From the sequence record OP870145.1: a DNA stretch of 64,000 nucleotides. One strand, given 5' to 3'. This document shows positions 1 through 64,000 of the stretch, piece after piece (positions within the stretch are counted from its first letter, which is position 1; each line of letters starts with the position of its first letter). The position numbers were made by a program, and so were the translations under genes. Source of the stretch: Escherichia phage vB_Eco_F26. The notes beneath the pieces were generated by a model that saw only the letters and a program-made list of their open reading frames with translations, did not search any database and was not told where the DNA came from.

Positions 1-2
1 GC

Positions 3-1955
<1,953 letters not shown>

Positions 1956-1996
1956 TAAATATTATAAACTAATTAAAGCCCAGATTAGGAGAAATC

Positions 1997-5137
<3,141 letters not shown>

Positions 5138-5165
5138 TATTAAAGCATATTAAAGAGGATTAAAA

Positions 5166-7145
5166 ATGACTTTATTATCTCCGGGCATTGAGCTCAAAGA
5201 AACTACGGTTCAAAGCGCCGTGGTTAATAACTCTACTGGTACAGCAGCTTTGGCCGGTAAATTCCAGTGGGGTCCTGCTTTTCAGATTAAACAGGTTACA
5301 AATGAAGTAGATTTAGTTAATACTTTTGGTCAACCAACCGCTGAAACTGCTGACTATTTTATGTCTGCGATGAATTTCTTGCAGTACGGAAATGACTTAC
5401 GAGTAGTTCGTGCTGTTGATAGAGATACCGCTAAAAACTCATCACCAATTGCTGGTAATATTGAATACACAATTTCTACCCCAGGTAGTAACTACGCGGT
5501 TGGAGATAAAATCACGGTCAAATATGTTTCAGACGATATTGAAACTGAAGGTAAAATTACTGAAGTAGACGCAGATGGAAAAATTAAGAAAATTAATATT
5601 CCTACTGCAAAAATTATCGCTAAAGCAAAAGAAGTCGGTGAATATCCAACATTAGGTTCTAACTGGACTGCGGAAATTTCTTCATCTTCCTCTGGTTTAG
5701 CTGCAGTAATAACTCTTGGAAAAATTATTACTGATTCTGGTATTTTATTAGCTGAAATTGAAAATGCTGAAGCTGCTATGACAGCGGTTGACTTTCAAGC
5801 AAATCTTAAAAAATACGGAATTCCAGGAGTAGTAGCGCTTTATCCAGGCGAATTAGGCGATAAAATTGAAATTGAAATCGTATCTAAAGCTGACTATGCA
5901 AAAGGAGCTTCTGCATTACTCCCAATTTATCCAGGTGGTGGTACTCGTGCATCTACTGCCAAAGCAGTGTTTGGATATGGACCACAAACTGATTCACAAT
6001 ACGCTATTATAGTTCGTCGCAATGATGCTATTGTTCAAAGCATTGTTCTTTCAACTAAGCGCGGTGAAAAAGATATTTACGATAGTAACATCTATATCGA
6101 TGACTTTTTCGCAAAAGGTGGTTCAGAATATATTTTTGCAACTGCACAAAACTGGCCAGAAGGCTTCTCTGGAATTTTAACTCTGTCTGGTGGATTATCA
6201 TCAAATGCTGAAGTATCAGCAGGAGATTTGATGGAAGCTTGGGACTTCTTTGCTGACCGTGAATCCGTTGATGTTCAACTGTTTATTGCGGGTTCTTGTG
6301 CCGGTGAATCTTTAGAAACAGCATCTACTGTCCAAAAACACGTCGTTTCAATTGGGGATGCTCGCCAAGATTGCTTAGTATTGTGCTCTCCTCCGCGTGA
6401 AACTGTAGTTGGAATTCCTGTAACTCGTGCTGTTGATAACTTAGTCAATTGGAGAACCGCAACAGGTTCATACACTGATAATAACTTTAATATCAGTTCA
6501 ACCTACGCAGCAATTGATGGTAACTACAAGTATCAGTATGACAAATATAATGATGTGAATCGTTGGGTTCCATTAGCAGCTGATATTGCTGGTTTATGCG
6601 CAAGAACTGATAACGTATCTCAGACTTGGATGTCTCCAGCTGGTTATAATCGTGGTCAGATTCTTAACGTTATTAAACTGGCTATTGAAACTCGCCAGGC
6701 TCAGCGCGACCGTTTATACCAAGAAGCTATCAACCCAGTAACTGGTACAGGTGGCGATGGTTACGTATTGTATGGTGATAAAACAGCTACTTCTGTTCCT
6801 TCTCCATTTGATCGTATTAACGTTCGTCGTCTGTTTAATATGTTGAAAACGAATATCGGACGTAGTTCAAAATATCGTTTGTTCGAATTAAACAACGCGT
6901 TTACTCGTTCATCATTCCGCACAGAAACTGCCCAATACTTGCAGGGAATTAAAGCTCTCGGTGGAATTTATGAATATCGTGTAGTTTGCGATACAACAAA
7001 TAATACTCCGTCAGTAATTGATAGAAATGAGTTTGTTGCAACATTCTACATCCAACCGGCTAGAAGCATTAACTACATTACCTTAAACTTCGTAGCAACT
7101 GCTACTGGTGCAGATTTCGATGAGTTAACTGGTCTTGCTGGTTAA
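5166..7145 (+). CDS. 18: tail sheath protein gp18
   Basis: 659 aa as T4 gp18; late promoter and SD upstream. Confidence 0.9.
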   Translation: MTLLSPGIELKETTVQSAVVNNSTGTAALAGKFQWGPAFQIKQVTNEVDLVNTFGQPTAETADYFMSAMNFLQYGNDLRVVRAVDRDTAKNSSPIAGNIEYTISTPGSNYAVGDKITVKYVSDDIETEGKITEVDADGKIKKINIPTAKIIAKAKEVGEYPTLGSNWTAEISSSSSGLAAVITLGKIITDSGILLAEIENAEAAMTAVDFQANLKKYGIPGVVALYPGELGDKIEIEIVSKADYAKGASALLPIYPGGGTRASTAKAVFGYGPQTDSQYAIIVRRNDAIVQSIVLSTKRGEKDIYDSNIYIDDFFAKGGSEYIFATAQNWPEGFSGILTLSGGLSSNAEVSAGDLMEAWDFFADRESVDVQLFIAGSCAGESLETASTVQKHVVSIGDARQDCLVLCSPPRETVVGIPVTRAVDNLVNWRTATGSYTDNNFNISSTYAAIDGNYKYQYDKYNDVNRWVPLAADIAGLCARTDNVSQTWMSPAGYNRGQILNVIKLAIETRQAQRDRLYQEAINPVTGTGGDGYVLYGDKTATSVPSPFDRINVRRLFNMLKTNIGRSSKYRLFELNNAFTRSSFRTETAQYLQGIKALGGIYEYRVVCDTTNNTPSVIDRNEFVATFYIQPARSINYITLNFVATATGADFDELTGLAG

Positions 7146-7180
7146 TACGGTGCATTCTAAAGGCCTGTTTCGGCAGGCCA

Positions 7181-7188
7181 TATAAATA
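7181..7188 (+). promoter_or_regulatory. late promoter (TATAAATA) upstream of gene 19
   Basis: Exact TATAAATA in the 18-19 intergenic region. Confidence 0.6.
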
Positions 7189-7239
7189 CACTATATCCTT
7201 AATTTTTTAATTCTATATGCCCTAGGTTAAACATAGGGA

Positions 7240-7247
7240 TATAAATA
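7240..7247 (+). promoter_or_regulatory. late promoter (TATAAATA) for gene 19
   Basis: Exact TATAAATA 15 nt upstream of gene 19 ATG. Confidence 0.7.
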
Positions 7248-7261
7248 CTACAGAGGCTAAT

Positions 7262-7753
7262 ATGTTTGTAGATGATGTAACACGAGCGTTTGAATCTGGT
7301 GATTTTGCTCGACCTAACTTATTCCAAGTAGAAATTTCTTATCTTGGACAAAATTTTACGTTTCAATGTAAAGCCACTGCTTTACCAGCTGGTATTGTAG
7401 AAAAAATTCCAGTCGGATTTATGAACCGTAAAATTAACGTAGCAGGCGATCGTACATTTGATGACTGGACTGTTACAGTAATGAACGATGAAGCTCATGA
7501 TGCTCGTCAGAAGTTCGTTGATTGGCAAAGCATTGCTGCGGGACAAGGAAACGAAATTACTGGTGGAAAACCTGCAGAGTATAAAAAGAGCGCTATCGTT
7601 CGTCAATATGCTCGTGACGCTAAAACAGTAACAAAAGAAATTGAAATTAAAGGTCTGTGGCCTACTAACGTGGGTGAACTTCAATTAGATTGGGATTCAA
7701 ACAATGAAATCCAAACCTTTGAAGTAACTCTTGCTCTCGATTATTGGGAATAA
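7262..7753 (+). CDS. 19: tail tube protein gp19
   Basis: 163 aa as T4 gp19; two late promoters upstream. Confidence 0.85.
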   Translation: MFVDDVTRAFESGDFARPNLFQVEISYLGQNFTFQCKATALPAGIVEKIPVGFMNRKINVAGDRTFDDWTVTVMNDEAHDARQKFVDWQSIAAGQGNEITGGKPAEYKKSAIVRQYARDAKTVTKEIEIKGLWPTNVGELQLDWDSNNEIQTFEVTLALDYWE

Positions 7754-7785
7754 AATGAATGGGGAGAAATCCCCATCCTGCTTAA

Positions 7786-9410
<1,625 letters not shown>

Positions 9411-9411
<1 letters not shown>

Positions 9412-9650
9412 TGGAAGGTTTAATTGAAGCTATTAAATCAAACGACCTCGTAGCCGCTCGTAAATTATTTGCTGAAGCCATGGCTGCAAGAACGATTGAT
9501 TTAATTAAAGAAGAAAAAATCGCTATCGCTCGTAATTTCTTAATCGAAGGTGAAGAACCTGAAGACGAGGATGAAGATGATGACGAAGATAGTGATGATA
9601 AAGACGACAAAAAAGACAAAGACTCTGACGAAGACGAGGATGATGAATAA
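9411..9650 (+). CDS. 67: prohead core protein gp67 (acidic C-terminal tail)
   Basis: 79 aa, poly-Asp/Glu tail; position after gene 20. Confidence 0.7.
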
Positions 9651-10075
9651 TGCTTCTGATCCCTGAAACTCATGAATTAGTTCTCGAGAATGTCGAAGCA
9701 CTTATTCCTGAAGCACAGGGTCGCTTTGACGAATTGTCTTCCGCTTTAAATAAAGACGATATAAATACAATTGTCGAGAATATGCTTGATGATGAAACTG
9801 ATTTAGCGGTTGCATTAGCTTCTATTAATGAAAATATGCCGTTAAATGAATTTATCGTTAAACATGTTTCTGCCCGTGGTGAAATTACTCGCACTAAAGA
9901 TCGCAAAACCCGCGAACGTAATGCATTTCAAACTACCGGGTTGTCTAAAGCAAAACGTAGACAAATTGCTCGTAAAGCTACCAAAACGAAGATTGCCAAT
10001 CCAGCAGGTCAATCTCGTGCTCAGCGTAAGCGTAAAAAAGCTCTTAAACGCCGTAAAGCATTAGGATTAAGCTAA
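9650..10075 (+). CDS. 68: prohead core protein gp68
   Basis: 141 aa as T4 gp68; basic C-terminus; synteny. Confidence 0.7.
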
Positions 10076-10713
10076 TGAATGAACCCCAATTACTAATTGA
10101 AACTTGGGGTCAACCTGGCGAAATTATTGATGGCGTACCAATGCTTGAATCTCATGATGGAAAAGACTTAGGTTTAAAACCGGGTTTATACATCGAAGGA
10201 ATATTCATGCAAGCGGAAGTCGTCAATAGAAATAAACGTCTTTATCCAAAACGTATATTAGAAAAAGCGGTAAAAGACTATATTAATGAGCAAGTTTTAA
10301 CTAAACAAGCTCTCGGAGAATTAAATCATCCTCCACGCGCTAATGTTGACCCGATGCAAGCCGCTATCATTATAGAAGATATGTGGTGGAAAGGAAATGA
10401 CGTATACGGACGAGCTCGTGTTATTGAAGGTGACCACGGTCCTGGAGATAAATTAGCAGCTAATATTCGTGCCGGATGGATTCCAGGAGTTTCTTCTCGT
10501 GGATTAGGTTCATTGACTGACACAAATAAAGGTTATCGTATCGTAAACGAAGGATTCAAATTAACTGTAGGTGTTGATGCAGTATGGGGTCCAAGTGCTC
10601 CAGATGCATGGGTAACTCCTAAGGAAATTACCGAATCACAGACGGCGGAAGCCGATACAAGTGCCGATGACGCCTATATGGCTCTCGCAGAGGCCATGAA
10701 AAAAGCGTTATAA
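10075..10713 (+). CDS. 21: prohead core protease gp21
   Basis: 212 aa as T4 gp21; synteny. Confidence 0.85.
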   Translation: MNEPQLLIETWGQPGEIIDGVPMLESHDGKDLGLKPGLYIEGIFMQAEVVNRNKRLYPKRILEKAVKDYINEQVLTKQALGELNHPPRANVDPMQAAIIIEDMWWKGNDVYGRARVIEGDHGPGDKLAANIRAGWIPGVSSRGLGSLTDTNKGYRIVNEGFKLTVGVDAVWGPSAPDAWVTPKEITESQTAEADTSADDAYMALAEAMKKAL

Positions 10714-10716
10714 ATA
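10709..10716 (+). promoter_or_regulatory. late promoter (TATAAATA) for gene 22
   Basis: Exact TATAAATA overlapping gene 21 stop, ~28 nt before gene 22 ATG. Confidence 0.65.
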
Positions 10717-10743
10717 TTATTATCTAAACAACAGGACTACAAA

Positions 10744-11553
10744 ATGCTTAAAGAACAACTGATTGCCGAAGCGCAGAAAATTGATGCTTCCGTTGCTCTT
10801 GATAGTATTTTCGAATCAGTTAATATTTCTCCGGAAGCAAAAGAAACTTTCGGCACTGTATTCGAAGCTACCGTCAAGCAGCACGCCGTTAAATTAGCTG
10901 AATCTCATATCGCTAAAATTGCTGAAAAAGCAGAAGAAGAAGTAGAAAAAAATAAAGAAGAAGCAGAAGAAAAAGCTGAGAAGAAAATCGCTGAGCAAGC
11001 TTCTAAATTCATTGACCATCTTGCAAAAGAATGGCTCGCTGAAAATAAATTAGCAGTTGATAAAGGCATCAAAGCCGAACTGTTTGAATCCATGCTTGGT
11101 GGATTAAAAGAGCTCTTTGTTGAACACAACGTTGTTGTTCCAGAAGAATCAGTTGATATTGTAGCTGAAATGGAAGAAGAGCTGCAAGAACATAAAGAAG
11201 AATCAGCTCGTCTGTTCGAAGAACTCAATAAGCGTGACGCATATATCAATTATGTGCAGCGTGAAGTGGCATTGAGCGAAAGTACTAAAGATCTGACTGA
11301 GTCTCAAAAAGAAAAAGTCTCTGCTCTGGTCGAAGGTATGGGTTATTCAGATGCATTCTCAAGTAAATTGAGTGCAATCGTAGAAATGGTGAAGAAATCT
11401 AATAAAGATGAAAGCACTATTACTGAGAGTATAAATACTCCTGATACTGAAGCAGCCGGACTGAATTTCGTCACTGAAGCTGTAGAAGATAAAGCTGCAC
11501 AGGGTGCAGAAGATATTGTAAGTGTATATGCGAAAGTCGCATCTCGTTTCTAA
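10744..11553 (+). CDS. 22: prohead core scaffold protein gp22
   Basis: 269 aa, coiled-coil, Glu/Lys rich; T4 gp22 length. Confidence 0.85.
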   Translation: MLKEQLIAEAQKIDASVALDSIFESVNISPEAKETFGTVFEATVKQHAVKLAESHIAKIAEKAEEEVEKNKEEAEEKAEKKIAEQASKFIDHLAKEWLAENKLAVDKGIKAELFESMLGGLKELFVEHNVVVPEESVDIVAEMEEELQEHKEESARLFEELNKRDAYINYVQREVALSESTKDLTESQKEKVSALVEGMGYSDAFSSKLSAIVEMVKKSNKDESTITESINTPDTEAAGLNFVTEAVEDKAAQGAEDIVSVYAKVASRF

Positions 11554-11571
11554 TTTTAAAGGTTAACACAA

Positions 11572-13137
11572 ATGACTATCAAAACTAAAGCTGAACTTTT
11601 GAACAAATGGAAGCCATTACTGGAAGGTGAAGGTTTACCGGAAATTGCTAATAGCAAACAAGCGATTATCGCTAAAATCTTTGAAAACCAGGAAAAAGAT
11701 TTCCAGACAGCTCCAGAGTACAAAGACGAAAAAATCGCTCAGGCGTTCGGTTCTTTCTTAACAGAAGCTGAAATTGGTGGTGACCACGGTTACAATGCTA
11801 CCAACATCGCTGCAGGTCAGACTTCTGGCGCAGTAACCCAGATTGGCCCGGCTGTTATGGGTATGGTACGTCGTGCTATTCCTAACCTGATTGCTTTCGA
11901 TATTTGCGGTGTTCAGCCGATGAACAGCCCGACTGGTCAGGTATTCGCACTGCGCGCAGTATATGGTAAAGACCCAATCGCTTCCGGCGCTAAAGAAGCA
12001 TTCCACCCAATGTATGGTCCAGATGCAATGTTCTCTGGTCAGGGTGCTGCTAAGAAATTCGCTGCTTTGAAAGCAAATGATACTCTTGAAGTCGGAACTA
12101 TTTACACCCACTTCTTCCAGGACACTGGTACTGTGTATCTGCAAGCTACAGAAGTTAAGCAAATTGACACTAGTGCAACTGACGCAGCTAAATTAGATGC
12201 TGAAATTAAGAAACAAATGGAAGCTGGTGTACTGGTAGAAATCGCTGAAGGTATGGCTACTTCTATCGCTGAACTCCAGGAAGGTTTCAATGGTTCTACC
12301 GATAACTCATGGAATGAAATGGGCTTCCGTATCGATAAACAAGTTATCGAAGCTAAATCTCGTCAGCTGAAAGCTGCTTACTCTATTGAATTAGCACAAG
12401 ACCTTCGCGCTGTTCACGGTATGGATGCTGATGCTGAACTGTCCGGTATTCTGGCTACCGAAATTATGCTGGAAATCAACCGCGAAGTTGTTGATTGGAT
12501 TAACTACTCAGCTCAGGTTGGTAAATCTGGTATGACCCTGACTCCGGGTTCTAAAGCTGGTGTATTTGACTTCCAGGATCCGATTGATATTCGTGGTGCT
12601 CGCTGGGCGGGTGAATCCTTTAAAGCTCTGTTGTTCCAGATTGACAAAGAAGCAGTTGAAATTGCTCGTCAGACCGGTCGTGGTGAAGGTAACTTCATTA
12701 TCGCTTCCCGTAACGTAGTTAACGTTCTGGCTTCAGTTGATACCGGCATTTCTTATGCTGCACAAGGTCTGGCTACCGGCTTTAACACTGATACTACCAA
12801 GTCAGTATTTGCTGGTGTTCTGGGTGGTAAATACCGTGTATATATCGACCAGTATGCTAAACAGGATTATTTCACTGTAGGTTATAAAGGTCCGAACGAA
12901 ATGGATGCTGGTATTTACTATGCTCCATATGTAGCTCTGACTCCGCTGCGTGGTTCCGATCCGAAGAACTTCCAACCAGTAATGGGATTCAAAACTCGTT
13001 ACGGTATCGGTATCAACCCATTTGCAGAATCCGCTGCTCAGGCTCCGGCTTCTCGCATTCAGAGCGGTATGCCTTCTATTCTGAATAGCCTTGGTAAAAA
13101 CGCTTACTTTAGACGTGTATATGTTAAAGGTATCTAA
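11572..13137 (+). CDS. 23: major capsid protein gp23
   Basis: 521 aa; sequence recognisable as T4 gp23 (MTIKTKAELLNKWKPLLEGEG...). Confidence 0.95.
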   Translation: MTIKTKAELLNKWKPLLEGEGLPEIANSKQAIIAKIFENQEKDFQTAPEYKDEKIAQAFGSFLTEAEIGGDHGYNATNIAAGQTSGAVTQIGPAVMGMVRRAIPNLIAFDICGVQPMNSPTGQVFALRAVYGKDPIASGAKEAFHPMYGPDAMFSGQGAAKKFAALKANDTLEVGTIYTHFFQDTGTVYLQATEVKQIDTSATDAAKLDAEIKKQMEAGVLVEIAEGMATSIAELQEGFNGSTDNSWNEMGFRIDKQVIEAKSRQLKAAYSIELAQDLRAVHGMDADAELSGILATEIMLEINREVVDWINYSAQVGKSGMTLTPGSKAGVFDFQDPIDIRGARWAGESFKALLFQIDKEAVEIARQTGRGEGNFIIASRNVVNVLASVDTGISYAAQGLATGFNTDTTKSVFAGVLGGKYRVYIDQYAKQDYFTVGYKGPNEMDAGIYYAPYVALTPLRGSDPKNFQPVMGFKTRYGIGINPFAESAAQAPASRIQSGMPSILNSLGKNAYFRRVYVKGI

Positions 13138-13150
13138 TCTTTGACGATTT

Positions 13151-13183
13151 AAGGGACCTTCGGGTCCCTTTAGTTGTTTTTAT
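13151..13183 (+). terminator. rho-independent terminator after gene 23
   Basis: Hairpin AAGGGACC-TTCG-GGTCCCTT followed by T-run. Confidence 0.75.
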
Positions 13184-13185
13184 GG

Positions 13186-13193
13186 TATAAATA
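13186..13193 (+). promoter_or_regulatory. late promoter (TATAAATA) for gene 24
   Basis: Exact TATAAATA ~28 nt upstream of ATG 13221. Confidence 0.7.
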
Positions 13194-13220
13194 AATCATA
13201 TAAACCAAAAGGAAAGCGCA

Positions 13221-14504
13221 ATGGCTAAAATCAACGAACTTCTGCGCGAATCAACCACAACGAATAGCAACTCAATCGGTCGCCCAAATCTCGTTGCTTT
13301 GACTCGCGCTACCACTAAATTAATATATTCTGACATTGTAGCAACGCAGAGAACTAATCAACCTGTTGCTGCTTTTTATGGTATCAAATACCTTAACCCA
13401 GACAATGAATTTACATTTAAAACTGGTGCTACTTATGCTGGCGAAGCTGGATATGTAGACCGAGAACAAATCACAGAATTAACAGAAGAGTCTAAATTAA
13501 CTCTCAATAAAGGCGATTTATTCAAATATAATAATATCGTTTATAAAGTATTAGAAGATACACCATTTGCTGATATTGAAGAAAGTGATTTAGAATTAGC
13601 TCTTCAGATTGCAATTGTTCTTTTAAAGGTTCGTCTATTTTCTGATGCTGCAGTAACAAGCAAATTTGAAAGCTCTGATAGTGAAATTGCGGATGCTAGA
13701 TTCCAGATTAATAAATGGCAAACCGCAGTTAAATCTCGCAAACTTAAAACTGGTATCACAGTTGAATTAGCACAAGATTTAGAAGCAAATGGATTCGATG
13801 CTCCTAATTTCTTGGAAGATTTGCTTGCAACTGAAATGGCAGATGAAATCAATAAAGATATTCTGCAATCTTTGATCACAGTGTCAAAACGCTATAAAGT
13901 TACAGGAATTACTGATAGTGGATTCATCGATTTGAGTTATGCATCTGCACCTGAAGCTGGTCGTTCATTATACCGAATGGTATGTGAAATGGTTTCACAT
14001 ATCCAAAAAGAATCAACTTATACAGCAACGTTCTGTGTTGCTTCAGCTCGTGCTGCTGCGATTCTTGCTGCATCAGGTTGGTTAAAACATAAACCGGAAG
14101 ATGATAAATATCTTTCACAAAATGCCTACGGGTTCTTAGCTAATGGTTTACCGCTTTATTGCGATACTAACAGCCCATTAGATTATGTAATCGTTGGTGT
14201 AGTAGAAAATATCGGTGAAAAAGAAATTGTTGGATCAATTTTCTATGCTCCGTATACAGAAGGTCTCGACTTAGATGACCCTGAACATGTAGGTGCGTTT
14301 AAAGTTGTTGTTGATCCAGAAAGCTTACAGCCGTCTATCGGTTTATTAGTTAGATATGCTTTATCAGCAAATCCTTATACCGTAGCAAAAGATGAAAAAG
14401 AAGCAAGAGTAATTGATGGTGGAGACATGGATAAAATGGCGGGTCGTTCAGATTTGTCTGTTTTATTAGGTGTTAAGCTACCAAAAATTATCATTGATGA
14501 ATAA
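13221..14504 (+). CDS. 24: capsid vertex protein gp24
   Basis: 427 aa as T4 gp24; late promoter upstream. Confidence 0.9.
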   Translation: MAKINELLRESTTTNSNSIGRPNLVALTRATTKLIYSDIVATQRTNQPVAAFYGIKYLNPDNEFTFKTGATYAGEAGYVDREQITELTEESKLTLNKGDLFKYNNIVYKVLEDTPFADIEESDLELALQIAIVLLKVRLFSDAAVTSKFESSDSEIADARFQINKWQTAVKSRKLKTGITVELAQDLEANGFDAPNFLEDLLATEMADEINKDILQSLITVSKRYKVTGITDSGFIDLSYASAPEAGRSLYRMVCEMVSHIQKESTYTATFCVASARAAAILAASGWLKHKPEDDKYLSQNAYGFLANGLPLYCDTNSPLDYVIVGVVENIGEKEIVGSIFYAPYTEGLDLDDPEHVGAFKVVVDPESLQPSIGLLVRYALSANPYTVAKDEKEARVIDGGDMDKMAGRSDLSVLLGVKLPKIIIDE

Positions 14505-14507
14505 AAC

Positions 14508-14533
14508 AAAGGGACCTTTCGGTCCCTTTTTAT
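14508..14533. terminator. bidirectional hairpin terminator between convergent genes 24 and rnlB
   Basis: AAAGGGACC-TTTC-GGTCCCTTT palindrome flanked by A/T runs. Confidence 0.7.
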
Positions 14534-15538
14534 TTAACTTACCAATTCAATCCAAGCCGGACGAAGTACATCTTGTACCATTTTAACTAATTCCTTTTTA
14601 ATCAAAGAAGGATTATCCGCTTGAGTTAGAGTAATACCTTCACGAGAAGTTTCTTCCAAAATATCTTGAACAGTTAGCCCCATCACCTTTCCAAAATCCT
14701 TTGGACCAATTTCGCCAATTTTAGAAATAACGTTATTTACTCGGTTCAGTGTAACGTAACAAGCTAAAATCCCCACCAATTTGTTATCAGCTTCTGACAG
14801 TTCAACTTTAGCTTTAATAGGCTTATCAGACTTTTTCTTTTCACTAAATTTGGAATTCTTGCATTTAATCGCTACACGATTGCGATTAGGCAGCCAAGAA
14901 GGATAACAAGGTTTCAATACATATCCTTCAGCAGTAAATACTTCGCCTTTTGCTTCGGCATTCCAGACGCATTTATTTGCATCAACTAACCCAGCATGGT
15001 CTACTGTAAAATTATAATCTTGGACGACAGAATCTAAATCATTTGGCAATTTAATAAGATCTTCAAATTTACCACGACCCAAAAGTGGAGCGATTTTAAA
15101 CCCAAATGAATTACAAAACGATTCCATCATGTAATCATCAACATAAGTTACATCACCACTTTCTGTAGTGACAATAATGTCAAATACATAAAAATCTTTA
15201 TCGCCATAATCGACATTCTTCTGAATGCCAGGTCCAGCGAATTCGCCAAAGACTTGATAAGATACAACCGCTGAGGTTTCCATAATATCTTGTACTGCTT
15301 TAATAGAATCTTCGTAATTCTTTAGAATAATTTCATACCCAAAGAAATCTTCAGCAGGAAGAATTGGTCCAGTACGTTTAGCGCAAGTTACTTTATCACG
15401 CTCAATAATCAATGAGAAATTTGTGCCGTGAATCTTTTCACGAGCTACCCACTCCCCACCAGTCAATCCCAAGCTATAAAGTTTTTCAATAAATTTAGAG
15501 TTGTAATGATTTTCAAGACTGCTATACTTTTTAAACAT
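14534..15538 (-). CDS. rnlB: RNA ligase 2
   Basis: 334 aa; nucleotidyltransferase KxHG motif (REKIHGTNF); T4 position after gene 24. Confidence 0.8.
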
Positions 15539-15547
15539 AATTAATCC

Positions 15548-15826
15548 TCAAAATGTAATTTCTAACCAATCACCATCACGCTGATCACTATTGACTTTAA
15601 AGCTGAATCCTTCTTTTCTCAGCCAATCACCAATTTCTTCAGTAATCAATTTATCACGAGCAATACAATAATAATTAAAATGTGTTTTACCTTGTTCAGC
15701 TGCTTTATTAGCAAGTTCCGAAAAATCTTTAATAAAACACTCTAGCTTAAACTGTTTACTTTTTAATGCTTTTTCGCGCAATTGATTAGCAAAAGATTCA
15801 TTTTCATAAAGATCATACTGTTCCAT
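15548..15826 (-). CDS. hypothetical protein (24.2-like)
   Basis: 92 aa ORF, compact spacing; synteny. Confidence 0.45.
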   Translation of the reverse strand: MEQYDLYENESFANQLREKALKSKQFKLECFIKDFSELANKAAEQGKTHFNYYCIARDKLITEEIGDWLRKEGFSFKVNSDQRDGDWLEITF

Positions 15827-16028
15827 TTTTCACCTTTTTATTGATATGTCTTTTTCTATAGACAACTTTTTCTCGAGTCTCAAATTTATTCTTAGCAGTC
15901 ATAGCTCGAGCCCATAATACAGCCACTTCTTTTGCCTGTAAGTTCAATTCACGAGCAATTTCAATGAATGACTTTCCAGACTCATGAAGCGTAAACACCA
16001 CAACCTCAGTTCTCATAATTAATCTCAT
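15813..16028 (-). CDS. hypothetical protein (24.3-like)
   Basis: 71 aa ORF overlapping downstream ORF start. Confidence 0.4.
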   Translation of the reverse strand: MRLIMRTEVVVFTLHESGKSFIEIARELNLQAKEVAVLWARAMTAKNKFETREKVVYRKRHINKKVKNGTV

Positions 16029-16093
16029 GTTATCGAGTTGGTGCCATTATATACATCATTTTCTGATTGTGTTTTGCGTGCTTTCAAAATGAA

Positions 16094-16113
16094 GAAAGGG
16101 GCCGAAGCCCCTT
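16094..16113 (-). terminator. rho-independent terminator after hoc
   Basis: GGGGC-CGAA-GCCCC hairpin with T-run in - strand direction. Confidence 0.6.
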
Positions 16114-16117
16114 ATGA

Positions 16118-17533
16118 TTATGGATAGGTATAGATGATACCAGTTTCTAAAGCAGTTTTATGAATGATGTATCCATTACGCGATTCTTGGACATCAACTT
16201 CTGGATAGTCTTTAATCATCTTCTGAAGAGTGTAACGATGCAGGTAGTATTTACTATCTGGGTCGTCAGTTTTCCAATCTTTACCTTCTTCGGTCATTTT
16301 TTGGATTTCATCCATAACCCACCAACCGCACCAGATATAAGCTGAAGTACGATGTGGAAGAGGATGAACATAAGGTAGTTCACCTTCTGGTTCAATTGGA
16401 GTCCGTTCAGCAATAACAACTTCAGCTGTTGAACTAATTGTCTTTGAAGTGTAATTATCTTTAGTTAATACTGCTTCAACTTTAATTGTATGAGTACCCG
16501 CTGAGGAGGTATCAATACTATAAGTATTAGTAGAATTACTTTCTGCTACGTTGTCTTTCTTCCAAGAGTACACAATATTAGTATCACCAGGAGCACCAGT
16601 AACAGATGCTGTTAAAGTTGCAGTTCCACCAACAGTAGTATTAACTGATGGCGGAGATAAAGAAATGGTGGCACTATTAAATGTCGCATTATTAGTTACT
16701 ACTGTTGCTTCTGCTGAAATTTCTTTTGTAACATAATTTGTTGCAGAAACAGATGCGGTGCATTTAAGAGTTTTACTTCCGACTTCGGTCGGAGTGAATT
16801 TATACGTAGCAGAAGTTGCATCCGGAATATTACTGTCATCCATTGACCATTGGAATGTTATAGTAGCACCTGAAGGTGCACTAGAGACATTTGCAGTTAA
16901 AGTAATAGGAACACCAAAGACTGTAGTCGGAGACTCGGGTGTAATTTTTAGCGTCGAAGAATTAGCCTTTTTATTTACAGTCAAAGAAACCGCTGATGAT
17001 TCTACTGTTTTATCAACGTAATCAGTTGCAGTCACTGTGACAGAGCAAGTTATAGACTTAGTTCCTTCAGTTGTTGGTGTATATTCAAAGGTTGATTGCT
17101 TTTGACCGTCAACATCGACCCCGTCAACTTTCCATGTATAATCAATAGCAGCACCAATAGGTTGATTGCTTACATTAGCAGTGAATGTTGTTGCTGTTCC
17201 AATTTCTACTGCCGCAGGAGAAGCCGGAGTAACAGTGATAGTGGAATTATTTTCTTTCTTATTAACAGTGATAGTTGTTGATGCTTCAGCTATTTCCGGA
17301 TCTCCTGCGGAAAGTGTATTAGTTGCAACCACTTTAATTTTTTTTGTTCCTGCTGGAGAAGCAAGAGTATAATCCATTGTAGCAGCCGTAGAGCCCTGTG
17401 TTATATCATCTACAGTCCAGACGTATGTAATAGTACCGTCTGGGGTTTCACCTGCAGGTGTAGCAGTGAATGTTTGTGAACCTCCAATAACCCCTGTAGG
17501 AGTTAGAGGAGATAACGTGACAGTGAATGCCAT
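16118..17533 (-). CDS. hoc: highly immunogenic outer capsid protein Hoc with four Ig-like repeats
   Basis: 471 aa; four ~90-aa Thr/Ser-rich Ig-like modules then a distinct C-terminal domain (YVHPLP...WCGWWVMDE); position between 24.3 and inh. Confidence 0.8.
   Translation of the reverse strand: MAFTVTLSPLTPTGVIGGSQTFTATPAGETPDGTITYVWTVDDITQGSTAATMDYTLASPAGTKKIKVVATNTLSAGDPEIAEASTTITVNKKENNSTITVTPASPAAVEIGTATTFTANVSNQPIGAAIDYTWKVDGVDVDGQKQSTFEYTPTTEGTKSITCSVTVTATDYVDKTVESSAVSLTVNKKANSSTLKITPESPTTVFGVPITLTANVSSAPSGATITFQWSMDDSNIPDATSATYKFTPTEVGSKTLKCTASVSATNYVTKEISAEATVVTNNATFNSATISLSPPSVNTTVGGTATLTASVTGAPGDTNIVYSWKKDNVAESNSTNTYSIDTSSAGTHTIKVEAVLTKDNYTSKTISSTAEVVIAERTPIEPEGELPYVHPLPHRTSAYIWCGWWVMDEIQKMTEEGKDWKTDDPDSKYYLHRYTLQKMIKDYPEVDVQESRNGYIIHKTALETGIIYTYP
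16400..17500 (-). repeat. tandem Ig-like domain-coding repeats within hoc (four units, approximate extent)
   Basis: Recurring ~90-aa protein modules (...TFTA.../...YTWKVDG.../...ITFQWSMDD.../...IVYSWKKDN...). Confidence 0.6.
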
Positions 17534-17542
17534 AAGTTATCC

Positions 17543-18223
17543 TTATTTTAATGTTATGAAAGAAGAATTACGAGTTTCGCGAATTAGAACTGATCCATCG
17601 CGATTAATATAATAAATTAAGCTAAATAATGTTTGGTGTGCTGACGCATGTTCAAAACTAGTTGGGTGAGATTTCCAATCCGGAGTTTCAGCAATCCATT
17701 GATAAATCCACCAAGGAACAGTGCAGAATCCTGGATTTTTTCCAATCAGTTGAAGATTCGGACTAAAGTTTTCCGGAAGAGTAAATACAGACGGCTTTTC
17801 AGATTCAATAATCTCAGCTACAGCTTGTTCAAACTTTTCTTCAACAAACGGAGTGTCTTCAATCAAAACTGAGGTATTTTCAGGAATTTTATCCGTTTCT
17901 ACTACTTCAATTTTAATGTCAGATTTAACCGGAGAATCAATCAAAAGTGCTGCTTCTGGATTGACTTCTTCATCGTCATATTTTAATCCCTCTGCGGCAT
18001 CAGCAGCATCAATTAAGTCTTTAATAGATAACCCATCAGTCTCCGGCATAGGTTCACTAGCGAGCTTCTGGAGGGCTTCTTCAATATCAACAACGATATT
18101 ATCAAAAGATTTATTCTTTTTGACTTTTATACCAAACTGTTCAGCATATTCAGCTAATTTAGCTTTAGCTTCTTTATTATCATCAAGAGCCTTCAGCTCT
18201 GCAATATAATCTTTATCTATCAT
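17543..18223 (-). CDS. inh: inhibitor of prohead protease Inh
   Basis: 226 aa as T4 Inh; synteny. Confidence 0.7.
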   Translation of the reverse strand: MIDKDYIAELKALDDNKEAKAKLAEYAEQFGIKVKKNKSFDNIVVDIEEALQKLASEPMPETDGLSIKDLIDAADAAEGLKYDDEEVNPEAALLIDSPVKSDIKIEVVETDKIPENTSVLIEDTPFVEEKFEQAVAEIIESEKPSVFTLPENFSPNLQLIGKNPGFCTVPWWIYQWIAETPDWKSHPTSFEHASAHQTLFSLIYYINRDGSVLIRETRNSSFITLK

Positions 18224-18236
18224 AATATTTCCTCAG

Positions 18237-18244
18237 TATAAATA
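18237..18244 (+). promoter_or_regulatory. late promoter (TATAAATA) for uvsW
   Basis: Exact TATAAATA ~30 nt upstream of uvsW ATG. Confidence 0.65.
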
Positions 18245-18273
18245 TAGATATATTTATTACATGGTATTTAGAC

Positions 18274-19785
18274 ATGACTGACATTAAAGTACATTTTTAT
18301 GATTTTAGTCACGTGAGAATTGATTGTGAAGAAAGCACATTTCATGAACTCCGTGATTTCTTTAGCTTTGAAGCTGATGGGTATCGTTTTAACCCTCGCT
18401 TCAGATATGGCAACTGGGATGGACGAATCCGTCTTTTAGATTATAATCGTCTTCTTCCATTCGGTTTAGTCGGGCAAATTAAAAAGTTCTGTGATAACTT
18501 TGGCTATAAAGCCTGGATTGACCCACAGATTAACGAAAAAGAAGAATTATCAAGAAAAGATTTTGATGAATGGCTTTCTAAATTAGAAATCTATTCAGGA
18601 AATAAAAGAATTGAACCACACTGGTATCAAAAAGATGCAGTGTTCGAAGGATTAGTTAATCGTCGTAGAATTCTTAATCTTCCAACATCTGCAGGTAAAT
18701 CGTTAATTCAAGCTCTGCTTGCTCGGTATTATTTGGAAAATTATGAAGGTAAAATTCTTATCATTGTTCCAACAACTGCTCTAACAACTCAGATGGCTGA
18801 TGACTTCGTTGACTATCGTTTATTCAGTCATGCAATGATAAAGAAAATTGGTGGCGGAGCATCAAAAGATGATAAATATAAAAATGATGCACCAGTCGTT
18901 GTTGGTACATGGCAAACTGTAGTAAAACAACCGAAAGAATGGTTCTCACAGTTTGGAATGATGATGAATGATGAATGCCATCTTGCTACAGGAAAAAGTA
19001 TTTCATCTATCATATCAGGTTTAAATAACTGCATGTTTAAATTTGGTCTATCAGGTTCATTACGTGACGGCAAAGCCAATATCATGCAGTATGTTGGAAT
19101 GTTTGGTGAAATATTTAAGCCAGTAACGACCTCTAAATTAATGGAAGATGGACAAGTAACTGAGTTAAAAATTAATAGTATTTTTCTTCGCTATCCCGAT
19201 GAGTTCACTACTAAATTAAAGGGAAAAACTTACCAAGAAGAAATAAAAATTATTACTGGGCTCAGTAAAAGAAATAAATGGATCGCTAAATTAGCTATTA
19301 AGCTTGCACAAAAAGATGAAAACGCTTTTGTCATGTTTAAACATGTATCGCATGGTAAAGCTATTTTCGATTTAATTAAAAATGAATACGATAAAGTTTA
19401 TTACGTATCAGGGGAAGTTGATACCGAAACCCGCAACGTAATGAAAACCTTAGCTGAAAATGGTAAAGGAATAATTATAGTAGCTAGTTATGGTGTATTT
19501 TCTACTGGTATTTCAGTTAAAAATCTGCATCATGTTGTTTTAGCGCACGGCGTTAAATCAAAAATCATTGTATTACAAACAATCGGTCGTGTATTACGTA
19601 AGCATGGTTCTAAGACAATCGCAACTGTCTGGGACCTCATAGATGACGCGGGCGTGGTTTCTAAATCAAAAACATCTTCTAAAAAATACTCGCATTTAAA
19701 CTATCTTTTAAAACATGGACTTGATCGTATTCAGCGTTATGCTGATGAAAAGTTTAATTATGTGATGAAAGAGGTTAAACTTTGA
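18274..19785 (+). CDS. uvsW: UvsW DNA/RNA helicase (SF2)
   Basis: 503 aa; helicase motifs PTSAGKS and DECH; late promoter upstream. Confidence 0.85.
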   Translation: MTDIKVHFYDFSHVRIDCEESTFHELRDFFSFEADGYRFNPRFRYGNWDGRIRLLDYNRLLPFGLVGQIKKFCDNFGYKAWIDPQINEKEELSRKDFDEWLSKLEIYSGNKRIEPHWYQKDAVFEGLVNRRRILNLPTSAGKSLIQALLARYYLENYEGKILIIVPTTALTTQMADDFVDYRLFSHAMIKKIGGGASKDDKYKNDAPVVVGTWQTVVKQPKEWFSQFGMMMNDECHLATGKSISSIISGLNNCMFKFGLSGSLRDGKANIMQYVGMFGEIFKPVTTSKLMEDGQVTELKINSIFLRYPDEFTTKLKGKTYQEEIKIITGLSKRNKWIAKLAIKLAQKDENAFVMFKHVSHGKAIFDLIKNEYDKVYYVSGEVDTETRNVMKTLAENGKGIIIVASYGVFSTGISVKNLHHVVLAHGVKSKIIVLQTIGRVLRKHGSKTIATVWDLIDDAGVVSKSKTSSKKYSHLNYLLKHGLDRIQRYADEKFNYVMKEVKL

Positions 19786-20474
19786 ATTATAAATTAATAT
19801 ATGATAATTTAATTAATAGAGCCCAGAATCGGGCTCGCCTTAATGGATACACTGAAACACATCATATAATTCCTAGATGTATGGGTGGTACAAATGATAA
19901 GTGTAATTTAGTAGAACTAACGGCTGAAGAACATTTTATAGCCCATAAACTTTTAGCTAAAATTCATCCAAATCATTACGGTATAATTAAAGCCGTTATA
20001 TGTATGGGAATGAACTCAAAGACTCATGAAAGACACGTTAATAAATCTTACGCGTGGGAACGTCGTAAAATGGCAGAACTTCAATCCGGCGAAGGTAATC
20101 CATTTTACGGAAAACACCATACGGAAGAACATAAACAATATATGTCAAAACTCATGAAAAGTCGTCCAATTACATGGGGAAATAAAATTAGTAAAACTAA
20201 AAGAATGAACCCAACGAAATGGACTGAAGAAGCTAAAAGATTACATTCAATCAATCAATCGGGTAAAAATAACGGCATGTATGGAAGGAAACATTCCGCT
20301 AAATCTATTCAGAAAATTAAAGATAACATGCCAGATAATTCAGGAGCTAATAACCCAGCTGCTAAACCTATAGAAGTAAATGGTGTTAAATATAAATGTA
20401 TGAAAGATGCTTCTAAAGCTACTGGATTATCAATGTACAAACTAAGAATACTTAGAAAAACAGTTAATTTATAA
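19782..20474 (+). CDS. free-standing HNH homing endonuclease (Mob-like)
   Basis: TTG start overlapping uvsW stop (TTGA) with AGAGG SD; motif YTETHHIIPRCMGG..N..EHFIAH; paralog of ORFs 371..1183 and 47929..48639. Confidence 0.8.
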   Translation: MNYKLIYDNLINRAQNRARLNGYTETHHIIPRCMGGTNDKCNLVELTAEEHFIAHKLLAKIHPNHYGIIKAVICMGMNSKTHERHVNKSYAWERRKMAELQSGEGNPFYGKHHTEEHKQYMSKLMKSRPITWGNKISKTKRMNPTKWTEEAKRLHSINQSGKNNGMYGRKHSAKSIQKIKDNMPDNSGANNPAAKPIEVNGVKYKCMKDASKATGLSMYKLRILRKTVNL

Positions 20475-20499
20475 GGGCTTCGGCCCTTTGGAGAAAAAG

Positions 20500-20730
20500 A
20501 TGTTACTAGGATTTAAACAATTTCTTTATGAAGCTTCTATTGATGAATTTATGGGTAAAATTGCCTCTTGTCAAACATTAGAAGGTTTAGAAGAACTTGA
20601 AGCTTATTATAAGAAAAGAGTCAAAGAAACTGAATTAAAAGATACTGATGACATCTCTGTAAGAGATGCTTTGGCAGGAAAAAGAGCTGAATTAGAAGAT
20701 TCAGACGATGAAGTAGAAGAAAGCTTTTAA
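20500..20730 (+). CDS. uvsW.1: UvsW.1
   Basis: 76 aa from ATG 20500 with GGAG SD; acidic C-terminus; T4 UvsW.1 length. Confidence 0.7.
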   Translation: MLLGFKQFLYEASIDEFMGKIASCQTLEGLEELEAYYKKRVKETELKDTDDISVRDALAGKRAELEDSDDEVEESF

Positions 20731-20760
20731 ATTAAAAAAGGCCCAACCAAAAAGGAAGGG
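20730..20760. terminator. hairpin between convergent uvsW.1 and uvsY.-2
   Basis: GGCCC...13-nt loop...GGGCC with flanking A-runs. Confidence 0.4.
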
Positions 20761-20785
20761 CCAAAACTATAGACTAAAGGTCACA

Positions 20786-20953
20786 CTATAGCAAAAGTTG
20801 TGTTTCATTTAATTGTTCTTCCGAACTTTCTGAAACTGGTAGTTCTTTAATGTAATTATAGCAAGGCCCAGGATGTACAGGACCTTTGTCTGTTTCAACA
20901 ACCAATGCAGAATCGATTGGAGTTTTACAGACAACACAAATCTTATCTGACAT
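20786..20953 (-). CDS. small Cys-rich protein (uvsY.-2-like)
   Basis: CxxC...C motif; start placed at internal Met MSDKICVVCK. Confidence 0.45.
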   Translation of the reverse strand: MSDKICVVCKTPIDSALVVETDKGPVHPGPCYNYIKELPVSESSEEQLNETQLLL

Positions 20954-21076
20954 GATTGTCTCCTTTTGAATATAGTAATATTTATAAACCCATTTTAATC
21001 CGCATTTCTTGTACACGGATTAAGCAGGCTTCCATCTCTGCTAATAGTCGAAATACTTCTTTATAATCTGTCATAT

Positions 21077-21304
21077 TTACCCCATATCTCTCATATGCAT
21101 ATCAATGCCCATATCTTTAGAATAAAAATATTCATCAAGATATCCGGCAAATTTTCCTTTAATATAAAGGACATCTTCACCACATGGGTGGTCGGCCAGG
21201 ATACGAATATCCTGACGCTTAAGATTATGCTTTTTCATTAAGAATTGAATTTCCGTTTCAAATTCTTCTTCATAATTAAAAGCATCATCAATGTTATATC
21301 TCAT
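21077..21304 (-). CDS. hypothetical protein (uvsY.-1-like)
   Basis: 75 aa ORF immediately downstream of uvsY. Confidence 0.5.
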   Translation of the reverse strand: MRYNIDDAFNYEEEFETEIQFLMKKHNLKRQDIRILADHPCGEDVLYIKGKFAGYLDEYFYSKDMGIDMHMRDMG

Positions 21305-21717
21305 TATTTTCCAGCCTCAAATGCTCGCATGTCTTGAATATGCTTAATAGCAAATCCACGCGATTTAATAGCATCAAGAGCTCCGCTACAGAAATCTAAT
21401 AAAATTCCCCAATATTGTAATGAAGTATCAACCTTTAAAACATCCTTATCAGCTGATAGAACTGTTTTCATTTCTGATTTCTCGTAACGATCCATACTAA
21501 ATTCATCACCATCTCCTCGTCCCGAGTAGTAGTCTAATTTAGCTTTAAGAGCAACTTTTTTCTGTGCATCAATTCTAAGCATTTCCTTTTTAATACTTGA
21601 ATGCTTATTGAGCCATTTACTATATAACATCACATTATTAGCTGCTTCATACTGTAATTTAGTCGAATCTATAAACACATCTTTCTTCAATTCTTCTTGA
21701 AGATCTTCTAATCTCAT
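21304..21717 (-). CDS. uvsY: recombination mediator UvsY
   Basis: 137 aa, exactly T4 UvsY length; synteny. Confidence 0.85.
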   Translation of the reverse strand: MRLEDLQEELKKDVFIDSTKLQYEAANNVMLYSKWLNKHSSIKKEMLRIDAQKKVALKAKLDYYSGRGDGDEFSMDRYEKSEMKTVLSADKDVLKVDTSLQYWGILLDFCSGALDAIKSRGFAIKHIQDMRAFEAGK

Positions 21718-21783
21718 ATTGTTCTCTATTCAATTGTTATTGGATGGACTTAGATTCATTATACCACGTTTTAACGTGAAGCA

Positions 21784-22182
21784 TTATACTCTATTACTGG
21801 AAGCCAGCTGCAGTTTTATCTGCTCAATATCATCAGGGTTATCGATGACCGAAAAGCGTATTTCTACTATCAGAGTATAATCATCATAAACTGGTATCAC
21901 ATTAACTGATAATTTATCAATACGTGGCTCATAGTTTCTTACTGCGCTTTCAATATTGCGCTCAACTGTGTCAGCAGTAAGAGGAGTCATATTTTCAAAA
22001 AGCTGGTCTGATAAATCACATCCAAATTCAGGGTCAAACGGTCTTGAACCTTTTCTTGTTGTAATAATTCCCAAAAGACTGTTTTTAATTGACCTTAATC
22101 CAAGTGATCTGGAAACATCTTTGTTCCAATCCATTTTCATTTCCGGGTCAATATCAGAATAAAGCTTATTAATATTTGCCAT
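21784..22182 (-). CDS. 25: baseplate wedge protein gp25
   Basis: 132 aa as T4 gp25; synteny. Confidence 0.85.
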   Translation of the reverse strand: MANINKLYSDIDPEMKMDWNKDVSRSLGLRSIKNSLLGIITTRKGSRPFDPEFGCDLSDQLFENMTPLTADTVERNIESAVRNYEPRIDKLSVNVIPVYDDYTLIVEIRFSVIDNPDDIEQIKLQLASSNRV

Positions 22183-22808
22183 TATAGTAACTCAAAGAAC
22201 TCTTTGAGGCCTCTTATTACGTGAGCATGGGTTTTTCCACACTCTGGACACTTAATTGGAACAGCCAAATAAACGGTAGGTTTTAAAAGCATATCTTTTA
22301 TAGCTACAATATCTGACTCTGTGATGATAGAATATAAATCTTCTAGTTCCTTTTCATTTAAGTCTTCAACTGGAATGCTTTCCCCGTTAGCATGAATCGT
22401 TTCTATACATGATACTATCATGTGGGCTATATTTTTATCATCAAAAATTTTAGGGTAATGGAATTTAATTTTAATGTCACCCAGTGTATACCAGAGGTCT
22501 TCTGGTGCATCTATTTGTGTATGTAATAGATTTATATGGGTTGGTATTTCAGTTCCACAGGTGCACTTCCAGGAGTTTTCGTGATTAACTTCACCAAGAG
22601 AATGTGCCCATAAATGAATCAACAATAGTTCTGATTCTTGGCGGTTTAAATCTTTTGCATTTGTGCAGTCTTTGATTAGCTTTTTAACAATTACTTCTAC
22701 AGAACCATTATTTTTGGCAGTAATAAGTTCTAGATATTCTTTAAGCGTGAATGCGCGACAATTGATTATTTTAGAACCAACTCTCACATCAAATTTGTAT
22801 TCATACAT
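22182..22808 (-). CDS. 26: baseplate hub protein gp26
   Basis: 208 aa as T4 gp26; synteny. Confidence 0.8.
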
Positions 22809-22829
22809 ATTTAGCTCCTTTATTTATCA

Positions 22830-22837
22830 TATTTATA
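22830..22837 (-). promoter_or_regulatory. late promoter (TATAAATA on - strand) for gene 26/25
   Basis: TATTTATA on + strand ~22 nt upstream of gene 26 start. Confidence 0.6.
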
Positions 22838-22841
22838 AATA
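22834..22841 (+). promoter_or_regulatory. late promoter (TATAAATA) for gene 51
   Basis: Exact TATAAATA 18 nt upstream of gene 51 ATG; overlaps the divergent - strand late promoter. Confidence 0.65.
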
Positions 22842-22858
22842 GAATAAAAGGAGCATCT

Positions 22859-23608
22859 ATGGCAAACATTATTCGTTGTAAATTACCAGATGGTGTTCAT
22901 CGTTTTAAACCATTTACGGTAGAAGATTATCGAGATTTTTTGTTAGTTCGAAACGATATAGAACATCGGTCACCACAAGAACAAAAAGAAATAATTACTG
23001 ATTTAATTGATGATTATTTTGGAGACTATCCGAAGACTTGGCAACCATTTATATTTTTGCAGGTATTTGTAGGGTCAATAGGTAAAACAAAAGTACCAGT
23101 CACATTCGTATGTCCAAAATGTAAAAAAGAAAAGACAGTTCCATTTGAAATATATCAAAAAGAATTAAAGGAACCTGTTTTTGATGTAGCTAATGTTAAA
23201 ATTAAATTAAAGTTTCCTTCTGAGTTTTATGAAAATAAAGCAAAGATGATTACTGAAAATATTCATTCTGTTCAAGTAGATGAAATATGGTATGATTGGA
23301 AGGAAATTAGCGAATCAAGTCAAATAGAACTTGTTGATGCCATCGAGATAGAAACATTAGAAAAAATTCTCGATGCAATGAATCCTATTAATTTAACTCT
23401 ACATATGTCATGCTGTAATAAGTACATTAAAAAATACACTGATATAGTAGACGTGTTTAAGCTATTAGTTAACCCAGATGAAATATTTACTTTTTATCAA
23501 ATTAATCACACACTCGTAAAAAGTAATTATAGCTTAAATTCAATAATGAAAATGATTCCTGCTGAGCGCGGATTCGTATTAAAACTGATTGAGAAGGATA
23601 AACAATAA
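22859..23608 (+). CDS. 51: baseplate hub assembly catalyst gp51
   Basis: 249 aa as T4 gp51; divergent from gene 26. Confidence 0.8.
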
Positions 23609-24783
23609 TGAGTATGTTGCAACGCCCAGGATATCCAAATCTCAGCGTTAAATTATTTGATAGCTACGACGCTTGGAGTAATAATAGATTTGTTGAATTA
23701 GCTGCTACTATTACAACATTAACTATGCGGGATTCTCTTTATGGCCGAAATGAAGGAATGCTGCAGTTTTATGATTCTAAAAACATCCATACAAAAATGG
23801 ATGGAAATGAAATAATTCAGATTTCTGTAGCTAATGCAAATGATATTAATAATGTTAAAACACGAATTTATGGATGTAAGCATTTTTCCGTGTCAGTAGA
23901 TTCAAAAGGTGATAACATCATTGCTATTGAATTGGGAACTATTCATTCTATAGAAAATCTTAAATTTGGTAGACCATTTTTCCCTGATGCAGGTGAATCT
24001 ATAAAAGAAATGCTTGGCGTCATTTATCAAGACCGTACATTATTAACTCCAGCGATAAATGCTATAAATGCTTATGTTCCTGATATTCCATGGACTAGCA
24101 CATTTGAAAACTATTTGTCATATGTAAGAGAAGTTGCTCTAGCTGTAGGAAGCGACAAATTTGTATTTGTGTGGCAAGACATCATGGGAGTTAACATGAT
24201 GGACTATGATATGATGATAAATCAAGAACCATATCCAATGATTGTCGGTGAGCCATCTTTAATAGGTCAATTCATCCAAGAATTAAAATATCCATTAGCA
24301 TATGATTTCGTTTGGTTGACTAAATCGAATCCTCATAAACGCGACCCAATGAAAAACGCTACTATCTATGCTCATTCATTTTTAGATTCTTCATTGCCAA
24401 TGATTACTACAGGAAAGGGAGAAAACTCTATTGTAGTGTCAAGGTCAGGTGCTTATTCTGAAATGACTTATAGGAATGGATATGAAGAAGCTATTCGTCT
24501 TCAAACTATGGCACAATATGACGGCTATGCTAAATGTTCTACTGTCGGTAATTTTAACTTGACTCCTGGTGTTAAAATTATATTTAATGATAGTAAAAAC
24601 CAATTTAAAACAGAATTTTACGTTGATGAAGTTATCCATGAATTATCCAATAATAATTCAGTAACTCATCTATATATGTTCACTAATGCAACGAAACTGG
24701 AAACAATAGACCCAGTTAAGGTTAAAAATGAATTTAAATCTGATACTACCACTGAAGAAAGTAGTTCTTCCAATAAGCAATAA
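23608..24783 (+). CDS. 27: baseplate hub protein gp27
   Basis: 391 aa as T4 gp27. Confidence 0.85.
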
Positions 24784-25261
24784 AGAAGTTTCTATTCCTA
24801 AAATGGGTCTTAAACATTATAACATTTTAAAGGATGTTAAAGGTCCTGATGAAAATTTAAAACTTCTTATTGATTCTATTTGTCCGAATTTATCACCGGC
24901 AGAAGTTGATTTCGTTTCTATTCATTTATTAGAATTTAATGGAAAGATTAAATCTCGTAAAGAAATAGATGGCTATACTTATGACATTAATGATGTCTAT
25001 GTATGCCAAAGATTAGAATTTCAATACCAAGGAAATACATTTTATTTTAGACCTCCTGGAAAATTTGAACAATTTTTAACGGTGAGCGATATGTTATCTA
25101 AATGCTTGCTTAAGGTCAATGATGAAGTTAAAGAAATTAATTTTCTTGAGATGCCAGCATTCGTTTTAAAATGGGCAAATGATATTTTTACAACTTTAGC
25201 AATTCCTGGCCCTAATGGTCCAATAACTGGAATTGGCAATATTATTGGATTATTTGAATGA
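24728..25261 (+). CDS. 28: baseplate hub distal protein gp28
   Basis: 177 aa as T4 gp28; overlaps gene 27 end. Confidence 0.7.
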
Positions 25262-27030
25262 AAAAGCCACAAGAAATGCAAACGATGCGTAGAAAAGTTA
25301 TTTCAGATAATAAACCAACACAGGAAGCGGCTAAATCCGCTTCTAATACTTTATCTGGACTTAATGATATATCTACGAAATTGGATGATGCTCAAGCTGC
25401 CTCTGAATTAATAGCTCAAACTGTCGAAGAAAAATCGAATGAAATAATTGGAGCAATTGATAACGTAGAAAGCGCAGTGAGTGATACTACTGCCGGTTCT
25501 GAGTTAATTGCTGAAACTGTCGAAATTGGCAACAATATTAATAAAGAAATTGGTGAATCACTCGGAAGCAAATTAGATAAATTAACGAGTTTATTAGAAC
25601 AAAAAATTCAGACAGCTGGAATTCAACAGACTGGGACTAGTTTAGCCACAGTTGAAAGCGCTATTCCTGTTAAAGTCGTTGAGGATGATACTGCTGAATC
25701 TGTGGGTCCTTTATTACCAGCTCCCGAAGCAGTTAATAATGATCCTGACGCTGATTTTTTCCCTGCCCCTCAACCAGTTGAACCCAAACAAGAATCACCA
25801 GAAGAAAAACAGAAAAAAGAAGCATTTAACTTAAAATTATCTCAAGCTTTAGATAAATTAACAAAGACAGTTGATTTTGGATTTAAGAAATCCATTTCAA
25901 TTACTGATAAAATATCAAGCATGCTATTTAAGTACACCGTCAGTGCTGCTATTGAAGCTGCTAAAATGACTGCAATGATATTGGCTGTTGTTGTTGGAAT
26001 AGACCTTTTGATGGTTCACTTTAAATATTGGTCAGATAAATTTTCGCAGGCTTGGGATTTGTTTAGTACAGACTTTACTAAATTCTCTAGCGAAACCGGA
26101 ACATGGGGTCCTTTATTACAGAGCATCTTTAGTTCTATTGATGAAATTAAAAAGTTCTGGGAAGCGGGAGATTGGGGTGGATTAACAGTAGCTATTGTTG
26201 AAGGGCTTGGAAAGGTTCTTTTTAATTTAGGTGAACTTATTCAGCTTGGAATGGCTAAATTATCTGCTGCAATTCTTCGAGTCATTCCTGGCATGAAGGA
26301 TACTGCTGATGAAGTAGAAGGAAGAGCACTAGAAAATTTCCAAAATTCTACTGGAGCATCTCTCAATAAAGAAGACCAGGAAAAAGTTGCAAATTATCAA
26401 GATAAACGAATGAATGGAGACCTTGGTCCGATAGCAAAAGGATTAGATAAAATTGCTAATTGGAAAACTCGTGCATCTAATTGGATTCGTGGGGTTGATA
26501 ATAAAGAAGCACTGACTACCGACGAAGAACGTGCAGCAGAAGAAGAAAAATTAAAGCAACTTTCACCTGAAGAAAGAAAAAATGCTTTAATGAAGGCTAA
26601 TGAAGCCCGTGCCGCAATGATTCGCTTTGAAAAATATGCTGATTCAGCTGATATGAGTAAAGACTCAACGGTTAAATCAGTTGAATCTGCCTATGAAGAC
26701 CTTAAAAAACGGATGGATGACCCGGATTTAAACAATTCACCGGCAGTTAAAAAAGAACTTGCTGCTCGATTTTCTAAAATTGATGCTACTTATCAAGAGC
26801 TCAAGAAAAATCAGCCTAATGCCAAACCTGAAACTTCTGCTAAATCGCCAGAAGCGAAACAGGTCCAGGTTATTGAAAAGAACAAAGCACAGCAAGCTCC
26901 CGTTCAGCAAGCATCTCCTTCAATCAATAATACTAATAATGTTATTAAGAAAAATACTGTCGTTCATAATATGACACCCGTAACGAGCACAACTGCTCCT
27001 GGTGTATTTGATGCGACTGGAGTTAATTAA
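25258..27030 (+). CDS. 29: tail length tape-measure/baseplate hub protein gp29
   Basis: 590 aa as T4 gp29. Confidence 0.8.
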   Translation: MKKPQEMQTMRRKVISDNKPTQEAAKSASNTLSGLNDISTKLDDAQAASELIAQTVEEKSNEIIGAIDNVESAVSDTTAGSELIAETVEIGNNINKEIGESLGSKLDKLTSLLEQKIQTAGIQQTGTSLATVESAIPVKVVEDDTAESVGPLLPAPEAVNNDPDADFFPAPQPVEPKQESPEEKQKKEAFNLKLSQALDKLTKTVDFGFKKSISITDKISSMLFKYTVSAAIEAAKMTAMILAVVVGIDLLMVHFKYWSDKFSQAWDLFSTDFTKFSSETGTWGPLLQSIFSSIDEIKKFWEAGDWGGLTVAIVEGLGKVLFNLGELIQLGMAKLSAAILRVIPGMKDTADEVEGRALENFQNSTGASLNKEDQEKVANYQDKRMNGDLGPIAKGLDKIANWKTRASNWIRGVDNKEALTTDEERAAEEEKLKQLSPEERKNALMKANEARAAMIRFEKYADSADMSKDSTVKSVESAYEDLKKRMDDPDLNNSPAVKKELAARFSKIDATYQELKKNQPNAKPETSAKSPEAKQVQVIEKNKAQQAPVQQASPSINNTNNVIKKNTVVHNMTPVTSTTAPGVFDATGVN

Positions 27031-27038
27031 GGAATAAT

Positions 27039-28133
27039 ATGGCAATTGTTAAAGAAATAACTACTGATTTAATTAAAAAGTCCGGTGAGAAAATTTCAGC
27101 CGGACAGAGCACTAAATCAGAAGTAGTAACTAAAACATATACTGCCCAGTTTCCAACTGGGCGTGCTAGTGGTAATGACACTACAGGGGACTTCCAGGTA
27201 ACAGATCTATATAAGAATGGATTATTATTTACTGCATACAATATGTCATCTAGGGATTCTGGAAGTCTTAGATCGATGAGATCTAACTACTCTTCTTCAT
27301 CTTCGAGTATTTTACGTACAGCTAAAAACACTATTAGTAGTACAGTATCAAAACTATCAAATGGATTAATATCAAATAATAATTCAGGAACAATAAGTAA
27401 AGCTCCTGTCGCAAATATTCTTTTACCGAGATCTAAATCTGATGTTGATACATCATCACATAGATTTAATGATGTTCAAGAAAGTCTTATCAGTAGAGGT
27501 GGAGGCACTGCTACCGGTGTGCTAAGTAATGTTGCTTCAACTGCAGTATTTGGGGCGCTGGAAAGTATAACACAAGGTATAATGGCTGATAATAATGAAC
27601 AGATTTATACGACAGCCAGAAGTATGTATGGTGGTGCTGAAAATAGAACTAAAGTGTTTACATGGGATTTGACTCCGCGTTCAACAGAAGATTTAATGGC
27701 TATTATTAATATCTATCAATATTTTAACTATTTTTCTTATGGTGAAACGGGTAAATCTCAATATGCTGCTGAAATAAAGGGGTATTTAGATGATTGGTAT
27801 CGTTCTACGTTAATTGAACCTTTATCTCCGGAAGACGCAGCTAAAAATAAAACACTATTTGAGAAAATGACAGCAAGTTTAACGAACGTTCTAGTAGTTT
27901 CAAACCCGACAGTTTGGATGGTGAAAAACTTTGGCGCAACATCTAAGTTTGATGGAAAAACGGAAATATTTGGTCCATGCCAAATACAGAGCATTAGATT
28001 TGATAAAACACCTAATGGTAACTTTAACGGATTAGCTATTGCTCCAAACCTCCCTAGTACATTTACTCTCGAGATTACTATGAGAGAAATTATCACGTTA
28101 AACCGTGCTTCTTTATATGCGGGGACTTTTTAA
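27039..28133 (+). CDS. 48: baseplate tail-tube cap gp48
   Basis: 364 aa as T4 gp48. Confidence 0.8.
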   Translation: MAIVKEITTDLIKKSGEKISAGQSTKSEVVTKTYTAQFPTGRASGNDTTGDFQVTDLYKNGLLFTAYNMSSRDSGSLRSMRSNYSSSSSSILRTAKNTISSTVSKLSNGLISNNNSGTISKAPVANILLPRSKSDVDTSSHRFNDVQESLISRGGGTATGVLSNVASTAVFGALESITQGIMADNNEQIYTTARSMYGGAENRTKVFTWDLTPRSTEDLMAIINIYQYFNYFSYGETGKSQYAAEIKGYLDDWYRSTLIEPLSPEDAAKNKTLFEKMTASLTNVLVVSNPTVWMVKNFGATSKFDGKTEIFGPCQIQSIRFDKTPNGNFNGLAIAPNLPSTFTLEITMREIITLNRASLYAGTF

Positions 28134-29056
28134 TGTATTCTTTAGAGGAATTTAATAATCAAGCAATAAACGCAGATTTCCAACGTAATAATATGTTTAG
28201 CTGCGTTTTTGCAACAACTCCATCAACTAAAAGCTCTTCGTTGATAAGTTCAATTAGCAACTTTTCTTATAATAACTTGGGCCTAAATTCAAATTGGTTA
28301 GGATTAACTCAAGGTGATATTAATCAGGGAATTACCACGCTAATTACAGCTGGCACACAAAAACTGATAAGAAAATCAGGGGTTAGTAAATATCTTATTG
28401 GTGCCATGAGTCAACGTACAGTTCAAAGTTTATTAGGCTCATTTACAGTTGGTACATATTTAATTGACTTCTTTAACATGGCATATAACTCATCTGGATT
28501 GATGATATATTCTGTAAAAATGCCAGAGAATAGATTATCCTATGAAACTGACTGGAACTATAATTCTCCTAATATTCGTATAACTGGAAGAGAATTAGAC
28601 CCTTTGGTTATTTCATTTAGAATGGATTCAGAAGCTTGTAACTATCGTGCAATGCAAGACTGGGTTAACGCTGTTCAAGACCCAGTAACTGGACTGCGTG
28701 CTTTGCCACAAGATGTCGAGGCAGATATTCAGGTTAATCTTCATTCTCGTAATGGATTGCCTCATACTGCGGTGATGTTCACCGGATGCATTCCAATATC
28801 AGTGAGCGGTCCTGAGTTATCATATGATGGAGATAACCAAATAACTACATTTGATGTTACTTTTGCGTATAGAGTGATGCAGGCTGGAGCGGTTGATAGA
28901 CAAGCTGCGCTTGAATGGCTTGAATCTGCTGCTATAAATGGTATTCAAAGCGTTCTCGGAAATAGTGGAGGTGTTACTGGACTATCTAATTCGCTTTCAC
29001 GACTCAGTAGATTAGGGGGAACCTCAGGAAGCATTTCAAATATTAGTATACTATGA
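28133..29056 (+). CDS. 54: baseplate tail-tube initiator gp54
   Basis: 307 aa; position after gene 48. Confidence 0.75.
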   Translation: MYSLEEFNNQAINADFQRNNMFSCVFATTPSTKSSSLISSISNFSYNNLGLNSNWLGLTQGDINQGITTLITAGTQKLIRKSGVSKYLIGAMSQRTVQSLLGSFTVGTYLIDFFNMAYNSSGLMIYSVKMPENRLSYETDWNYNSPNIRITGRELDPLVISFRMDSEACNYRAMQDWVNAVQDPVTGLRALPQDVEADIQVNLHSRNGLPHTAVMFTGCIPISVSGPELSYDGDNQITTFDVTFAYRVMQAGAVDRQAALEWLESAAINGIQSVLGNSGGVTGLSNSLSRLSRLGGTSGSISNISIL

Positions 29057-29104
29057 CAGGGATTGTCAATTCGCAGAGTAAAATATTAGGAGCAATATAA
29101 CAAT

Positions 29105-29135
29105 GGGGACCTTTCGGTCCCCATATTTTTATTTA
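29105..29135 (+). terminator. rho-independent terminator after gene 54
   Basis: GGGGACC-TTTC-GGTCCCC hairpin followed by ATATTTTTATTT. Confidence 0.7.
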
Positions 29136-29419
29136 CGGAATGAAATGAAAGCAGAAACTGAAGCAACTAAACTGTCTTCAATATAAACTTCAATTTTTAC
29201 CGGAGCTTCTGACTCAAATTTACCTGTTACTACACCCTGAAAAATACTTTCAGTCTGTTCTGGCTTTGAAAAATTTTCAGAAGGAAAAATTCCAAACTTT
29301 TTATCTGTTCCGAAAATTTTGATAAATTCATCATAAACTGCTTCATTAAAAGCATTATCAGCAGGAATAACGCCTTCAACTACAAGTTCTTGACCTAAAA
29401 AGCGTAAAGAAGATTTCAT
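29129..29419 (-). CDS. hypothetical protein downstream of alt
   Basis: 96 aa ORF on alt strand. Confidence 0.45.
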   Translation of the reverse strand: MKSSLRFLGQELVVEGVIPADNAFNEAVYDEFIKIFGTDKKFGIFPSENFSKPEQTESIFQGVVTGKFESEAPVKIEVYIEDSLVASVSAFISFRK

Positions 29420-29451
29420 TTTGTGTTCCTCATGTTATGTCAGTAAGAATA

Positions 29452-29838
29452 CTATAACACAACATGAGGGACTTGTAAACTACATTTTGAACTTTTTAGT
29501 ACGCGTAATAGGCATGCGTCGATTTTATACTGTTTCATTGTTTGAAGAGCAGTATCAAAAACAGCATTAATGACACCAATTGGATTTCCACCCAAGTTTT
29601 TAAGCTTAACTAATGATAGTTTCTCATTAACACCTATCATTACGATATGCATCATTTTGTCGCCTGGTTTAACGTTTTATCTGTATCACCGCCAGAGGTG
29701 TATGTACAAAATCTAAATCCAGGAAGCACGCTTTCTTCGCCGGTTTGAATAGCAAAAATTTGTGGTATTTTATGCTTAGGATTTAAGTTAACAACCGGCG
29801 CCGAAGCGCCGTCAAATAATTATGTAATAAGTTCCATG
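29452..29838 (-). pseudogene. degenerate partial duplicate of the alt 5' region (frame-disrupted)
   Basis: Begins MELIT then stop, exactly as alt begins; a second frame continues with VNLNPKHKIPQIF...GFRFCTYTSGGDT...KMMHIV...QTMKQYKIDACLLRVLKS, closely paralleling Alt residues 1-105. Confidence 0.65.
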
Positions 29839-29840
29839 AT

Positions 29841-31937
29841 TTATCCTTGAACGAACTTGTAAGGCATGTTTGCAATATCTATGCAAGACGCAATAATTCC
29901 AAGAGATGATTCTACTTTCTGTTTAACATTTGATGAAACAAATGATGCAAAGTCAACTCTGTCTTCTATTTCAATATCACCTGTCATTGCAACTACTTCG
30001 CCAGTTTCCATTAGACGGTCACCGTCATAAATTACTGATTCGGTGAGTTCTTCCGTAGTCATAACTTCAGCTTGAATGAGTTTTGTATTATTAGATGTTG
30101 TTCCGTCATTATTAGAAGCATCAGTTATTTTATTAACTTTGACCATCAATCCGCGCGGTAGAATAACTTCAGCTTCTGTTGCTATTCCGAGACTTCCTGG
30201 ATATACAACATTAACTTTATGAGCTCCATCAATTGCCCATCCTATTTGAACTTTAACGTATTCAGGATTTTCTTTATACGCTCTTATTTCGTTTGGATTA
30301 ATAGTTATTCCTTCTTCATTTTTATCAACTGTTAATTCATTGCGAGCTTCTGGTTCTAAAAGACCGATACCAGCATGTGTAATTCCAAAACGTCCAAAAA
30401 TGATAGGAGTTAAAGAAGTAGATACAAAATTTCTGAAATAGAACACTTTATTTTTAACTAGTGCTTCGTATATAGGAGCAGTCATGCTTTGAGCACGATA
30501 AACTGTAATGCCTTCTGGTATACGGTCACCATTTTCAAAAGCTGAATCTAAATTATTTATCGCAGATTCAATTTCTTTTTCACTCATTACATCATATCGT
30601 TCTGGATTGTAGCGGCCTAAAAGAAGATTATTGATGTCAGTATATCCTGATCCACAATATTCTCTAATGCCGCGCTTTTGTGATGGAGTATATTTAGAAC
30701 CATCACGGGCAATAGTAATATCAATCATTGGACCTGCACCAATTCCAGAAAAACTATAAATCATTCGTTTGAGGAATTTAGTTTTTGCTGCGTTCCAGGA
30801 ATTTTTAGTTATTTCTTCCCAGACTTCATCTGGCTGTCCTTTACGGGTTTTATTATGTTTATCAAGCCAATTATCTTTATATTCTTCAAAGAATTTATTA
30901 ACAGCTGCTGCGTATTTCTCTAAACATTTTATTGAAGTAGTTGGTTCATTTTTAATCGCATTAAGAATTACATCTTTAATTTTTTCAGAAACTTCATCAA
31001 CCTCACTTTTTGAAAAGAATTTATAGTCATAGTGAAGTTCATTTGCAGTTCCTTCAGCAATAATTTTTGCTGCCTTAGTTTTAGAAGCTAATGAATTAAT
31101 TCCAAGCTTCATTTCTTCTGCTTCGGGAATTAAAGGAGCGGTAGCAGGTTTATTAAAATTAGCTGCGGTAGATTCATACTTCTGGAATAATTCACTTTCA
31201 AATCTAGAAGATTCTAATGATTGACTTTGCGCAATTGCTCTACGGGAAATTTTAACTTTAACAATAACAGCTTGGTCAGAACGTTTATCATTTTCTTGTG
31301 CAATAGATGCTGCAATTGCCTCATTTTTAGTTACTTGAGCTCCGGTATCTTTATTGATATAAACATCGCCGACCTTCGATTCAACTTTAGTAAAGAGCTC
31401 GGTACTAATTTCCGGAACTCCTGGAATGTCTTCTAGTGATACATTTTTGCGATGTATAAGAATATATGCATACTTTTTATCATAATCCCAGAGTTCCTTA
31501 AGAAGGACGTATCTGCCGCCTGAACGACTACGGATAAGTCTATCAGCAATAACTTGAATTTGTCGAGCTTGACCAGCAGTTTTAGACTTAAGAATACGAA
31601 GCATACAGGCATCAATTTTATACTGACGCATTGTTTGCATTGCAACAGTAAAAACTGAATTGATGTAATTAATTGGGCTTGGACCGAGACCTTTTAATTT
31701 AGCAATTGAACCTTTAGCAGTTAGTGTAAAAGGAACAATGTGCATCATTTTATCGCCCATCTTTAAATCACGGTTAGTATCACCTCCAGATGTATAGGTA
31801 CATAAACGAAAGCCTGGTTGTTCAATTGCGTCATCAACATGAACTGAAAAAATTTGCGGTATTTTCTTCTTTGGATTTAAGTTTGTAATCGGAAGAGTAG
31901 TATCTTCGTCAAATAATTCTGTAATTAGTTCCATCAT
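29841..31937 (-). CDS. alt: ADP-ribosyltransferase Alt (packaged, modifies host RNA polymerase)
   Basis: 698 aa; T4 Alt position; late promoter just upstream. Confidence 0.8.
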   Translation of the reverse strand: MMELITELFDEDTTLPITNLNPKKKIPQIFSVHVDDAIEQPGFRLCTYTSGGDTNRDLKMGDKMMHIVPFTLTAKGSIAKLKGLGPSPINYINSVFTVAMQTMRQYKIDACMLRILKSKTAGQARQIQVIADRLIRSRSGGRYVLLKELWDYDKKYAYILIHRKNVSLEDIPGVPEISTELFTKVESKVGDVYINKDTGAQVTKNEAIAASIAQENDKRSDQAVIVKVKISRRAIAQSQSLESSRFESELFQKYESTAANFNKPATAPLIPEAEEMKLGINSLASKTKAAKIIAEGTANELHYDYKFFSKSEVDEVSEKIKDVILNAIKNEPTTSIKCLEKYAAAVNKFFEEYKDNWLDKHNKTRKGQPDEVWEEITKNSWNAAKTKFLKRMIYSFSGIGAGPMIDITIARDGSKYTPSQKRGIREYCGSGYTDINNLLLGRYNPERYDVMSEKEIESAINNLDSAFENGDRIPEGITVYRAQSMTAPIYEALVKNKVFYFRNFVSTSLTPIIFGRFGITHAGIGLLEPEARNELTVDKNEEGITINPNEIRAYKENPEYVKVQIGWAIDGAHKVNVVYPGSLGIATEAEVILPRGLMVKVNKITDASNNDGTTSNNTKLIQAEVMTTEELTESVIYDGDRLMETGEVVAMTGDIEIEDRVDFASFVSSNVKQKVESSLGIIASCIDIANMPYKFVQG

Positions 31938-31958
31938 ATCCTCTCTAGTGTTTATTCT

Positions 31959-31966
31959 ATTTATAA
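31959..31966 (-). promoter_or_regulatory. late promoter (TATAAATA on - strand) for alt
   Basis: TATTTATA on + strand ~22 nt upstream of alt start, just after a hairpin. Confidence 0.6.
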
Positions 31967-31971
31967 AATTA

Positions 31972-31989
31972 AAGGCCCGAAGGCCTTTA
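31972..31989 (-). terminator. hairpin terminator downstream of the gene 30 operon, before alt
   Basis: AAAGGCC-CGAA-GGCCTTT palindrome followed in - direction by T-rich tract. Confidence 0.55.
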
Positions 31990-32175
31990 GTAATCTAGTG
32001 GTAAGAGAGTACGATATATTTCAAACTTTGGTCCTTTTTCATAGGCATCAAATGCTTCTGTGAATTTATTATAAGCGTATGCATCTACAAATTCGAGAAT
32101 GACTTGTGATACAGAAGTAGAAACATCTCCACCTTCTTTTTGAGCAATGACAATTGTTTCTAAGTAAGCTTTCAT
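31987..32175 (-). CDS. hypothetical protein
   Basis: 62 aa ORF whose start overlaps gene 30 stop. Confidence 0.4.
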   Translation of the reverse strand: MKAYLETIVIAQKEGGDVSTSVSQVILEFVDAYAYNKFTEAFDAYEKGPKFEIYRTLLPLDY

Positions 32176-33635
32176 AGACCAGTTACCTCATGAAAATCAC
32201 CAAATACATCCTCGAATGTATTAGCTTTAGTTTTATCTTCGCGTAAACGAATCGCAATCGGAAGAAATAATTTAACGTAATCAGTGCGGCCATCAGATTT
32301 TAACCAACCATTGCATTCGCACTCTAGAATTTTTCCAATATAATAATTTTGGTTTTCCATAATGCGAGTACGGTCAAGTTCATGTGATTTTACGCCGGCT
32401 TTATCTTTTAAGCCTGAACCAGCATTTACCTTAATTTTTCCACACTCTGACTCAAGAATAAATCCACCTGCTTTAGTAGGGTCTTTACGGTGAGGATAAA
32501 TTCCTACAATTTTTAAATCAACATCAATTACTTCTTTAAATTTATAGAGATTTTTTGAACGAGCATTTTCCCATAATCCATCGATATTTTTGAGAATAAT
32601 ACCTTCAAGACCTTGGTCAATATACTTTTTATAAATTACCTTAGCTTCATCTAGGTTATTTACTACCTGGTTTTCAATTAAAATTACTTTATCATAGCCT
32701 GATGTCATTTGTTCTAGTTTAGAAAAACGTACATCATATTTCAAACGAAATGCAGGAAGACCGTATATTTCTACCAACGGGACATAATCCCAAACCTGAA
32801 ACTTCATGCATTGAGCTTCTTTTTCAGAAATGGTTCCCTTTAAAGATTTATTAGCGATTCCATTAGAAGTAGTACGTGATTCAGCTACTTCTGTGAAGTC
32901 TTTAACTTTACTGTTTTCAGGATGAGCATCAAAAAGAAAATCTAGGCCTTCTGACTCCTTTTTAACTTGCTCATGGTATACCAATTCGCCATCAATTAAC
33001 ACGCCTTCTGGATGAATCTGGCGGGCTTCAGCGGTCATTTTGATTAATTCTTCCTTAAGAAGATCTAATCCTAGATATTCATTACCGGCTCGTGATAAAA
33101 GACGAACATCATCTAATTCATCACCTCTGACTTCGGCAAAGCACCGAGCCCCATCAGCTTTTAACTGGGCAAAGGCTGGAAATTTGATATTCTTATTAAT
33201 GCCTTTTTCATCATAAGAACTTGCAAGCATTTGAGGTTGTTCAGGAATTAAACCTGGCCAAACTTTGTTTGCAATAGATACTGAAGCACCACATTCAAGG
33301 TCTCGCATCATCACTCGACGCAAAACTTCAACATCATCTTTTTTACCATCGGTGATATATCCAGTTAATTCCTCAATTGCTGCATTTCCAGTCAATTTCC
33401 GAGTAGCTAATGTGAATTCAATGAAGTCAAGCATATCGGTAAGAGTCAACATTCCAAAACTCTGGGTAGCAATACCAGGTTTAGGCCATTTCTTGATATA
33501 ATACTGCAACCCACGAGAATAAGTCAGACGATATACTCGTTTAAGCAATTCATTATCTTTATTCTTTTCAAGAATTGCTTGCTTCTGCTTAGTTGAACCA
33601 ATAGATGCTATTTCGTTCAGAATTTTAAGAATCAT
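32172..33635 (-). CDS. 30: ATP-dependent DNA ligase gp30
   Basis: 487 aa, exactly T4 DNA ligase length; adenylation motif LKADGAR. Confidence 0.9.
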   Translation of the reverse strand: MILKILNEIASIGSTKQKQAILEKNKDNELLKRVYRLTYSRGLQYYIKKWPKPGIATQSFGMLTLTDMLDFIEFTLATRKLTGNAAIEELTGYITDGKKDDVEVLRRVMMRDLECGASVSIANKVWPGLIPEQPQMLASSYDEKGINKNIKFPAFAQLKADGARCFAEVRGDELDDVRLLSRAGNEYLGLDLLKEELIKMTAEARQIHPEGVLIDGELVYHEQVKKESEGLDFLFDAHPENSKVKDFTEVAESRTTSNGIANKSLKGTISEKEAQCMKFQVWDYVPLVEIYGLPAFRLKYDVRFSKLEQMTSGYDKVILIENQVVNNLDEAKVIYKKYIDQGLEGIILKNIDGLWENARSKNLYKFKEVIDVDLKIVGIYPHRKDPTKAGGFILESECGKIKVNAGSGLKDKAGVKSHELDRTRIMENQNYYIGKILECECNGWLKSDGRTDYVKLFLPIAIRLREDKTKANTFEDVFGDFHEVTGL

Positions 33636-33901
33636 TGTTCATCCTTTAGAGTTTGGTTTACAGCTCTATTATAAATCAATTCATCATTAAGCTCAGTCAA
33701 AGACCTGTGGTACGTGGTTCTAACTTTATTTCCTTGCATCCAGTGCTTGATATAAATGAAACCTTGCTCTACGCATTTTTTAAAAATTCGTTCGTCTTTT
33801 TGAGCTCGGAATTCTGGATTGCATCTAAAAAATTGATTTACGTGACCGTAATCACGTGTAGTATTACCTTCATTTTCATAAATAGTATGAACAACAAACA
33901 T
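33632..33901 (-). CDS. hypothetical protein (30.1-like)
   Basis: 89 aa ORF overlapping gene 30 start. Confidence 0.5.
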   Translation of the reverse strand: MFVVHTIYENEGNTTRDYGHVNQFFRCNPEFRAQKDERIFKKCVEQGFIYIKHWMQGNKVRTTYHRSLTELNDELIYNRAVNQTLKDEQ

Positions 33902-34740
33902 TAGAACGCTCCTTGAAAAATATTATCACCACTAGCAGGTCTATTATACAAATACTCTATGCCACCAGGTTTAATATAGTTCCATGTCTGAAACGGATGC
34001 GTCTGATATGGATGATATAGATGATTATAAGGATTAAATCCAGGAGTTCTCCAGGTAGTGTTCCAACGAAAAGAATCGTTTTTAATCATCTTTTCAATTA
34101 CATCTTTTATAGCTTTTTCACTATCAAAACTTTCTTTATTTTCCTTTGGTGAAAAAAGCTTATTCTCTACATCGTTCCATGTATAAACTCGCTGAGCAGT
34201 TTTTGGAATATTGTCACGCTCCCCTCGAGCCATCCAATAAACAGGAACATTTAATATTTCACTCGCGTGATCGCAGTGGTGAGCGAGATCGTCAATATAA
34301 CAAATTACGTTATATTTCTCTTTTGCCTTTTTGAACAACTCTTCTTTTGAAGAATCATGACCACACATCAATACTTCTGAGAAGGCACCAGGAAAAAGAG
34401 CATTCAAATTAAATTGACGATTCAGCAGAGCGTCAATAGAATCACCCAATGCTGTAACAGCTACAAAATTATAATCTTCTTTTAATTTGTTAATTACACA
34501 CAGGGCATCTTTATATGGAGACAAGTAACGAATAAAATCTGAACGATTGTATTTTTCAATTAACTTGACGCCAAGTTCTTCATCACAATTAAAGAGTTTA
34601 CCAGGAGAAATAAATTTCTCATCTTGGATCATTTTTAAAATATGTTCTAACGGAAGATTATATTTCTGAGCAAAATAAGGAAGGCCTGATTGCCAGCTTA
34701 AACATACTCCATCAATATCAGTCAAAATAGTAGGCTTCAT
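33901..34740 (-). CDS. HAD-family hydrolase-like protein (30.2-like)
   Basis: 279 aa; N-terminal DxDGV motif (LTDIDGVCL). Confidence 0.55.
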   Translation of the reverse strand: MKPTILTDIDGVCLSWQSGLPYFAQKYNLPLEHILKMIQDEKFISPGKLFNCDEELGVKLIEKYNRSDFIRYLSPYKDALCVINKLKEDYNFVAVTALGDSIDALLNRQFNLNALFPGAFSEVLMCGHDSSKEELFKKAKEKYNVICYIDDLAHHCDHASEILNVPVYWMARGERDNIPKTAQRVYTWNDVENKLFSPKENKESFDSEKAIKDVIEKMIKNDSFRWNTTWRTPGFNPYNHLYHPYQTHPFQTWNYIKPGGIEYLYNRPASGDNIFQGAF

Positions 34741-35201
34741 AGAGAGTCTCTTAATAGGTTTAACACATCAATAAATTCAGCTTCGGTTAGTATTGTATCA
34801 TCTTTTGTTAGACCACTAGCCATGCTGTGCTTCAAAACTTTTCCTTTCGAGGCTTGTAATGCATCACGAAAGCCCTTGTTTTGGATCGCTGCTTCAAAAT
34901 ATGCATTTGTGTATAATTCTTTCCACGCCGGGGAGTATCTTGAAAACGGAACTCCAAGCCAGAAGAGGGTCCCACGGTCCTGAGCTCTAGCATAAGACCT
35001 TCCAGCTTGTTGAGCGGAAAGCCCGGATAACCCAAATATACGACGTTGTTGTTCAACGTTTTTCACCTTGCATCCTTGGAGGAATCCTTCAAGACCTCCA
35101 AATTGAATACCATCCATAACGAAAGGCCATTGGGCGAAATTACTTAATGCACATGATGGCCACCTAAAATTACTTCTAATCTCTAACTCAGACATTTTCA
35201 A
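34737..35201 (-). CDS. hypothetical protein (30.3-like)
   Basis: 154 aa ORF, overlapping neighbours. Confidence 0.5.
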   Translation of the reverse strand: MKMSELEIRSNFRWPSCALSNFAQWPFVMDGIQFGGLEGFLQGCKVKNVEQQRRIFGLSGLSAQQAGRSYARAQDRGTLFWLGVPFSRYSPAWKELYTNAYFEAAIQNKGFRDALQASKGKVLKHSMASGLTKDDTILTEAEFIDVLNLLRDSL

Positions 35202-35394
35202 TGCTTATAATTTCAACATCAGCCCAATGACCATAGTTTGGTAGACGAAATTCAACTGGCCAGTTAGGGTCCTTTTCTAATATAATAGACTCAACTCGTG
35301 GTTCTTCATGTTCATCAGTATATGGATTTTTATCTGTTACTTTATATGTGACCTTAATGTACTGAATTCCAAAAATCTTATTAATTATATTCAT
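35188..35394 (-). CDS. hypothetical protein
   Basis: 68 aa ORF in operon-like array. Confidence 0.4.
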   Translation of the reverse strand: MNIINKIFGIQYIKVTYKVTDKNPYTDEHEEPRVESIILEKDPNWPVEFRLPNYGHWADVEIISIENV

Positions 35395-35588
35395 ACTAAT
35401 TCCTTTAATCCGTAAATAGGAGATAATTCATCACCCATACGAAGGTCTTCATTTCCATCTACCCAGGAAACAATATAAGCCTCTTTTATTTGAACACCAC
35501 TCCATTTAAATGGAGGTAGAACCTTAGAAATTAATCCAGGTATACCAACTCCCTTTAATTCAACAGTTTGACCTAAAAAGAATTTCAT
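35391..35588 (-). CDS. hypothetical protein
   Basis: 65 aa ORF in operon-like array. Confidence 0.4.
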   Translation of the reverse strand: MKFFLGQTVELKGVGIPGLISKVLPPFKWSGVQIKEAYIVSWVDGNEDLRMGDELSPIYGLKELV

Positions 35589-35875
35589 TAGAACCTCATC
35601 TGAAAACCGTGCGATTTAACATTACCGCCGCCAATATCAGAAATGTTAATTTCACGCGCAATTGAAGGGTCAATGTCAATTTCACGATTGAGTTTAGTGA
35701 TAGCTAAAGTATCGCACCCATTTACAATACGGAACTCTAAAGGACAAACCACATCAACGTAGTTTTTAATCGATTCGCTCGTAGGTTGCAAATGTGCAGG
35801 AAGGTCTTTAGGTGCCTTTGAGAAAACAACTTCACAGAAATTTTTGCGGGTATCAAAATAAGTAGTCATAAACAT
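35588..35875 (-). CDS. hypothetical protein
   Basis: ORF trimmed to internal Met (MFMTTYF) downstream of a hairpin. Confidence 0.4.
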   Translation of the reverse strand: MFMTTYFDTRKNFCEVVFSKAPKDLPAHLQPTSESIKNYVDVVCPLEFRIVNGCDTLAITKLNREIDIDPSIAREINISDIGGGNVKSHGFQMRF

Positions 35876-35984
35876 AACATTTTCCTCAATAGGGGCCAAA
35901 GCCCTTTTCTTTTGTTTGTATAAAATAATACTATCACAAAGGAACCGTACTGTAAACAACTTTATGCAATCTTTGGAAAATAAA

Positions 35985-36007
35985 AAAGGACTCCCGAAGG
36001 AGTCCTC
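35985..36007 (-). terminator. rho-independent terminator after 30.9-like gene
   Basis: AGGACTCC-CGAA-GGAGTCCT hairpin followed by TTTTTTATTTT on - strand. Confidence 0.6.
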
Positions 36008-36010
36008 AAC

Positions 36011-36187
36011 TTATGCTTTCTGCTTACCAAAACGAGAAGCATCATCTCGAAGAACCGCCCGTGCTCGGCGCATGATCTTCTCAACAGTTTGATTGATACG
36101 AGAGTTCGACCCACGCTTGTAACCAGCGCGTTTAGAATCACCAACTTTCTTTTCAACTGCTTTCTTTGCTTTAGCTTGTTTTGCCAT
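36011..36187 (-). CDS. small basic protein (30.9-like)
   Basis: 58 aa from ATG 36187 with AAGAGA SD; Lys/Arg rich. Confidence 0.45.
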   Translation of the reverse strand: MAKQAKAKKAVEKKVGDSKRAGYKRGSNSRINQTVEKIMRRARAVLRDDASRFGKQKA

Positions 36188-36432
36188 TATAAATTCTCTT
36201 TTAAATGAAAATGCAGGACTTATTGGCATTGCCTGCGCAAGCCCTCAAGGGGAACATAGGTTTTTGGATATTTAACGACCAGGATAACCATAAACCCGTC
36301 ATCATTCACATTCAAGAGGTACACCATAAAACTGCCGGGGTCTTAAAACTATAATGATTCGCAAATCATTAATCAGACAGTTCGATGGCTCCTCGATTTT
36401 AGCTCACACTAAGGCAGTGAATCTCCAATAAA

Positions 36433-36681
36433 TTACTTCAGTGTTACCACAAAGTGACGAACTGCTTTTCGTGCAGCAGAAGCCAAAGGCTTAGCATATT
36501 TAAGTTCATCTTTTTCCTGAAGCTCAGCAGCTAATGCAGTTTGAGCAGGATTCAGATGTTTGAAATAACGCAGGATTTCAAGAGCTTCGGCTTCAACATC
36601 AATAGATGCGCCATAGTTTTCGTGACCATTATTCCATGCGTTTCGTTGCAGTTCAAGAGCGTGTTGTAATTGTTTAATCAT
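36433..36681 (-). CDS. rIII: lysis inhibition accessory protein RIII
   Basis: 82 aa as T4 RIII; position between 30.x and 31. Confidence 0.75.
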   Translation of the reverse strand: MIKQLQHALELQRNAWNNGHENYGASIDVEAEALEILRYFKHLNPAQTALAAELQEKDELKYAKPLASAARKAVRHFVVTLK

Positions 36682-36828
36682 TTAAAAATTCTCGTTAGAG
36701 ATTAAAACTCGGTAGTCACGTTCTTCTGAATTTCATCTTCTTTCGACAGATCTCTCAGTTGTAGACTACCACATAGAATTGTTCGGTTAACTTATTATTC
36801 CGACACCCAATTCATATTATTATTTATA

Positions 36829-37164
36829 TCACTTATAAAGACACGGAATAGCTTTATAATGACAGGTAACAAATTTTTGTTTAATTTCTTTTGGCTGCTT
36901 AAGACCCAGAGCTACAAAAGGATGCGGAACATTTCGAATTTGACCAACTGGAAGAGAAGTCAAATCACCAACTTCGCAGAAACCTTTAGGAACATCAGGA
37001 CCAACAGAGTGAACTACACACAATTCAGGAACTTCACCTTGAACACGTTTACCGATAATAAGTCCTGATTCTGTAACTTCTTCATCACCGGCTTGTGCAG
37101 GTTCAGAAACTAAAATAACATATTCACCGACAGCACGAATTGGTAGCTGTTGTACTTCAGACAT
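36829..37164 (-). CDS. 31: co-chaperonin gp31 (GroES-like)
   Basis: 111 aa; sequence recognisable as T4 gp31. Confidence 0.85.
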
Positions 37165-37220
37165 CGTTTTTCCTTTTTGCTAACAGATGAATTAATAATA
37201 ACAAATAATTCTTAAAGCAT

Positions 37221-37529
37221 TTATTTACCAATAAATTGAAGCAAATGCTCAACTTTCATACCATTAACAGAAATCAATTTGTCAATAGAAAAACCTCGCC
37301 AAGCGCCAAGTTCAACATCAAATACTGGAATCATGTCAGTAGATTCTTTCCGAGTAGATTCAGTCAATTTACCAGTTTGCATGGTTGGCATAAAGTCTGC
37401 ATCACGAGTACCTTTCATAGTACGAATAGTACCATCAGACTTTTCAAAAACTATGTTTGAAACACCCATGGACAATTTAGTTTTCAAAATTTCACGAATT
37501 GCTACTTTCTGCTCAGTTGTCAGTTTCAT
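37221..37529 (-). CDS. hypothetical protein (31.1-like)
   Basis: 102 aa ORF. Confidence 0.5.
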   Translation of the reverse strand: MKLTTEQKVAIREILKTKLSMGVSNIVFEKSDGTIRTMKGTRDADFMPTMQTGKLTESTRKESTDMIPVFDVELGAWRGFSIDKLISVNGMKVEHLLQFIGK

Positions 37530-37766
37530 TTATTTACCTATTACAGTTTTAATATGAGTTGTTCCACGTTCTTTAAGGGTGGAAAGTAATTTTTGGCATT
37601 TTTCTAAATCAGATTTCCAACTATATGGTCTATCATTACAAACCCAATTTGTCTTATAATACTGTTTCCATTTAGAGAAAAAATATTTCTTATACTCTAC
37701 AGCAAATGAGATGTTCTCGTTAGAATAAGAACTAATTGCTGTGAGTTGTACCAAACGAAATTTCAT
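37530..37766 (-). CDS. hypothetical protein (31.2-like)
   Basis: 78 aa ORF abutting cd. Confidence 0.45.
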   Translation of the reverse strand: MKFRLVQLTAISSYSNENISFAVEYKKYFFSKWKQYYKTNWVCNDRPYSWKSDLEKCQKLLSTLKERGTTHIKTVIGK

Positions 37767-38347
37767 TATTCACCACAGAATTCGTTGATATTTTCCCAGT
37801 TTAACTTATTCAAGTTTTTCTTAGGAACATTAAACACTTCAATACCTGCATTTCGCAGAATATCATCCCAGCCAGGTTTATTTTTATCGTATGTTTCGCA
37901 ATAAACCAGTTTTTTAATTCCAGATTGAGCTATCGCTTTTGCACAATCTGGACAAGGAGAAAGTGTTACATACATAGTAGCACCTTCAATAGAAGAACCA
38001 TTTCGTGCAGCAAACAAAATTGCGTTTAGTTCAGCATGAATTTCATTTTTAGATGACCATTCCGAGTGAGCACTACGATGTTCTTTCGCCAAGACAAAAC
38101 GATCAGTTGAACCAAATGATACGCATTCAGGCTTATGGCCTTGAATGATAGTATGTTTAGGCTTATTCAACAACCATCCTTGCTCAGCAGCATAATCACA
38201 ACAGTTCACACCACCTGCAGGTGAACCATTATATCCGGTAGAAATAATACGTCCATTCTTTTCAATTACTGCTCCTACCTTCCAGGAGCAACATTTTGAT
38301 TCTTGTGATACTAAATATGCAATTTGAAGTACTGTACTCGCTTTCAT
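37766..38347 (-). CDS. cd: dCMP deaminase
   Basis: 193 aa; zinc-binding HAELNAI and SPCPDCAKAI motifs. Confidence 0.85.
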   Translation of the reverse strand: MKASTVLQIAYLVSQESKCCSWKVGAVIEKNGRIISTGYNGSPAGGVNCCDYAAEQGWLLNKPKHTIIQGHKPECVSFGSTDRFVLAKEHRSAHSEWSSKNEIHAELNAILFAARNGSSIEGATMYVTLSPCPDCAKAIAQSGIKKLVYCETYDKNKPGWDDILRNAGIEVFNVPKKNLNKLNWENINEFCGE

Positions 38348-38682
38348 TTCATAATCACCAGATAAGCAGATTTAGCAGTTTCAACACGATAAATTTCATG
38401 ACGAAGTTTAGTTATACTTTTAATAACAGAACTAATTATATTCTGCCCATCTTTAAAGCGGTTTTTCTTATCAATAAAAACTGCGCCAGTCATCTTTTTA
38501 TGAAGCTCAACTGGATACTTCGTCACAATAATAGCATCATACACAGAAGGATGAATACTATTCACCAGAGTATCATTCATTAAAGTTATTCTAATGAACT
38601 TTGCTGTTTCAGAGTCAAGCGCTCTATGATCGCCAGTATCATTTTCAAGACAATTATCAATTATATCAGTTAAATTCATCAT
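38344..38682 (-). CDS. hypothetical protein (cd.x)
   Basis: 112 aa ORF overlapping cd start. Confidence 0.45.
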   Translation of the reverse strand: MMNLTDIIDNCLENDTGDHRALDSETAKFIRITLMNDTLVNSIHPSVYDAIIVTKYPVELHKKMTGAVFIDKKNRFKDGQNIISSVIKSITKLRHEIYRVETAKSAYLVIMK

Positions 38683-38918
38683 AGTACGCCATACACCCTT
38701 TGTGCTTCAACTAATCCATCAAAATCCAGTTTAAGATGCGATATTTGATCGCCATCACCTGGATTCACAATTACTAATACTGAACGAGGAGTTTCGGTAA
38801 TAACACGAACCGATGTTTCAGGAAATCGTTCAGAAACCTTATTTACCAATTCCTGCGCAAATAGTTTAACTTTTTCTTGGAATTCTTTAGCAGTAATTGG
38901 TTTTTCACTTAGCAGCAT
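38679..38918 (-). CDS. hypothetical protein (cd.x)
   Basis: 79 aa ORF. Confidence 0.45.
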   Translation of the reverse strand: MLLSEKPITAKEFQEKVKLFAQELVNKVSERFPETSVRVITETPRSVLVIVNPGDGDQISHLKLDFDGLVEAQRVYGVL

Positions 38919-38979
38919 TTTGTTTTCCTCATTTGTTTGGTAGAGCTATAATATCACAACTCTACCGTAAAGTAAACTA

Positions 38980-39255
38980 TTAAATTGCTTTGAATTCTGC
39001 TGTCTGCGATTCAAAACGAATATCGCCTTTGATGACTAGCTCAGCATCAAGACCGAATACAACAATGATATGCGCGGAATCTGGATACAGCGTAATGGCA
39101 ACAGAATCCACCTGGTCTGGAAGCAAAGTGTTCAATACATGAGTCACTTGAGCATGGATTCGAAGCTCAGCTGCATTATCAAGTTTTTCAAACATATTAT
39201 TAGCGATAATTTGGCTAAACACTACTTCTACGATTTTAGAGTAAGTCGGAAACAT
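38980..39255 (-). CDS. hypothetical protein (cd.x)
   Basis: ORF trimmed to internal Met MFPTYSK. Confidence 0.4.
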   Translation of the reverse strand: MFPTYSKIVEVVFSQIIANNMFEKLDNAAELRIHAQVTHVLNTLLPDQVDSVAITLYPDSAHIIVVFGLDAELVIKGDIRFESQTAEFKAI

Positions 39256-39319
39256 ATTTACCTCACATAATTTTCTTCGAGCCAATTAATAATAGTCCAA
39301 GTTTCATGGTGCCAAGCCA

Positions 39320-40520
<1,201 letters not shown>

Positions 40521-40524
<4 letters not shown>

Positions 40525-40751
40525 TTATTTTTCTCAACTAATGATTGAATATAATCATGTAGGTCTTTAGATGCTTTGCCCCACTTATTTTGATATTCAT
40601 TTTTGAGATTAGCACGTGATTGAGCTAATAAAACATCATTAGTTGGAGGTAAAGATTCTAACCGCTGAATCTGGCGTCCATAAATCATTGCAGCCATCTC
40701 GGATTCATAAATCAATCCTTTGAGATGTTCAAATTGATGCCATGAAATCAT
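40521..40751 (-). CDS. hypothetical protein (pseT.x)
   Basis: 76 aa ORF. Confidence 0.45.
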
Positions 40752-41047
40752 TTACATTTATCCTCTTTTAGCTCTTGACGATAATAACATATCATAGTTT
40801 TCTGGTCATGTACATATCGTTTTACATCATTAAGCCAAATACGAAATTCCTGGGAATCTTCAAATGGCATACCGACCCAAGCTTTACCATCGATAACTTT
40901 AACTTGCCAAGATAGTTTAGCTTCATCATATGACTTTATTTGTACAGGCCAATTAGGATGAACTGTTTCTTTCTTTACTTCTAGAGGCTTTGTCGAACAA
41001 CCAACTAGAAGACCAATAGATAATATTACTGCTGATAGTTTAATCAT
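40748..41047 (-). CDS. putative o-spanin (outer-membrane lipoprotein)
   Basis: Signal peptide with lipobox LLVGC; 99 aa; directly downstream of a TM/coiled-coil ORF. Confidence 0.55.
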   Translation of the reverse strand: MIKLSAVILSIGLLVGCSTKPLEVKKETVHPNWPVQIKSYDEAKLSWQVKVIDGKAWVGMPFEDSQEFRIWLNDVKRYVHDQKTMICYYRQELKEDKCK

Positions 41048-41397
41048 TTAGAAAGGTCCTGGATGTCTTCTGCGAACTTGTTGAAGGAGTTGTTGATTTG
41101 TTTTTCAACCAATCCTGGCTTATGAGCCACCACATCCGCCTTCTTTGCGTCTTTGCGCAGTTTTTCATTTTCACGCTCAATAGCAGCAATTGCCTCACGA
41201 TTTTTATTATTCATCGCATCAATATAATTATACTGAATTCGCAAATTATTTAATGCTAAGGCGTTTTCATTGGCCGTTTTTGTAATTTCAGTAACTGATG
41301 TTTCTAATCTTTCTACCTTATTTTTTAAAATAATAGATGTTCCGCCAAATGCTATTACAAGTAATAGCAATCCAGCTGTAAAATTACTTACATGCAT
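41044..41397 (-). CDS. putative i-spanin (N-terminal TM helix plus coiled coil)
   Basis: Hydrophobic N-terminus GLLLLVIAFGGTSIIL then charged helical region; paired with lipoprotein ORF. Confidence 0.5.
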   Translation of the reverse strand: MHVSNFTAGLLLLVIAFGGTSIILKNKVERLETSVTEITKTANENALALNNLRIQYNYIDAMNNKNREAIAAIERENEKLRKDAKKADVVAHKPGLVEKQINNSFNKFAEDIQDLSK

Positions 41398-41894
41398 AAA
41401 GTTTTAATAACCTCTATAATATCGTCTTGAGAAAGACCGTTAATTAAAATATGATGTTCAGCTGGAGATTTAGAAATTTTAAAGCATGCCTCAACATCTT
41501 CTGCCATATCCGATGCACTACGGTTTGGATTACTAATACCAAGGCGGTGTTTTCCCGTCAAAGGATTAACGATGATATAGCATTTGCAGTTATTGATATG
41601 AACATTAGGTTGAGTCTGATTAATGAACACTTCACAATCATACTTAGCGAGTTGATTTTCTAAAAAGACTTTCATCTCTTCAACCGCATCAGGAAGCATA
41701 TCACGGGCTTGCTCAAGACGACGATTTCGATATTCTTTAATGGTCGTTTTCCGCTTGACTTGCTTAGCTAAATCTTTCTTAAGATCAGTGATATATCCAA
41801 CTCGACGATTTCCTTTGAATACAGAAATCCCATCTGTAGTATCACCGTATGCTTCAACGACCATTTCAGTAGTAATAAGTTGTAAATCCATCAT
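41388..41894 (-). CDS. alc: Alc, host transcription unfolding/termination protein
   Basis: 168 aa; position between pseT.x and rnlA. Confidence 0.65.
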   Translation of the reverse strand: MMDLQLITTEMVVEAYGDTTDGISVFKGNRRVGYITDLKKDLAKQVKRKTTIKEYRNRRLEQARDMLPDAVEEMKVFLENQLAKYDCEVFINQTQPNVHINNCKCYIIVNPLTGKHRLGISNPNRSASDMAEDVEACFKISKSPAEHHILINGLSQDDIIEVIKTLCM

Positions 41895-41955
41895 AAAGTC
41901 CTCATGTTATGTCAGTAAGACTACTGTAACACAACACGAGGGACTTGTAAACAGC

Positions 41956-43543
<1,588 letters not shown>

Positions 43544-43547
43544 AATA

Positions 43548-43568
43548 AAATGGGCCTTGCGGCCCACT
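43548..43568 (-). terminator. rho-independent terminator after nrdB
   Basis: TGGGCC-TTGC-GGCCCA hairpin followed by TTTTATTAT on - strand. Confidence 0.55.
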
Positions 43569-43570
43569 CC

Positions 43571-44072
43571 TTAAAAGTATTTTTTAAAACTCATCATAAC
43601 TTTATCATCAACATCATTATCAATCTGTGCAACAAGGTAAGATGACAGTTCTACTTCTTGTGGCGCGGATTGAACATTATCAGAATTAAGATATTCACGA
43701 ATCCAAGGATATGGGTGTTTAACCGGAGCATCGGTAATTGGGCATGGAAGACCACACTGTTTCATACGAGATACAGTTAAGTAATCAATAAAGCTCCACA
43801 TGCTATTTGTATTTAATCCAGGAACATCGCCATCTTTAAATAAATGAACTGCCCAATCTTTTTCTTGGCGGTTAACTTCCATGAAAATATCAACTGCTTC
43901 TTGTTCACACTCTTGAGCAATTTTAACCCATTCATCACCATCAGTACCGGATTGAAGCTGACGAATAATATATTGAGTGCCTTTAAGGTGAAGCTGCTCA
44001 TCACGTGCAATGAACTTCATAATCTTGGCATTACCTTCCATGATTTCCATGTTCTTATGGAAGTTAAAGGTA
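43571..44072 (-). CDS. nrdB: ribonucleotide reductase small subunit NrdB, exon 2 (boundary approximate)
   Basis: In-frame continuation ...FNFHKNMEIMEGNAKI matching R2 proteins; joins exon 1 across a ~598-nt intron. Confidence 0.8.
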
Positions 44073-44670
44073 CCGTTATGTTCGATTGAGCTCGCTAATT
44101 CTCAACCCGTTCTCTTATGAACTGCTACATATTACTATGCAGACCAGACTATATCACAATCCCAGAGGGATTCTCCCCATTTCGAGTCGCTTGACCCTAC
44201 GTCCGAAGACTAGTCGTTGAACCTTGCTTTGCAATTGTCGCCGTGCCATCGTTTATATGTTGATGGTGATAAATCTTTCTTATCACAATATGGACAATTC
44301 AATTGAATTCTATTTGGATTTAATTTACATCTGTCATTATGTTTTAGATAAAATCCAGGACCTTTACCAATGTGACCACAGAAATCACATGTGATTTCTT
44401 TTTGTGCAGGATGGGTCCCGTTCTTAACCATTTCTAATGTTTTTGCTGATGTTCTTTTCTTATGGTCTTCCATCAGAATCTTTAGGTAGGTCCGTTAGCA
44501 TCTATCCAAATTTTTCTATAGTTCAATTGTGCATCCTCTTAAAAGTATAATCATATTATACTAATTAAAGGTGCAAGCAAAACCTTGGCTGCTAGTTTTC
44601 CTATAAAGGACTTTCTAGCAATTAAAGGAGTTTTCGATAAACGTTACCGTTTAAAGGCGCATTTTACGCA
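44073..44670 (-). mobile_element. group I self-splicing intron in nrdB (boundaries approximate)
   Basis: In-frame stop right after FYVSFA; conserved group I elements (GACUAUA / UAGUC); contains I-TevIII remnant ORF; ~598 nt. Confidence 0.7.
44210..44473 (-). CDS. I-TevIII homing endonuclease remnant (zinc-finger domain only)
   Basis: 87 aa with two Cx2C..H..C zinc fingers and no HNH catalytic region; intron-encoded. Confidence 0.7.
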   Translation of the reverse strand: MEDHKKRTSAKTLEMVKNGTHPAQKEITCDFCGHIGKGPGFYLKHNDRCKLNPNRIQLNCPYCDKKDLSPSTYKRWHGDNCKARFND

Positions 44671-45341
44671 AAAGATACATAAAAACGAATAGCTTCTAAG
44701 GCATTAATAACGTGCAAACAGAGGTAAAGAGATTTCATTAAAGCACGTTTAGCTTCGGCTTCTTGTTTAATAGCTCGGTTTAAACGAAAGTCGGCATCAG
44801 GAGATTCTTTAGCTAGTTCTACAAATTCTTTAGCATTTTCCCATTCACGGGTTTTAGTCAGAACATCATCATAATAACGACCGATAGATTCAGCACGTTT
44901 CATAATAGCTTCATCTAATACAATCTCATCAAATACCTTTGACGGATCAGTATAAAGATTTCGCATGATATGAGTATATGACCGACTGTGAATAGTTTCA
45001 CTAAAAGTCCATGTAGCAACCCATGTATCAAGGCTTGGGTCTGAAAGCAATGGCATAAGTACAGCAGACGGCGCACGACCTTGAATACTATCAAGTAATG
45101 ATTGATACTTCAGATTATTAGTAAAAATATTTTGTTGATACTGAGGAAGCTTATTAAACTGTGCAGCATCCATCATTAAGTTAACTTCTTCGGGACGCCA
45201 GAAAAACGAGAGCGAACGTTCAATAAGTTCTTCAAATACTCGATGTCGTTGAATATCATAACGCGCAATTCCAAGACCAGACCCAAAAAACATAGGTTCT
45301 TTTAAAACATCGACCTGTTTAGTATTAAAAACTGTACTCAT
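44671..45341 (-). CDS. nrdB: ribonucleotide reductase small subunit NrdB, exon 1
   Basis: N-terminal R2 sequence ending ...ALEAIRFYVSF(A) followed by in-frame TAA at intron start. Confidence 0.8.
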
Positions 45342-46933
45342 TATTTTGTCCTGTAAACTAAATTTCCACAGTCCCAGATTCTTCTAAGACCATTTGCATA
45401 ACAATTTTCTACTTCAGTTATTGTATCATCATAATTTTTAAGCTTGTTTTTAAGCTTATGTTTCATATAGCTTGAGCGGTGAAATACCTCTCCTTTATCG
45501 ACGTACCAATAACATGGCTCAGAGATATGACTAAATTCCATGACAGAGTCATAAACATTTGATAATGTACTGCACCATCTTCGATTGCCATAAGATAGAC
45601 AATTAATTCCTTTTAATAATTTTGAGGCTCCTCCTACAACACAAATCCCTAATTTTGAACACATCCTTAAAAGTTCATCACCTGAGCTATATCTAGATTT
45701 ACCGATAGAAATAATTTGAACTAACTCATTATTGTAATAAAGTCCTTTATACGTATGAGCTCCTGAGCAAAATCCTTGAAGATGATTCTTATTAATAAAT
45801 TCTTTTGCCTCATCCTTATTAACAAAACGCGCTTTGCATTTTCGGGCTGGTATTCTTTCTGATAATCCTAATTTATGCTTTATAATGGATTTCCAGATCT
45901 CTCTTTTTGTATCATCAATCCATTCATTTTCGAAGATGTGAAGTAATTGAATTCCTTGTGCTTCACACATCTCTGTCTTCATCAAATGATAAGTTTCTTT
46001 AATTTTATCTGTTTCCTTTGACCCGCTAGAATGCCAATAAATTCCATCGTATTCTATAGCCAATTTTTTCTCAGGAATGTAAATATCTAATTCATACGGA
46101 GGAATAATTTTTCTAGTTTCTACGCAATCAAATCCTAGATCTAAAATGAATTGCTCTATAGAACTTTGAGTATAATGAACGTCAATTAGTCCTTTGGATG
46201 AAAGAGCTCTATAAGCCGTCATCCGAGAACAATTTGCTAATTGTTGTAGTTCTTCTATAGAAATTTTGTAATTGATTTTATCTAGTATATCATGATTAAT
46301 ATGACCGTTATTTTTAATAGATTTTCCTATAGATGAATATAACGATGCCTTATATTCTTCAGTCCAATTTAATTTAGTCTTCTTAGATTTTTCGCGAGAT
46401 TTTCGAGAATTCAGAATATCAACTGATTTACCGTTTTCTATAACTTTTCTCGCTTCTTTCACACTTTCTAATTGTGAATTATGCGTTACCCCATATCGTT
46501 TAATTAAAGTTTTTCTATTTTTATTTCTTGAAATTTTTTGATGAGTTGTTCCATATTTTTCTAAAGAATTTTTGCGTTGAAGTTCAGACAAATATTTTTT
46601 ATATTTTTCTTTTCCGCCAAAATTTGTATCACGGCTTTGAATTCTCTTATCCGCGAAAAATATCCCTGAGCAGGATTTACTACATGTTGCTGGAAATACA
46701 CGTTTCTTTGCTGTTTTCAGAGAAATGAAATTTCCACAAACTGCACATTTTAGATCGTTAATGTCAATGCCTTCCATAATTTGGAACACATTGAGCTTAA
46801 AATCTATTCCATCAGTTAGAAGAGCTTTATCTTCTTCTGTTAGTCTAGATTTAAGTTTTTCTTCTCCAAATGGAAGAAACTTTCCGTTTTTGTATATATT
46901 ATCAAACATAGCGTTATTCTTAGTTAACCACAT
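45341..46933 (-). CDS. large free-standing endonuclease-like protein (Zn ribbon + PD-(D/E)xK / Vsr-like core), possible Hef-type homing endonuclease
   Basis: 530 aa; N-terminal CAVCGN...CSKSC; repeated KYG(T/V)TH modules; HTH-like LANCSRMTAYRAL; core ELDIYIPEKKLAIEYDGIYWHSS; Cys-rich C-terminus; sits at the nrdA/nrdB intergenic locus. Confidence 0.55.
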   Translation of the reverse strand: MWLTKNNAMFDNIYKNGKFLPFGEEKLKSRLTEEDKALLTDGIDFKLNVFQIMEGIDINDLKCAVCGNFISLKTAKKRVFPATCSKSCSGIFFADKRIQSRDTNFGGKEKYKKYLSELQRKNSLEKYGTTHQKISRNKNRKTLIKRYGVTHNSQLESVKEARKVIENGKSVDILNSRKSREKSKKTKLNWTEEYKASLYSSIGKSIKNNGHINHDILDKINYKISIEELQQLANCSRMTAYRALSSKGLIDVHYTQSSIEQFILDLGFDCVETRKIIPPYELDIYIPEKKLAIEYDGIYWHSSGSKETDKIKETYHLMKTEMCEAQGIQLLHIFENEWIDDTKREIWKSIIKHKLGLSERIPARKCKARFVNKDEAKEFINKNHLQGFCSGAHTYKGLYYNNELVQIISIGKSRYSSGDELLRMCSKLGICVVGGASKLLKGINCLSYGNRRWCSTLSNVYDSVMEFSHISEPCYWYVDKGEVFHRSSYMKHKLKNKLKNYDDTITEVENCYANGLRRIWDCGNLVYRTK

Positions 46934-46949
46934 CCTTGTGGTAATTATA

Positions 46950-47939
46950 TCATAATTTACAGGATGAACAATCTTCAGCTTTTGGAGTTTCTATTTCATA
47001 ATCATCAGTGCCAGAACCATCGCGGGTATTATGATAATAGAAATTTTTTCCGCCAAAATACCAAAAATACAAAAGGTCATCAATCATTATTGACATTGGA
47101 ACCTTTCCTTTTGGAAAAATCTGCGGGTCATAGTATGTATTCGCTGAAGCTGATTGACATACCCATTTCAGCATAATAGCTACCTGCGTAAGATAAGGTT
47201 TATTACCTTTCTTAGCTAATTTCCATGTATAATCATAGAGGTCTATGTTATGCTCAATATTGGGCACGACTTGATTAAAGGAGCCCTCTTTTGATTCTTT
47301 AACAGAGACTGGTCCACGTGGAGGCTCGATACCGTTTGTACTGTTAGAAACTTGGGAAGATGACTCACATGGCATAAGTGCTGATAATGTGCTATTACGG
47401 ATGCCAAAGAGCTTAAGGTCTTCCCGCAGCGCCGACCAGTCACAAACGTATTTTGGAGCTGCGATTTGGTCAATCTTTTTATTGTACCAGTCGATAGGTA
47501 ATTCGCCTCGAGACCAACGAGTGTCTGAATAATATTCGCAAGGTCCTTTTTCTTTGGCGAGCTTAATGGATGCTTTAATGAGTCCATACTGTAATCTCTC
47601 AAATAGTTCATGTGTTAAATCGTTAGCATCTTCATAAGAAGCAAAGTTGCTTGCCAGCCAAGCTGCATAGTTAGTAACACCTACACCGAGGTTACGACGC
47701 TTTTTAGCTTTTTCTGCTTCAGGAACTGGATATCCTTGATAATCCAAAAGATTATCAAGAGCGCGAACTTGAACTTCTGCCAATTCATTAATTTTATCTT
47801 GGTCTTGCCAATCGAAGTTATCCAGTACGAAGGCAGAGAGAGTACAAAGCCCCACTTCTCCCTTGTTTTCAATAACTTTTATTGTAGTATACTCATCATC
47901 TTCGTAAAATTCATCTACAAATTCATAATCAATATTCAT
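46950..47939 (-). CDS. nrdA: ribonucleotide reductase large subunit NrdA, C-terminal piece
   Basis: 329 aa; aligns to class Ia R1 from ...GEVGLCTLSAF to C-terminal CxxC tail; own ATG overlapping the HNH stop. Confidence 0.8.
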   Translation of the reverse strand: MNIDYEFVDEFYEDDEYTTIKVIENKGEVGLCTLSAFVLDNFDWQDQDKINELAEVQVRALDNLLDYQGYPVPEAEKAKKRRNLGVGVTNYAAWLASNFASYEDANDLTHELFERLQYGLIKASIKLAKEKGPCEYYSDTRWSRGELPIDWYNKKIDQIAAPKYVCDWSALREDLKLFGIRNSTLSALMPCESSSQVSNSTNGIEPPRGPVSVKESKEGSFNQVVPNIEHNIDLYDYTWKLAKKGNKPYLTQVAIMLKWVCQSASANTYYDPQIFPKGKVPMSIMIDDLLYFWYFGGKNFYYHNTRDGSGTDDYEIETPKAEDCSSCKL

Positions 47940-48639
47940 TTAATTCTTCTACCTTTTTTCTAGTAATTCCTAAAGCTTTAGATGCTCGATGTATTGATTG
48001 ATATTCTATACCGTTTATTTTTACAGCAATTAAGTTATGGGGTTTTAATCCCTTTGGATGAGGTTTACTGACGAAAACTAAATTATCAAGCTCTGAAATC
48101 TTATCCAATTTCTTACACTTAAATCCTTTGTGATGCGCCCGTTTACCTTTACAAACGGCTGACATTGCAGATGAATTTAAATTATGCTCTTTACAAAATT
48201 CGTTAAGACCTCGATGAATTTCCTCATGACCATCCGGAAATGTAAACACCCAAGATGTTTGAAGTCGAGATTTAACTTCTGGAGACATAGGAATACCTTT
48301 GTTCCAAGCTGGTTTGCCTTTATTATTTTCAGATACAGAAATAGCCAATTTTCTTCTAAGCCACCCATGGCGTTTATTGGTGTTCTTTCGTTCAATATTA
48401 TCTTCAGAATAAACACACATCATATTAGCGGCAAATATCAATTTATGATTATCTGGATATATCTTTACTAATAATTGATGAGCTATGTAATGCTCTTCTG
48501 GCGTCAAATCTACCAGGTTTTCCTTTGTATCAGAACCACCAATACACAGAGGTATAATATGGTGTGATTCGGTATAGCAATCTAATTTTCTGTTCTTAGC
48601 TTTAGAAATAAGGTTATTGTAAATTTTAGAATAATCCAT
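47929..48639 (-). CDS. free-standing HNH homing endonuclease inserted within nrdA
   Basis: 236 aa; motif YTESHHIIPLCIGG..N..EHYIAH; own SD (GAGGAAAA); paralog of the two + strand HNH genes. Confidence 0.8.
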   Translation of the reverse strand: MDYSKIYNNLISKAKNRKLDCYTESHHIIPLCIGGSDTKENLVDLTPEEHYIAHQLLVKIYPDNHKLIFAANMMCVYSEDNIERKNTNKRHGWLRRKLAISVSENNKGKPAWNKGIPMSPEVKSRLQTSWVFTFPDGHEEIHRGLNEFCKEHNLNSSAMSAVCKGKRAHHKGFKCKKLDKISELDNLVFVSKPHPKGLKPHNLIAVKINGIEYQSIHRASKALGITRKKVEELNEY

Positions 48640-48684
48640 AACTTTTCCTCTTGTTATGGATTATTTATTAACGGTCTGTGTACT

Positions 48685-50118
48685 TTATTTGCTTTGAATT
48701 ATACCGCCAGGATTAGCTTCATAAAACTTAGCTACATCCGACTTCTTAATTTTGATTAAACGGGTTTGTTGGCTATTCACATCATTTGTTGGAATAGCAA
48801 TTTCACAGCACAAGTTACTCTGACGAATAGGTGCCTTTTCACGAATAAACGGAGTATAGTTATTCGTATTATCAATGAACTGCACATAAATCCTTGCTGT
48901 TCCTGATCGTTCAGTCATGAGCAATTCAAACAGTTCACGGGCTTTAATACGCTTTTTACGAATATTAGGGTCTTTTTCTGCGGCTTCGTATAATTCACGG
49001 AAACGGTCTTGGTCTTTAAAATAAGAATAATAAAGTTCGCCACCCATTTCATGCGGACTGAACAAAGTAATGTAATCGTTCTTTCCGAATCGTTCCATCA
49101 TCAAATCATTCAGCTGAACACCATAATCCATGTGACGAATGCGGTTTTCTTCTACGCCTTTGTTATTTTTCAAAACGAGAAGATTTTCAACTTCCAAATG
49201 CCAAATAGGATAATAAGCAGTAGCAGCGCCGCCACGAATTCCACCCTGTGAACATGATTTAACAGCAGTCTGAAAATGTTTCCAAAAAGGAATAACACCA
49301 GTATGGCGTACTTCACCCATGCCAATCTTAGAACCTTCGGCACGAATCATACCAACGTTAATACCAATTCCAGCGCGTTTAGAGATATATTCAACAATTG
49401 AAGCGGAAGCCTTATTGATAGACTTTAATGAATCACCTGCCTCAATAACAACACATGAACTAAACTGTCGAGTCGGAGTACGACAACCAGCCATAATAGG
49501 AGTTGGCAATGAAATCTGTCGAGTAGATACTGCTTCATAAAAACGAATAACATGTTTTAGTCTATCAACAGGTTCATCTTGATGCAATGCCATTCCAATA
49601 GTCATAAATGCAAACTGTGGGGTTTCATAAATTTGACCGGTGGTTTTATCTTTAACTAGATATTTTTCTTTTAATTGCATCGCCCCGGAATAAGTAAATT
49701 CCATATCCCGTTCGTGCTTAATTTTTGATTCTAAAAATGTAATTTCTTCTGCTGAATATTTTGACAATAATTCAGGGTCATATTTACCTTCATTTACACA
49801 GTAAGAAATATGGTCAATAAATGAACGCGGTTCATACTGCCCATAAACATGCTTACGAAGAGCGAACATTAAACAGCGTGCAGCTACATATTGATAATCA
49901 GGTTCTTCAACCGAAATAGAATTCGCAGCAGCCTTAATGACAATAGTCTGAATATCATCAGTTGTCATTCCATCACGGAGATAAGATTTAATATTTTCAT
50001 ATAATTCATAAGGATCTACTGATGTTCCCTCAGCTGCCCAAGATAAAACTTTAATAATTTTTTGTGGGTCAAAGCTCTGAGAAACACCACTACTTTTGAT
50101 AACATTAATTAATTGCAT
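48685..50118 (-). CDS. nrdA: ribonucleotide reductase large subunit NrdA, N-terminal piece
   Basis: 477 aa; class Ia R1 through active-site SNLCCEIAIPTNDVNS, then 28 non-homologous residues and a stop. Confidence 0.85.
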   Translation of the reverse strand: MQLINVIKSSGVSQSFDPQKIIKVLSWAAEGTSVDPYELYENIKSYLRDGMTTDDIQTIVIKAAANSISVEEPDYQYVAARCLMFALRKHVYGQYEPRSFIDHISYCVNEGKYDPELLSKYSAEEITFLESKIKHERDMEFTYSGAMQLKEKYLVKDKTTGQIYETPQFAFMTIGMALHQDEPVDRLKHVIRFYEAVSTRQISLPTPIMAGCRTPTRQFSSCVVIEAGDSLKSINKASASIVEYISKRAGIGINVGMIRAEGSKIGMGEVRHTGVIPFWKHFQTAVKSCSQGGIRGGAATAYYPIWHLEVENLLVLKNNKGVEENRIRHMDYGVQLNDLMMERFGKNDYITLFSPHEMGGELYYSYFKDQDRFRELYEAAEKDPNIRKKRIKARELFELLMTERSGTARIYVQFIDNTNNYTPFIREKAPIRQSNLCCEIAIPTNDVNSQQTRLIKIKKSDVAKFYEANPGGIIQSK

Positions 50119-50435
50119 AAGTCCTCAACTTGAAAATCGTCTTTAAACAATCGGTTAACTATATGAGCTATTATATCACCATGACACGGCTTTGGTTTAC
50201 ATGTGCATCCTAGCCTCATTCCACGTAAAGGCTCTAAATGTGCTTTAGTTATTTCTCCAGATTTAATTCGACGTATAAAATCTTTTTTGAATAATTCAAT
50301 GGCAGCCTCCCGGCTGCCAGCATCTTTACCGACGTAATTTCCCCAAAATGTACCGCGGTGAATATTAACATCAAAGTCGGATTTATATTTATTCACTACC
50401 CGGCATAGACGGCCCACGCTGGAATAATTCTTCAT
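50109..50435 (-). CDS. hypothetical protein (nrdA.1-like, Cys/His motif)
   Basis: 108 aa; [11 protein letters not shown] motif; between td and nrdA. Confidence 0.5.
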
Positions 50436-50652
50436 ATTGTTTTTCCGTTAAAACAGTAATATCGTAGTAACAGTCAGAAGAAGTTTTAACTGTGGAAATT
50501 TTATTATCAAAATACTCACGAGTCATTTTATGAGTATAGTATTTTTTACCATAAATGGTAATAGGCTGTTCTGGTCCTGGAACTTCTAACTCACTTGGGT
50601 TAGGAAGTGTAAAAAGAACAACGCCAGAAGTATCTTTAAATCGTAAAATCAT
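50389..50652 (-). CDS. hypothetical protein (nrdA.2-like)
   Basis: 87 aa ORF between td exon 2 and nrdA.1. Confidence 0.45.
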
Positions 50653-50960
50653 ATTGCCATTTTCCCTTTAATTGCTGGATGCGATTCATAATTTTCAAGG
50701 ATAAAATCTTTCGGTTTCATGTATTCAGTTAACCAGTAAAGCTGTGTTTCGGTGTCACAATTTCCAAACTCTATAGGCCAATCAATTTTAAGTTCACACA
50801 GTTCTTTAGGCTCACGACGTAAAATTTCTTTACATTGCTCAGTATGATTCATATAGATGTGAGTATTACCACCAGAAAATATCAAATCTCCTGGGATAAG
50901 ATTACACATCTTAGCTACAATATGAACTAGTGCAGCATATGATGCAATATTAAACGGTAG
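50649..50960 (-). CDS. td: thymidylate synthase, exon 2
   Basis: Begins [11 protein letters not shown]... immediately after intron 3'-terminal G; 103 aa + stop. Confidence 0.9.
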
Positions 50961-51976
50961 CATTATGTTCAGATAAGGTCGTTAATCTTACCCCGGAATT
51001 ATATCCAGCTACATGTCACCATGCAGAGCAGACTATATCTCCAACTTGTTAAAGCAAGTTGTCTATCGTTTCGAGTCACTTGACCCTACTCCCCAAAGGG
51101 ATAGTCGTTAGGCATTTATGTAGAACCAATTCCATTTATCAGATTTTACACGATAAGTAACTAATCCAGACGAAATTTTAAAATGTCTAGCTGCATCTGC
51201 TGCACAATCAAAAATAACCCCATCACATGAAATCTTTTTAATATTACTAGGCTTTTTACCTTTCATCTTTTCTGATATTTTAGATTTAGTTATGTCTGAA
51301 TGCTTATGATTAAAGAATGAATTATTTTCACCTGAACGATTTCTGCATTTACTGCAAGTATAAGCAGAAGTTTGTATGCGAACACCGCACTTACAAAACT
51401 TATGGGTTTCTGGATTCCAACGCCCGTTTTTACTTCCGGGTTTACTGTAAAGAGCTTTCCGACCATCAGGTCCAAGTTTAAGCATCTTAGCTTTAACAGT
51501 TTCAGAACGTTTCTTAATAATTTCTTCTTTTAATGGATGCGTAGAACATGTATCACCAAACGTTGCATCAGCAATATTGTATCCATTAATTTTAGAATTA
51601 AGCTCTTTAATCCAAAAATTTTCTCGTTCAATAATCAAATCTTTCTCATATGGAATTTCTTCCAAAATAGAACATTCAAACACATTACCATGTTTGTTAA
51701 AAGACCTCTGAAGTTTTATAGAAGAATGGCATCCTTTTTCTAAATCTTTAAAATGCCTCTTCCATCTCTTTTCAAAATCTTTAGCACTTCCTACATATAC
51801 TTTATTGTTTAAAGTATTTTTAATCTGATAAATTCCGCTTTTCATAAATACCTCTTTAAATATAGAAGTATTTATTAAAGGGCAGTCCTACAATTTAGCA
51901 CGGGATTGTCTACTAGAGAGGTTCCCCGTTTAGATAGATTACAAGTATAAGTCACCTTATACTCAGGCCTCAATTA
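50961..51976 (-). mobile_element. td group I self-splicing intron (1016 nt)
   Basis: 5' end UAAUUGAGGCCUGAGUAUAAGGUGACUUAUACUUG..., 3' end ...ACAUAAUG, recognisable as the T4 td intron; contains I-TevI ORF. Confidence 0.9.
51108..51845 (-). CDS. I-TevI GIY-YIG homing endonuclease (intron-encoded)
   Basis: 245 aa; GIY-YIG motif (SGIYQIKN...VYVGSAKDFEKRWKRH); zinc finger CKCG..CSKC; inside td intron. Confidence 0.9.
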   Translation of the reverse strand: MKSGIYQIKNTLNNKVYVGSAKDFEKRWKRHFKDLEKGCHSSIKLQRSFNKHGNVFECSILEEIPYEKDLIIERENFWIKELNSKINGYNIADATFGDTCSTHPLKEEIIKKRSETVKAKMLKLGPDGRKALYSKPGSKNGRWNPETHKFCKCGVRIQTSAYTCSKCRNRSGENNSFFNHKHSDITKSKISEKMKGKKPSNIKKISCDGVIFDCAADAARHFKISSGLVTYRVKSDKWNWFYINA

Positions 51977-52525
51977 ACCCAAGAAAACATCTACTGATCG
52001 TTGATACCACTGAAGGTCAAGGTATCCATTACGAACATTAAATTGATAAAACATATGACAAGGCGGTAATGCCATCTGCTTGAGTTCAGCTGGATTCCAT
52101 GCTGAAACGATTTGACGTCGATCAGTTGGTAATTTTTTAATACGATCAATAGTTTCAACTAATTGATCCACACCACCGAAATCACGCCATTGTTTACCGT
52201 ATATAGGACCAAGTTCACCACTATGGTATCCTAAATCTTTTGCTTGATTTTCGTAATTTTCATCCCAGACTGTTTTGCCTTGGATTAACGAATCATGCTG
52301 AATTAATCGTAAATCATTGACATTTGTGCTTCCTGATAAAAACCATATTAACTCAGAAATGCAAGCTTTCCAGGCGAGCTTTTTAGTTGTTACTGCAGGA
52401 AAACCTTTGGTTAAATCCCAACGCAATTTAGTACCGAACAAAGCAATTGTTCCTGTGCCTGTTCGGTCATCAGTTTCATAGCCATTTTCAAAAATGTCTT
52501 TAATTAAATCTTGGTATTGTTTCAT
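51977..52525 (-). CDS. td: thymidylate synthase, exon 1
   Basis: 183 aa N-terminal TS ending ...VDVFLG before intron; exon1+exon2 = 286 aa as T4 TS. Confidence 0.9.
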
Positions 52526-52566
52526 TTAGTACCTTATATAAATTATAATACATTTTATGAAGCTAA

Positions 52567-52914
52567 TTAATATGGTTTAGCATCAAATTTTCTCTCAATT
52601 TCAGGCGTGAAATATAATTCTTTACCGCGTTTGGAAAAACGACCAATAATATGATAATTATTCTCATCAAACGTGATATTACCAATATCCATAGCTTTCA
52701 ACCAAATATCGATATTTCTATCCAGCTTTATGTCAAAATTCCAATACGGAGAACTATTACCGAAAATACTGCAAGCGGATTCAGTGAAACAACTGCTATA
52801 AATCTTATCTTTGGGAACTACTAATTGATAGACGCCTTTAATAAACTGAGGACCCTGCCATTTTGGTTGTTTCGCGTCTTTTTCTAATAGAATAGGGTAA
52901 TAATTAAAATTCAT
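52567..52914 (-). CDS. hypothetical protein inserted between frd and td
   Basis: 115 aa ORF with no recognisable motifs; fills a 408-bp gap where T4 frd and td overlap. Confidence 0.5.
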   Translation of the reverse strand: MNFNYYPILLEKDAKQPKWQGPQFIKGVYQLVVPKDKIYSSCFTESACSIFGNSSPYWNFDIKLDRNIDIWLKAMDIGNITFDENNYHIIGRFSKRGKELYFTPEIERKFDAKPY

Positions 52915-52933
52915 ATTTCCGCCACGCGTTATT

Positions 52934-53760
<827 letters not shown>

Positions 53761-53770
53761 ATTATTTTCC

Positions 53771-54013
53771 TTAAACAGACTTTTTCACAATTTTCCAATC
53801 AGCTTTAAACTGTTCAACGTCAGAATGGTAAATCCAGAATCCTGCGCTTTCTCCGTCTTCATAAAGAGGGCATCCATCGCATTCATCTTCCCATCCCATA
53901 TCACGTAAAAGATGTTCAGCTTTTTCAACAAGTTCAGAATCTTTACCGATGATATTAAAATACCATTTACCTCTAACTTCTGAATCTTTGATGCTTTGGC
54001 GTTGTAATCTCAT
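53771..54013 (-). CDS. hypothetical protein (frd.2-like)
   Basis: 80 aa ORF. Confidence 0.5.
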   Translation of the reverse strand: MRLQRQSIKDSEVRGKWYFNIIGKDSELVEKAEHLLRDMGWEDECDGCPLYEDGESAGFWIYHSDVEQFKADWKIVKKSV

Positions 54014-54070
54014 TTTATTCTCCTTAGTTGATAGGGTAATAGTATCACACTACTACCCTGATGTAAACAA

Positions 54071-54373
54071 TTATTTTTGAATTTTATCGAGCCACTTACC
54101 AAGCTTAATCATTTCTTTAGTAGCCTTTTCCATACTTCTGAACTTAACCAATAGAGGATAGGTATCAACACCCATAACTAAACTGGTTACAAGACTGTGT
54201 TCACCCACAAGCCATAACGAATACGTTTGAATATCGAGCCCGTAATTTCTGTCTTTATGGACCCGTACACCCATCACTTCAAATTTCTCACTAGCTTTTT
54301 CTACCGCATCCAGGAAATCATCTTTAGTCATATTAGGCCTTAAAAGTTTTTCGCAAAAGTTCAATGATTTCAT
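54071..54373 (-). CDS. hypothetical protein
   Basis: 100 aa ORF. Confidence 0.45.
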   Translation of the reverse strand: MKSLNFCEKLLRPNMTKDDFLDAVEKASEKFEVMGVRVHKDRNYGLDIQTYSLWLVGEHSLVTSLVMGVDTYPLLVKFRSMEKATKEMIKLGKWLDKIQK

Positions 54374-54719
54374 CTACATTGTTTTCGTCAACAATGCAGT
54401 GAATTTTTGTTACGCCAGAAACTATACCTTCATTAGCGGATTGAGGCTTTTCTAAAGTTACCTCAGTAAAGTATTTGAATTCTTCAGAGTAAATCTCAAA
54501 ATACGTCTCAAGTGGGCCACCCGCCATGTATTCAGTGCCATCTTCCATAGTTACACGTACCACGCATTCACCAGCACAATCATCACTTTCCATTTCATCT
54601 ACAACAAAACTAGGTCCGTGCTTCTCTATTAAATTTAGCATCATTACATTGCAACGACACTCGTTAGCAAAGTCATTTTTAAATAAAGGGTTAATGATAT
54701 AAGTTTTTCCAACTTCCAT
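54333..54719 (-). CDS. hypothetical protein
   Basis: 128 aa ORF. Confidence 0.45.
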   Translation of the reverse strand: MEVGKTYIINPLFKNDFANECRCNVMMLNLIEKHGPSFVVDEMESDDCAGECVVRVTMEDGTEYMAGGPLETYFEIYSEEFKYFTEVTLEKPQSANEGIVSGVTKIHCIVDENNVDEIIELLRKTFKA

Positions 54720-54765
54720 TTTGATTTCCTCATTTTAACGGGGCTATCAAATAGCCCCTTGATAA

Positions 54766-54993
54766 TTATTGTTCAATCAGTCCCATGTAAAATTCTGCGT
54801 CTTCAGAATCCATGCCATCACAATATTCATTAGCCATAAAACGGGTGAGGTCTTCAAGAGGACCTTCAATAACGATTTGAATACTCCAAAACTTAGAATC
54901 TTGCACGCTTGTGATACTAAGTTCAGGATAACGATTACGAATAATTTCTTCAATATATTCAAAATCAACGATGTCAATATCAACTTTAGCCAT
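54766..54993 (-). CDS. hypothetical protein
   Basis: 75 aa from ATG 54993 with AAGAGGA SD. Confidence 0.45.
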
Positions 54994-55089
54994 ATTATTT
55001 TCCTCTTTAACTATCAGCAGTATTGCCGATAGTTGTATAGTACCATGGAAGGACAAGGATGTAAACCGTTTTGTGAAAAAATTTTTGAA

Positions 55090-55118
55090 ATAAAAAAGGG
55101 GACCTCTAGGGTCCCCAA
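55090..55118 (-). terminator. rho-independent terminator after gene 32
   Basis: GGGGACC-CTAGA-GGTCCCC hairpin followed by TTTTTATTTC on - strand. Confidence 0.7.
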
Positions 55119-55138
55119 TTAATTAGTAATATAATCTA

Positions 55139-56047
55139 TTAAAGGTCATTCAAAAGGTCATCCAGGTCCGTGTCATCAGCACTAGATGAACTGCCAGAGC
55201 TTGAGCTCATAAAATCATCTTCAGTTTTTGTATTGAAGTCATCAACATTGAATGCATCCAAATCATCAGCAACTTTATCAGCTTTCTTAGCAGCAGTCGC
55301 TGCGGCACCACCCATAGCAGCAGTTCCCATAACTTGACTGAACTTAGTGCTCAGTTCTTCAAACGATTTGAATTTATCTTTAGAAGTCATTTCAGAAAGG
55401 TCAACCATTTGTTCGAACAGTTCTTTCTGGAAAGATTCATCATCAATGTTTGGAATCGCAGATTGATTCAGGAATTTAGATTCATCGTAGTTACTAAATC
55501 CAGAAACTTGTTTAACTTTCAGTACAAAGTTAGCACCTTCCCACGGACAAGTTACATCAACCGGAGTTTCACCCATTTCAACATCAACCGCAATCATTGC
55601 ATTGATTTTATCCCAGATTTTCTTACCGAAACGGTATTTAAATACTTTACCTTCGTTTTCTGGAGCAGCCGGGTCTTTTACTACAAGAATGTTAGCCCAG
55701 TAAGAAGTTTTACGTTTAACAAGACTGTACTCTTTATTGTCAGTGTTGTACAGATCATTTTTACTGATGTATTGACATACTGGGCAAGAATCGTAATCAC
55801 CGTGGGTAGATGAACATGTTTCAATATACCATTTACCATTTTTCTTGAAACCGTGATTTACAAGAATTGCGAATGGTGCTTGTTCATCATTTTTAGACGG
55901 AAGAAAACGAATTACTGCTTGACCGTTACCCGCATTGTCGAGTTTCAGTTTCCACTCGCCTTTATCTTCAGAAGAAAAACCACCTTTATTTCCAGCCAGT
56001 TTAGCCATTTGTGCAGCGAGTTCAGCAGTAGATTTACGTTTAAACAT
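55139..56047 (-). CDS. 32: single-stranded DNA-binding protein gp32
   Basis: 302 aa; recognisable as T4 gp32 ([24 protein letters not shown]...), acidic Ser-rich C-terminus. Confidence 0.95.
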
Positions 56048-56146
56048 TTTTATTTCCTTTTTAATTTAATTAACAGTTGGTGCTATGACGATGTATGACC
56101 TCATAGCTGGTCAGTGAGATAATTATAATCTATTTATAATAAGCAA

Positions 56147-56800
56147 TTAATACTTGCAGGATTTCACAGTTTCAATGAAAACATTTTTAGCTTTCTGTGA
56201 ATCAATATTTAAAATTTTTCTATAAGCCTTTAACTTTATAGAATAATTATTCCAGACTAAATTATCAGTCTGTTCATCATGTTTATCAATTATATTTAAA
56301 AATGAATCAAGCAAGATAAACGTTTCAAACGAAATTATGTTCGATTGCAGAAGTTTAAAAATATAACTTGACTGAACTTTTGGATTATACTCAAAAATTT
56401 CTTTAAAAGCAGAAACTTCAACTTTTTTACTAAAATAATAAATGTTGCGAATATCTTCTTCAAACTTAAATTTAATTTGCTTTAAGCGTCCGATATATTC
56501 ACGATAAAACACAAGTGCATCAGCGTCAGAGATGTCACCAATCCAAGCATCTTGGTTAGCAACCAAATTGCTTATAAAGATTAAAGCAAGTTCCTTTAAT
56601 TTATATTTTTCTGATAACTTCTGGAAAAAATACTTATCCCTTCGCTTTTGATAAGCGGCATCAGACACCCGCATGCACCAATTATACTTAATTACATCAT
56701 ACTTTCCATTCATATGTTGTTTTATCATTAAGTATAATTTATAAACTGACTTACCATCAATGTATCTTTCACCACCAGCAGGCATGCGGAGTTTAATCAT
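56147..56800 (-). CDS. 59: helicase loader gp59
   Basis: 217 aa as T4 gp59; adjacent to gene 32. Confidence 0.8.
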   Translation of the reverse strand: MIKLRMPAGGERYIDGKSVYKLYLMIKQHMNGKYDVIKYNWCMRVSDAAYQKRRDKYFFQKLSEKYKLKELALIFISNLVANQDAWIGDISDADALVFYREYIGRLKQIKFKFEEDIRNIYYFSKKVEVSAFKEIFEYNPKVQSSYIFKLLQSNIISFETFILLDSFLNIIDKHDEQTDNLVWNNYSIKLKAYRKILNIDSQKAKNVFIETVKSCKY

Positions 56801-57135
56801 AGTAGAAAATCTAATGTATTAGTTTTTTCACAACGAACAACAGAAGGACGCAAAAGATTTTCGTCAATAGCTTCTGATTGAATTTTTTCAATTATACCCG
56901 AAGGAATAAATTTAGCAAATTGAGTTTCAGGAATAGAATTTTCTTCTAAGAACGCTGTTGTAGCTTCAAGATAACTCATTCCAAACTCTTCTACCATTTT
57001 TTCAATGATAAATCCATTTTCTTGTCGATCAAGAAGCTTTGCTATTTCATCCTTTTCTTTCTTAATTGAAAGTTCTTTTTCTGAAAGACCGGTCTCATCG
57101 ACCGGACGAATATCATTTAGAGAAAACTGTGTCAT
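56797..57135 (-). CDS. 33: late transcription co-activator gp33
   Basis: 112 aa from Met MTQFSLNDIRPV...; synteny. Confidence 0.7.
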   Translation of the reverse strand: MTQFSLNDIRPVDETGLSEKELSIKKEKDEIAKLLDRQENGFIIEKMVEEFGMSYLEATTAFLEENSIPETQFAKFIPSGIIEKIQSEAIDENLLRPSVVRCEKTNTLDFLL

Positions 57136-57382
57136 AAAGTTCAACTACCTCTTCAGTTTCAGCTTCAAACACATCACGATTATCTTTATGATACAAAGCT
57201 AATAGACGATTAAACATCTTACCATCAACACCAAGTTCATCTTTGGCACGAATTCGAATATCTTTAATCAGTTCATTATAACCGGAAATTTTCAGTTTAT
57301 GATCAGATGCTTCTTTAATAAATTTAGCCAAGTCTTCGCCATGGATAGCTTCATCAAATTCAACCATTTCTTTTTTAGCCAT
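57113..57382 (-). CDS. dsbA: dsDNA-binding protein DsbA
   Basis: 89 aa as T4 DsbA; synteny. Confidence 0.7.
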   Translation of the reverse strand: MAKKEMVEFDEAIHGEDLAKFIKEASDHKLKISGYNELIKDIRIRAKDELGVDGKMFNRLLALYHKDNRDVFEAETEEVVELYDTVFSK

Positions 57383-57390
57383 TATTCACC

Positions 57391-58308
57391 TCAAAATTCA
57401 TTAATGCTATTAGTTAATTTAGAAAGACCCGCTTTTACAAAATATGAATAAATTTTGCCACGCGGTGGTAATTTATATGAATTATAGTAATTCACAATGT
57501 TTGAAGCAATATTATCAGGAATATAATCAAAATCAATTAGAACTAAATTTTCTTTATAACGATTATATTCATATTCTGTGAGAAGCACCTTAGCTTGCTC
57601 ACGGTCATTAGCAATAGCTTCAACGATTGAAGTTTTCATTGAAGGAGTTCGTTCACCTTCAACTCTGGTAAACCAAAAGTCAGATCGTACTTTAACTGAA
57701 GCAACGTTATCCTTTTTGTCACCTTTAAGGATTTTAGTCATACAGTCAATTTCAGCAGAACCGCTTTTAATTTTAACCCATTTCTTGTGCATCGGTGACC
57801 ATTGCTTAACATTTGGATATTTGTGAAGCTGTGTAAAGTCACCATCCGATGAAATGATTAAAATCTTGTGTCCTTCTAAAGAGAACTTTTTAACAAGAAC
57901 AGCAATGTGGTCATCTGCTTCATACTTATCAATATCCATAACAATGTATGGCATATAAGCTTTCAATTCATCTATAACTTTATGGCTAGATTCAAAATAA
58001 CCTTCCCAGTCCCAAGTAGATTCTTCTCGTGCTTTTCCACGGTTTTTCTTATAATAATAAGCGAAATCACGACGCCAGTATCCAGATTTCGCGTTATCAA
58101 TACACAGTACAATTTTAGTGTATCCAAGCGTTTTTGCTTTTTTGACATTAAACTTAATTGAGTTCAATATCAAATGACGAACCATTGATAAATTAATTTT
58201 TTCTTTATCTGGGAAGTTTACTAAAGCAGTTGAAAGCGCGATTTGACTAAAGTCAATAAAGCAAATTCCTTCTTTGTAATCTTCATCCAGCATCATTTCT
58301 AAATCCAT
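57391..58308 (-). CDS. rnh: RNase H (5'-3' exonuclease/flap endonuclease)
   Basis: 305 aa from Met MDLEMMLDE...; synteny with dsbA and gene 34. Confidence 0.8.
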   Translation of the reverse strand: MDLEMMLDEDYKEGICFIDFSQIALSTALVNFPDKEKINLSMVRHLILNSIKFNVKKAKTLGYTKIVLCIDNAKSGYWRRDFAYYYKKNRGKAREESTWDWEGYFESSHKVIDELKAYMPYIVMDIDKYEADDHIAVLVKKFSLEGHKILIISSDGDFTQLHKYPNVKQWSPMHKKWVKIKSGSAEIDCMTKILKGDKKDNVASVKVRSDFWFTRVEGERTPSMKTSIVEAIANDREQAKVLLTEYEYNRYKENLVLIDFDYIPDNIASNIVNYYNSYKLPPRGKIYSYFVKAGLSKLTNSINEF

Positions 58309-58370
58309 ATGAACCTCGTTCAATTAGTGAGATTTCTATTATATACCATCCGAATCTTAAAGTAAACAAG

Positions 58371-58378
58371 TATAAATA
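58371..58378 (+). promoter_or_regulatory. late promoter (TATAAATA) for gene 34
   Basis: Exact TATAAATA ~35 nt upstream of gene 34 ATG. Confidence 0.7.
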
Positions 58379-58412
58379 CTTATTATTGAAAACACAATAG
58401 GAGCCCGGGAGA

Positions 58413-61400
58413 ATGGCCGAGATTAAAAGAAAGTTCAGAGCAGAAGATGGTCTGGACGCAGGTGGTGATAAAATAATCAACGTAGCTTTAGCTGATCGTA
58501 CCGTAGGAACTGACGGTGTTAACGTTGATTACTTAATTCAAGAAAACACAGTTCAACAATATGATCCAACTCGTGGATATTTAAAAGATTTTGTAATCAT
58601 TTATGATAACCGCTTTTGGGCTGCTATAAATGATATTCCAAAACCAGCAGGAGCTTTTAATAGCGGACGCTGGAGAGCATTACGTACCGATGCTAACTGG
58701 ATTACAGTCTCATCTGGTTCATATCAATTAAAATCTGGTGAAGCTATTTCGGTTAACACTGCAGCTGGTAATGATATTACATTTACTTTACCATCTACCC
58801 CAATTGATGGTGATACTATCGTTCTCCAAGACATTGGAGGAAAACCTGGAGTTAACCAAGTTTTAATTGTAGCTCCAGTGCAAAGTATTGTAAACTTCAG
58901 AGGTGAACAAGTACGTTCAGTACTAATGACTCATCCAAAGTCACAGCTAGTTTTAATTTTTAGTAATCGTCTGTGGCAAATGTATGTTGCTGATTATAGT
59001 AGAGAAGCTATAGTTGTAACGCCTGCGAGTCTCTATCAGGCGCAATCAAACGATTTTATCGTACGTAGATTTACTTCTGCTGCACCAATTAATGTCAAAC
59101 TTCCAAGATTTGCTAATCATGGCGATATTATTAATTTCGTCGATTTAGATAAACTAAATCCACTTTATCATACAATTGTTACTACATACGATGAAACGAC
59201 TTCAATACAAGAAGTTGGAACTCATTCTATTGAAGGCCGTACATCAATCGACGGTTTCTTGATGTTTGATGATAATGAGAAATTGTGGAGATTGTTTGAC
59301 GGGGATAGTAAAGCGCGTTTACGTATTATAACAACTAATTCTAATATTCGTCCAAATGAAGAAGTTATGGTATTTGGTGCGAATAACGGAACAGCTCAGA
59401 CAATTGAGCTTCAGCTTCCGACTGATATTTCTGTTGGTGATACTGTTAAAATTTCCATGAATTACATGAGAAAAGGACAAACAGTTAAAATCAAAGCTGC
59501 CGGTGAAGATAAAATTGCTTCTTCAGTTCAATTACTGCAATTCCCAAAACGCTCAGAATATCCGCCTGAAACTAAATGGGTAACTGTCCAAGAATTAGTT
59601 TTTAATGGTGAAACTAATTATGTTCCAGTTTTGGAGCTTGCTTATATAGAAGATTCTGATGGAAAATACTGGGTTGTACAACAAAACGTTCCAACTGTAG
59701 AAAGAGTAGATTCTTTAAATGATTCTACTAGAGCAAGATTAGGCGTAATTGCTTTAGCTACACAAGCTCAAGCTAACGTCGATTTAGAAAATTCTCCACA
59801 AAAAGAATTAGCAATTACTCCAGAAACATTAGCTAACCGTACTGCTACTGAAACTCGTAGAGGTATTGCAAGAATAGCAACTACTGCTCAAGTGAACCAG
59901 GATACTACATTCTCTTTTGCTGATGATATTATCATCACTCCTAAAAAGCTGAATGAAAGAACTGCTACAGAAACTCGTAGAGGTGTCGCAGAAATTGCTA
60001 CGCAGCAAGAAACAAACGCAGGTACTGATGATACTACAATCATCACTCCTAAAAAGCTTCAAGCTCGTCAAGGTTCTGAATCATTATCTGGTATTGTAAC
60101 TTTTGTATCTACTGCAGGTGCTACTCCGGCTTCTAGCCGTGAATTAAATGGTACGAATGTTTATAATAAAAACACTAATAATTTAGTTGTTTCACCTAAA
60201 GCTTTGGATCAGTATAAAGCTACGCCTACTCAACAGGGTGCAGTAATTTTAGCAGTTGAAAGTGAAGTAATTGCTGGACAAAGTCAGCAAGGATGGGCAA
60301 ATGCTGTTGTAACGCCAGAAACGTTACATAAAAAGACATCAACTGATGGAAGAATTGGTTTAATTGAAATTGCTACGCAAAGTGAAGTTAATACAGGAAC
60401 TGATTATACTCGTGCAGTCACTCCTAAAACTTTAAATGACCGTAAAGCAACTGAAAGTTTAAGTGGTATAGCTGAAATTGCTACACAAGTTGAATTCGAC
60501 GCAGGCGTCGACGATACTCGTATCTCTACACCATTAAAAATTAAAACCAGATTTAATAGTACTGATCGTACTTCTGTTGTTGCTCTATCTGGATTAGTTG
60601 AATCAGGAACTCTCTGGGACCATTATACCCTTAATATTCTTGAAGCAAATGAGACACAGCGTGGTACACTTCGTGTAGCTACACAAGTTGAAGCTGCTGC
60701 AGGAACATTAGATAATGTTTTAATAACTCCTAAAAAGCTTTTAGGTACTAAATCTACCGAATCGCAGGAAGGTGTTATTAAAGTTGCAACTCAGTCTGAA
60801 ACTGTAACTGGAACGTCAGCAAATACTGCTGTATCTCCAAAAAATTTAAAATGGATTGTGCAGAGTGAACCTACTTGGGCAGCTACTACTGCGATAAGAG
60901 GTTTTGTTAAAACTTCATCCGGTTCAATTACATTCGTTGGTAATGATACAGTTGGTTCTACACAGAGCTTAGAGCTATACGAGAAAAATAGCTATGCAGT
61001 ATCACCGTACGAATTAAACCGTGTATTAGCAAATTATTTGCCGTTAAAAGCAAAAGCCGCTGACGCGAATTTATTAGATGGTCTAGATTCATCCCAGTTC
61101 ATTCGTAGGGATATTGCACAGACGGTTAATGGTTCACTAACCTTAACCCAACAAACGAATCTAAGTGCCCCTCTTGTATCATCTAGTACTGCTACGTTTG
61201 GTGGATCAGTTTCGGCAAATAGTACATTAACTATTTCTAATACTGGAACGGCAACTCGTCTGATTTTTGAGAAAGGACCTCAAACTGGAACTAACCCAGT
61301 ACAGACGATGACTATCAGAGTTTGGGGAAATCAGTTTGGTGGCGGTTCAGATACAACACGTTCTACTGTATTTGAAGTTGGTGATGAAACGTCTAATCAC

Positions 61401-62282
61401 TTTTATTCTCAACGTAATAAAGCTGGGAATATAACGTTTAGTATCAATGGTACTGTAATGCCGATAAATGTTAACGCTTCAGGTTCTTTGAATGCGAATG
61501 GCGTTGCAACATTCGGTCGTTCAGTTACTGCTAATGGTGAATTCATCAGCAAGTCTGCAAATGCTTTTAGAGCAATAAGTGGTAATTATGGATTCTTTAT
61601 TCGCAATGATGCTGCTAACACCTATTTTATGCTCACTGCATCGGGTGATCAGACTGGCGGATTTAATGGATTACGTCCTTTAGCTATTAATAATGCATCT
61701 GGTCAAGTAACGATTGGTGAAAGCTTAATCATTGCCAAAGGTGCTACTATAAATTCAGGTGGTTTAACTGTTAACTCGAGAATTCGTTCTCAGGGCACTA
61801 AAACATCTGACTTATATACCCGTGCGCCAACATCTGATACCGTAGGATTCTGGTCAATTGACATTAATGATTCAGCTACTTATAATCAGTTCCCAGGTTA
61901 TTTTAAAATGGTTGAAAAAACTAATGAAGTGACTGGACTTCCATACTTAGAACGTGGTGAAGAAGTTAAATCTCCTGGTACATTGACTCAGTTTGGTAAC
62001 ACACTTGATTCGCTTTACCAAGATTGGATTACTTATCCAACGACTCCAGAAGCGCGTACCACTCGCTGGACACGCACATGGCAGAAAACCAAAAACTCCT
62101 GGTCAAGTTTTGTTCAGGTATTTGATGGAGGTAACCCTCCTCAACCGTCTGATATCGGTGCTTTACCATCTGATAATGCTACAATGGGGAATCTTACTAT
62201 TCGTGATTTCTTACGAATTGGTAATGTTCGCATTATTCCTGACCCAGTGAATAAAACGGTTAAATTTGAATGGGTTGAATAA
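58413..62282 (+). CDS. 34: long tail fibre proximal subunit gp34
   Basis: 1289 aa as T4 gp34; late promoter upstream; internal repeat motifs. Confidence 0.9.
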   Translation: MAEIKRKFRAEDGLDAGGDKIINVALADRTVGTDGVNVDYLIQENTVQQYDPTRGYLKDFVIIYDNRFWAAINDIPKPAGAFNSGRWRALRTDANWITVSSGSYQLKSGEAISVNTAAGNDITFTLPSTPIDGDTIVLQDIGGKPGVNQVLIVAPVQSIVNFRGEQVRSVLMTHPKSQLVLIFSNRLWQMYVADYSREAIVVTPASLYQAQSNDFIVRRFTSAAPINVKLPRFANHGDIINFVDLDKLNPLYHTIVTTYDETTSIQEVGTHSIEGRTSIDGFLMFDDNEKLWRLFDGDSKARLRIITTNSNIRPNEEVMVFGANNGTAQTIELQLPTDISVGDTVKISMNYMRKGQTVKIKAAGEDKIASSVQLLQFPKRSEYPPETKWVTVQELVFNGETNYVPVLELAYIEDSDGKYWVVQQNVPTVERVDSLNDSTRARLGVIALATQAQANVDLENSPQKELAITPETLANRTATETRRGIARIATTAQVNQDTTFSFADDIIITPKKLNERTATETRRGVAEIATQQETNAGTDDTTIITPKKLQARQGSESLSGIVTFVSTAGATPASSRELNGTNVYNKNTNNLVVSPKALDQYKATPTQQGAVILAVESEVIAGQSQQGWANAVVTPETLHKKTSTDGRIGLIEIATQSEVNTGTDYTRAVTPKTLNDRKATESLSGIAEIATQVEFDAGVDDTRISTPLKIKTRFNSTDRTSVVALSGLVESGTLWDHYTLNILEANETQRGTLRVATQVEAAAGTLDNVLITPKKLLGTKSTESQEGVIKVATQSETVTGTSANTAVSPKNLKWIVQSEPTWAATTAIRGFVKTSSGSITFVGNDTVGSTQSLELYEKNSYAVSPYELNRVLANYLPLKAKAADANLLDGLDSSQFIRRDIAQTVNGSLTLTQQTNLSAPLVSSSTATFGGSVSANSTLTISNTGTATRLIFEKGPQTGTNPVQTMTIRVWGNQFGGGSDTTRSTVFEVGDETSNHFYSQRNKAGNITFSINGTVMPINVNASGSLNANGVATFGRSVTANGEFISKSANAFRAISGNYGFFIRNDAANTYFMLTASGDQTGGFNGLRPLAINNASGQVTIGESLIIAKGATINSGGLTVNSRIRSQGTKTSDLYTRAPTSDTVGFWSIDINDSATYNQFPGYFKMVEKTNEVTGLPYLERGEEVKSPGTLTQFGNTLDSLYQDWITYPTTPEARTTRWTRTWQKTKNSWSSFVQVFDGGNPPQPSDIGALPSDNATMGNLTIRDFLRIGNVRIIPDPVNKTVKFEWVE

Positions 62283-62290
62283 GAGGTATT

Positions 62291-63406
62291 ATGGAAAAAT
62301 TTATGGCAGAGTTTGGACAAGGATACGTCCAAACGCCATTTTTATCGGAAAGTAATTCAGTAAGATATAAAATAAGTATAGCGGGTTCTTGCCCGCTTTC
62401 TACTGCAGGACCATACGTTAAATTTCAGGATAATCCTGTCGGAAATCAAACATTTAACGCAGGTCTTCATTTAAGAGTTTTTGACCCTTCCACAGGAGCA
62501 TTAGTTGATAGTAAGTCATATGCTTTTTCGACTTCAAATGATACTACATCAGCTGCTTTTGTTAGTTTCATGAATTCTTTGGCGAATAATAGACTTGTTG
62601 CTATATTAACTAACGGAAAGGTTAATTTTCCTCCTGAAGTAGTATCTTGGCTAAGAACCGCCGGAACGTCTGCCTTTCCATCTGATTCTGTATTGTCAAG
62701 ATTCGACGTATCATATGCTGCTTTTTATACTTCTTCTAAAAGAGCTATTGCATTAGAGCATGTTAAACTAAGTAATAGAAAAAGCACAGATGATTATCAA
62801 ACTATTTTAGATGTTGTATTTGACAGTTTAGAAGATATTGGAGCTACCGGGTTTCCAAGAAGAACGTATGAAAGCGTTGAGCAATTTATGTCAGCGGTTG
62901 GTGGAACTAATAACGAAATTGCGCGTCTACCAACTTCAGCTGCTATAAGTAAATTATCTGATTATAATTTAATTCCTGGTGATGTTCTTTATCTTAAAGC
63001 TCAGTTATATGCTGATGCCGATTTACTTGCTCTTGGAACTACGAATATATCCATTCGATTTTATAATGCATCAAATGGATATATTTCCTCGACACAAGCT
63101 GAATTTACTGGGCAAGCTGGGTCATGGGAATTAAAGGAAGATTATGTAGTTGTTCCAGAAAACGCAGTAGGATTTACGATATATGCACAGAGAACTGCAC
63201 AAGCTGGCCAAGGTGGCATGAGAAATTTAAGCTTTTCTGAAGTATCAAGAAACGGCGGTATTTCAAAACCTGCTGAATTTGGCGTCAACGGTATTCGTGT
63301 TAATTATATCTGTGAATCTGCTTCACCTCCGGATATAATGGTACTTCCTACGCAAGCATCGTCTAAAACTGGTAAAGTGTTTGGGCAAGAATTTAGAGAA
63401 GTATAA
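62291..63406 (+). CDS. 35: long tail fibre hinge protein gp35
   Basis: 371 aa; AAGAGG SD; between 34 and 36. Confidence 0.8.
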   Translation: MEKFMAEFGQGYVQTPFLSESNSVRYKISIAGSCPLSTAGPYVKFQDNPVGNQTFNAGLHLRVFDPSTGALVDSKSYAFSTSNDTTSAAFVSFMNSLANNRLVAILTNGKVNFPPEVVSWLRTAGTSAFPSDSVLSRFDVSYAAFYTSSKRAIALEHVKLSNRKSTDDYQTILDVVFDSLEDIGATGFPRRTYESVEQFMSAVGGTNNEIARLPTSAAISKLSDYNLIPGDVLYLKAQLYADADLLALGTTNISIRFYNASNGYISSTQAEFTGQAGSWELKEDYVVVPENAVGFTIYAQRTAQAGQGGMRNLSFSEVSRNGGISKPAEFGVNGIRVNYICESASPPDIMVLPTQASSKTGKVFGQEFREV

Positions 63407-63410
63407 ATTG

Positions 63411-63438
63411 AGGGAGCCTTCGGGTTTCCCTTTTTCTT
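63411..63438 (+). terminator. rho-independent terminator after gene 35
   Basis: GGGAGCC-TTCG-GGTTTCCC hairpin followed by TTTTTCTTT. Confidence 0.6.
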
Positions 63439-63446
63439 TATAAATA
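63439..63446 (+). promoter_or_regulatory. late promoter (TATAAATA) for gene 36
   Basis: Exact TATAAATA ~24 nt upstream of gene 36 ATG. Confidence 0.7.
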
Positions 63447-63469
63447 CTATTAAAATAAAGGGGCATACA

Positions 63470-64000
63470 ATGGCTGATTTAAAAGTAGGTTCAACAACTG
63501 GAGGCTCTGTCATTTGGCATCAAGGAAATTTTCCATTGAATCCGGCAGGTGACGATGTACTCTATAAATCATATAAAATATATTCAGAATATAATAAACC
63601 GCAGGCAGCTGATAACGATTTCGTTTCTAAAGCAAACGGTGGCACAGATTCTCGAGGTTTCCAAAAAGAAGTAGAATTTAAAGAAGGCGTTAAGATTTCT
63701 GCAACGTTTCCTCGCGGTTCAAACCTGAATGGGTTATATTCTGGCAATGGAGATGGAGCTTCAAGAGAAAAAGCTAACATGGATTTACGTTCATGGTACG
63801 GCATTGGTATTTGGAACTCATGCACAGGTAGTGGGATCCAGGGACGCACAATCTGGTTTAATGCCAGGCGTGGTACAGTTGAAACAGTTGGCGATATTGT
63901 TTCAGGCAAACAAGTTATTTCTAATGCTTCAGGACCGACCGGCCCAGCACACTTAACTCGCAAAGATTATGTTGATGGAGCAATAAATACTGTTACGGCA
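63470..64000 (+). CDS. 36: long tail fibre distal connector gp36, N-terminal part (runs off window end)
   Basis: ATG at 63470 after late promoter; MADLKVGSTTGGSVIWHQGNF... open to window end. Confidence 0.7.
   Translation, partial: MADLKVGSTTGGSVIWHQGNFPLNPAGDDVLYKSYKIYSEYNKPQAADNDFVSKANGGTDSRGFQKEVEFKEGVKISATFPRGSNLNGLYSGNGDGASREKANMDLRSWYGIGIWNSCTGSGIQGRTIWFNARRGTVETVGDIVSGKQVISNASGPTGPAHLTRKDYVDGAINTVTA

Follow-up and report, generated by a model that had tools for sequence, protein, structure and literature searches.

Empty segD, segE and segG sites in a T4-like Escherichia phage that carries a different set of predicted homing endonuclease genes

Phage T4 carries a seg endonuclease gene at each of three gene junctions: segD (on the minus strand) between genes 23 and 24, segE between inh and uvsW, and segG between genes 32 and 59. 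A first-pass annotation of a 64,000-nucleotide stretch of Escherichia phage vB_Eco_F26 (OP870145.1; this whole stretch is referred to below as the window) had found no seg gene at any of these places, which raised the questions of what the junctions hold, how unusual such an absence is among related phages and which endonuclease genes are present elsewhere. That observation depended on the T4 gene order, and an error in this order had been named as the weak point of the claim. The order proved to be right, as the same sites for segD, segE and segG are given both by the RefSeq annotation of T4 and in a published table (Edgell, Gibb and Belfort 2010, Table 1; PMC2988022).

Judged by alignment, the window is a segment of a Tequatrovirus (T4-like) genome that starts in the last part of gene 13 and extends as far as gene 35. 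It was found by blastn to be colinear with positions 94,180-156,043 of T4 (NC_000866), mostly at 94-98% identity, and its capsid region was matched at 95-99% by about 500 deposited Tequatrovirus records. The best deposited record reached no more than about 97% identity over 25-kb stretches at full coverage, and about 4 kb of the genes in the window are missing from T4. The window and the corresponding stretch of T4 each have six endonuclease genes, but only two are common to both, and both of these are intron-borne; segD, segE, segG and mobE are present here only in T4, and the window has none of the four. These results support the view that the DNA comes from a natural T-even phage and not from reference T4.

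The limits of the three junctions follow from the open reading frame (ORF) map, in which gp23 occupies 11572-13137 and gp24 13221-14504 (both plus strand), inh 17543-18223 (minus) and uvsW 18274-19785 (plus), and gp32 55139-56047 and gp59 56147-56800 (both minus). This leaves 83 bp for the 23/24 junction (13138-13220), 50 bp for inh/uvsW (18224-18273) and 99 bp for 32/59 (56048-56146), exactly the coordinates that had been given in the first-pass annotation. At all three sites the flanking genes are intact and adjacent, and both sides align to T4. In the blastn comparison, T4 positions 106522-107310 (segD) corresponded to 60 unaligned bases in the window (13149-13208), T4 112044-112680 (segE) to 21 (18260-18280) and T4 147918-148542 (segG) to 37 (56110-56146). 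No ORF of at least 20 amino acids was confined to any of the three junctions, the few that were listed extending into the flanking genes, and no seg remnant was detected in them either by blastn against T4 or by pairwise alignment. The ORF listing and both alignments thus bear out the initial observation: all three junctions are endonuclease-less ("empty") alleles of free-standing homing endonuclease sites.

The junctions had also been described as holding only terminators or promoters, which held for the promoters at all three sites but for a terminator at only one. The motif TATAAATA, the T4 late-promoter consensus, was found at 13186-13193 (plus strand) in the 23/24 junction, where it would serve gene 24, at 18237-18244 (plus strand) in the inh/uvsW junction, facing uvsW, and at 56131-56138 (minus strand) in the 32/59 junction, facing gene 32. 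Its orientation is right in each case, and the three occurrences compare with about 0.03 expected in the 232 bp of the three junctions; over the window as a whole there were 18, against 9.4 expected. In the 23/24 junction a GC-rich terminator-like hairpin with a T-run follows gene 23 (13151-13170, plus strand), whereas no terminator was predicted in the inh/uvsW or the 32/59 junction. The sequence after the promoter motif in the 32/59 junction could be aligned pairwise to the T4 gene 32 leader, which is known as the translational operator of gene 32. The T4 gene 32 promoters sit within segG (PMC2988022), whereas in the window the gene 32 late-promoter motif lies in a short intergenic region.

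A phage collection was queried with the T4 sequence spanning each junction, and the gene was scored as present in a record if a single place there covered 80% or more of the query. By these BLAST coverage classes, which include duplicate RefSeq/GenBank entries and are approximate, segD was carried by 53 of about 500 Tequatrovirus-level records (∼11%), segE by 159 of 500 (∼32%) and segG by 141 of 510 (∼28%). Most of the remaining records matched with both flanks only, at the spacing of an empty site, and a minority with one flank only. The segE site is empty in T2, RB32 and RB68, and the segG site in RB18, wV7 and PP01; at 23/24, Klebsiella and Raoultella phages (∼80% identity) matched only the flanks of the T4 query, which lay about 470 bp apart. 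The direction of these counts is clear: the empty allele is the majority state in the genus, and T4 is the outlier. To call the three junctions "canonical" seg sites is therefore correct for T4 but an overstatement for the genus, and the absence of the seg genes from this phage is unsurprising because seg occupancy is a minority state. Published work points the same way, T4 having been noted for an unusual density of such endonuclease genes and T2 for its low number of them (PMC10448857). T4 SegE converts RB30 and RB52, both of which lack segE, and its homing into RB30 has been shown in crosses; T2 is a recipient for both SegG and SegF, and SegG excludes T2 gene 32 (PMC2330249).

At the three places where the first-pass annotation had reported HNH genes, namely 13/14, uvsW/uvsW.1 and nrdA, an ORF was indeed found. 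The first (371-1183, plus strand) lies between genes 13 and 14 and encodes 270 amino acids, with a Pfam HNH_4 match of 23.5 bits (cut-off 22), a match to phrog_655 (6e-51) and 41% identity to the N-terminus of T4 MobE. The second (19782-20474, plus strand; 230 amino acids), between uvsW and uvsW.1, has a NUMOD3 domain (7e-14), also matches phrog_655 (3e-60) and is 50% identical to the MobE N-terminus. Its start codon is TTG and overlaps the uvsW stop codon as TTGA (19782-19785); this overlap, together with the annotation of an ORF of the same length at the same position in T6, suggests translational coupling. The third (47929-48639, minus strand; 236 amino acids), within nrdA, was recognised by Pfam, phrog_655 and likeness to MobE, and has an I-HmuI-like NUMOD domain. 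All three proteins belong to phrog_655 (1e-51 to 1e-60). An N-terminal stretch of about 105 residues, corresponding to the catalytic module, shows 41-50% identity to T4 MobE, while their C-terminal parts differ. Only the 13/14 ORF scored above the cut-off for Pfam HNH_4; the Pfam HNH profile was below cut-off for the 13/14 and nrdA ORFs and gave no match for the uvsW one. They are predicted to be Mob-type free-standing HNH homing endonucleases of the T4 MobA-E family, two of them being intergenic and the nrdA one having its own start and stop codons between separately translated nrdA pieces. The 13/14 gene was present in 46 of 506 records, T6 and FL12 among them, the uvsW/uvsW.1 gene in 48 of 500, including T6, and the nrdA gene in 34 of 651; T4 has neither of the first two.

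The complement as first listed was real but incomplete, as it had missed hef (45341-46933, minus strand; 530 amino acids), which lies between nrdB and nrdA and replaces the nrdB.1 and mobE genes of T4. This gene matches phrog_3339 (6e-152) and has 98.6% nucleotide identity to the hef of phage U5 (AY262133) over 2.1 kb that include both flanks; it was present in 16 of 525 records. An unusual homing endonuclease, hef was first described in U5 (Sandegren, Nord and Sjoberg 2005, cited in PMC2988022). Both hef and the three HNH genes are recognisable and of full length relative to their homologues.

The td and nrdB introns, which had also been reported, are both present. The td group I intron (50961-51976, minus strand), whose ends were assigned to the T4 splice junctions from sequence motifs and the reading frame, is 1016 nt long as in T4, and its removal restores a 286-amino-acid thymidylate synthase in which the conserved 13-residue segment is present. 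Within it, I-TevI (51108-51845, minus strand; 245 amino acids) is intact, with all its Pfam domains. The nrdB group I intron (44074-44665, minus strand) is 592 nt long, and its removal gives a NrdB of 392 amino acids; the junction motifs used here were validated on T4, where they recovered the annotated 598 nt and 388 amino acids. At the nrdB locus (43571-45341, minus strand), exon 1 exceeds that of T4 by 12 nt (4 codons), whereas the intron is 6 nt short of the T4 length. The ORF inside the nrdB intron (44210-44473, minus strand; 87 amino acids) is a shortened, defunct I-TevIII remnant, which matches only positions 184-269 of the 269-amino-acid profile, that is, the C-terminal part, and is shortened much as in T4. 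When Rfam was searched at the gathering threshold, no match was obtained anywhere in the window, the td and nrdB introns included; Intron_gpI scored 37.3 bits (E 9e-7) for td and 34.0 bits (E 9e-6) for nrdB against a gathering score of 50, probably because of the endonuclease ORF within each intron. In the comparison by chunks (50001-52528), the one that lay wholly within the td intron was 99.6% identical to T4, whereas its neighbours containing td exons were about 90% identical to T4 and FL12, which is the pattern that would be expected if a diverged td gene had recently acquired the intron.

The HNH gene "in nrdA" needs a more precise description, since it is a free-standing gene that splits nrdA in two, with no signal of a group I intron or an intein. 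The upstream piece, nrdA-a (48685-50118, minus strand; 477 amino acids), comprises the N-terminal 449 residues of NrdA, ending ...NLCCEIAIPTNDVNS, and then a basic tail of 28 amino acids. The downstream piece, nrdA-b (46950-47939, minus strand; 329 amino acids), shares its first 11 bp with the 3' end of the HNH gene and begins with an acidic tail of 26 amino acids, after which the C-terminal portion of about 300 NrdA residues opens with GEVGLCTLSAF. The split falls between the equivalents of Cys439 and Cys462 of the Escherichia coli enzyme, the pI values of the tails are 10.0 (NrdA-a) and 4.05 (NrdA-b), and the active-site cysteine is residue 32 of NrdA-b. The insert was considered as a group I intron and rejected: no intron signal was obtained in the same search in which td and nrdB scored, the HNH ORF leaves only about 130 bp and 80 bp on its two sides, and the nrdA pieces carry their own stop and start codons. 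A split intein was rejected as well, there being no Hint/intein domain by Pfam, tails of only 28 and 26 amino acids, no C, S or T residue at either junction and no terminal HN. This split nrdA is carried by 34 Tequatrovirus records.

When compared in 1-kb steps, the window was alternately closer to T4 or to phage FL12 (PP400786). The chunk with hef was 99.1% identical to FL12 and missing from T4, and the chunk with the td intron was missing from FL12; among the phages examined, FL12 had the most insertions in common with the window. Each endonuclease element is known in other deposited phages (T6, U5, FL12 and others), but the same set was found neither in T4, T6 and FL12, which were checked in detail, nor in any other record examined. 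By the measure of this patchwork the window is a mosaic, and the first-pass description of a distinct T-even mosaic, rather than reference T4, agrees both with the patchwork and with the sharing of only two of the six T4 endonuclease genes. The alignment to T4 and other T-even phages that had been proposed as a check gave a result consistent with this, the window being colinear with T4, with the seg segments replaced, and the sets of T6 and FL12 differing from its own.

Several other patches of divergence were noted in the same comparison. At 35904/35905 a 783-bp segment of T4 (129475-130258), which contains 30.7 and 30.8 and is kept in FL12, is cleanly missing. Between td and frd, a 400-bp insert missing from both T4 and FL12 contains an ORF of 115 amino acids (52567-52914, minus strand) that has no Pfam match and belongs to phrog_1928, a family of unknown function. 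The hoc gene (16118-17533, minus strand) encodes 471 amino acids, compared with 376 in T4 and 472 in FL12, and its centre (16393-17196) could not be aligned at the DNA level to either. Sequence replaced or strongly diverged relative to T4 was also found at 39287-40518, 54081-54704, 30698-31128 and 61001-62000, which correspond respectively to the region of cd.4/cd.5 and pseT.1, that of frd.2, a portion of alt and a portion of gene 34 (87% identity).

We infer with high confidence that each of the three junctions represents the recipient allele of a polymorphic site for a GIY-YIG free-standing endonuclease, and that the phage is a natural Tequatrovirus with a different endonuclease set. No observation was made that speaks against this view. 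The junctions would then have retained only the signals of their flanking genes, namely the gene 23 terminator, the late promoters of gene 24, uvsW and gene 32, and the gene 32 leader. The anatomy, homology, population frequencies and identity patchwork were observed in the present comparison. The mechanism is modelled on published T4 work: in a mixed infection an endonuclease would cut the allele that lacks its gene, recombinational repair would transfer that gene, together with its flanking sequence, to the cleaved genome (homing), and ordinary recombination with occasional loss would reshuffle the loci, leading to a combination of its own in each isolate. SegE and SegG would accordingly be expected to convert this phage in a cross with T4. 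For segD the model is doubtful and may not apply to the 23/24 site, because homing of its own gene is reportedly not promoted by SegD (Sokolov et al. 2018).

The same junctions could have arisen by secondary loss, if an ancestor had carried segD, segE and segG and these had later been deleted or replaced by recombination with empty alleles. Homing endonuclease genes are considered to pass through successive phases of invasion, decay and loss; the shortened I-TevIII shows that decay does occur in this window, and recombination with an empty allele would be scarless, so clean junctions are compatible with it. We nevertheless consider it unlikely, as no seg remnant was found in the junctions and the empty allele is the majority state of the genus; at 23/24, moreover, the flank-only matches of the Klebsiella and Raoultella phages make a site that was never occupied, or has long been empty, the simpler reading. 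Nothing was found in favour of misassembly or collapse of the sequence, or of its derivation from a laboratory deletion mutant of T4, and this reading has next to no probability: every base of the junctions agrees with the empty alleles of hundreds of phages that were sequenced independently, the 2-5% divergence from T4 across the whole window excludes a laboratory T4 deletion derivative, and there are the ∼4 kb of genes that T4 lacks.

Nor do the junctions appear to house, in place of the seg genes, a small gene, a structured RNA or another element that escaped recognition. A stem, GCUAUGA...UCAUAGC, can be drawn in the gene 32 leader of the 32/59 junction, but the fold of this leader was no better than that of shuffled sequences (z = -1.0), and the leader aligns to that of T4. 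With no internal ORF of at least 20 amino acids in the junctions, no Rfam family at the gathering threshold in the window, and only 50-99 bp in each junction, which promoter and terminator signals account for, we regard such an element as very improbable. A further idea is that the empty sites are not naive targets but cleavage-resistant alleles, in which nearby polymorphisms give protection when a co-infecting T4-like phage supplies SegE or SegG, and perhaps also SegD. The identity to T4 does fall near the inh/uvsW junction, to 87% across inh and 94% in uvsW, and we hold the idea as a tentative and rather doubtful one. If it were true, the endonuclease set and the empty sites together would form a partial barrier of genetic isolation between co-circulating T-even lineages.

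That seg and mob content varies among T-even phages, and that these genes home into empty sites, has been textbook knowledge since the 1990s, and such homing accounts for the classic finding that T4 partially excludes the markers of T2. The present finding is thus an ordinary, well-documented case of homing-endonuclease polymorphism and mosaicism, which was already known. It has little import beyond correct annotation, and its practical value lies in the catalogue of endonuclease genes for this 64-kb stretch. The prediction for a cross between the two phages is that the one studied here would give up its gene 32 and uvsW-proximal markers, while T4 would acquire the HNH and hef loci. Among the side observations the split nrdA of the Aeh1 type, with its oppositely charged tails, stands out most; the arrangement is of a known kind, but its occurrence in a coliphage may deserve a short experimental note.

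Among known phages, T4 has the same gene order from 13 to 35 at 95-98% identity and shares both introns, with I-TevI in td and a shortened I-TevIII in nrdB. It differs in having segD, segE, segG and mobE, all missing from the window, which has hef and, at other sites, three Mob-type HNH genes. T6 (NC_054907) has the 13/14 and uvsW/uvsW.1 HNH genes at about 98-99% identity, but carries segE upstream of uvsW and has an overall identity of about 97% over the first 25 kb. FL12 resembles the window in lacking segD, segE and segG and in having the 13/14 HNH gene, hef, an HNH-split nrdA and the nrdB intron; it differs in lacking the uvsW/uvsW.1 HNH gene and the td intron and in having 30.7 and 30.8. 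Phage U5 has the nrdB-hef-nrdA order at the same position, with mobE replaced, and no difference was detected at that locus. T2, RB30, RB52 and most other Tequatrovirus phages without segE and/or segG have the same short gene-free inh/uvsW and 32/59 junctions, T2 and RB30 being the recipients in the classic marker-exclusion crosses with T4. Here the empty sites occur together with HNH genes, hef and the td intron, a combination that was not found in T4, T6 or FL12.

The nrdA locus has its closest parallel in Aeromonas phage Aeh1, which was compared through its published description (PMC3045599). There too, in the order nrdA-a/mobE/nrdA-b, the split falls between the equivalents of Cys439 and Cys462, and the two parts are separated by a Mob-type HNH gene that overlaps nrdA-b. 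The Aeh1 tails, which are essential for activity, have the same charges as those found here (basic in NrdA-a, pI 10.4 compared with 10.0; acidic in NrdA-b, 3.8 compared with 4.05), and the active-site cysteine is residue 31 of the Aeh1 NrdA-b; the same paper knew of no other split nrdA among 1200 sequences (PMC3045599). On these features the locus described here matches the Aeh1-type genes-in-pieces arrangement of ribonucleotide reductase. Among the matches listed for a tblastn search with the nrdA HNH protein, a spread sample of 1060 records, Aeh1 did not occur. Aeh1 is an Aeromonas phage and the phage studied here a coliphage of another genus, and the likeness suggests that coliphages, too, have the Aeh1-type solution.

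Follow-up and report, generated by a model that had tools for sequence, protein, structure and literature searches.

An RB69-type Hoc with four predicted Ig-like modules in a T4-like Escherichia phage

Hoc is a non-essential decoration fibre of the outer capsid. In T4-type phages it is bound as a monomer at the centres of gp23 hexamers, with 155 copies per prolate head, and its Ig domains are credited with weak adhesion to glycans of mucin or to the surfaces of bacteria. It is the scaffold normally used in T4-based phage display and vaccine studies, as well as a model for 'bacteriophage adherence to mucus'. The 64,000 nucleotides of Escherichia phage vB_Eco_F26 analysed here (sequence record OP870145.1; hereafter the window) contain a 471-codon reading frame in which an earlier note, made from the sequence alone, had recognised a Hoc with four Ig-like modules where the Hoc of T4 has three. 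The locus raises the questions of whether the additional stretch is a complete module, where that module came from, and what a fourth module would mean for the capsid surface.

The hoc coding sequence lies at 16118..17533 on the - strand and is a single, uninterrupted ORF in the ORF list, with an ATG start, 471 codons and a TAA stop at 16118-16120. Direct reading of the sequence locates a Shine-Dalgarno element, AAGGA (17540..17544, - strand), 6 nt 5' of the ATG, where it overlaps the inh stop codon, and an intrinsic terminator at 16086..16113 (- strand), composed of an AAGGGGC-TTCG-GCCCCTT stem-loop and a T-rich tract. This stem-loop, just 3' of the hoc stop, is the annotated rho-independent terminator in phage vB_EcoM_DalCa (DalCa). 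A consensus search for the late promoter TATAAATA gave no match on the - strand from hoc to 20979, and none directly upstream of hoc or inh; the sole nearby match to TATAAATA, at 18237-18244, is on the + strand and precedes uvsW. On the strand of hoc, rnlB (334 aa), 24.2 and 24.3 lie downstream and inh lies upstream, while uvsW diverges past inh. When the window ORFs are compared with annotations, the order rnlB-24.2-24.3-hoc-inh-uvsW is common to the window, T4, RB69 and DalCa, and the gene occupies the conserved head-region position of T-even phages, 24 - rnlB - 24.2 - 24.3 - hoc - inh - uvsW. The product has a pI of 4.72, as compared with 4.74 for T4 Hoc, and falls in the acidic range (pI ~4-5); acidity is a noted property of Hoc (PMC10385173).

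Some neighbours of hoc have peculiarities of their own. The rnlB gene (RNA ligase 2) is intact in the window (14534-15538), a single ORF of 334 aa, unlike in DalCa, where two CDS of 849 nt and 150 nt are annotated (DalCa 5996-7000); a frameshift, a stop codon or a sequencing error in DalCa may account for the split. Within the 24.3/24.2 region, a 60-nt block (15844-15903) is 47% identical to T4 amid a stretch of 97-100% identity and represents a small local indel or replacement, and the 24.3 ORF of the window encodes 71 aa, whereas its T4 counterpart measures 171 nt (56 codons). Two homing endonuclease genes are present in the T4 record, segD (562-1233) between genes 23 and 24, and segE (6058-6675) between inh and uvsW. 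Because only ~50 nt (18224-18273) separate inh and uvsW in the window, segE is absent there. Between uvsW and uvsW.1, a 230-aa ORF (19782-20474, + strand) combines an HNH-like motif (HHIIPR...N...H) with a pair of NUMOD3 motifs (Pfam PF07460, E=7e-14), and probably encodes a homing endonuclease of the free-standing kind. DalCa and RB69 lack this segment at the corresponding site, with zero identity over window positions ~19790-20390.

In addition to the ORF and the gene order, two kinds of match bear out the earlier naming of the 471-aa product as the outer capsid decoration protein Hoc. PHROG 1149, 'Hoc-like head decoration', matches the protein with E=1e-135, and T4 Hoc (5vf3_Z, 376 aa) is its only strong PDB-sequence match by phmmer (E=5.9e-141). 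The latter alignment falls into two blocks, in which query residues 1-190 correspond to T4 residues 1-190, and 289-471 to 194-376, leaving query residues 191-288 (~98 aa) without a counterpart in T4 Hoc. The capsid-binding C-terminus, said in the earlier note to be conserved, has indeed scarcely changed: residues 379-471 (16121..16399, - strand) align to T4 Hoc 284-376, and over the last 94 residues the two proteins differ at 2 positions only, T396/S and I440/M. PHROG 21694 matches this domain (E=1e-41), and almost all of its columns, including W401, W404 and W405, are invariant in 45 homologues. Searched alone, the domain matched no Pfam family. In the full-length AlphaFold2 model it is of low confidence (pLDDT 32-53), probably due to the invariant alignment there; its fold is therefore assigned only by its sequence identity to the corresponding domain of T4 Hoc, the structure of which has been determined by cryo-EM on the T4 capsid (PMC10385173). 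Taken with the module architecture set out below, the ORF can be identified with high confidence as hoc, the outer-capsid decoration fibre of a T4-like phage (Tequatrovirus), in an RB69-type allele with the order D1-D2-Dx-D3 followed by the capsid-binding domain.

All four Ig-like modules are encoded consecutively on the - strand. D1 (residues 1-92; 17258..17533) is matched by a repeat HMM at 1-93 and is modelled by AlphaFold2 as a beta-sandwich with a pLDDT of 85-93; D2 (residues 93-189; 16967..17257) is matched at 95-189 and reaches a pLDDT of 93-96. The extra module, Dx (residues 190-285; 16679..16966), absent from T4 Hoc, is matched at 191-284, and D3 (residues 286-378; 16400..16678) is matched at 286-378 and by Pfam Ig_3 and I-set. 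T4 Hoc (376 aa; PDB 5VF3, 8T1X), which occupies the same locus and has a near-identical C-terminal domain, lacks Dx and so comprises three Ig modules. Its D1, D2 and D3 are orthologous to those of the window protein, but the shared modules are only ~44-66% identical: D1 is 59-66% identical to T4 D1, D2 groups with T4-type D2 at 51-59%, and D3 aligns to T4 D3 (T4 residue 194 onward) at 44-51%. Within the window protein, the four modules align in register with invariant T6, P11, G19, T23, T25, A26, I37, W41, D44, T55 and G64, and are 33-40% identical to one another.

As the HMM derives from these four modules themselves, the E-values of its four non-overlapping matches (1-93, 95-189, 191-284 and 286-378; 1e-37 to 1e-40) are circular. 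Its independent result comes from the relatives, where it found 3 modules in proteins of 375-379 aa, 4 in those of 468-472 aa and 5 in those of 567-570 aa. The full-length AlphaFold2 model, based on a 45-sequence alignment, contains four beta-sandwich blocks (pLDDT ~85-96) with strands at 4-91, 98-187, 194-281 and 289-375, and the top PDB matches of Foldseek are four-Ig fragments, namely Dscam1 Ig1-4 (N-terminal), ICAM-5 D1-D4 and Sidekick-2 Ig1-4. The N-terminal part of the protein is a linear string of Ig-like beta-sandwich domains, as is characteristic of Hoc. Dx modelled alone (residues 189-288) yielded seven strands with a pLDDT of 91.1 and a pTM of 0.80, and is predicted to form a complete Ig-like fold.

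Pfam domain prediction, which the earlier note had proposed as a check, was also run. Searched as a whole, the protein passes for Ig_3, PKD and I-set. In single-module searches, the matches of D2, Dx and D3 stay below the gathering thresholds (PKD or Ig; the PKD match of D2 is weak, E=1e-4), and D1 alone has no Pfam match. Pfam alone undercounts the modules, and an internal HMM together with structure prediction is needed.

The allele itself is not new. A megablast search against 50,697 phage records returned 674 matching records, in 30 of which the match spans 80% or more of the gene. The hoc genes of DalCa (GenBank and RefSeq), Paracelsus, PYps35T and HEMP5, five records in all, show no DNA difference from the 1416 nt of the window gene; four of the five are annotated as a head or capsid (Hoc-type) protein, and HEMP5 is unannotated. 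The gene is 99.5-99.9% identical in a15, Pinarejo, PTE-Eco15 and ES19/ES21, and 95-97% identical in RB69, in O157 typing phages 3, 6 and 13, in phiC120 and in others. For hundreds of further T4-like phages, megablast aligned only query positions 1141-1416, the 3' end of hoc. The Hoc of RB69 (NP_861884, Mosigvirus) has the same 471 aa, the same D1-D2-Dx-D3-C architecture and the same position between inh and 24.3, with 17 amino-acid differences and 96.1% DNA identity. We found no explicit published statement that RB69 Hoc has four Ig domains; its annotation and length are public.

Moreover, module number is known to vary among Hoc proteins. Some 650 homologues with strings of Ig-like domains have been described (Fokine et al. 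2023, PMC10385173), ranging from ten domains in a 1174-aa protein of Serratia phage Muldoon, which also has a 314-aa homologue with two, to a single domain in the 233-aa homologue of Enterobacter phage PG7. A variant without domain 3, that of PhiPNJ-9, has been characterised experimentally (PMC11853027). The Hocs of Muldoon, PG7 and PhiPNJ-9 resemble that of the window in joining a conserved capsid-binding domain to a variable number of Ig modules, but their sequences are distant. RB49 Hoc (PDB 3SHS) has three N-terminal Ig domains and is matched by Foldseek (E=3e-10) at a sequence identity of ~15-19%. Outside the Hoc family, pb10 of T5 (PDB 5LXK) is likewise a decoration protein of the hexamer centre with an Ig-like domain, to which Dx residues 208-280 gave a weak phmmer match (E=0.028); it differs in having a single Ig domain and an unrelated capsid-binding domain. 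Among the best 120 protein clusters (90% identity) plus the window protein, three modules were counted in 80, four in 32 and five in 9. Twenty IMG/VR loci found through the C-terminal domain have 1, 2, 3 (the majority), 4 (three loci) or at least 5 modules, the last in a single 1107-aa protein. This Hoc-like protein (UViG_2706796453, match 4501-4761) has the conserved C-terminal domain and at least five modules by the window-derived HMM; its residues ~306-744 have no HMM match and may hold divergent Ig modules or another domain. A four-Ig hoc of this kind is thus already known: the allele is deposited as Hoc, RB69 carries the 471-aa form, and variation in Ig number is published.

These data bear on two readings under which the fourth module would not be real. 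One allows the protein no more than three genuine Ig domains and takes the additional ~95 residues for a linker, or for a degenerate remnant that does not fold, the very outcome that the earlier note had named as fatal to its count. The sub-threshold single-module Pfam matches of D2, Dx and D3, and the lack of any for D1, fit such a reading, but the HMM and the predicted structures give four modules, Dx included when it is modelled on its own, and we therefore reject it as most improbable. The two-block T4 alignment, the repeat HMM, AlphaFold2 and Foldseek all uphold the earlier claim of four modules against the three of T4. The other reading, by which the 471-aa ORF is an artefact of assembly or annotation, such as a fusion of two hoc alleles or a mis-assembled repeat, is even less credible and has practically no standing. 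Nothing specific speaks for it beyond the general proneness of repeat-containing genes to mis-assembly, whereas the repeats of hoc are too divergent in DNA to cause mis-assembly, and the same gene recurs identically in independent entries, with wide coverage in 30 records that include the RB69 reference genome.

If the four-module form is accepted, its distribution between genera calls for explanation, as the window hoc and its flanking genes do not resemble the same relatives. Over the span compared (14400-16383 and 17524-18273 as flanks around 16384-17523), the Ig array forms an RB69-like, that is Mosigvirus-like, cassette at 16384..17523 (- strand), in which identity per 60-nt window is 93-100% with RB69 and 0-82% with T4. 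Its neighbours rnlB, 24.2, 24.3 and inh resemble T4 more than RB69: most of their sequence is 87-100% identical to T4, apart from a single 60-nt block at 47%, and identity to RB69 is 30-93%, mostly below 85%. On either side of the cassette there is an arm conserved in both phages, each a candidate recombination junction: upstream, the 5' end of hoc with the 3' end of inh (17524..17700, - strand), 87-98% identical to both T4 and RB69; and downstream, the part of hoc coding for the capsid-binding domain (16118..16383, - strand), 92-100% identical to T4 and 93-98% to RB69. Carriers of the cassette belong to two genera, with DalCa and PYps35T in Tequatrovirus, and RB69, O157 typing phage 3 and phiC120 in Mosigvirus. 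By sequence comparison, the Ig cassette appears common to Mosigvirus (the RB69 group) and one Tequatrovirus lineage (DalCa, Paracelsus, PYps35T and the window), and this pattern suggests that it was exchanged between the two genera through the conserved arms. Presumably, a fairly recent homologous recombination in the two arms would have swapped the cassette, its direction and mechanism being inferred. Part of the 96% identity to RB69 could be due to selection instead of a recent transfer, but synonymous differences are also few: with 55 nucleotide differences from RB69, 37 of the 471 codons have synonymous changes and 17 have non-synonymous ones.

Single modules seem to be exchanged as well. 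A 376-aa Hoc (P0011) combines RB69-type D1-D2 with T4-type D3, and a 472-aa Hoc (P0013) has T4-type D1-D2, RB69-type D2 and T4-type D3. In a 567-aa Hoc (P0002), T4-type D1-D2 precedes RB69-type D2-Dx-D3, and in a 379-aa Hoc (P0004) a T4-type D2-like module precedes Dx-D3. Such mosaics indicate that modules also recombine at conserved linkers of the VSLTVNKK type.

As to the origin of Dx, it is 39-40% identical to D2 and 33-36% identical to the other modules of the window protein. Its best matches outside the RB69-type allele, by tblastn, are the D2 modules of T4-type Hocs, at 41-48% identity. A module tree (NJ, distance-based, midpoint-rooted, without bootstrap) recovered the clades D1, D2 and D3 and placed Dx as sister to the whole D2 clade, T4-type and RB69-type together. 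A different situation prevails in the 472-aa and 568-aa Hocs (e.g. vB_EcoM_G10400, BF15 and UGKSEcP1), which have 4 or 5 Ig modules with the same C-terminal domain and locus and are only 55-60% identical overall to the window protein. Their extra modules are ~79% identical to D2 and nest inside T4-type D2 in the tree; the window Hoc, whose extra module is no such tandem copy, falls outside this class.

Two accounts of Dx have to be weighed. It could be a recent in-frame tandem duplicate of D2 that arose through unequal recombination, like the extra modules of the 472-aa and 568-aa classes. D2 is its closest module within the protein, it adjoins the D2 clade, the extra modules of those two classes are D2 copies, and a recent copy that evolved fast would agree with a tree that is midpoint-rooted and without bootstrap. 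Against this account, D2 and Dx are only 39-40% identical; Tandem Repeats Finder detected no tandem repeat in hoc DNA, and a direct-repeat search of the gene found nothing longer than 32 nt, only chance-like matches of 16-32 nt; Dx branches outside both the T4-type and the RB69-type D2 groups; and there are no Dx relatives of the intermediate 60-95% identity in 664 phage records. Recent duplication is accordingly very unlikely, although not so remote as a misread linker. Because of the low identity to D2, the lack of a DNA repeat and the branching outside the D2 clade, Dx appears instead to be an old paralogue of the D2 family, and the four-module state seems to have arisen at least twice, through an old paralogue here and through recent D2 duplication in the 472-aa class. 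An old Dx would also agree with a further possibility, namely that four modules are ancestral and that the Hoc of T4 came down to three through deletion of Dx. Provided that the tree is correctly rooted, D2 and Dx separated before the T4-type and RB69-type alleles diverged, and the occurrence of 1, 2, 3, 4 and at least 5 modules across Hoc lineages implies that gains and losses are frequent (PMC10385173, PMC11853027). The same topology, however, would be given by rate acceleration in Dx on a distance-based, unsupported, midpoint-rooted tree, and no outgroup Hoc with a Dx orthologue was found, the best outside matches being those to D2 mentioned above. We regard an ancestral four-module Hoc as possible but doubtful.

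On balance, and with some reserve, we lean towards a history in which the Ig array is an exchangeable cassette that moves between T-even genera via the two arms, with its modules reshuffled at the linkers, the four-module state gained on at least two occasions, and T4 Hoc maybe a deletion derivative.

By homology to T4, the C-terminal domain would attach a single Hoc molecule to every gp23 hexamer, at its centre, and the four acidic Ig beta-sandwiches would project outward from it as a linear, flexible fibre. The three-Ig fibre of T4 measures ~180 Å (~18 nm) (PMC10385173), and that of the window phage would exceed it by about one Ig module, or ~40 Å (~4 nm), given typical Ig dimensions. Dx would further present one additional, sequence-distinct adhesive surface. 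In the translation, D2 ends in VSLTVNKK and retains S183-L184-T185, the tripeptide reported to contact MUC2 in domain 2 of PhiPNJ-9 Hoc (PMC11853027); the equivalent strand of Dx differs, reading ATVVTNN. The experimental MUC2-binding data are those on the PhiPNJ-9 protein. A longer reach or an altered adherence to mucus may follow from the fourth Ig module.

The window hoc brings no new protein, fold or mechanism, its sequence being in GenBank under several phages, and the points on cassette exchange and independent origin add modest value only. Nonetheless, module number and identity could alter the reach of the fibre, its antigenicity and its binding to mucin, so that the RB69-type four-module allele matters for the choice of a Hoc scaffold and for comparing mucus adhesion among therapeutic T4-like phages. 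The window hoc would illustrate clearly how an Ig cassette can be exchanged across genera and, if the history favoured here is true, the capsid surface would be open to rapid tuning through the number and identity of its Ig modules.

Follow-up and report, generated by a model that had tools for sequence, protein, structure and literature searches.

The open reading frame that separates uvsW from uvsW.1 in Escherichia phage vB_Eco_F26 is very probably a free-standing HNH homing endonuclease gene of the MobE family, located in the 3' end of uvsW. We analyzed a window of 64,000 nucleotides (sequence record OP870145.1), and the features around this gene are collected in Table 1. The frame is bounded by the uvsW stop codon upstream and by the Shine-Dalgarno sequence and ATG of uvsW.1 downstream, and it does not lie in an intron. 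The gene is not new, being an uncharacterized member of a known MobE-type kind. It has already been annotated in T6, PST, ACG-C40 and other phages, in T6 and PST as a homing endonuclease. Our literature search found no paper that describes or experimentally studies the uvsW-linked HNH gene. In the UFV-AREG1 paper, two flanking helicase coding sequences are given without comment. Several database records label the frame as hypothetical, shorten it to begin at an ATG, or present it as an intron endonuclease that splits "uvsW-A/uvsW-B"; the present analysis corrects these annotations.

Table 1. Features of the uvsW to uvsW.1 region of vB_Eco_F26 (positions in the window; residues refer to the HNH frame)
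Feature	Position	Strand	Details
TATAAATA box	18237..18244	+	30 nt 5' of uvsW ATG; exact consensus match
uvsW helicase gene	18274..19785	+	503 aa; Pfam UvsW_N and helicase domains
Insert-linked haplotype of the uvsW 3' end	19647..19781	+	divergence from T4
Recoded uvsW tail from insert	19768..19785	+	AAA GAG GTT AAA CTT TGA
MobE-like HNH homing endonuclease frame	19782..20474	+	230 aa; between uvsW and uvsW.1
Internal GC-rich hairpin	19819..19836	+	GAGCCC-AGAATC-GGGCTC; begins 38 nt into the HNH frame
HNH motif	19848-19946	+	residues ~23-55
NUMOD3 repeats		+	residues ~94-122 and 157-185
I-TevI-like helix-turn-helix tail		+	residues ~193-226
Resident uvsW tail and stop, right-hand insert edge	20457..20474	+	AAA ACA GTT AAT TTA TAA = KTVNL*
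GC hairpin, C(UUCG)G type	20475..20486	+	GGGC-TTCG-GCCC; fold energy -9.3 kcal/mol
uvsW.1 Shine-Dalgarno sequence	20490-93	+	GGAG; uvsW.1 context same with or without insertion
uvsW.1	20500-20730	+	ATG at 20500; 76 aa; Pfam UvsW-1, E 1.5e-30
Bidirectional terminator hairpin	20740..20763	.	uvsW.1/uvsY.-2 interval; fold z-score -2.97

A preliminary description of this DNA had placed the HNH frame between uvsW and uvsW.1 and had stated that these two genes adjoin in T4. All three genes are present at the lengths given there, and both the resequenced T4 junction and insert-free relatives show uvsW and uvsW.1 as two adjacent frames, T4 being without the insert. The HNH frame has the same orientation as uvsW. 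The box upstream of uvsW reads TATAAATA, which is the exact T4 late-promoter consensus, and it is the presumed promoter of a uvsW-HNH-uvsW.1 transcript. No exact TATAAATA match was found within or just before the HNH frame, and sigma-70-like sites for this frame do not exceed those of shuffled sequence. The hairpin between uvsW.1 and uvsY.-2 closes the transcription unit; a conserved bidirectional terminator 3' of uvsW.1 has been described (PMC1524935).

The record labels suggest another reading, namely that uvsW is one gene interrupted by an intervening element, a group I intron or the like, with an endonuclease gene of its own. Labels of this kind ("group I intron endonuclease" or "uvsW-A / uvsW-B") are found for G28, G2540-3, UPEC01 and PST, an old T4 record has a single uvsW of 587 aa, and the frame has a weak match to TIGR01453 (E 6e-7, below the cut-off). 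This match is limited, however, to shared DNA-binding modules, and two frames are present already in the resequenced T4 and in every relative without the insert, with uvsW ending in its own stop codon and uvsW.1 starting with its own Shine-Dalgarno sequence and ATG. We rejected the group I intron because an Rfam scan of 19400-20900 (E up to 1) matched no intron model, and no other family was matched in this interval. An intervening element thus seems extremely improbable. The idea that the separation of uvsW and uvsW.1 is an insertion scar was also rejected, the two being separate throughout the T4-like genomes, whether or not the insert is present.

The assignment to the HNH homing endonucleases, made in the preliminary description, is borne out by NUMOD3 repeats (Pfam, E 7.4e-14), a match to the HNH domain of McrA, similarity to T4 MobE (41% identity, E 2e-33, BLASTP) and a patchy distribution. 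The frame also matches PHROG 655, "homing endonuclease", with an E-value of 3e-60. The Pfam HNH model alone stays below its cut-off (16.3 bits vs 21.4), and it is the family profile that aligns residues 20-55 with McrA HNH (6ghc, E 4.8e-4), the same profile also matching group II intron maturase and Cas8-HNH domains. A beta-beta-alpha unit is predicted at residues 25-61 (AF2 model, pLDDT 88), and among 53 homologues H28, N42, H51 and H55 are invariant, while H27 is at least 90% conserved. For the DNA-binding part, the profile matches the I-TevI domain 1i3j (E 4.9e-10), and a PDB search with the single protein sequence returned the I-TevI domain only (E 0.006). Homologues are found at E-values down to 6e-150, and dN/dS lies at 0.03-0.07, with 28 of the 34 variable sites in eight Tequatrovirus copies at third codon positions, which places the frame far beyond chance. 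Judged by its sequence, the gene is real and well formed, and it is probably active.

A TAA at 19776-78 precedes the open HNH frame, and the TTG at 19782-84 is accordingly the first codon at which it could start. This codon overlaps the TGA of uvsW (19783-85, in TTTGA) and follows an AGAGG (19770-74), both as previously noted; the spacing from the AGAGG is 7 nt. The further claim that it is the only in-frame start needs qualification, because an in-frame ATG exists at codon 34. Starting there would remove the His-His pair, and the TTG is therefore the sole start only among those that retain the catalytic motif. If translation began at this ATG or later, the product would be a DNA-binding protein lacking part of the HNH motif. 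ATG is more common as a start codon, and internal starts have been chosen in some annotations (UPEC01, 199 aa; UFV-AREG1, 146 aa), but the 33 residues that would be lost, the HH of the motif among them, stay conserved in 12 lineages despite DNA divergence. Six of these lineages have an ATG at the exact position of the vB_Eco_F26 TTG, and a Shine-Dalgarno sequence lies 7 nt 5' of this TTG. We consider an internal start very unlikely.

The comparison of diverged lineages speaks for the TTG start in other respects as well. The start overlaps the uvsW stop in 12/12 lineages (TTG in five, ATG in six, GTG in one), the N-terminal MNY is conserved among them, and the TTG itself is kept in all eight Tequatrovirus copies examined. 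Start codon and ribosome binding site appear paired: TTG starts have a strong Shine-Dalgarno sequence in 5/5 lineages, and ATG or GTG starts a weak one in 6/7. A possible RNA stem (19749-59 with 19773-83) that would mask part of the Shine-Dalgarno sequence and the TTG was discarded, since it is no better than in shuffled sequence (z -1.24).

The preliminary description had the insertion exactly at the uvsW/uvsW.1 junction. When the edges are set by comparison with the resequenced T4 junction, the insert is seen to span 19768-20456 (689 bp), and the actual insertion point lies within the uvsW coding sequence, five codons before the stop. The insert brings a recoded uvsW tail, so that UvsW ends in KEVKL* in vB_Eco_F26 vs KTVNL* in T4, and this recoded tail contains both the Shine-Dalgarno AGAGG and the TTG start of the HNH gene. 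At its right end, the insert enters the original uvsW tail and stop in frame. These nucleotides match the last 18 nt of T4 uvsW exactly and now encode the C-terminus of the HNH protein and its stop, which leaves the native uvsW.1 junction untouched. In Gaprivervirus, comparison of UPEC01 with the insert-free VR7 reveals a perfect 17-bp duplication of the uvsW tail, and the PSD2002 and SRR28032203 lineages have the same AAAGAGGT...TTTGA arrangement. The GC hairpin that had been reported between the HNH stop and the uvsW.1 Shine-Dalgarno sequence is indeed there, and can be extended to AAGGGC/GCCCTT (20473-88). As it is unchanged in T4, T2 and all aligned insert-free Tequatroviruses, this CUUCGG hairpin belongs to the native T4 spacer and lies outside the insert; compared with shuffles its fold is unremarkable (z -0.95).

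A second hairpin lies within the HNH frame itself. We compared it across lineages by a sliding-window energy scan, indels shifting the register of the alignment. It is present at +32 to +38 in 12/12 lineages, is built from at least five different stem sequences, and ranks first in stability among all 28-nt windows of the frame in 11 lineages and second in the twelfth. T4 mobE has a hairpin at the same position, a weak terminator that has been shown to terminate transcription (PMC2790892). By position, the internal hairpin of the HNH frame is homologous to the mobE weak terminator. Unlike in T4 mobE, no U tract follows it in vB_Eco_F26, so that a terminator function is uncertain.

We see an even chance that the mobile unit is more than a bare endonuclease gene, namely a "seamless" cassette. 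In such a cassette, the recoded tail would complete UvsW, create a ribosome binding site and provide the overlapping start, the resident tail, stop and downstream junction would be borrowed, and a conserved attenuator hairpin would be included, a design retained by at least 12 T4-like lineages.

The gene occurs in 48 of about 501 Tequatrovirus records (about 10%), including T6 and Yersinia phage PST, while T4 and T2 are without it, and the Tequatrovirus copies are 96.7-99.1% identical in nucleotide sequence. It is also present in 13 of about 150 Jiaodavirus records and, in Gaprivervirus, in UPEC01 and not in VR7. The junction of vB_KpnM_GF is damaged. The insert position is identical in the three genera, giving a presence/absence polymorphism at a single site, and diverged homologues (54-70% aa identity) are found at the uvsW/uvsW.1 boundary in 12/12 lineages checked. 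The neighbouring backgrounds differ, with and without segE, and the vB_Eco_F26 cassette resides on a segE-less background closest to that of insert-free phages.

Upstream of the insert, uvsW carries a distinct haplotype. The last 141 nt of the gene are 72% identical to T4 and the preceding 300 nt 98%, a sharp divergence as expected of a homing cassette. Between insert-plus and insert-minus genomes, identity falls to 83% and 79.5% in the 200 bp upstream and is about 98% elsewhere, and the drop in identity to insert-free genomes (from 98% to 72-80%) is abrupt and confined to the upstream side. Eight silent differences at 19698-19764 are fixed between the two groups, and an insert-free recombinant, LH2, limits the tightly linked part to 19698-19781. 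Jiaodavirus has the same one-sided upstream drop. In Gaprivervirus, insert-plus and insert-minus flanks are about 98% identical, with no linked divergence; linked polymorphisms are therefore not universal and cannot be the sole route to immunity. The haplotype is likely a co-converted donor flank, a self-immunity region, or both. It could also reflect one old recombination event that was inherited clonally, rather than ongoing homing. No sampled lineage exceeds 73% identity to the divergent Tequatrovirus haplotype as a candidate donor.

From the family and the population pattern we infer endonuclease activity and homing. Together with translational coupling, also inferred, they suggest a model. 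The HNH gene, apparently promoterless, would be read together with uvsW from the late promoter at 18237, and ribosomes that end uvsW and restart at the overlapping UUG would translate it at a low level. The internal hairpin, like its homologue in mobE, may reduce expression further. In mixed infection with an insert-free relative, the protein would bind DNA through its NUMOD3 and helix-turn-helix modules, and the HNH domain would nick or cut near the uvsW end of that relative, with the cleavage site expected within or near GATGAAAAATTTAAYTACGTAATGAAAAC or in the tail/spacer region. Repair from the insert-bearing genome would then copy the gene together with about 85-135 bp of upstream flank. 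The carrier genome would be protected because its site is split by the insert, because of the linked silent changes, or both.

It is conceivable, though unlikely, that the gene is instead a stranded or domesticated relic that is transmitted only vertically, or is kept for competitor exclusion or a general nuclease role, and does not home into uvsW. The 48 Tequatrovirus copies are similar enough to be one clade, T4 has a defunct endonuclease in I-TevIII, and MobE activity could not be demonstrated in vitro. These points have to be set against the strong purifying selection and intactness of all copies, the occupation of the same site in 12 diverged lineages, the presence of the cassette on both segE+ and segE- backgrounds, and the sharp one-sided flank divergence, which is typical of co-conversion.

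Among known systems, T4 mobE offers close parallels that support a homing gene. MobE is a precedent for a promoterless, co-transcribed gene with immunity through target polymorphisms. The two proteins share the N-terminus MNYxKIY and have nearly superimposable HNH blocks, and the genes have in common a start that overlaps the upstream stop (TAATG in mobE), a GC hairpin about 30 nt into the frame, the apparent lack of an own promoter and a patchy occurrence among T-even phages. They differ in location, mobE lying between nrdA and nrdB and the HNH gene at the uvsW 3' end, presumably with a target other than nrdB, and in the start codon (ATG in mobE, TTG here). Moreover, the C-terminal DNA-binding part diverges from MobE after about residue 170, and only the vB_Eco_F26 frame ends in borrowed host-gene codons.

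Other homing genes share individual traits. The HNH gene for T4 MobA reportedly split a topoisomerase gene and travels with an adjacent protective sequence, in work attributed to Bonocora et al. (2011, PNAS). As at gene 60, a Mob-type HNH gene is found inside a host coding region and the mobile unit includes altered host sequence, but the uvsW cassette has no translational bypass element, and uvsW is not split into functional halves, since uvsW and uvsW.1 are two genes even where the insert is absent. In Aeromonas phage Aeh1, mobE is said to be inserted in nrdA, leaving genes in pieces. There, too, a MobE-like gene sits inside a conserved gene of DNA metabolism, and the frames on either side remain functional; UvsW, by contrast, needs no reassembly of fragments, as only five terminal codons were displaced, and these were replaced. 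The C-terminal 90 residues match the NUMOD3 helix and helix-turn-helix domain of I-TevI (1i3j, Foldseek probability 1.0), whereas the catalytic domain is HNH and not GIY-YIG, and the gene is not intron-encoded. T4 SegE, a GIY-YIG enzyme encoded between inh and uvsW, targets uvsW, and its gene is a second homing endonuclease gene with uvsW as landing zone. SegE and the HNH protein belong to unrelated families, and their genes occupy opposite ends of uvsW. The vB_Eco_F26 window has no segE; the two genes occur together in T6, PST and five further phages with the insert.

The uvsW-linked gene leaves knowledge of how homing elements work unchanged. What it adds is an uncharacterized and apparently active member of the classic T-even homing endonuclease set, and since it is present in T6 and absent from T4 and T2, it could be tested by standard crosses. 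If the "seamless" cassette reading holds, progeny of T6 crossed with T2 or T4 should over-inherit the uvsW 3' region in a manner that depends on the endonuclease, a cleavage or immunity site should be marked by the silent changes at 19698-19764, and the pairing of TTG with strong and ATG or GTG with weak Shine-Dalgarno sequences would imply tuned low expression. The arrangement shows a way for a selfish gene to invade two closely coupled genes and leave both undisturbed.

The HNH ORF of the window, which is a segment of a T4-like (Tequatrovirus) genome, is a genuine, well-formed homing endonuclease gene of the MobE family. Its product matches NUMOD3 in Pfam (E 7.4e-14), with weak matches to HNH and I-TevI DNA-binding domains, and 'homing endonuclease' in PHROGs (E 3e-60). 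A profile of 53 homologues aligns the C-terminal third with the I-TevI DNA-binding domain 1i3j (E 4.9e-10) and residues 20-55 with the McrA HNH motif (E 4.8e-4). H28, N42, H51 and H55 are invariant among the 53 homologues, an AlphaFold model places a beta-beta-alpha unit at residues 25-61 (pLDDT 88), and T4 MobE is the nearest characterised relative (41% identity, E 2e-33). The gene is probably active. ORF coordinates and Pfam bear out the sizes and the order of the three genes in the preliminary description.

Features of the uvsW/uvsW.1 region in the window
Feature	Position	Product	Remark
uvsW	18274-19785	503 aa	Pfam-confirmed
HNH ORF	19782-20474	230 aa	Between uvsW and uvsW.1
GC-rich hairpin	19819-36		Begins 38 nt into the HNH ORF
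Hairpin GGGC-TTCG-GCCC	20475-86		Followed by GGAG, then the uvsW.1 ATG
uvsW.1	20500-20730	76 aa	Pfam-confirmed

The old T4 reference contains a sequencing error within the uvsW region, and the insert edges were defined by aligning the window with the resequenced T4 junction (...AATTACGTAATGAAAACAGTTAATTTATAAGGGCTTCGGCCCTTTGGAGAAAAAGATG). The inserted block spans 19768-20456 (689 bp). Its left end brings a replacement uvsW tail, AAA GAG GTT AAA CTT TGA (KEVKL*), that holds both the AGAGG and the TTG of the HNH ORF, while the original uvsW tail, KTVNL*, forms the last 18 nt of that ORF (AAAACAGTTAATTTATAA, 20457-74). With a replacement tail at the left and the original tail at the right, the HNH gene thus lies five codons inside uvsW: its placement between uvsW and uvsW.1 stands, but not the earlier claim that it sits exactly at the junction. 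The GC hairpin noticed between the HNH stop and the uvsW.1 SD is present and, like the SD itself, belongs to the native T4 spacer. A degenerate direct repeat of 18 nt (11/18 positions identical) brackets the HNH gene. Gaprivervirus shows the same insertion design, its 17-bp repeat being perfect; in the insert-bearing UPEC01, UvsW and the endonuclease share the C-terminus IKQVEI*, and the insert-free VR7 has a simple uvsW/uvsW.1 junction. In Jiaodavirus Roth77 the HNH gene is flanked by two ATGA overlaps, and in the insert-free Jiaodavirus JD18 the uvsW TGA directly overlaps the uvsW.1 ATG. We reject an intron or split gene, given the lack of an Rfam match in 19400-20900 and the separate uvsW and uvsW.1 of all T4-like phages.

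The reading frame of the HNH ORF opens behind a TAA at 19776-78, making TTG at 19782 the earliest possible start. As the preliminary description had it, this TTG overlaps the uvsW TGA (TTTGA) and is preceded by AGAGG (19770-74, 7 nt before it). The next canonical in-frame start, ATG at codon 34, would leave the catalytic motif without its His-His; the internal-ATG starts of some annotations are rejected because they would delete conserved catalytic residues. Twelve diverged subfamily members (54-70% amino acid identity) were compared on their own contigs. In all twelve lineages the HNH gene lies directly 3' of uvsW and its start, at the homologous position each time, overlaps the uvsW stop codon; five lineages begin with TTG, six with ATG and one with GTG, and the N-terminus MNY is kept; uvsW.1 comes next in the ten whose contig runs past the HNH stop. 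TTG is retained in 8/8 Tequatrovirus copies examined. Comparative sequence support for TTG as the predicted start is strong, and the start/stop overlap is compatible with termination-reinitiation coupling to uvsW. SDs of the GAGG/GGTGG type (AGAGG, GGTGG, GTGG) accompany 5/5 TTG starts versus 1/7 ATG or GTG starts. Such pairing of TTG with a strong purine-rich SD is suggestive, although the lineages are not independent, and may, with shared ancestry uncorrected, be a compensation that holds expression low but non-zero.

In 11 of the 12 lineages no 28-nt window anywhere in the ORF is more stable than a hairpin at +32 to +38, which ranks second in the remaining lineage. Its stems have at least five different sequences, and the peptide encoded there is poorly conserved. 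T4 mobE has a homologous hairpin at the same position, a weak intrinsic terminator that reduces mobE expression (PMC2790892). Unlike this experimentally defined terminator, the hairpin of the HNH ORF has no following U tract; it may cause termination, pausing or RNA stabilisation. Nearby, an exact late-promoter box, TATAAATA, occurs only at 18237-44, upstream of uvsW; sigma-70 promoter-like sites showed no excess over shuffles, and the transcription unit ends at a conserved bidirectional terminator 3' of uvsW.1. The HNH ORF looks promoterless and reliant on its host gene's transcript, as are seven free-standing endonuclease genes of T4, mobE included.

Among eight Tequatrovirus copies of the HNH gene, dN/dS is 0.03-0.07 and 28 of the 34 variable sites are at third codon positions. 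This selection, the intact ORF and the recurrence at the same site make a dead relic unlikely. When eight insert-plus loci were aligned with eight insert-minus loci, identity between the groups was ~98% across uvsW and ~99% downstream, but dropped in both 100-bp bins just upstream of the insert, to 83% in one and 79.5% in the other. Between the window and T4, identity is 72% for the final 141 nt of uvsW and 98% for the 300 nt before. Within 19698-19764, eight third-position differences between insert-plus and insert-minus loci are fixed, all of them silent. Jiaodavirus has a likewise one-sided drop (95% to 81%); in Gaprivervirus a one-sided drop was looked for and not seen. Homing accompanied by flank co-conversion, target-site immunity or both would be expected to give such a pattern, and is documented for MobE. 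The insert-free Escherichia phage LH2 is a recombinant, of insert type to about 19693 and of T4 type from 19698, which narrows the tight linkage to the final ~85 bp of uvsW. In the part matching window 19647-19781, LH2 has the insert-linked amino-acid patch GVVSKSKTSSKKYS. Klebsiella phage vB_KpnM_GF (insert-free, partial genome) has an upstream haplotype of insert type and, exactly at the presumed target at the end of uvsW, five clustered changes, GATGAATAATTTAATACGTAATGAGAAACGCTGAATCTATGA; among them are a deletion of 1 nt and a premature stop (TAA), which leaves UvsW ~11 aa shorter. Loss of the endonuclease, or escape from it, could have left this cluster as a footprint, or it may be just a sequencing error in the partial assembly.

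The GIY-YIG endonuclease gene segE lies at inh/uvsW in T4, T6, PST, PYPS2T, G28, ACG-C40 and EC121. It is missing from that interval in T2, PhiZZ6 and sb4, and from the window, where the interval (18224-18273) separates uvsW from inh (17543-18223, minus strand). In the inh/uvsW 5' region the window is nearest to insert-free phages, e.g. Paracelsus and DalCa, whereas the other seven insert-plus loci aligned have a segE-type upstream layout (segE annotated in 6/7); the cassette is therefore found on more than one background. With segE at one end and the HNH gene at the other, uvsW can bear homing endonuclease genes on both sides; vB_Eco_F26 carries only the 3' one in the window. Over the 5'-most 200 bp of uvsW identity is also lowered, to 0.86-0.93, as expected for segE-linked polymorphism. 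Beyond inh, a Hoc-like head decoration gene (16118-17533, minus strand) encodes 471 aa, compared with 376 aa for T4 hoc (1131-bp CDS, NC_000866), or about one extra Ig-like repeat; sb4 hoc is comparably long. Between uvsY.-2 and uvsY.-1, a poorly conserved, indel-rich stretch at 20970-21070 has a between-group identity of 0.74, differs in length in AR1 and LH2 and has no relation to the HNH insert.

The same gene, at 96.7-99.1% nucleotide identity, is found in 48 of ~501 matching phage records, including T6, the Yersinia phages PST and PYPS2T, and ACG-C40, and has no counterpart in T4, T2, RB7, AR1 and most other phages. Its labels vary (homing endonuclease, MobE/mobD, hypothetical, and in some public annotations group I intron endonuclease). 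In PST the neighbours on either side are named uvsW-A and uvsW-B, as though one gene were split, and the UPEC01 (1791-2486) and UFV-AREG1 records shorten the gene via an internal ATG to 199 aa and 146 aa. A literature search found neither description of nor experiment on the gene. It is already known, with annotation, in many genomes, T6 included; its insertion site is not discussed in the literature searched. What the present work adds is the anatomy of the insertion in exact detail (a recoded tail, a borrowed one and a native hairpin), the linked uvsW haplotype, a start position strongly supported by comparison across lineages, and the conserved mobE-type hairpin.

Follow-up and report, generated by a model that had tools for sequence, protein, structure and literature searches.

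Directly after the stop codon of alt, this phage DNA begins to read like alt a second time, and then breaks off. What is this sequence, where did it come from, and does it still do anything? An earlier note, made from the letters of the window (the whole 64,000-nucleotide stretch analysed here), had described positions 29452-29840 as a degenerate partial duplication of the alt 5' end, and had proposed that it might serve as a recombination substrate or encode a truncated Alt-like peptide by frameshifting. We examined the origin of the feature by comparison with related phages, and weighed these proposals against the lesions, the substitutions and the coding potential found there.

The alt-like stretch and its setting

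The feature lies in a Tequatrovirus (T4-like) genome: 543 phage records, most of them Tequatrovirus of Escherichia and Shigella, match a 3.2-kb query around it at 95-98% identity. Read along the minus strand, DNA ligase (32172-33635) is followed by a small alt.1-like ORF, alt, the alt-like remnant and a homologue of alt.-3, after which comes gene 54 on the plus strand; the order alt, remnant, alt.-3 is identical in T4. The elements of this locus are as follows.

29841..31937, minus strand: alt, gene for the packaged ADP-ribosyltransferase (698 aa in the ORF list; Pfam PF03496; named Alt in relatives)
29480..29837, minus strand: very probable remnant (pseudogene) of a second alt-type gene, collinear with Shfl2 (locus L001) 2864-3211 and from 4902 onwards
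29451..29479, minus strand: early-type promoter for the alt.-3 homologue (TTTACA, 17 nt, TG-TATAGT; 10/12 matches, extended -10)
29129..29419, minus strand: alt.-3 homologue, 96 aa, intact, downstream of the remnant, in position and length like T4 alt.-3 and Shfl2p197

The Alt protein matches the Pfam family PF03496 (ADPrib_exo_Tox) at residues 379-628 (E 1.8e-37). Two adjacent in-frame ATGs begin the gene (31934-31937), and relatives annotate a 2094-nt form that corresponds to the second; the true start is probably this second ATG, at 31934, giving 697 aa.

The alt stop codon (TAA, 29843-29841) is followed by ATC and then by the ATG of the copy at 29837-29835, 3 nt inside the position 29840 at which the feature had been said to begin. 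From this ATG the copy reads MELIT and meets a TAA at 29822-29820, just as the earlier note had it, and the resemblance to alt is far beyond chance: blastn against the window pairs the feature with 31606-31937, the alt 5' end, in an alignment of 337 columns, 66% of them identical (E 1.4e-17), and tblastn with Alt gives two collinear matches with a joint E of 4.9e-34, pairing Alt 1-63 with frame -3 (29840-29655, 56% identity) and Alt 57-118 with frame -2 (29676-29491, 61% identity). Both of the motifs that had been quoted from it, LPGFRFCTYTSGGDT and LQTMKQYKIDACLLRVLKS, are found in the feature. The similarity does not, as had been described, run for ~125 residues in one other frame: it stays in the MELIT frame to about residue 58 and then shifts by one base into the frame of a 67-aa ORF (29655..29452), so that there is no single-frame run of that length. 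The alt-type homology stops at 29491, and the remaining ~40 nt (29452-29490) are gene-end and promoter sequence.

The promoter at 29451..29479, the top promoter-like site of the region, lies outside the alt-like homology and belongs to a 54-nt cassette that occurs twice in the window at 94% identity, at 29427-29480 and at 41899-41952 (both minus strand), upstream of the alt.-3 homologue and of an alc homologue (ORF 41388-41894), respectively. Each copy combines the early-type promoter (TTTACA, 17 nt, TATAGT) with a 5' leader and a GAGGA ribosome-binding site, and contains an inverted repeat, CCTCATGTT...AACATGAGG, for which the single-stranded DNA fold comes to -12.3 kcal/mol (z = -5.2). Mobile promoter cassettes (PeSLs) have reportedly been described for T4-type phages, and the 54-nt cassette may be related to them. 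At the other end of the alt.-3 homologue, between it and the convergent gene 54, a perfect 9-bp GC-rich hairpin at 29103-29124 (ATGGGGACC TTTC GGTCCCCAT) is bordered by T-runs on both strands and looks like a bidirectional intrinsic terminator.

A second alt-type gene and the missing 1699 bp

Many relatives match the 3.2-kb query in two pieces spread over 4.9 kb, where their records list two genes for an 'Alt-like ADP-ribosyltransferase'. In Shigella phage Shfl2 the gene directly downstream of alt is Shfl2p198, a 2058-nt ORF of 685 aa. The window is 97.6% identical to Shfl2 and collinear with it up to L001 3211, and the alignment resumes at 4902, the two blastn alignments overlapping by 9 nt (query 2702-2710). 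This overlap is the 9-mer CTAAAAAGT, which stands at both borders of the missing segment in Shfl2 and in one copy in the window; compared with Shfl2, the window lacks the 1699 bp between these direct repeats. What the window retains of the gene are thus ancestral codons 1-116 (29491-29837, one base short) and its final 11 nt, which end in the original TAG stop (29482-29480). As 1699 cannot be divided by three, the join puts codon 116 out of frame with those 11 nt (TCAAAATGTAG), and this fusion yields the odd tail SSKCSLQVPHVVL of the 67-aa ORF, which terminates only within the -10 element of the next promoter. Within the remnant, all on the minus strand, we distinguish the following features.

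29491..29499, minus strand: deletion junction, the sole remaining copy of the 9-bp repeat CTAAAAAGT (blastn overlap and side-by-side sequences)
29820..29822, minus strand: nonsense codon TAA in place of the GAA that T4 and the intact genes have as ancestral codon 6 (alignments)
29675..29678, minus strand: -1 frameshift site, a run of four A where intact genes have five (codons 54-55, AAA AAC; alignments, and the tblastn change from frame -3 to -2)
29452..29655, minus strand: 67-aa ORF equivalent to T4 alt.-2 (204 nt), made of ancestral codons 61-116 and 11 out-of-frame codons running into the alt.-3 promoter

The intact paralogue is an alt-type gene throughout. It aligns with Alt end to end at 42% protein identity, and the two genes share about 66-70% of their nucleotides at the 5' end; the YR, STS and ExE motifs are conserved in it, and PF03496 matches at residues 416-620, a domain that falls wholly in the deleted 1699 bp, since residues from 117 on are lost. 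What is left in the window accordingly has neither the catalytic domain nor the R, S-T-S and E-x-E motifs of the Alt/VIP2 clade, and Pfam finds no family in the 67-aa ORF or in the 128-aa ORF that occupies the same place in phage AV121. Over the first 355 nt of the intact paralogues the remnant is 91-97% identical to them (mostly 94-97%), whereas it is only 66% identical to the alt of its own genome.

Very probably, therefore, the region is a pseudogene: a second, full-length alt-type ADP-ribosyltransferase gene once stood in tandem downstream of alt, and this is its stump. The earlier note was right that the sequence is of alt type, decayed and in tandem with alt, and three disabling lesions separate it from the intact genes of Shfl2, RB32 and others: the 1699-bp out-of-frame deletion, the -1 frameshift and the nonsense codon. 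Its description of a duplication confined to the alt 5' end does not hold, the sequence being what is left of a whole 685-aa gene from which 1699 bp were lost between repeats.

The T4 annotation implies a tandem duplication limited to the first ~350 nt of alt, with later divergence, and the resemblance of the fragment to the alt 5' end would fit it: the T4 RefSeq note takes alt.-1 (186 nt) and alt.-2 (204 nt) to reflect an 'old duplication' of the initial part of alt that had acquired a stop codon. We give this reading very little credence, because the fragment is 95-97% identical to the 5' end of the full-length paralogue at the same locus against 66% to alt, because it retains the paralogue's extreme 3' end and stop, and because its endpoint coincides with the 9-bp repeat found at both deletion borders of the intact gene. 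The opposite polarity, with an ancestral short form and a 1.7-kb insertion acquired by RB32-type phages, follows the wording of the RB32 record, where the full-length gene carries the note 'apparent insertion in alt.-2; similar to alt'. Yet the product of the 1699 bp is collinear with Alt ~119-690 and homologous to it, the ADP-ribosyltransferase (ART) domain included, so that an inserted segment would need to have completed an in-frame homologue with perfect precision, and it is the short alleles that show frame disruptions and neutral-looking substitutions; we consider an insertion next to impossible. Both ends of the homologue are kept and microhomology lies at the join, which points to an internal deletion, and hence neither to a partial duplication here nor to an insertion in other phages.

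The history that best accommodates these observations begins with a tandem duplication of the whole alt gene, an old one given the 42% protein identity that remains between Alt and the paralogue. A tandem whole-gene paralogue downstream of alt is present in most Tequatrovirus genomes. In the lineage of T4 and the window, 1699 bp including the catalytic ART domain would then have been lost between the CTAAAAAGT repeats, probably by slipped mispairing or illegitimate recombination between these short repeats; the logic of homology, rather than a rooted phylogeny, suggests that the deletion is derived and not ancestral. A deletion through the repeated early-promoter cassette, of the PeSL type, was also considered and set aside: the borders are two 9-bp repeats inside coding sequence, and the right border lies ~12 nt upstream of the -35 element, outside the promoter cassette.

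The junction is widespread. A 100-nt junction-centred query is covered in full in 89 phage records, among them T4, RB55, RB59, SG1, slur03/14, G8 and the AV120/121 phages, while ~288 other records match only one or the other half of it, indicating that the gene is undeleted there. Each of the eight undeleted genomes sampled, Shfl2, RB32 and RB18 among them, has the paralogue as an ORF of 2058 nt, and the phage T2 record also matches the full-length paralogue. At the protein level the 118-residue N-terminal module occurs at an identity of at least 99% in 383 records, and diverged copies form the N-terminus of Alt-like proteins in T4-like phages of Klebsiella, Acinetobacter, Aeromonas, Proteus and others.

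Further lesions, substitutions and coding potential

We aligned 12 deletion alleles with eight intact 5' ends. The junction CTAAAAAGT|TCAAAATGTAG is identical in all 12, and the two smaller lesions are distributed over this common background as follows.

AV121: no lesion beyond the deletion; a single 128-aa ORF
SG1: beyond the deletion, TAA at codon 6 only
T4, RB59, RPN226, SP1, e11/2, Pu-Krd-SF2: one A lost from A5 at codon 54; the alt.-1/alt.-2 pair
Window, BYEP01, slur14, pSe_SNUABM_01: both lesions; a MELIT stub and the 67-aa ORF

The codon-6 TAA is common to the alleles of the second and fourth lines and absent from those of the first and third, and the frameshift in the A run is absent from AV121 and SG1. 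All four combinations of the two lesions thus exist on the deletion background, a pattern that fits recombination among alleles, or recurrent slippage in the A run, under no constraint. Both the loss of one base from A5, which creates the alt.-1/alt.-2 pair of T4, and the change from GAA to TAA thus segregate among alleles that already have the deletion. One further genome, BYEP02, was considered as a possible independent decay allele and set aside as uninformative: in this 154.7-kb record (OR757454.1 35924-39553, L021) alt itself is split into several short ORFs, because the gene is truly decaying or because the sequencing or assembly was poor.

Codon changes were counted against the consensus over codons 1-116.

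Private to deletion alleles: 13 nonsynonymous, 4 synonymous
Private to intact genes: 6 nonsynonymous (4 of them in one conversion patch), 18 synonymous
Shared by both allele classes: 0 nonsynonymous, 14 synonymous

The ratio private to the deletion alleles, 13:4, is near the neutral expectation for this sequence, 3.58. Fisher's exact test of these changes against all others gives p = 2.5e-5, a value that is indicative only and overstates certainty, the 12 and 8 alleles being few and related by descent. Together with the replacement in deletion alleles of residues conserved between Alt and the paralogue (G40R, G49D, P86Q), the contrast with the intact genes, clear in a small sample of related alleles, is indicative of relaxed selective constraint in the deletion alleles.

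Could the remnant nonetheless encode a functional small protein? Its product would be the 67-aa Alt.-2-like polypeptide or, depending on the allele, an Alt N-terminal domain of 61 or 128 aa, perhaps made by frameshifting, and might rival Alt for a place in the head core. Several observations would agree with this: none of the sampled alleles interrupts the 204-nt ORF, in AV121 an ORF of 128 aa runs through without a break, the first ATG (29837) is preceded by the inherited ribosome-binding site AAGGA, and a transcript is present in T4, where a time course classes those of alt.-1 and alt.-2 as 'middle' (PMC9697503 Table S2). In the window we found no terminator between alt and the stump, which is probably transcribed by read-through from alt. 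Shotgun proteomics often misses small proteins. That Alt.-1 and Alt.-2 were not detected ('NA') in the T4 time-course proteome, in which alt.-3 is early at both RNA and protein level, is for this reason weak evidence (PMC9697503 Table S2).

Several features of the sequence speak against a functional product. Translation from the inherited AAGGA site would, in the window, yield only the five residues MELIT. The 67-aa ORF, as we read its surroundings, is preceded by a weak AGG only and has no counterpart of the ATGA stop-start overlap by which it adjoins a translated upstream ORF in T4; in a sequence this short and this young, chance alone would keep it open in all sampled alleles, although its openness is still compatible with a small protein. 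The truncated peptide made by frameshifting that the earlier note had envisaged is contradicted by the closure of the upstream frame at codon 6, which leaves nothing to shift into the second frame and makes such frameshifting impossible here; the frameshift and nonsense lesions are, moreover, polymorphic, and the substitutions look neutral, so that the locus has none of the marks of a programmed frameshift. Within the 67-aa ORF the private changes are four nonsynonymous and no synonymous, conserved glycines and a proline are among the residues replaced in some alleles, no Pfam domain is present and no T4 protein was detected. We judge a functional small protein very unlikely. An Rfam scan of 29000-30000 at a permissive threshold returned three chance-level matches outside the remnant, far below gathering scores, and no known RNA element.

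A role in recombination is the other activity that had been suggested, and in its strong form the remnant would be kept as a patch of homology with which alt recombines or undergoes gene conversion, and the alt 5' end would be diversified in this way. Support for this suggestion is indirect and comes from another phage and an intact gene. In APTC-EC-2A, codons 52-58 of the paralogue differ from every other paralogue and contain a 30-nt tract identical to the Shfl2 alt allele (L013:219-248 = L001:920-949). From its sequence, this patch looks like a short gene-conversion tract from alt into the tandem paralogue, and indicates that alt and the paralogue exchange short tracts. In the remnant, by contrast, no conversion tract is found in any of the 12 alleles, the exact runs it shares with alt are short, at an overall identity of only 66%, and any exchange would be a by-product of similarity and not a selected function. 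Retention of the remnant for this purpose appears highly improbable.

There is likewise a slim chance, of the same order as that of a functional small protein, that the stump still acts in one of these ways, through a translated N-terminal module that tunes or disturbs the loading of Alt into the prohead core or acts on the host, or as a donor of conversion tracts; such a module would be 128 aa long in AV121-type alleles, the 61-aa Alt.-1 with its MELITE leader in T4, or the product of the 67-aa ORF in the window. Whole-gene paralogy, the loss of 1699 bp with 9-bp microhomology, the lesions, their polymorphism and the neutral-looking substitutions are all directly observed, and on our reading of the locus as a pseudogene the stump would have no function of its own and would persist for want of time or pressure for its removal.

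The locus in T4 and its relatives

The importance of the locus beyond annotation is small. It corrects a T4-centred reading twice, once in the T4 'duplication of the first part of alt' and once in the RB32 'insertion in alt.-2', and it implies that alt.-1 and alt.-2 are better annotated as pseudogene fragments. Most of a second Alt-type ADP-ribosyltransferase is gone from T4 and about 89 related records, and studies of injected ADP-ribosyltransferases in T4 consequently miss a second, predicted and probably active enzyme that is common in its relatives. As an example of gene decay in a lytic phage the locus is small and clear, proceeding stepwise through deletion, frameshift and nonsense mutation with all combinations represented; the more interesting biology is the role of the intact second Alt-type enzyme in the relatives that keep it.

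Naming at this locus varies between records. The full-length paralogue is called 'alt.-2' in RB32 (DQ904452.1, RB32ORF194c), RB14 and RB51 and 'Alt.-3; alt.-2' in RB18 (NC_054906.1, KMB98_gp214), whereas T4 'alt.-2' is only the 67-aa fragment, and the mixed names could mislead orthology tables.

Compared with T4 Alt, a mono-ADP-ribosyltransferase and the prototype of the Alt/VIP2 R-S-E clade (PMC5512222), the remnant holds diverged counterparts of the N-terminal ~118 residues (56-61% amino-acid identity), and its ancestral form had the MELITELFD leader of Alt; it lacks the catalytic domain and an ORF through the region, and the relationship is one of paralogy rather than that of a recent alt copy. 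From gpAlt, gp21 cuts off a small N-terminal peptide (PMC9958956); on what the N-terminal region of Alt or the second paralogue does, literature searches returned general statements only. The full-length paralogue of relatives, annotated as 'alt.-2' in RB32, as Shfl2p198 in Shfl2 or as a second 'Alt-like RNA polymerase ADP-ribosyltransferase', occupies the locus orthologous to the remnant; where those phages have a 685-aa ORF with PF03496, the window has no catalytic domain and carries two more disabling lesions.

The closest known counterpart is the pair alt.-1 (T4p199) and alt.-2 (T4p198) of T4, a comparison that the earlier note had rightly suggested: the region is 97.4% identical to NC_000866 over 461 nt. 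The two phages have in common a locus between alt and alt.-3 in which the deletion junction, the -1 frameshift and the 204-nt second ORF are the same. They differ in that T4 alt.-1 is a 61-aa ORF, which the additional TAA at codon 6 cuts to the five codons of MELIT in the window, so that of the T4 pair (61 aa and 67 aa) only the 67-aa member is kept. They differ also in the neighbouring gene: the window has the long, 2094-nt form of alt, as do slur14 and Shfl2, whereas T4 and BYEP01 have the 2049-nt allele beside a near-identical remnant, which indicates that alt and remnant alleles assort independently. Nolan et al. 2006 (PMC1524935) listed T4 alt.-1 and alt.-2 as paralogous duplications of alt and mentioned full-length alt duplicates in other T4-like phages. 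The remnant in the window is thus the T4 alt.-1/alt.-2 locus, very probably a pseudogene and one mutation further decayed, a kind of object already known and ordinary; since the relationship had been noticed from both the T4 and the RB32 sides, what is new here is only the direction of the change and its proposed mechanism.

Follow-up and report, generated by a model that had tools for sequence, protein, structure and literature searches.

Four homing-endonuclease elements, one of them dividing nrdA, in the nrdB-nrdA-td region of a T4-like coliphage

The window analyzed here (the whole 64,000-nucleotide stretch from Escherichia phage vB_Eco_F26; OP870145.1) derives, judging from 97.7% identity over 12 kb to Tequatrovirus records such as phage FL23, from a Tequatrovirus closely related to T4. 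The minus strand of 44074-51976 contained four endonuclease elements: the nrdB intron with I-TevIII, hef, an HNH gene within nrdA, and the td intron with I-TevI. A sequence-only reading had placed four such elements in ~8 kb of nrdB-nrdA-td, and all of them were found where it had put them; its outer limits, 44073 and 51976, agreed with the ends of the two introns: nrdB exon 2 begins at 44073, beside the outermost base of the nrdB intron (44074), and the td intron has its outer end at 51976. The features, whose identities, boundaries, domain content, and mosaic pattern were established directly, are as follows.

43571-44073, minus: nrdB exon 2 (Pfam Ribonuc_red_sm; 98.0% nucleotide identity to T4)
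44074-44665, minus: nrdB group I intron, 592 nt, 598 nt in T4 (Rfam Intron_gpI; T4 alignment)
44210-44473, minus: I-TevIII remnant ORF, 87 aa (matches to T4 I-TevIII and phrog_12324)
44666-45341, minus: nrdB exon 1 (Pfam Ribonuc_red_sm; 85% nucleotide identity to T4)
45341-46933, minus: hef, free-standing Hef homing endonuclease, 530 aa (identity to U5 Hef; phrog_3339)
46950-47939, minus: nrdA-b, C-terminal piece of the ribonucleotide reductase (RNR) large subunit, 329 aa (T4 NrdA 452-754)
47847-48770, minus: 924-bp inserted cassette as a whole, with tail, spacer, HNH gene, and head (colinear blastn comparison with T4)
47929-48639, minus: MobE-like HNH homing endonuclease gene, 236 aa (Pfam, phrog_655, Aeh1 and T4 MobE)
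48685-50118, minus: nrdA-a, N-terminal piece of the RNR large subunit, 477 aa (T4 NrdA 1-449)
50649-50960, minus: td exon 2 (76% nucleotide identity to T4)
50961-51976, minus: td group I intron, 1016 nt (T4 alignment; Rfam Intron_gpI)
51108-51845, minus: I-TevI, intron-encoded GIY-YIG homing endonuclease (T4 identity; Pfam)
51977-52525, minus: td exon 1 (90.3% nucleotide identity to T4)
52567-52914, minus: conserved T-even gene between frd and td, 115 aa (phrog_1928)

Gene order and strand were the same as in the nrdB-mobE-nrdA-td region of T4, although T4 nrdA is uninterrupted, mobE and nrdB.1 lie in T4 where the window has hef, and segD, segE, and segG of T4 were missing from the corresponding sites. 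Also missing from T4 is the 115-aa gene that separates frd from td. This segment had been read as an unexplained insert, which did not hold: 362 phage records, T2, RB14, and RB7 among them, contained the gene at 90% identity or more, and a homologue (~31% identity) occupies the same position between frd and td in T4-like phages of Klebsiella. It is a conserved T-even gene missing from T4, the exception, and is neither an insert nor an endonuclease; a Pfam search with its product found no family.

The td intron was identical to that of T4 at 1014 of 1017 positions (99.7%), whereas the exons showed 90% and 76% identity, with exon 2 falling to roughly 55-70% over its distal half. It begins with TAATTGAGGCCTGAG and ends with ...AACATAATG, like that of T4, and scored 37.3 bits with Rfam Intron_gpI (40.3 for the T4 control); exon 1 ends in ...VDVFLG directly before the TAA of the intron, and the spliced product is 286 aa. 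I-TevI, anticipated inside this intron, was 100% identical to the T4 enzyme (245/245), with the Pfam domains GIY-YIG, I-TevI_ZnF, and I-TevI_DNA-bd all above cutoffs. As in its relatives, the intron is expected to self-splice, and I-TevI would cut intron-less td alleles in mixed infection, the intron then being copied in.

The nrdB intron was also close to that of T4 (582/600 identical; Rfam Intron_gpI, 34.0 bits versus 35.7 bits for the T4 control). The last base is U in the 5' exon and G in the intron, and the spliced junction, ...RFYVSFA followed by CTFNFHKNMEIMEG, was exactly that of T4. One stem contained a compensatory change (CUGCAUA-GUAA-UAUGUAG here versus CUGCAUG-GUAA-CAUGCAG in T4). 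The I-TevIII remnant proposed for this position was confirmed as the T4-type deleted form: it showed 97.7% identity to residues 11-97 of the defective 97-aa I-TevIII of T4 and matched phrog_12324 (full-length profile, 269 aa) at positions 184-269 only, the C-terminal zinc-finger/DNA-binding part being kept and the HNH catalytic part deleted. The internal deletion is common to T4, and an extra 2-nt deletion removes the upstream start codon used in T4. RB3 and U5, in contrast, have an intron ~0.5 kb longer with a full-length I-TevIII gene (474 nt more in U5).

The 530-aa ORF between nrdA and nrdB, which takes the place of T4 139721-140402 (the mobE and nrdB.1 slot), showed 98.9% amino acid identity to the protein annotated as "hef: Hef" in phage U5 (AY262133.2) and matched phrog_3339 (E = 6e-152). 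The nrdA-hef-nrdB arrangement of U5 was the same, as was the one-base overlap between the hef stop and the nrdB start; on the other hand, the start annotated in U5 and FL23 is an ATG, 42 nt upstream in U5, which reads AAG in the window. The Hef of phage U5 was reportedly described by Sandegren, Nord and Sjoberg in 2005. A PD-(D/E)xK-like nuclease had been suggested for this ORF, in line with the placement of Hef-type enzymes in the Vsr-like EDxHD family (PMC3239194), with a weak Pfam match to REase_MTES_1575, and with the sole match among PDB sequences, I-Bth0305I (3r3p; E = 0.03, a weak score). The similarity to I-Bth0305I was confined to the central nuclease region (aa 272-353); that enzyme is encoded by an intron within the recA gene of a Bacillus phage, whereas Hef, a free-standing protein of about twice the length, has in addition a conserved C-terminal region. 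We therefore assign the ORF to Hef, a putative homing endonuclease of the Vsr-like (EDxHD) type, its Vsr-like similarity being weak.

Since Hef cleaves nrdB (PMC2988022), the enzyme of this phage may cleave the nrdB of phages without hef and then spread with flanking DNA. The nrdB group I intron presumably still splices although I-TevIII has lost its catalytic half, and its persistence is probably due to hitch-hiking when a neighboring endonuclease, here Hef, starts gene conversion. In T4 this trans-mobilizing role belongs to MobE, which acts in trans to mobilize the defunct I-TevIII, and co-conversion reaches ~2 kb (PMC2790892); elements within about 2 kb of one another would likewise be co-converted. 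No clean hef-linked co-conversion tract was visible because nrdB exon 1, with 88% nucleotide identity to U5 versus 85% to T4, was not U5-like throughout.

The HNH gene, as had been claimed, lies between two nrdA pieces. Residues 1-449 of nrdA-a showed 99.8% identity to T4 NrdA, with the ATP-cone, all-alpha, and barrel domains all present, and were followed by a 28-aa tail, while residues 27-329 of nrdA-b showed 96.4% identity to T4 NrdA 452-754 and were preceded by an acidic 26-aa head. The cassette, 924 bp without T4 counterpart in place of 20 bp of T4 nrdA, had a GC content of 32.6% (37.9% in the nrdA flanks). Following a 45-nt spacer, the HNH gene is served by a ribosome-binding site of its own (GAGG), and it shares 11 nt with nrdA-b. 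Its product matched Pfam I-HmuI_NUMOD-like (E = 9e-10) and phrog_655, and retained the motif HHIIP..GGSD.KENLV.LT..EH.IAH, while the Pfam HNH match (E = 0.0026) was under the cutoff (18.3 versus 21.4 bits). Identity to T4 MobE was 45% over residues 1-129; among 50,697 phage records, the nearest full-length relative from outside Tequatrovirus was MobE of Aeromonas phage Aeh1.

Aeh1 is reported to have an RNR of the "genes-in-pieces" type, nrdA-a / mobE / nrdA-b (Friedrich et al. 2007). The split point, between the equivalents of Cys439 and Cys462, and the three-gene layout were the same (473/237/323 aa in Aeh1 versus 477/236/329 aa in the window), with a spacer and overlap of 46 nt and 14 nt in Aeh1 (45 nt and 11 nt here). 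The basic tail of nrdA-a, QQTRLIKIKKSDVAKFYEANPGGIIQSK, aligned with ...KMLFKVKKSEVDKFKL... of Aeh1 (net charge, +4 versus +6; shared motif, L-[IF]-K-[IV]-K-K-S-[DE]-V-x-K-F), and the head of nrdA-b, MNIDYEFVDEFYEDDEYTTIKVIENK, with the Aeh1 head MIEHERIYEVYEDEEYTTVEIEVDVS (-7 versus -9; [FV]-Y-E-D-[DE]-E-Y-T-T-[IV]). Alignment of the HNH proteins spanned their full length at an identity of only 44.5%; for the NrdA pieces, identity was 58% and 49%. Aeh1 belongs to Cinqassovirus rather than Tequatrovirus, its nrd genes are elsewhere in the genome without adjoining hef or introns, and its split RNR has been shown to be active (PMC3045599).

One alternative places the HNH gene in a self-splicing intron or in an intein, with a single full-length NrdA restored by RNA or protein splicing. 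HNH-bearing introns and inteins interrupt other phage RNR genes (PMC3653736), and Crona et al. (2011) raised a degenerate-intein origin of the tails (PMC3045599). However, a search of 47780-48830 for group I introns, with E values as high as 10 allowed, gave no signal, whereas both true introns were detected, and Pfam searches found no intein/Hint domain in nrdA-a, the HNH protein, or nrdA-b. Furthermore, the nrdA-a frame stops after the tail, nrdA-b has its own ATG in addition to the separate ribosome-binding site of the HNH gene, and the architecture is that of Aeh1, for which two separate NrdA polypeptides have been demonstrated (PMC3045599). We consider splicing extremely improbable; the HNH gene is free-standing and divides nrdA into two genes, and is part of neither an intron nor an intein. 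The MobE-like gene would have inserted between the codons matching E. coli Cys439 and Cys462, leaving two separately translated genes and giving NrdA-a its basic C-terminal tail and NrdA-b its acidic N-terminal head.

Since this break falls between active-site cysteines, the insertion may instead have killed nrdA, the pieces now decaying in a phage dependent on the host or anaerobic RNR. Against this, both pieces are intact ORFs with the high T4 identities given above, and the arrangement occurred without frameshifts in 34 records comprising two allele groups ~10% apart. The tail and head motifs were conserved with Aeh1 in spite of endonucleases only 44% identical, which argues for selection on the tails. 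A dead nrdA is thus very unlikely. In Aeh1, the tails are essential for the active (NrdA-a/NrdA-b)2 NrdB2 enzyme (PMC3045599), and from such relatives we infer a comparable assembly of NrdA-a and NrdA-b with NrdB in this phage.

The sequence-only reading had also regarded the locus as a hotspot for invasion. Two more intact HNH homing-endonuclease genes were found at 371-1183 and 19782-20474, giving six elements in 64 kb, four of which lie in 7.9 kb; because of these two genes, the density inside the window alone was only marginally above chance (scan statistic for four of the six elements in 7.1-7.9 kb, p = 0.056-0.074; fixed-window binomial for 7.9 kb, p = 0.003). In T4, the scan statistic for 3 of 15 elements within 5.3 kb was p = 0.63, as expected if endonuclease genes were simply scattered over T4-like genomes and this locus were not specially prone. 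On the other hand, 5 of the 15 T4 endonuclease genes (count from a table in PMC2988022) lie in or beside td, nrdA, nrdB, nrdD, or nrdG, which together make up ~4% of the genome (P = 2e-4). Different nuclease families, with the unrelated mobE in T4 and hef in the window, occupy one nrdA/nrdB intergenic slot, and the same nrdA site was invaded in Aeh1 and Tequatrovirus. The comparison across T4-like records (roughly 650) directly revealed widely differing occupancy: 197 for the td intron, 116 for the nrdB intron, 34 for split nrdA, and 16 for Hef. This variable occupancy and a td intron far more conserved than its exons are signs of mobility, and the T4 literature already describes repeated targeting of the RNR and td genes (PMC2988022, PMC3045599, PMC3653736). 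The hotspot was therefore supported by comparison with relatives, by the T4-like introns, and by the literature, not by the local count, for which enrichment was marginal (scan p ~0.06); we give chance clustering a small probability.

The possible effects on dNTP synthesis regulation raised by the sequence-only reading found no support in the sequence. A further alternative is that the elements are not purely selfish but kept for a benefit to the phage, such as exclusion of competitor markers in co-infection or adjustment of NrdA/NrdB stoichiometry. The T4 mobE-nrdB intergenic segment carries the nrdB middle promoter (PMC2988022); hef replaces this segment, and its stop overlaps the nrdB start. 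An internal terminator of mobE has also been discussed as possibly modulating the level of nrdB transcripts (PMC2988022). However, promoter and terminator scans equaled the shuffled expectation, with nothing above chance, most close relatives are without each element (Hef in ~2.5% of records, split nrdA in ~5%, the introns in 18-30%), and the nrdA insertion of Aeh1 was reported to be phenotypically neutral (PMC3045599). Retention for phage benefit is accordingly improbable.

The locus thus contains four independent homing-endonuclease elements of three nuclease families in the aerobic RNR and thymidylate synthase genes. The coliphage split-nrdA cassette is the sole part without a formal description; each element is a member of a family already characterized in T-even phages, and together they make a rare assortment of known parts rather than a new system. 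Very probably, these are four homing elements of known kinds in the nrd/td genes of a Tequatrovirus, and their clustering would follow the known rule that the targets of homing endonucleases are conserved sequences within conserved genes.

The window corresponded to approximately 94.2-156.0 kb of T4, with 94-98% identity along most of its length in a colinear blastn map run against T4 coordinates 88000-160000. Over 1000 phage records matched a 12-kb query around the endonuclease cluster. The top matches were members of Tequatrovirus: Escherichia phages FL23 and FL44, with 97.7% identity at 100% coverage, and Salmonella phage Manna. The cluster genes were all on the minus strand and in the same order as in T4: denA, nrdB, nrdA, nrdA.1, nrdA.2, td, and frd. 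The sequence-only reading had recognized four endonuclease elements within nrdB-nrdA-td; this observation was correct, and the identities given to the elements were largely so. Judged by sequence, three of the four were near-identical to characterized elements with well-known biology, and the cluster findings leave current understanding unchanged. The fourth is a so far undescribed member of the split-nrdA kind found in Aeromonas phage Aeh1, the idea itself not being new. The elements were located as follows:

44074-44665 (minus strand): nrdB intron, 592 nt
44210-44473 (minus strand): 87-aa ORF in the nrdB intron, I-TevIII remnant
45341-46933 (minus strand): 530-aa ORF, Hef, with its C-terminal third (aa 355-530) at 45341-45880
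47847-48770 (minus strand): 924 bp within nrdA without T4 counterpart, containing the HNH gene
50961-51976 (minus strand): td intron, 1016 nt, containing the I-TevI gene

The nrdA gene was divided into two separate ORFs: nrdA-a (477 aa), consisting of T4 NrdA residues 1-449 (99.8% identical) and a 28-aa tail, and nrdA-b (329 aa), consisting of a 26-aa head and T4 NrdA residues 452-754 (96.4% identical). The nrdA-a frame ended in a stop codon and was followed by 45 nt of spacer, in which a GAGG ribosome-binding site was present, and by the HNH ORF (236 aa). The second piece, nrdA-b, began at its own new ATG, overlapping the HNH stop by 11 nt; the 924-bp segment stood in place of 20 bp of T4 nrdA. 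The split, which followed ...NLCCEIAIPTNDVNS and preceded GEVGLCTLSAF, had the two active-site cysteines on either side of it and divided the Pfam barrel domain over the pieces (profile positions 1-221 and 219-523). In intact nrdA of the T4 type, the predicted target of the HNH protein would lie around ...AATGATGTGAATAGCCCTGATGCTGAAATTGG... An endonuclease gene in the barrel domain and two separate ORFs are also the arrangement of Aeh1, the genes of which (nrdA-A, 473 aa; mobE, 237 aa; nrdA-B, 323 aa) are located at 41.5-44.6 kb, the spacer there being 46 nt and the overlap 14 nt long. The N-terminal HNH motif of the 236-aa protein (HHIIPLCIGGSDTKENLVDLTPEEHYIAH) was of the MobE type, aligning residue for residue with T4 and Aeh1 MobE. 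The protein was assigned to phrog_655 (E = 1e-58), the Pfam HNH score alone being below the cutoff. Among all its full-length relatives in the phage collection other than those of Tequatrovirus, Aeh1 MobE was the closest (44.5% identity).

The 28-aa tail and 26-aa head were missing from T4 NrdA and were homologous to the Aeh1 tails: LIKIKKSDVAKF vs LFKVKKSEVDKF for the tail, and FYEDDEYTTI vs VYEDEEYTTV for the head (vB_Eco_F26 vs Aeh1). The net charges of tail and head were opposite in both phages: +4/-7 in vB_Eco_F26 and +6/-9 in Aeh1. The split ribonucleotide reductase of Aeh1 is fully active and its tails are essential, the active (NrdA-a/NrdA-b)2 NrdB2 holoenzyme having been demonstrated for Aeh1 only (PMC3045599). 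Coliphage split nrdA was present in 34 records (about 27 genomes) of the phage collection, in two allele groups approximately 10% apart, and the HNH gene invariably adjoined nrdA. When the 71-aa head region was searched against homologous proteins and a 1.84-billion-protein representative library, only one head-bearing fragment of 73 aa was obtained with this query, which was too short and acidic and had residues 1-17 masked by BLAST.

The nrdA insert was rejected both as an intron and as an intein: it gave no group I intron signal, Pfam detected no intein domain in NrdA-a, NrdA-b, or the HNH protein, and the frame was broken by a stop.

The 530-aa ORF matched the Hef annotated in phage U5 (AY262133.2) at 98.9% identity along all 530 aa. 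In U5, hef has the same neighbours (nrdA and nrdB) and its stop overlaps the nrdB start, as in vB_Eco_F26; T4 instead has mobE and nrdB.1 in this slot. A review describes Hef as a homing endonuclease that takes the place of mobE and has nrdB as its cleavage target (PMC2988022), and enzymes of this type have been assigned to the Vsr-like EDxHD family (PMC3239194). The only PDB sequence match was I-Bth0305I (3r3p; aa 272-353, weak E = 0.03), and Pfam REase_MTES_1575 scored 21.7 bits, which was sub-threshold (cutoff 38.2). Together with the family assignment, these two matches make the earlier label of this ORF, "PD-(D/E)xK-like", a reasonable one on sequence grounds. Hef at 95% identity or higher was found in only 16 records (14 genomes). 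The upstream ATG underlying the 544-aa Hef annotation in U5 and FL23 (46933-46975, minus strand) reads AAG here, and therefore the first usable hef start gives 530 aa, as annotated in Manna, which suggests that the shorter Hef is the real protein. The C-terminal third is kept in many phage homologues, some of them labelled "nuclease/acetyltransferase"; it matched no Pfam family and no solved structure.

The td intron was identical to that of T4 at 1014 of 1017 positions, and its I-TevI was 245/245 identical to T4 I-TevI, with all Pfam scores above the cutoffs (GIY-YIG, 66.8; I-TevI_ZnF, 73.4; I-TevI_DNA-bd, 110.5 bits). Joining 51977 to 50960 gave a 286-aa thymidylate synthase with the T4 junction (...VDVFLG followed by LPFNIASYA), and the 3' end of the intron was ...ATAATG, the final G being present. 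The full Rfam Intron_gpI model was covered at 37.3 bits (E = 1.2e-7), short of the gathering score (50 bits), but the T4 intron, for which self-splicing is experimentally established, itself reached just 40.3 bits. At gathering thresholds, Rfam gave no match anywhere in the window, and both introns emerged only at relaxed thresholds because their endonuclease ORFs interrupt the model, the T4 controls behaving alike. An NCBIfam search added nothing. The distal half of td exon 2 (50649-50800, minus strand) showed only approximately 55-70% DNA identity to T4 and encoded a substantially different C-terminus, beside an intron 99.7% identical to that of T4.

Removal of the nrdB intron (T4: 598 nt; 582/600 identical) joined the two nrdB ORFs and restored the reading frame with the same junction peptide as in T4, ...RFYVSFA followed by CTFNFHKNMEIMEG (...YVSFA and CTFNF); U closed the 5' exon and G closed the intron. 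Intron_gpI scored 34.0 bits, also below the gathering score, vs 35.7 for the self-splicing T4 control, both low because the ORF interrupts the model. One hairpin had a compensatory change relative to T4, which speaks for maintenance of the RNA fold. Self-splicing of both introns would be expected from their 97-99.7% identity to the T4 introns. The 87-aa ORF was 97.7% identical to residues 11-97 of the defective I-TevIII of T4 and matched the full-length profile (269 aa) in its last third only, at positions 184-269; no Pfam family was found in it by Pfam search. The HNH catalytic region and length of approximately 269 aa of the active form, as in RB3, were lacking. The internal deletion was common to T4 and vB_Eco_F26, an extra 2-nt deletion in the latter removed the upstream start used in T4, and full-length I-TevIII occurs in RB3, U5, and many others, RB3 and U5 being about 0.5 kb longer. 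By this comparison, the ORF is a remnant and not a working member.

We then considered the proposal that the locus is a hotspot for selfish elements. A census of the window by the T4 colinearity map and tblastn with 12 endonuclease queries gave six endonuclease genes in total and none beyond these. The two outside the cluster were both absent from T4:

371-1183 (plus strand): intact 270-aa Mob-type HNH endonuclease gene (phrog_655; Pfam HNH_4), carried by an insertion of 810 bp that separates genes 13 and 14
19782-20474 (plus strand): intact 230-aa Mob-type HNH gene with NUMOD3 motifs, between uvsW and uvsW.1

The C-terminal part of the former protein is similar to the zinc-finger region present in I-TevIII and T4 nrdB.1, and the C-terminus of the latter shares 32% identity with the end of I-TevI that binds DNA. 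The free-standing GIY-YIG genes segD, segE, and segG of T4 were absent at their T4 sites in the window, where the T4 map left only short intergenic gaps:

13149-13208: seg-gene site, intergenic gap
18261-18279: seg-gene site, intergenic gap
56111-56145: seg-gene site, intergenic gap

The presence of four of the six elements in 7.9 kb had p = 0.003 for a pre-chosen window and p = 0.056-0.074 by scan statistic, and T4's own three-element cluster was not significant (p = 0.63). Local density does not carry the hotspot claim, which therefore rests on other evidence, and this was found in varied occupancy, mosaicism, and the distribution in T4. Among approximately 650 close records, the td intron was present in 197, the nrdB intron in 116, split nrdA in 34, and Hef in 16; all four occurred together only in FL23, FL44, and Manna among the matches to the 12-kb query. 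Hef and split nrdA coincided in 4 records vs approximately 0.8-1.0 expected (p ~0.01, the records being phylogenetically non-independent). Against T4, the td intron was 99.7% identical and its exons 90.3% and 76.0%, and the nrdB intron was 97.0%, exon 2 98.0%, and exon 1 85.0% identical. By our calculation from the gene table of PMC2988022, 5 of the 15 T4 endonuclease genes lie within td or nrd genes or next to them, although these account for approximately 4% of the genome (P ~2e-4).

The "frd/td insert" associated with the cluster in the earlier reading proved to be an ordinary gene, conserved but absent from T4. At 90% identity or higher, this 115-aa ORF (52567-52914, minus strand; phrog_1928) was found in 362 records, T2, RB14, and RB7 among them, and Klebsiella T4-like phages have diverged homologues at the position between frd and td; no recognizable domain was detected by Pfam or phrog. 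An 81-aa ORF (53515-53760, minus strand; phrog_3183) lies on a segment of approximately 200 bp between frd and frd.1 that is also missing from T4. Elsewhere, hoc (16118-17533, minus strand) has a product of 471 aa, with matches to Ig and PKD domains, vs 376 aa in T4, and the middle of the gene was unalignable with T4.

A possible effect of the elements on dNTP synthesis had also been raised, for which promoter, terminator, MotA-box, and late-promoter scans gave no sequence evidence: counts of sigma-70 promoters and terminators, of the MotA-box pattern, and of the late-promoter pattern TATAAATA equalled or came close to those expected from shuffled sequence, with no site just upstream of nrdB. 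The only structural point bearing on regulation was that hef occupies the place of the T4 segment between mobE and nrdB, where the middle promoter of nrdB is located (PMC2988022). In T4, the intron with defunct I-TevIII is mobilized in trans by MobE, with co-conversion up to approximately 2 kb (PMC2790892). In vB_Eco_F26, Hef in the stead of MobE would keep the dead nrdB intron circulating, the HNH protein would target intact nrdA at the insertion site, and I-TevI may home as described in the literature on its orthologues.

In vB_Eco_F26 and about 30 related coliphage genomes, ORFs can now be named: the two "ribonucleotide reductase alpha subunit" ORFs as nrdA-a and nrdA-b (with a mobE-like gene), the 530-aa "hypothetical protein" as hef, and the 87-aa ORF as defunct I-TevIII. 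The locus illustrates the stacking of several homing elements at co-conversion distance from one another. We lean slightly toward the view that the tail-HNH-head cassette is a portable, self-contained module that homes to the same nrdA codon in Aeh1 and Tequatrovirus and brings its own oppositely charged tails, by which the broken protein is re-assembled, and that, together with Hef, it could cause the whole nrdB-td block to act as a single co-converting selfish unit. Conservation of the tails in two distant phage lineages supports their being part of the mobile element and under selection. If the module view is true, split-and-re-assemble would not be a one-off accident of Aeh1, and splitting with re-assembly by element-borne tails would be a heritable third way to neutralize an insertion, beside introns and inteins. 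The coliphage split nrdA offers an easily handled E. coli system for the re-assembly model of the Aeh1 ribonucleotide reductase.

Follow-up and report, generated by a model that had tools for sequence, protein, structure and literature searches.

Hef of coliphage U5 was reportedly characterized by Sandegren, Nord and Sjoberg in 2005 as a free-standing homing endonuclease. Its gene is annotated in the U5 sequence (AY262133) as "hef: Hef, homing endonuclease" (protein ABI48935). Endonuclease activity of Hef with cleavage sites near its own locus has been reported (PMC3322345), and the literature also describes homing by U5 Hef and nrdB as the gene that is cut. In 2011, Taylor et al. grouped the "bacteriophage Hef type homing endonucleases" with I-Bth0305I as Vsr-like EDxHD enzymes (PMC3239194). 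I-Bth0305I (PDB 3R3P), the prototype of the EDxHD enzymes, is an intron-encoded protein of 266 aa, in which the nuclease is located C-terminally after NUMOD/HTH modules. Vsr itself (PDB 1CW0/1VSR) differs from Hef: it consists of one domain, nicks at T:G mismatches, and has a zinc site of its own as well as intercalating Trp residues. The slot between nrdA and nrdB that is occupied by Hef harbors MobE in phage T4. MobE belongs to the HNH family, has about 230 aa and shows neither sequence nor fold relation to Hef; its reported cleavage target is nrdB. The best structural match to the whole Hef protein is Mom of phage Mu (PDB 8BV8), a GNAT-superfamily enzyme that transfers glycyl/carbamoylmethyl groups to adenine N6 in a tRNA-dependent manner. 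Mu Mom is free-standing, while the Mom-like domain of Hef is fused to a nuclease.

We analyzed a window of 64,000 nt from Escherichia phage vB_Eco_F26 (OP870145.1), in which an ORF of 530 aa plus stop codon, counted from the first ATG, is located on the minus strand at positions 45341..46933. Its neighbors are the C-terminal nrdA ORF (46950..47939) and exon 1 of nrdB (44664..45341). The stop codon TAA (45343-45341) and the ATG of nrdB share one base, in the form TAATG. An HNH endonuclease gene interrupts the nrdA gene next to hef, and this was also the case in some other hef+ phages, e.g., FL12. The ORF had been assigned to the gap in which T4 carries mobE, and both the coordinates and the presence of mobE at the same place in T4-type phages such as RB55 confirm this position. 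A match of PHROG 3339 ("homing endonuclease") to aa 7-529 with E=6e-152 and more than 2,700 homologues demonstrate that the reading frame is not open merely by chance.

The gene shows 99.4% identity to U5 hef at the nucleotide level and 99% at the protein level, and the flanks in the nrdA-nrdB slot are alike. Across 16 phage records, U5 included, nucleotide identity of hef is 99.1-99.6%. Judged by its sequence, the ORF is Hef itself, and the suggestion of a free-standing homing endonuclease that is "possibly Hef-like" was correct. The gene was already known, with a characterization in 2005 and an assignment to the Vsr-like family in 2011. The original prediction missed this, as it missed the Mom-like nature of the C-terminal domain. 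The hef CDS of U5 in GenBank starts 14 codons farther upstream; this ATG is AAG in the window and in FL12, and the 14 additional codons therefore do not belong to the conserved protein. A T4 late-promoter TATAAATA was not found near hef, sigma-70-like sites near the gene were not above the shuffled expectation, and a search for a terminator of hef found none. The window contains no second copy of Hef, and an Rfam scan of positions 43000-50500 gave no group I intron at the gathering score. NCBIfam scans, run on the full-length protein and on each half, returned nothing useful.

Among 667 T4-like records having these flanks, only 16 carried hef, and the others were empty or carried mobE. At the same junction, the nrdA-nrdB locus thus far shows three allelic forms (empty, mobE, hef). 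Alignment of the junctions of the window, RB14 (empty) and RB55 (mobE) delimited a hef cassette of about 1.6 kb at positions 45342..46942 on the minus strand, which stands in place of a hairpin-containing intergenic spacer of about 44 bp in "empty-site" phages such as RB14. The GC content of the cassette was 0.275-0.34 versus 0.38-0.42 in the adjacent nrdA. Identity between phages was 99.1-99.6% for hef versus only 93-97% for the nrdA and nrdB flanks, and this higher conservation of hef points to recent lateral spread. The Hef family as a whole takes up 959 places in 407 phage records, a single genome having as many as 11 copies, and a PA5oct-like Pseudomonas jumbo phage harbors the module of nuclease and Mom-like domain five times. 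The hef gene shows signs of recent horizontal spread together with presence/absence polymorphism.

The N-terminal half of the protein comprises four parts, all encoded on the minus strand. The head (aa 1-60, positions 46754..46933) consists of a small beta-hairpin and short helices in the AF2 model, with a pLDDT of about 90 past residue 10. It is variable across the family and had no family match in the Pfam and NCBIfam scans. It is followed by a four-cysteine zinc ribbon of the FCS/YacG type (aa 61-92, positions 46658..46753). Its residues C63, C66, C84 and C88, which had been recognized as an N-terminal Cys cluster (CAVCGN...CSKSC), are conserved in 111-116 of the 120 homologues examined. 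Profile matches of the ribbon were weak (FCS zinc finger 2l8e, E=0.03; YacG, E=0.16-0.18), and the Pfam families YacG and zf-FCS matched one relative each. The ribbon presumably contacts nucleic acid. The helical repeat region (aa 94-212, positions 46298..46654) shows long helices in the AF2 models and contains K/RYG(T/V)TH motifs. At least two such modules had been expected, and there are exactly two, at aa 126-131 and 146-151. The Pfam scan of relatives, which covered 42 of the 120 homologues, assigned DUF7487 (PF24308) to 30 of these 42 with a best E of 2.8e-56, and no match to this family was found in the F26 protein at E<=1. The helical repeats, DUF7487-type in the relatives, are presumed to be the DNA-binding part that gives specificity. 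The presence of an HTH-like segment, as in the original prediction, is weakly supported: the AF2 model has helices at aa 214-219, 226-233 and 237-246 of the segment at about aa 214-250 (positions 46184..46294), Pfam HTH_11 matched aa 222-244 with E=0.13, and Foldseek gave low-probability matches to winged-helix and TrpR repressors.

The central domain (aa 254-356, positions 45866..46174, minus strand) has a Vsr-like PD-(D/E)xK fold of the EDxHD type, with the core ELDIYIPEKKLAIEYDGIYWHSS at aa 281-303. The predicted catalytic residues are D283, E294, D296 and H301, and H316, K319 and H332 are invariant too. D283 aligns with the metal-binding Asp of the family (I-Bth D196/Vsr D51) and H301 with the general-base His (I-Bth H213/Vsr H69); both are conserved in 120/120 homologues. 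These alignments bear out the Vsr/EDxHD-type core that had been proposed from the sequence. The N-terminal Glu of the EDxHD motif (I-Bth E170/Vsr E25) is Q256 in this protein, with Glu in 107/120 relatives; E260 is close to Q256 but out of register with the first Glu. D309 is located 8 residues past H301, versus 9 for its candidate counterpart in I-Bth0305I (D222/Vsr D97), and was present in 71/120 homologues in a region with many gaps and an alignment offset of two residues. Pfam scores stayed below the gathering thresholds (MTES_1575, 21.7 versus 38.2 bits; DUF559, 15.5 versus 20.6 bits). Neither an HNH nor a GIY-YIG family of Pfam matched Hef even at E<=1, in agreement with the view that it belongs to neither class. 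The GIY-YIG identity was rejected on this basis. We also rejected an HNH identity as given by the label "HNH endonuclease" of PHROG 559, since this label is a family name with which the folds found disagree. Compared to the intron-encoded I-Bth0305I, Hef is free-standing and twice as long, contains DUF7487-type repeats besides a zinc ribbon, and has an extra Mom-like domain behind its nuclease.

This extra domain comprises the last 174 residues (aa 357-530, positions 45344..45865, minus strand) and was detected by Foldseek and by profile-profile comparison. The top PDB match of the Hef model in Foldseek was 8bv8, the S124A variant of phage Mu Mom, which held ranks 1-2 with E=1.4e-6 and a probability of 1.00. 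All but one of the other listed matches with a probability of at least 0.9 were GNAT acetyltransferases. In hhalign, the profile of the Hef C-terminal domain matched the Mom profile with a probability of 88% and E=2.9e-6 over 129 columns. Part of the Mom-specific insertion could be aligned in Hef, and sequence identity to Mom was 14-18%. Comparisons with single sequences were weak: hhalign against one Mom gave E=0.067, and a search of PDB sequences with the C-domain HMM yielded only a GNAT protein with E=0.3. The Pfam family Mom (PF25680) did not match this protein at E<=1; among the 42 relatives scanned it matched five at E<=0.01, two of these (P0060 and P0066) above the gathering score. It is the Mom family profile and the structural search, not the single-sequence comparisons, that make the relation to Mom convincing. 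We concluded that the C-terminal third of Hef is a Mom-like GNAT-fold domain and a well-conserved relative of Mom. The domain was fused to the nuclease in 120/120 homologues examined, and its conservation equals that of the nuclease.

Residues important for the activity of Mom are R111, S124, D149 and R151, plus H58, Y59 and Y159, and Ala substitution of D149 greatly lowers it (PMC13219725). Four to five of these seven proposed active-site residues are conserved in Hef. The equivalents of H58 (H384, 118/120), R111 (R423, 119/120), R151 (R452, 120/120) and Y159 (Y461, 118/120) are kept, and the equivalent of Mom E108 is also conserved. D149 corresponds to N450, with Asn in 93/120 homologues and Asp, giving a Mom-like "ADRR", in 27/120, and Y59 corresponds to L385. 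The counterpart of S124 is either V433 or the invariant S437, as two alignments disagreed at this position. S437 is part of an invariant GG-A-S motif (G434, G435, A436, S437), which is located at the GNAT cofactor-phosphate site and possibly also at the position of the essential Ser of Mom. An enzymatic role of the domain fits the high conservation of the Mom catalytic-site equivalents at least as well as an accessory role does. The C-terminal region had been described as a Cys-rich domain of about 170 aa. It does contain nine Cys in 174 aa, but none of them is invariant (the best kept are C522 in 109/120, C425 in 107/120 and C366 in 99/120), so "Cys-rich" describes this sequence and not the Hef family. 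A cysteine-cluster or metal domain was rejected on the grounds that no Cys is invariant, that relatives lack four of them or conserve these poorly, and that the fold is GNAT.

Taken as a whole, the locus very probably encodes Hef acting as a free-standing homing endonuclease of T4-like phages, and we propose the following roles for its parts. In a mixed infection, Hef produced from a hef+ genome would cut the nrdA-nrdB region of a co-infecting genome without hef. Recombinational repair off the hef+ genome would then transfer hef, along with markers near it, to the genome that was cut. The zinc ribbon, the DUF7487-type helical repeats and the HTH-like segment most likely serve DNA binding and target choice. 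The fold and the residue conservation suggest that the Vsr-like domain cuts through D283, E294, D296 and H301 with Mg2+. Throughout the family, the Mom-like GNAT domain obligatorily accompanies the nuclease. The role that we consider most likely for it, with low certainty, is a non-enzymatic or accessory one: it may grip or flip a base in the DNA and/or join two nickase-type Vsr domains as a dimer, which would permit cleavage of both strands.

Sequence differences at the extreme 5' end of nrdB most likely protect the hef+ genome from being cut. Codons 7-10 of nrdB (positions 45312..45323, minus strand) read ACTAAACAGGTC in the window versus ACAAATCCAGTT in five of six hef-less phages, with the amino acid changes N8K and P9Q; HY03, the sixth hef-less phage, diverges differently at these codons. 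The combination T21, A24, A26, G27 of nrdB was present in 6/6 hef+ and 0/6 hef-less sequences, and in the same 6 + 6 sequences polymorphisms deeper in nrdB showed no linkage to hef. The cluster at nt 21-27 is a candidate for the immunity or target-site difference, or may merely be tightly co-converted flank.

A different answer to self-protection would follow if the Mom-like domain were an active DNA-modifying enzyme, which, like Mu Mom, attaches an acyl or aminoacyl moiety to N6 of adenine, in this case at or near the Hef target. Hef would then be a site-specific "restriction-modification" homing module in one polypeptide. A free-standing endonuclease gene leaves its own target intact on insertion, and modification of the target would therefore protect the carrier genome. 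The strict fusion to the nuclease, the equal conservation of both domains, the retention of R423, R452, H384 and Y461 and the invariant GG-A-S motif are all in favor of an active modifier. The domain is also kept in each of the up to 11 copies per genome, which is sensible if each copy has to guard its own site. The replacement of Mom D149 by Asn and of Y59 by Leu and the ambiguous counterpart of S124 argue against activity, and the fixed hef+ sequence difference beside the insertion could give immunity alone. In addition, our literature search found no paper linking Hef and Mom and no report of adenine-N6 modification by Hef, and we know of no Mom-type adenine adduct from T-even DNA. On balance, we consider an active modifier unlikely.

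Even less probable, and by a clear step, is a restriction-modification-like conflict system, in which the Mom domain modifies the adenines of its own genome broadly, the nuclease attacks unmodified DNA of the host or of superinfecting phages, and homing is not the main purpose. Iyer et al. interpreted jumbo-phage proteins with "Mom fused to REase-fold" in this way. The five copies of the two-domain module in the PA5oct-like phage and the conserved equivalents of the Mom catalytic site are in line with it. However, homing by Hef and cutting beside its own locus have been reported, and hef is a rare presence/absence allele between conserved genes, where it alternates with mobE and is far more conserved than its flanks. 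Multi-copy families with variable N-termini are typical of homing endonucleases with differing targets and not of genome-wide protection. Moreover, glucosyl-hydroxymethylcytosine already gives T-even DNA protection. Finally, a decaying or domesticated remnant, i.e., a nuclease-inactive DNA-binding protein that is retained for a benefit to the host and regulates, for example, nrd expression, is hardly credible: the Gln at the first EDxHD position, the failure to detect a promoter of its own and the translational abutment on nrdB would fit, but all remaining catalytic residues are intact, the ORF is full-length and 99% identical in 16 phages, and U5 Hef, which also has Q256, is reportedly an active endonuclease.

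The gene was characterized twenty years ago, and its classification dates back fifteen years, so it has little worth as a discovery; what is added here is the Mom-like identity of the C-terminal domain of Hef. In the literature on homing endonucleases, Hef figures as a Vsr-like endonuclease, and its last 174 residues are left unmentioned. The comparative-genomics literature predicts that the "Mom fused to REase" proteins are restriction-modification-like systems. Our analysis shows that Hef and the "Mom fused to REase" proteins are one protein family, and for one of its members homing has been reported. The chemistry of Mom was reportedly established in 2026 as a glycyl-tRNA-dependent modification of adenine in dsDNA, and given this chemistry a working DNA-modifying domain in a homing endonuclease is now directly testable. 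If the domain were indeed an active modifier, the enzyme itself would solve the problem of self-immunity that free-standing homing endonucleases face, and the "REase-Mom" proteins that are counted as momylation systems of jumbo phages would be homing elements. Because the family is large (959 copies in 407 sequenced phages), the answer would affect the annotation of many phage genes.

The hef ORF, located between nrdA and nrdB on the minus strand of the window (45341..46933), encodes a protein of 530 aa counted from the first ATG. The nrdA C-terminal ORF (46950..47939, minus strand) is its upstream neighbor, while nrdB follows downstream and the hef stop overlaps with the nrdB ATG (TAATG). The GC content was 0.275-0.34 within the hef ORF compared to 0.38-0.42 in the neighboring nrdA. 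A megablast search of the GenBank phage records retrieved 16 records matching the ORF, all with 99.1-99.6% identity. Among them is AY262133 ("Bacteriophage U5 ... Hef (hef)"), in which the gene product is given as a homing endonuclease. The U5 Hef protein showed 99% identity to the window protein, which confirmed the assumption that the ORF is possibly Hef-like, and PHROG 3339 ("homing endonuclease") was matched with E=6e-152. The primary paper on Hef is that of Sandegren, Nord & Sjoberg 2005 (NAR 33:6203).

According to a published summary, Hef is an endonuclease that cleaves close to its own locus and does not resemble known homing endonucleases (PMC3322345). The Vsr-like "EDxHD" family, with I-Bth0305I at its center, was defined by Taylor et al. 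2011, who explicitly placed the "bacteriophage Hef type homing endonucleases" in it (PMC3239194). The copies in LIMEstone1 were named Hef-like free-standing endonucleases (PMC3296691). Since Hef had already been assigned to the Vsr-like EDxHD family in print, the interpretation in the original prediction was right but already published. We concluded that the hef ORF is a known object; the observation was confirmed and its interpretation supported.

The hef CDS of U5 in GenBank starts 14 codons farther upstream than the first ATG of the ORF in the window. At this position (46973..46975, minus strand; 544 aa), an ATG is present in U5, SG1, SP21535, and ESh36, whereas the window and FL12 have AAG (compared loci L001 and L005-L008), and the 14-codon extension is therefore not conserved. 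The ATG/AAG state tracks the nrdA 3' allele (GCAGATGAT versus GCTGAAGAT). As the start codon follows this allele, the annotated Hef lengths vary (522, 530, and 544 aa) despite a protein core without real difference. Translation probably begins at the ATG at 46933 or at the following ATG, the start used in the SG1 record.

An AlphaFold2 model of Hef based on 42 homologues had a mean pLDDT of 90.3 (91.2 for a model of aa 1-356). The Hef family HMM matched the I-Bth0305I structure 3r3p with E=1.5e-4; matches to Pfam MTES_1575 and DUF559 were both under the gathering scores. The string quoted as the nuclease core, ELDIYIPEKKLAIEYDGIYWHSS, is located at aa 281-303. D283, H301, H316, K319, and H332 were invariant in 120 homologues, E294 was kept in 119/120, and position 296 was D or N. 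The HMM match and the conservation of these residues support the predicted Vsr/EDxHD-like core. The window Hef differs at the first Glu of the EDxHD signature, which is Q256 here and E in 107/120 relatives.

The four cysteines of the predicted N-terminal cluster (63, 66, 84, and 88) were conserved in 111-116 of the 120 homologues, and their segment weakly resembles FCS/YacG zinc ribbons. The KYG(T/V)TH repeats were found as two K/RYG(T/V)TH motifs (aa 126-131 and 146-151). The helical repeat region matched DUF7487 in 30/42 relatives; the window Hef itself falls short of this Pfam model. An HTH-like segment was called, but the call was weak. Because the N-terminal half varies over the Hef family while the two C-terminal domains do not, we infer that it binds DNA and sets specificity.

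The best PDB match of the full-length Hef model was the crystal structure of Mom, the DNA-adenine-modifying enzyme of phage Mu (8bv8; Foldseek E=1.4e-6, probability 1.00), and the high-probability matches after it were nearly all GNAT acetyltransferases. A profile of the Hef C-terminal domain matched a profile built from 29 bona fide Mom proteins over 129 columns (probability 88%, E=2.9e-6). Some Hef relatives exceed the gathering score of the Pfam Mom model; no match to this model was obtained for the window Hef itself. All 120 homologues (120/120) carry both the nuclease and the Mom-like domain. The original prediction described this ~170-aa domain as Cys-rich. Nine cysteines are indeed present in the last 174 aa, but this is incidental: C522, C425, and C366 were kept in 99-109 of the 120 homologues, several others were poorly conserved, and none of the nine was invariant.

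The proposed active-site residues of Mom are H58, Y59, R111, S124, D149, R151, and Y159, and R111, S124, and R151 were shown to be essential (PMC13219725). The Hef equivalents H384 (118/120), R423 (119/120), R452 (120/120), and Y461 (118/120) are kept. D149 is replaced by N450 (Asn in 93 of the homologues, Asp in 27) and Y59 by L385. The equivalent of S124 is uncertain, as its placements conflict between two alignments; G434-G435-A436-S437, at the start of the helix corresponding to the S124 region, is invariant in the Hef homologues.

The nrdA and nrdB flanks were matched by 667 phage records, only 16 of which harbor hef. Most flank-matching records, e.g., RB14, have a short spacer of ~44-51 bp with a hairpin between the two genes, and in others, e.g., RB55 and HY03, mobE is present at the same junction. 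The hef cassette (roughly 45342..46942, minus strand) replaces the whole spacer. The 51-bp spacer of empty-site phages (743..793 in RB14, locus L003) contains an inverted repeat, GACTC-ATGGAC-GAGTC. The hef+ genomes lack this hairpin, and hef is translationally abutted to nrdB in its place. Among hef+ phages, hef is 99.1-99.6% identical, while the flanks compared (nrdB, 400 nt; nrdA, 381 nt) are 93-97% identical. Nucleotides 19-27 of nrdB are ACTAAACAG in 6/6 hef+ sequences and ACAAATCCA in 5/6 hef-less sequences, the sixth (HY03) being unlike both. Polymorphisms farther into nrdB were not linked to hef. The cluster at nt 19-27 represents either an immunity-conferring target difference or an obligatorily co-converted flank.

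Across 407 phage records, the nuclease-plus-Mom module occurred 959 times. Genomes of Campylobacter phages had up to 11 copies, a PA5oct-like jumbo phage had five, and LIMEstone1 had four. The Campylobacter phages F341, F371, F368, CP39, and CPX (~130 kb) carry 9-11 modules each, an unusually high load of one homing endonuclease family per genome.

Both neighboring genes are interrupted. The nrdA gene (46950..50118, minus strand) consists of two pieces with a 236-aa HNH endonuclease ORF between them (47929..48639, minus strand). One piece, a 477-aa ORF (48685..50118), continues beyond NLCCEIAIPT, a conserved motif of the active site; the other is the 329-aa ORF at 46950..47939. The same arrangement, annotated as two nrdA CDS and a homing endonuclease, occurs in 34 phage records and resembles that in Aeromonas phage Aeh1, where nrdA is split by mobE (PMC3045599). 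The short extra tail or head on each piece might serve reassembly. The nrdB gene is split into ORFs of 225 aa and 159 aa where T4 has a group I intron, and an 87-aa Cys-rich ORF (44210..44473) in the interrupted region (44050..44664, minus strand) is probably a remnant of I-TevIII. Rfam revealed no group I intron in 43000-50500 at the gathering threshold, which is odd if the nrdB intron is intact.

Classical homing is the best-supported account of Hef, with the activity known from the literature and the fold, residues, and population pattern from this analysis. Hef would cut the hef-less allele close to the nrdA-nrdB junction, and recombinational repair would then copy hef into the cut genome. 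For the Mom-like domain, we rank a possible accessory role first, either in DNA grip or base flipping or in dimerising two Vsr-type nickase domains; it is favored by the usual Asn at the D149 position in the Hef family and by the sequence difference that already distinguishes hef+ targets. An enzymatic role is ranked second, as the remaining equivalents of the Mom active site are almost invariant.

No paper mentioning both Hef and Mom was found in the literature collection searched. Our data show that the family discussed by Iyer et al., who read jumbo-phage proteins with "Mom fused to REase-fold" as restriction-modification-like systems, is the Hef family, and they argue for a lifestyle of homing and not of genome-wide protection. 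What is worth pursuing is that an endonuclease reported to be active in homing has a conserved Mom-like domain, and the Mom mechanism of 2026 now allows this domain to be tested.
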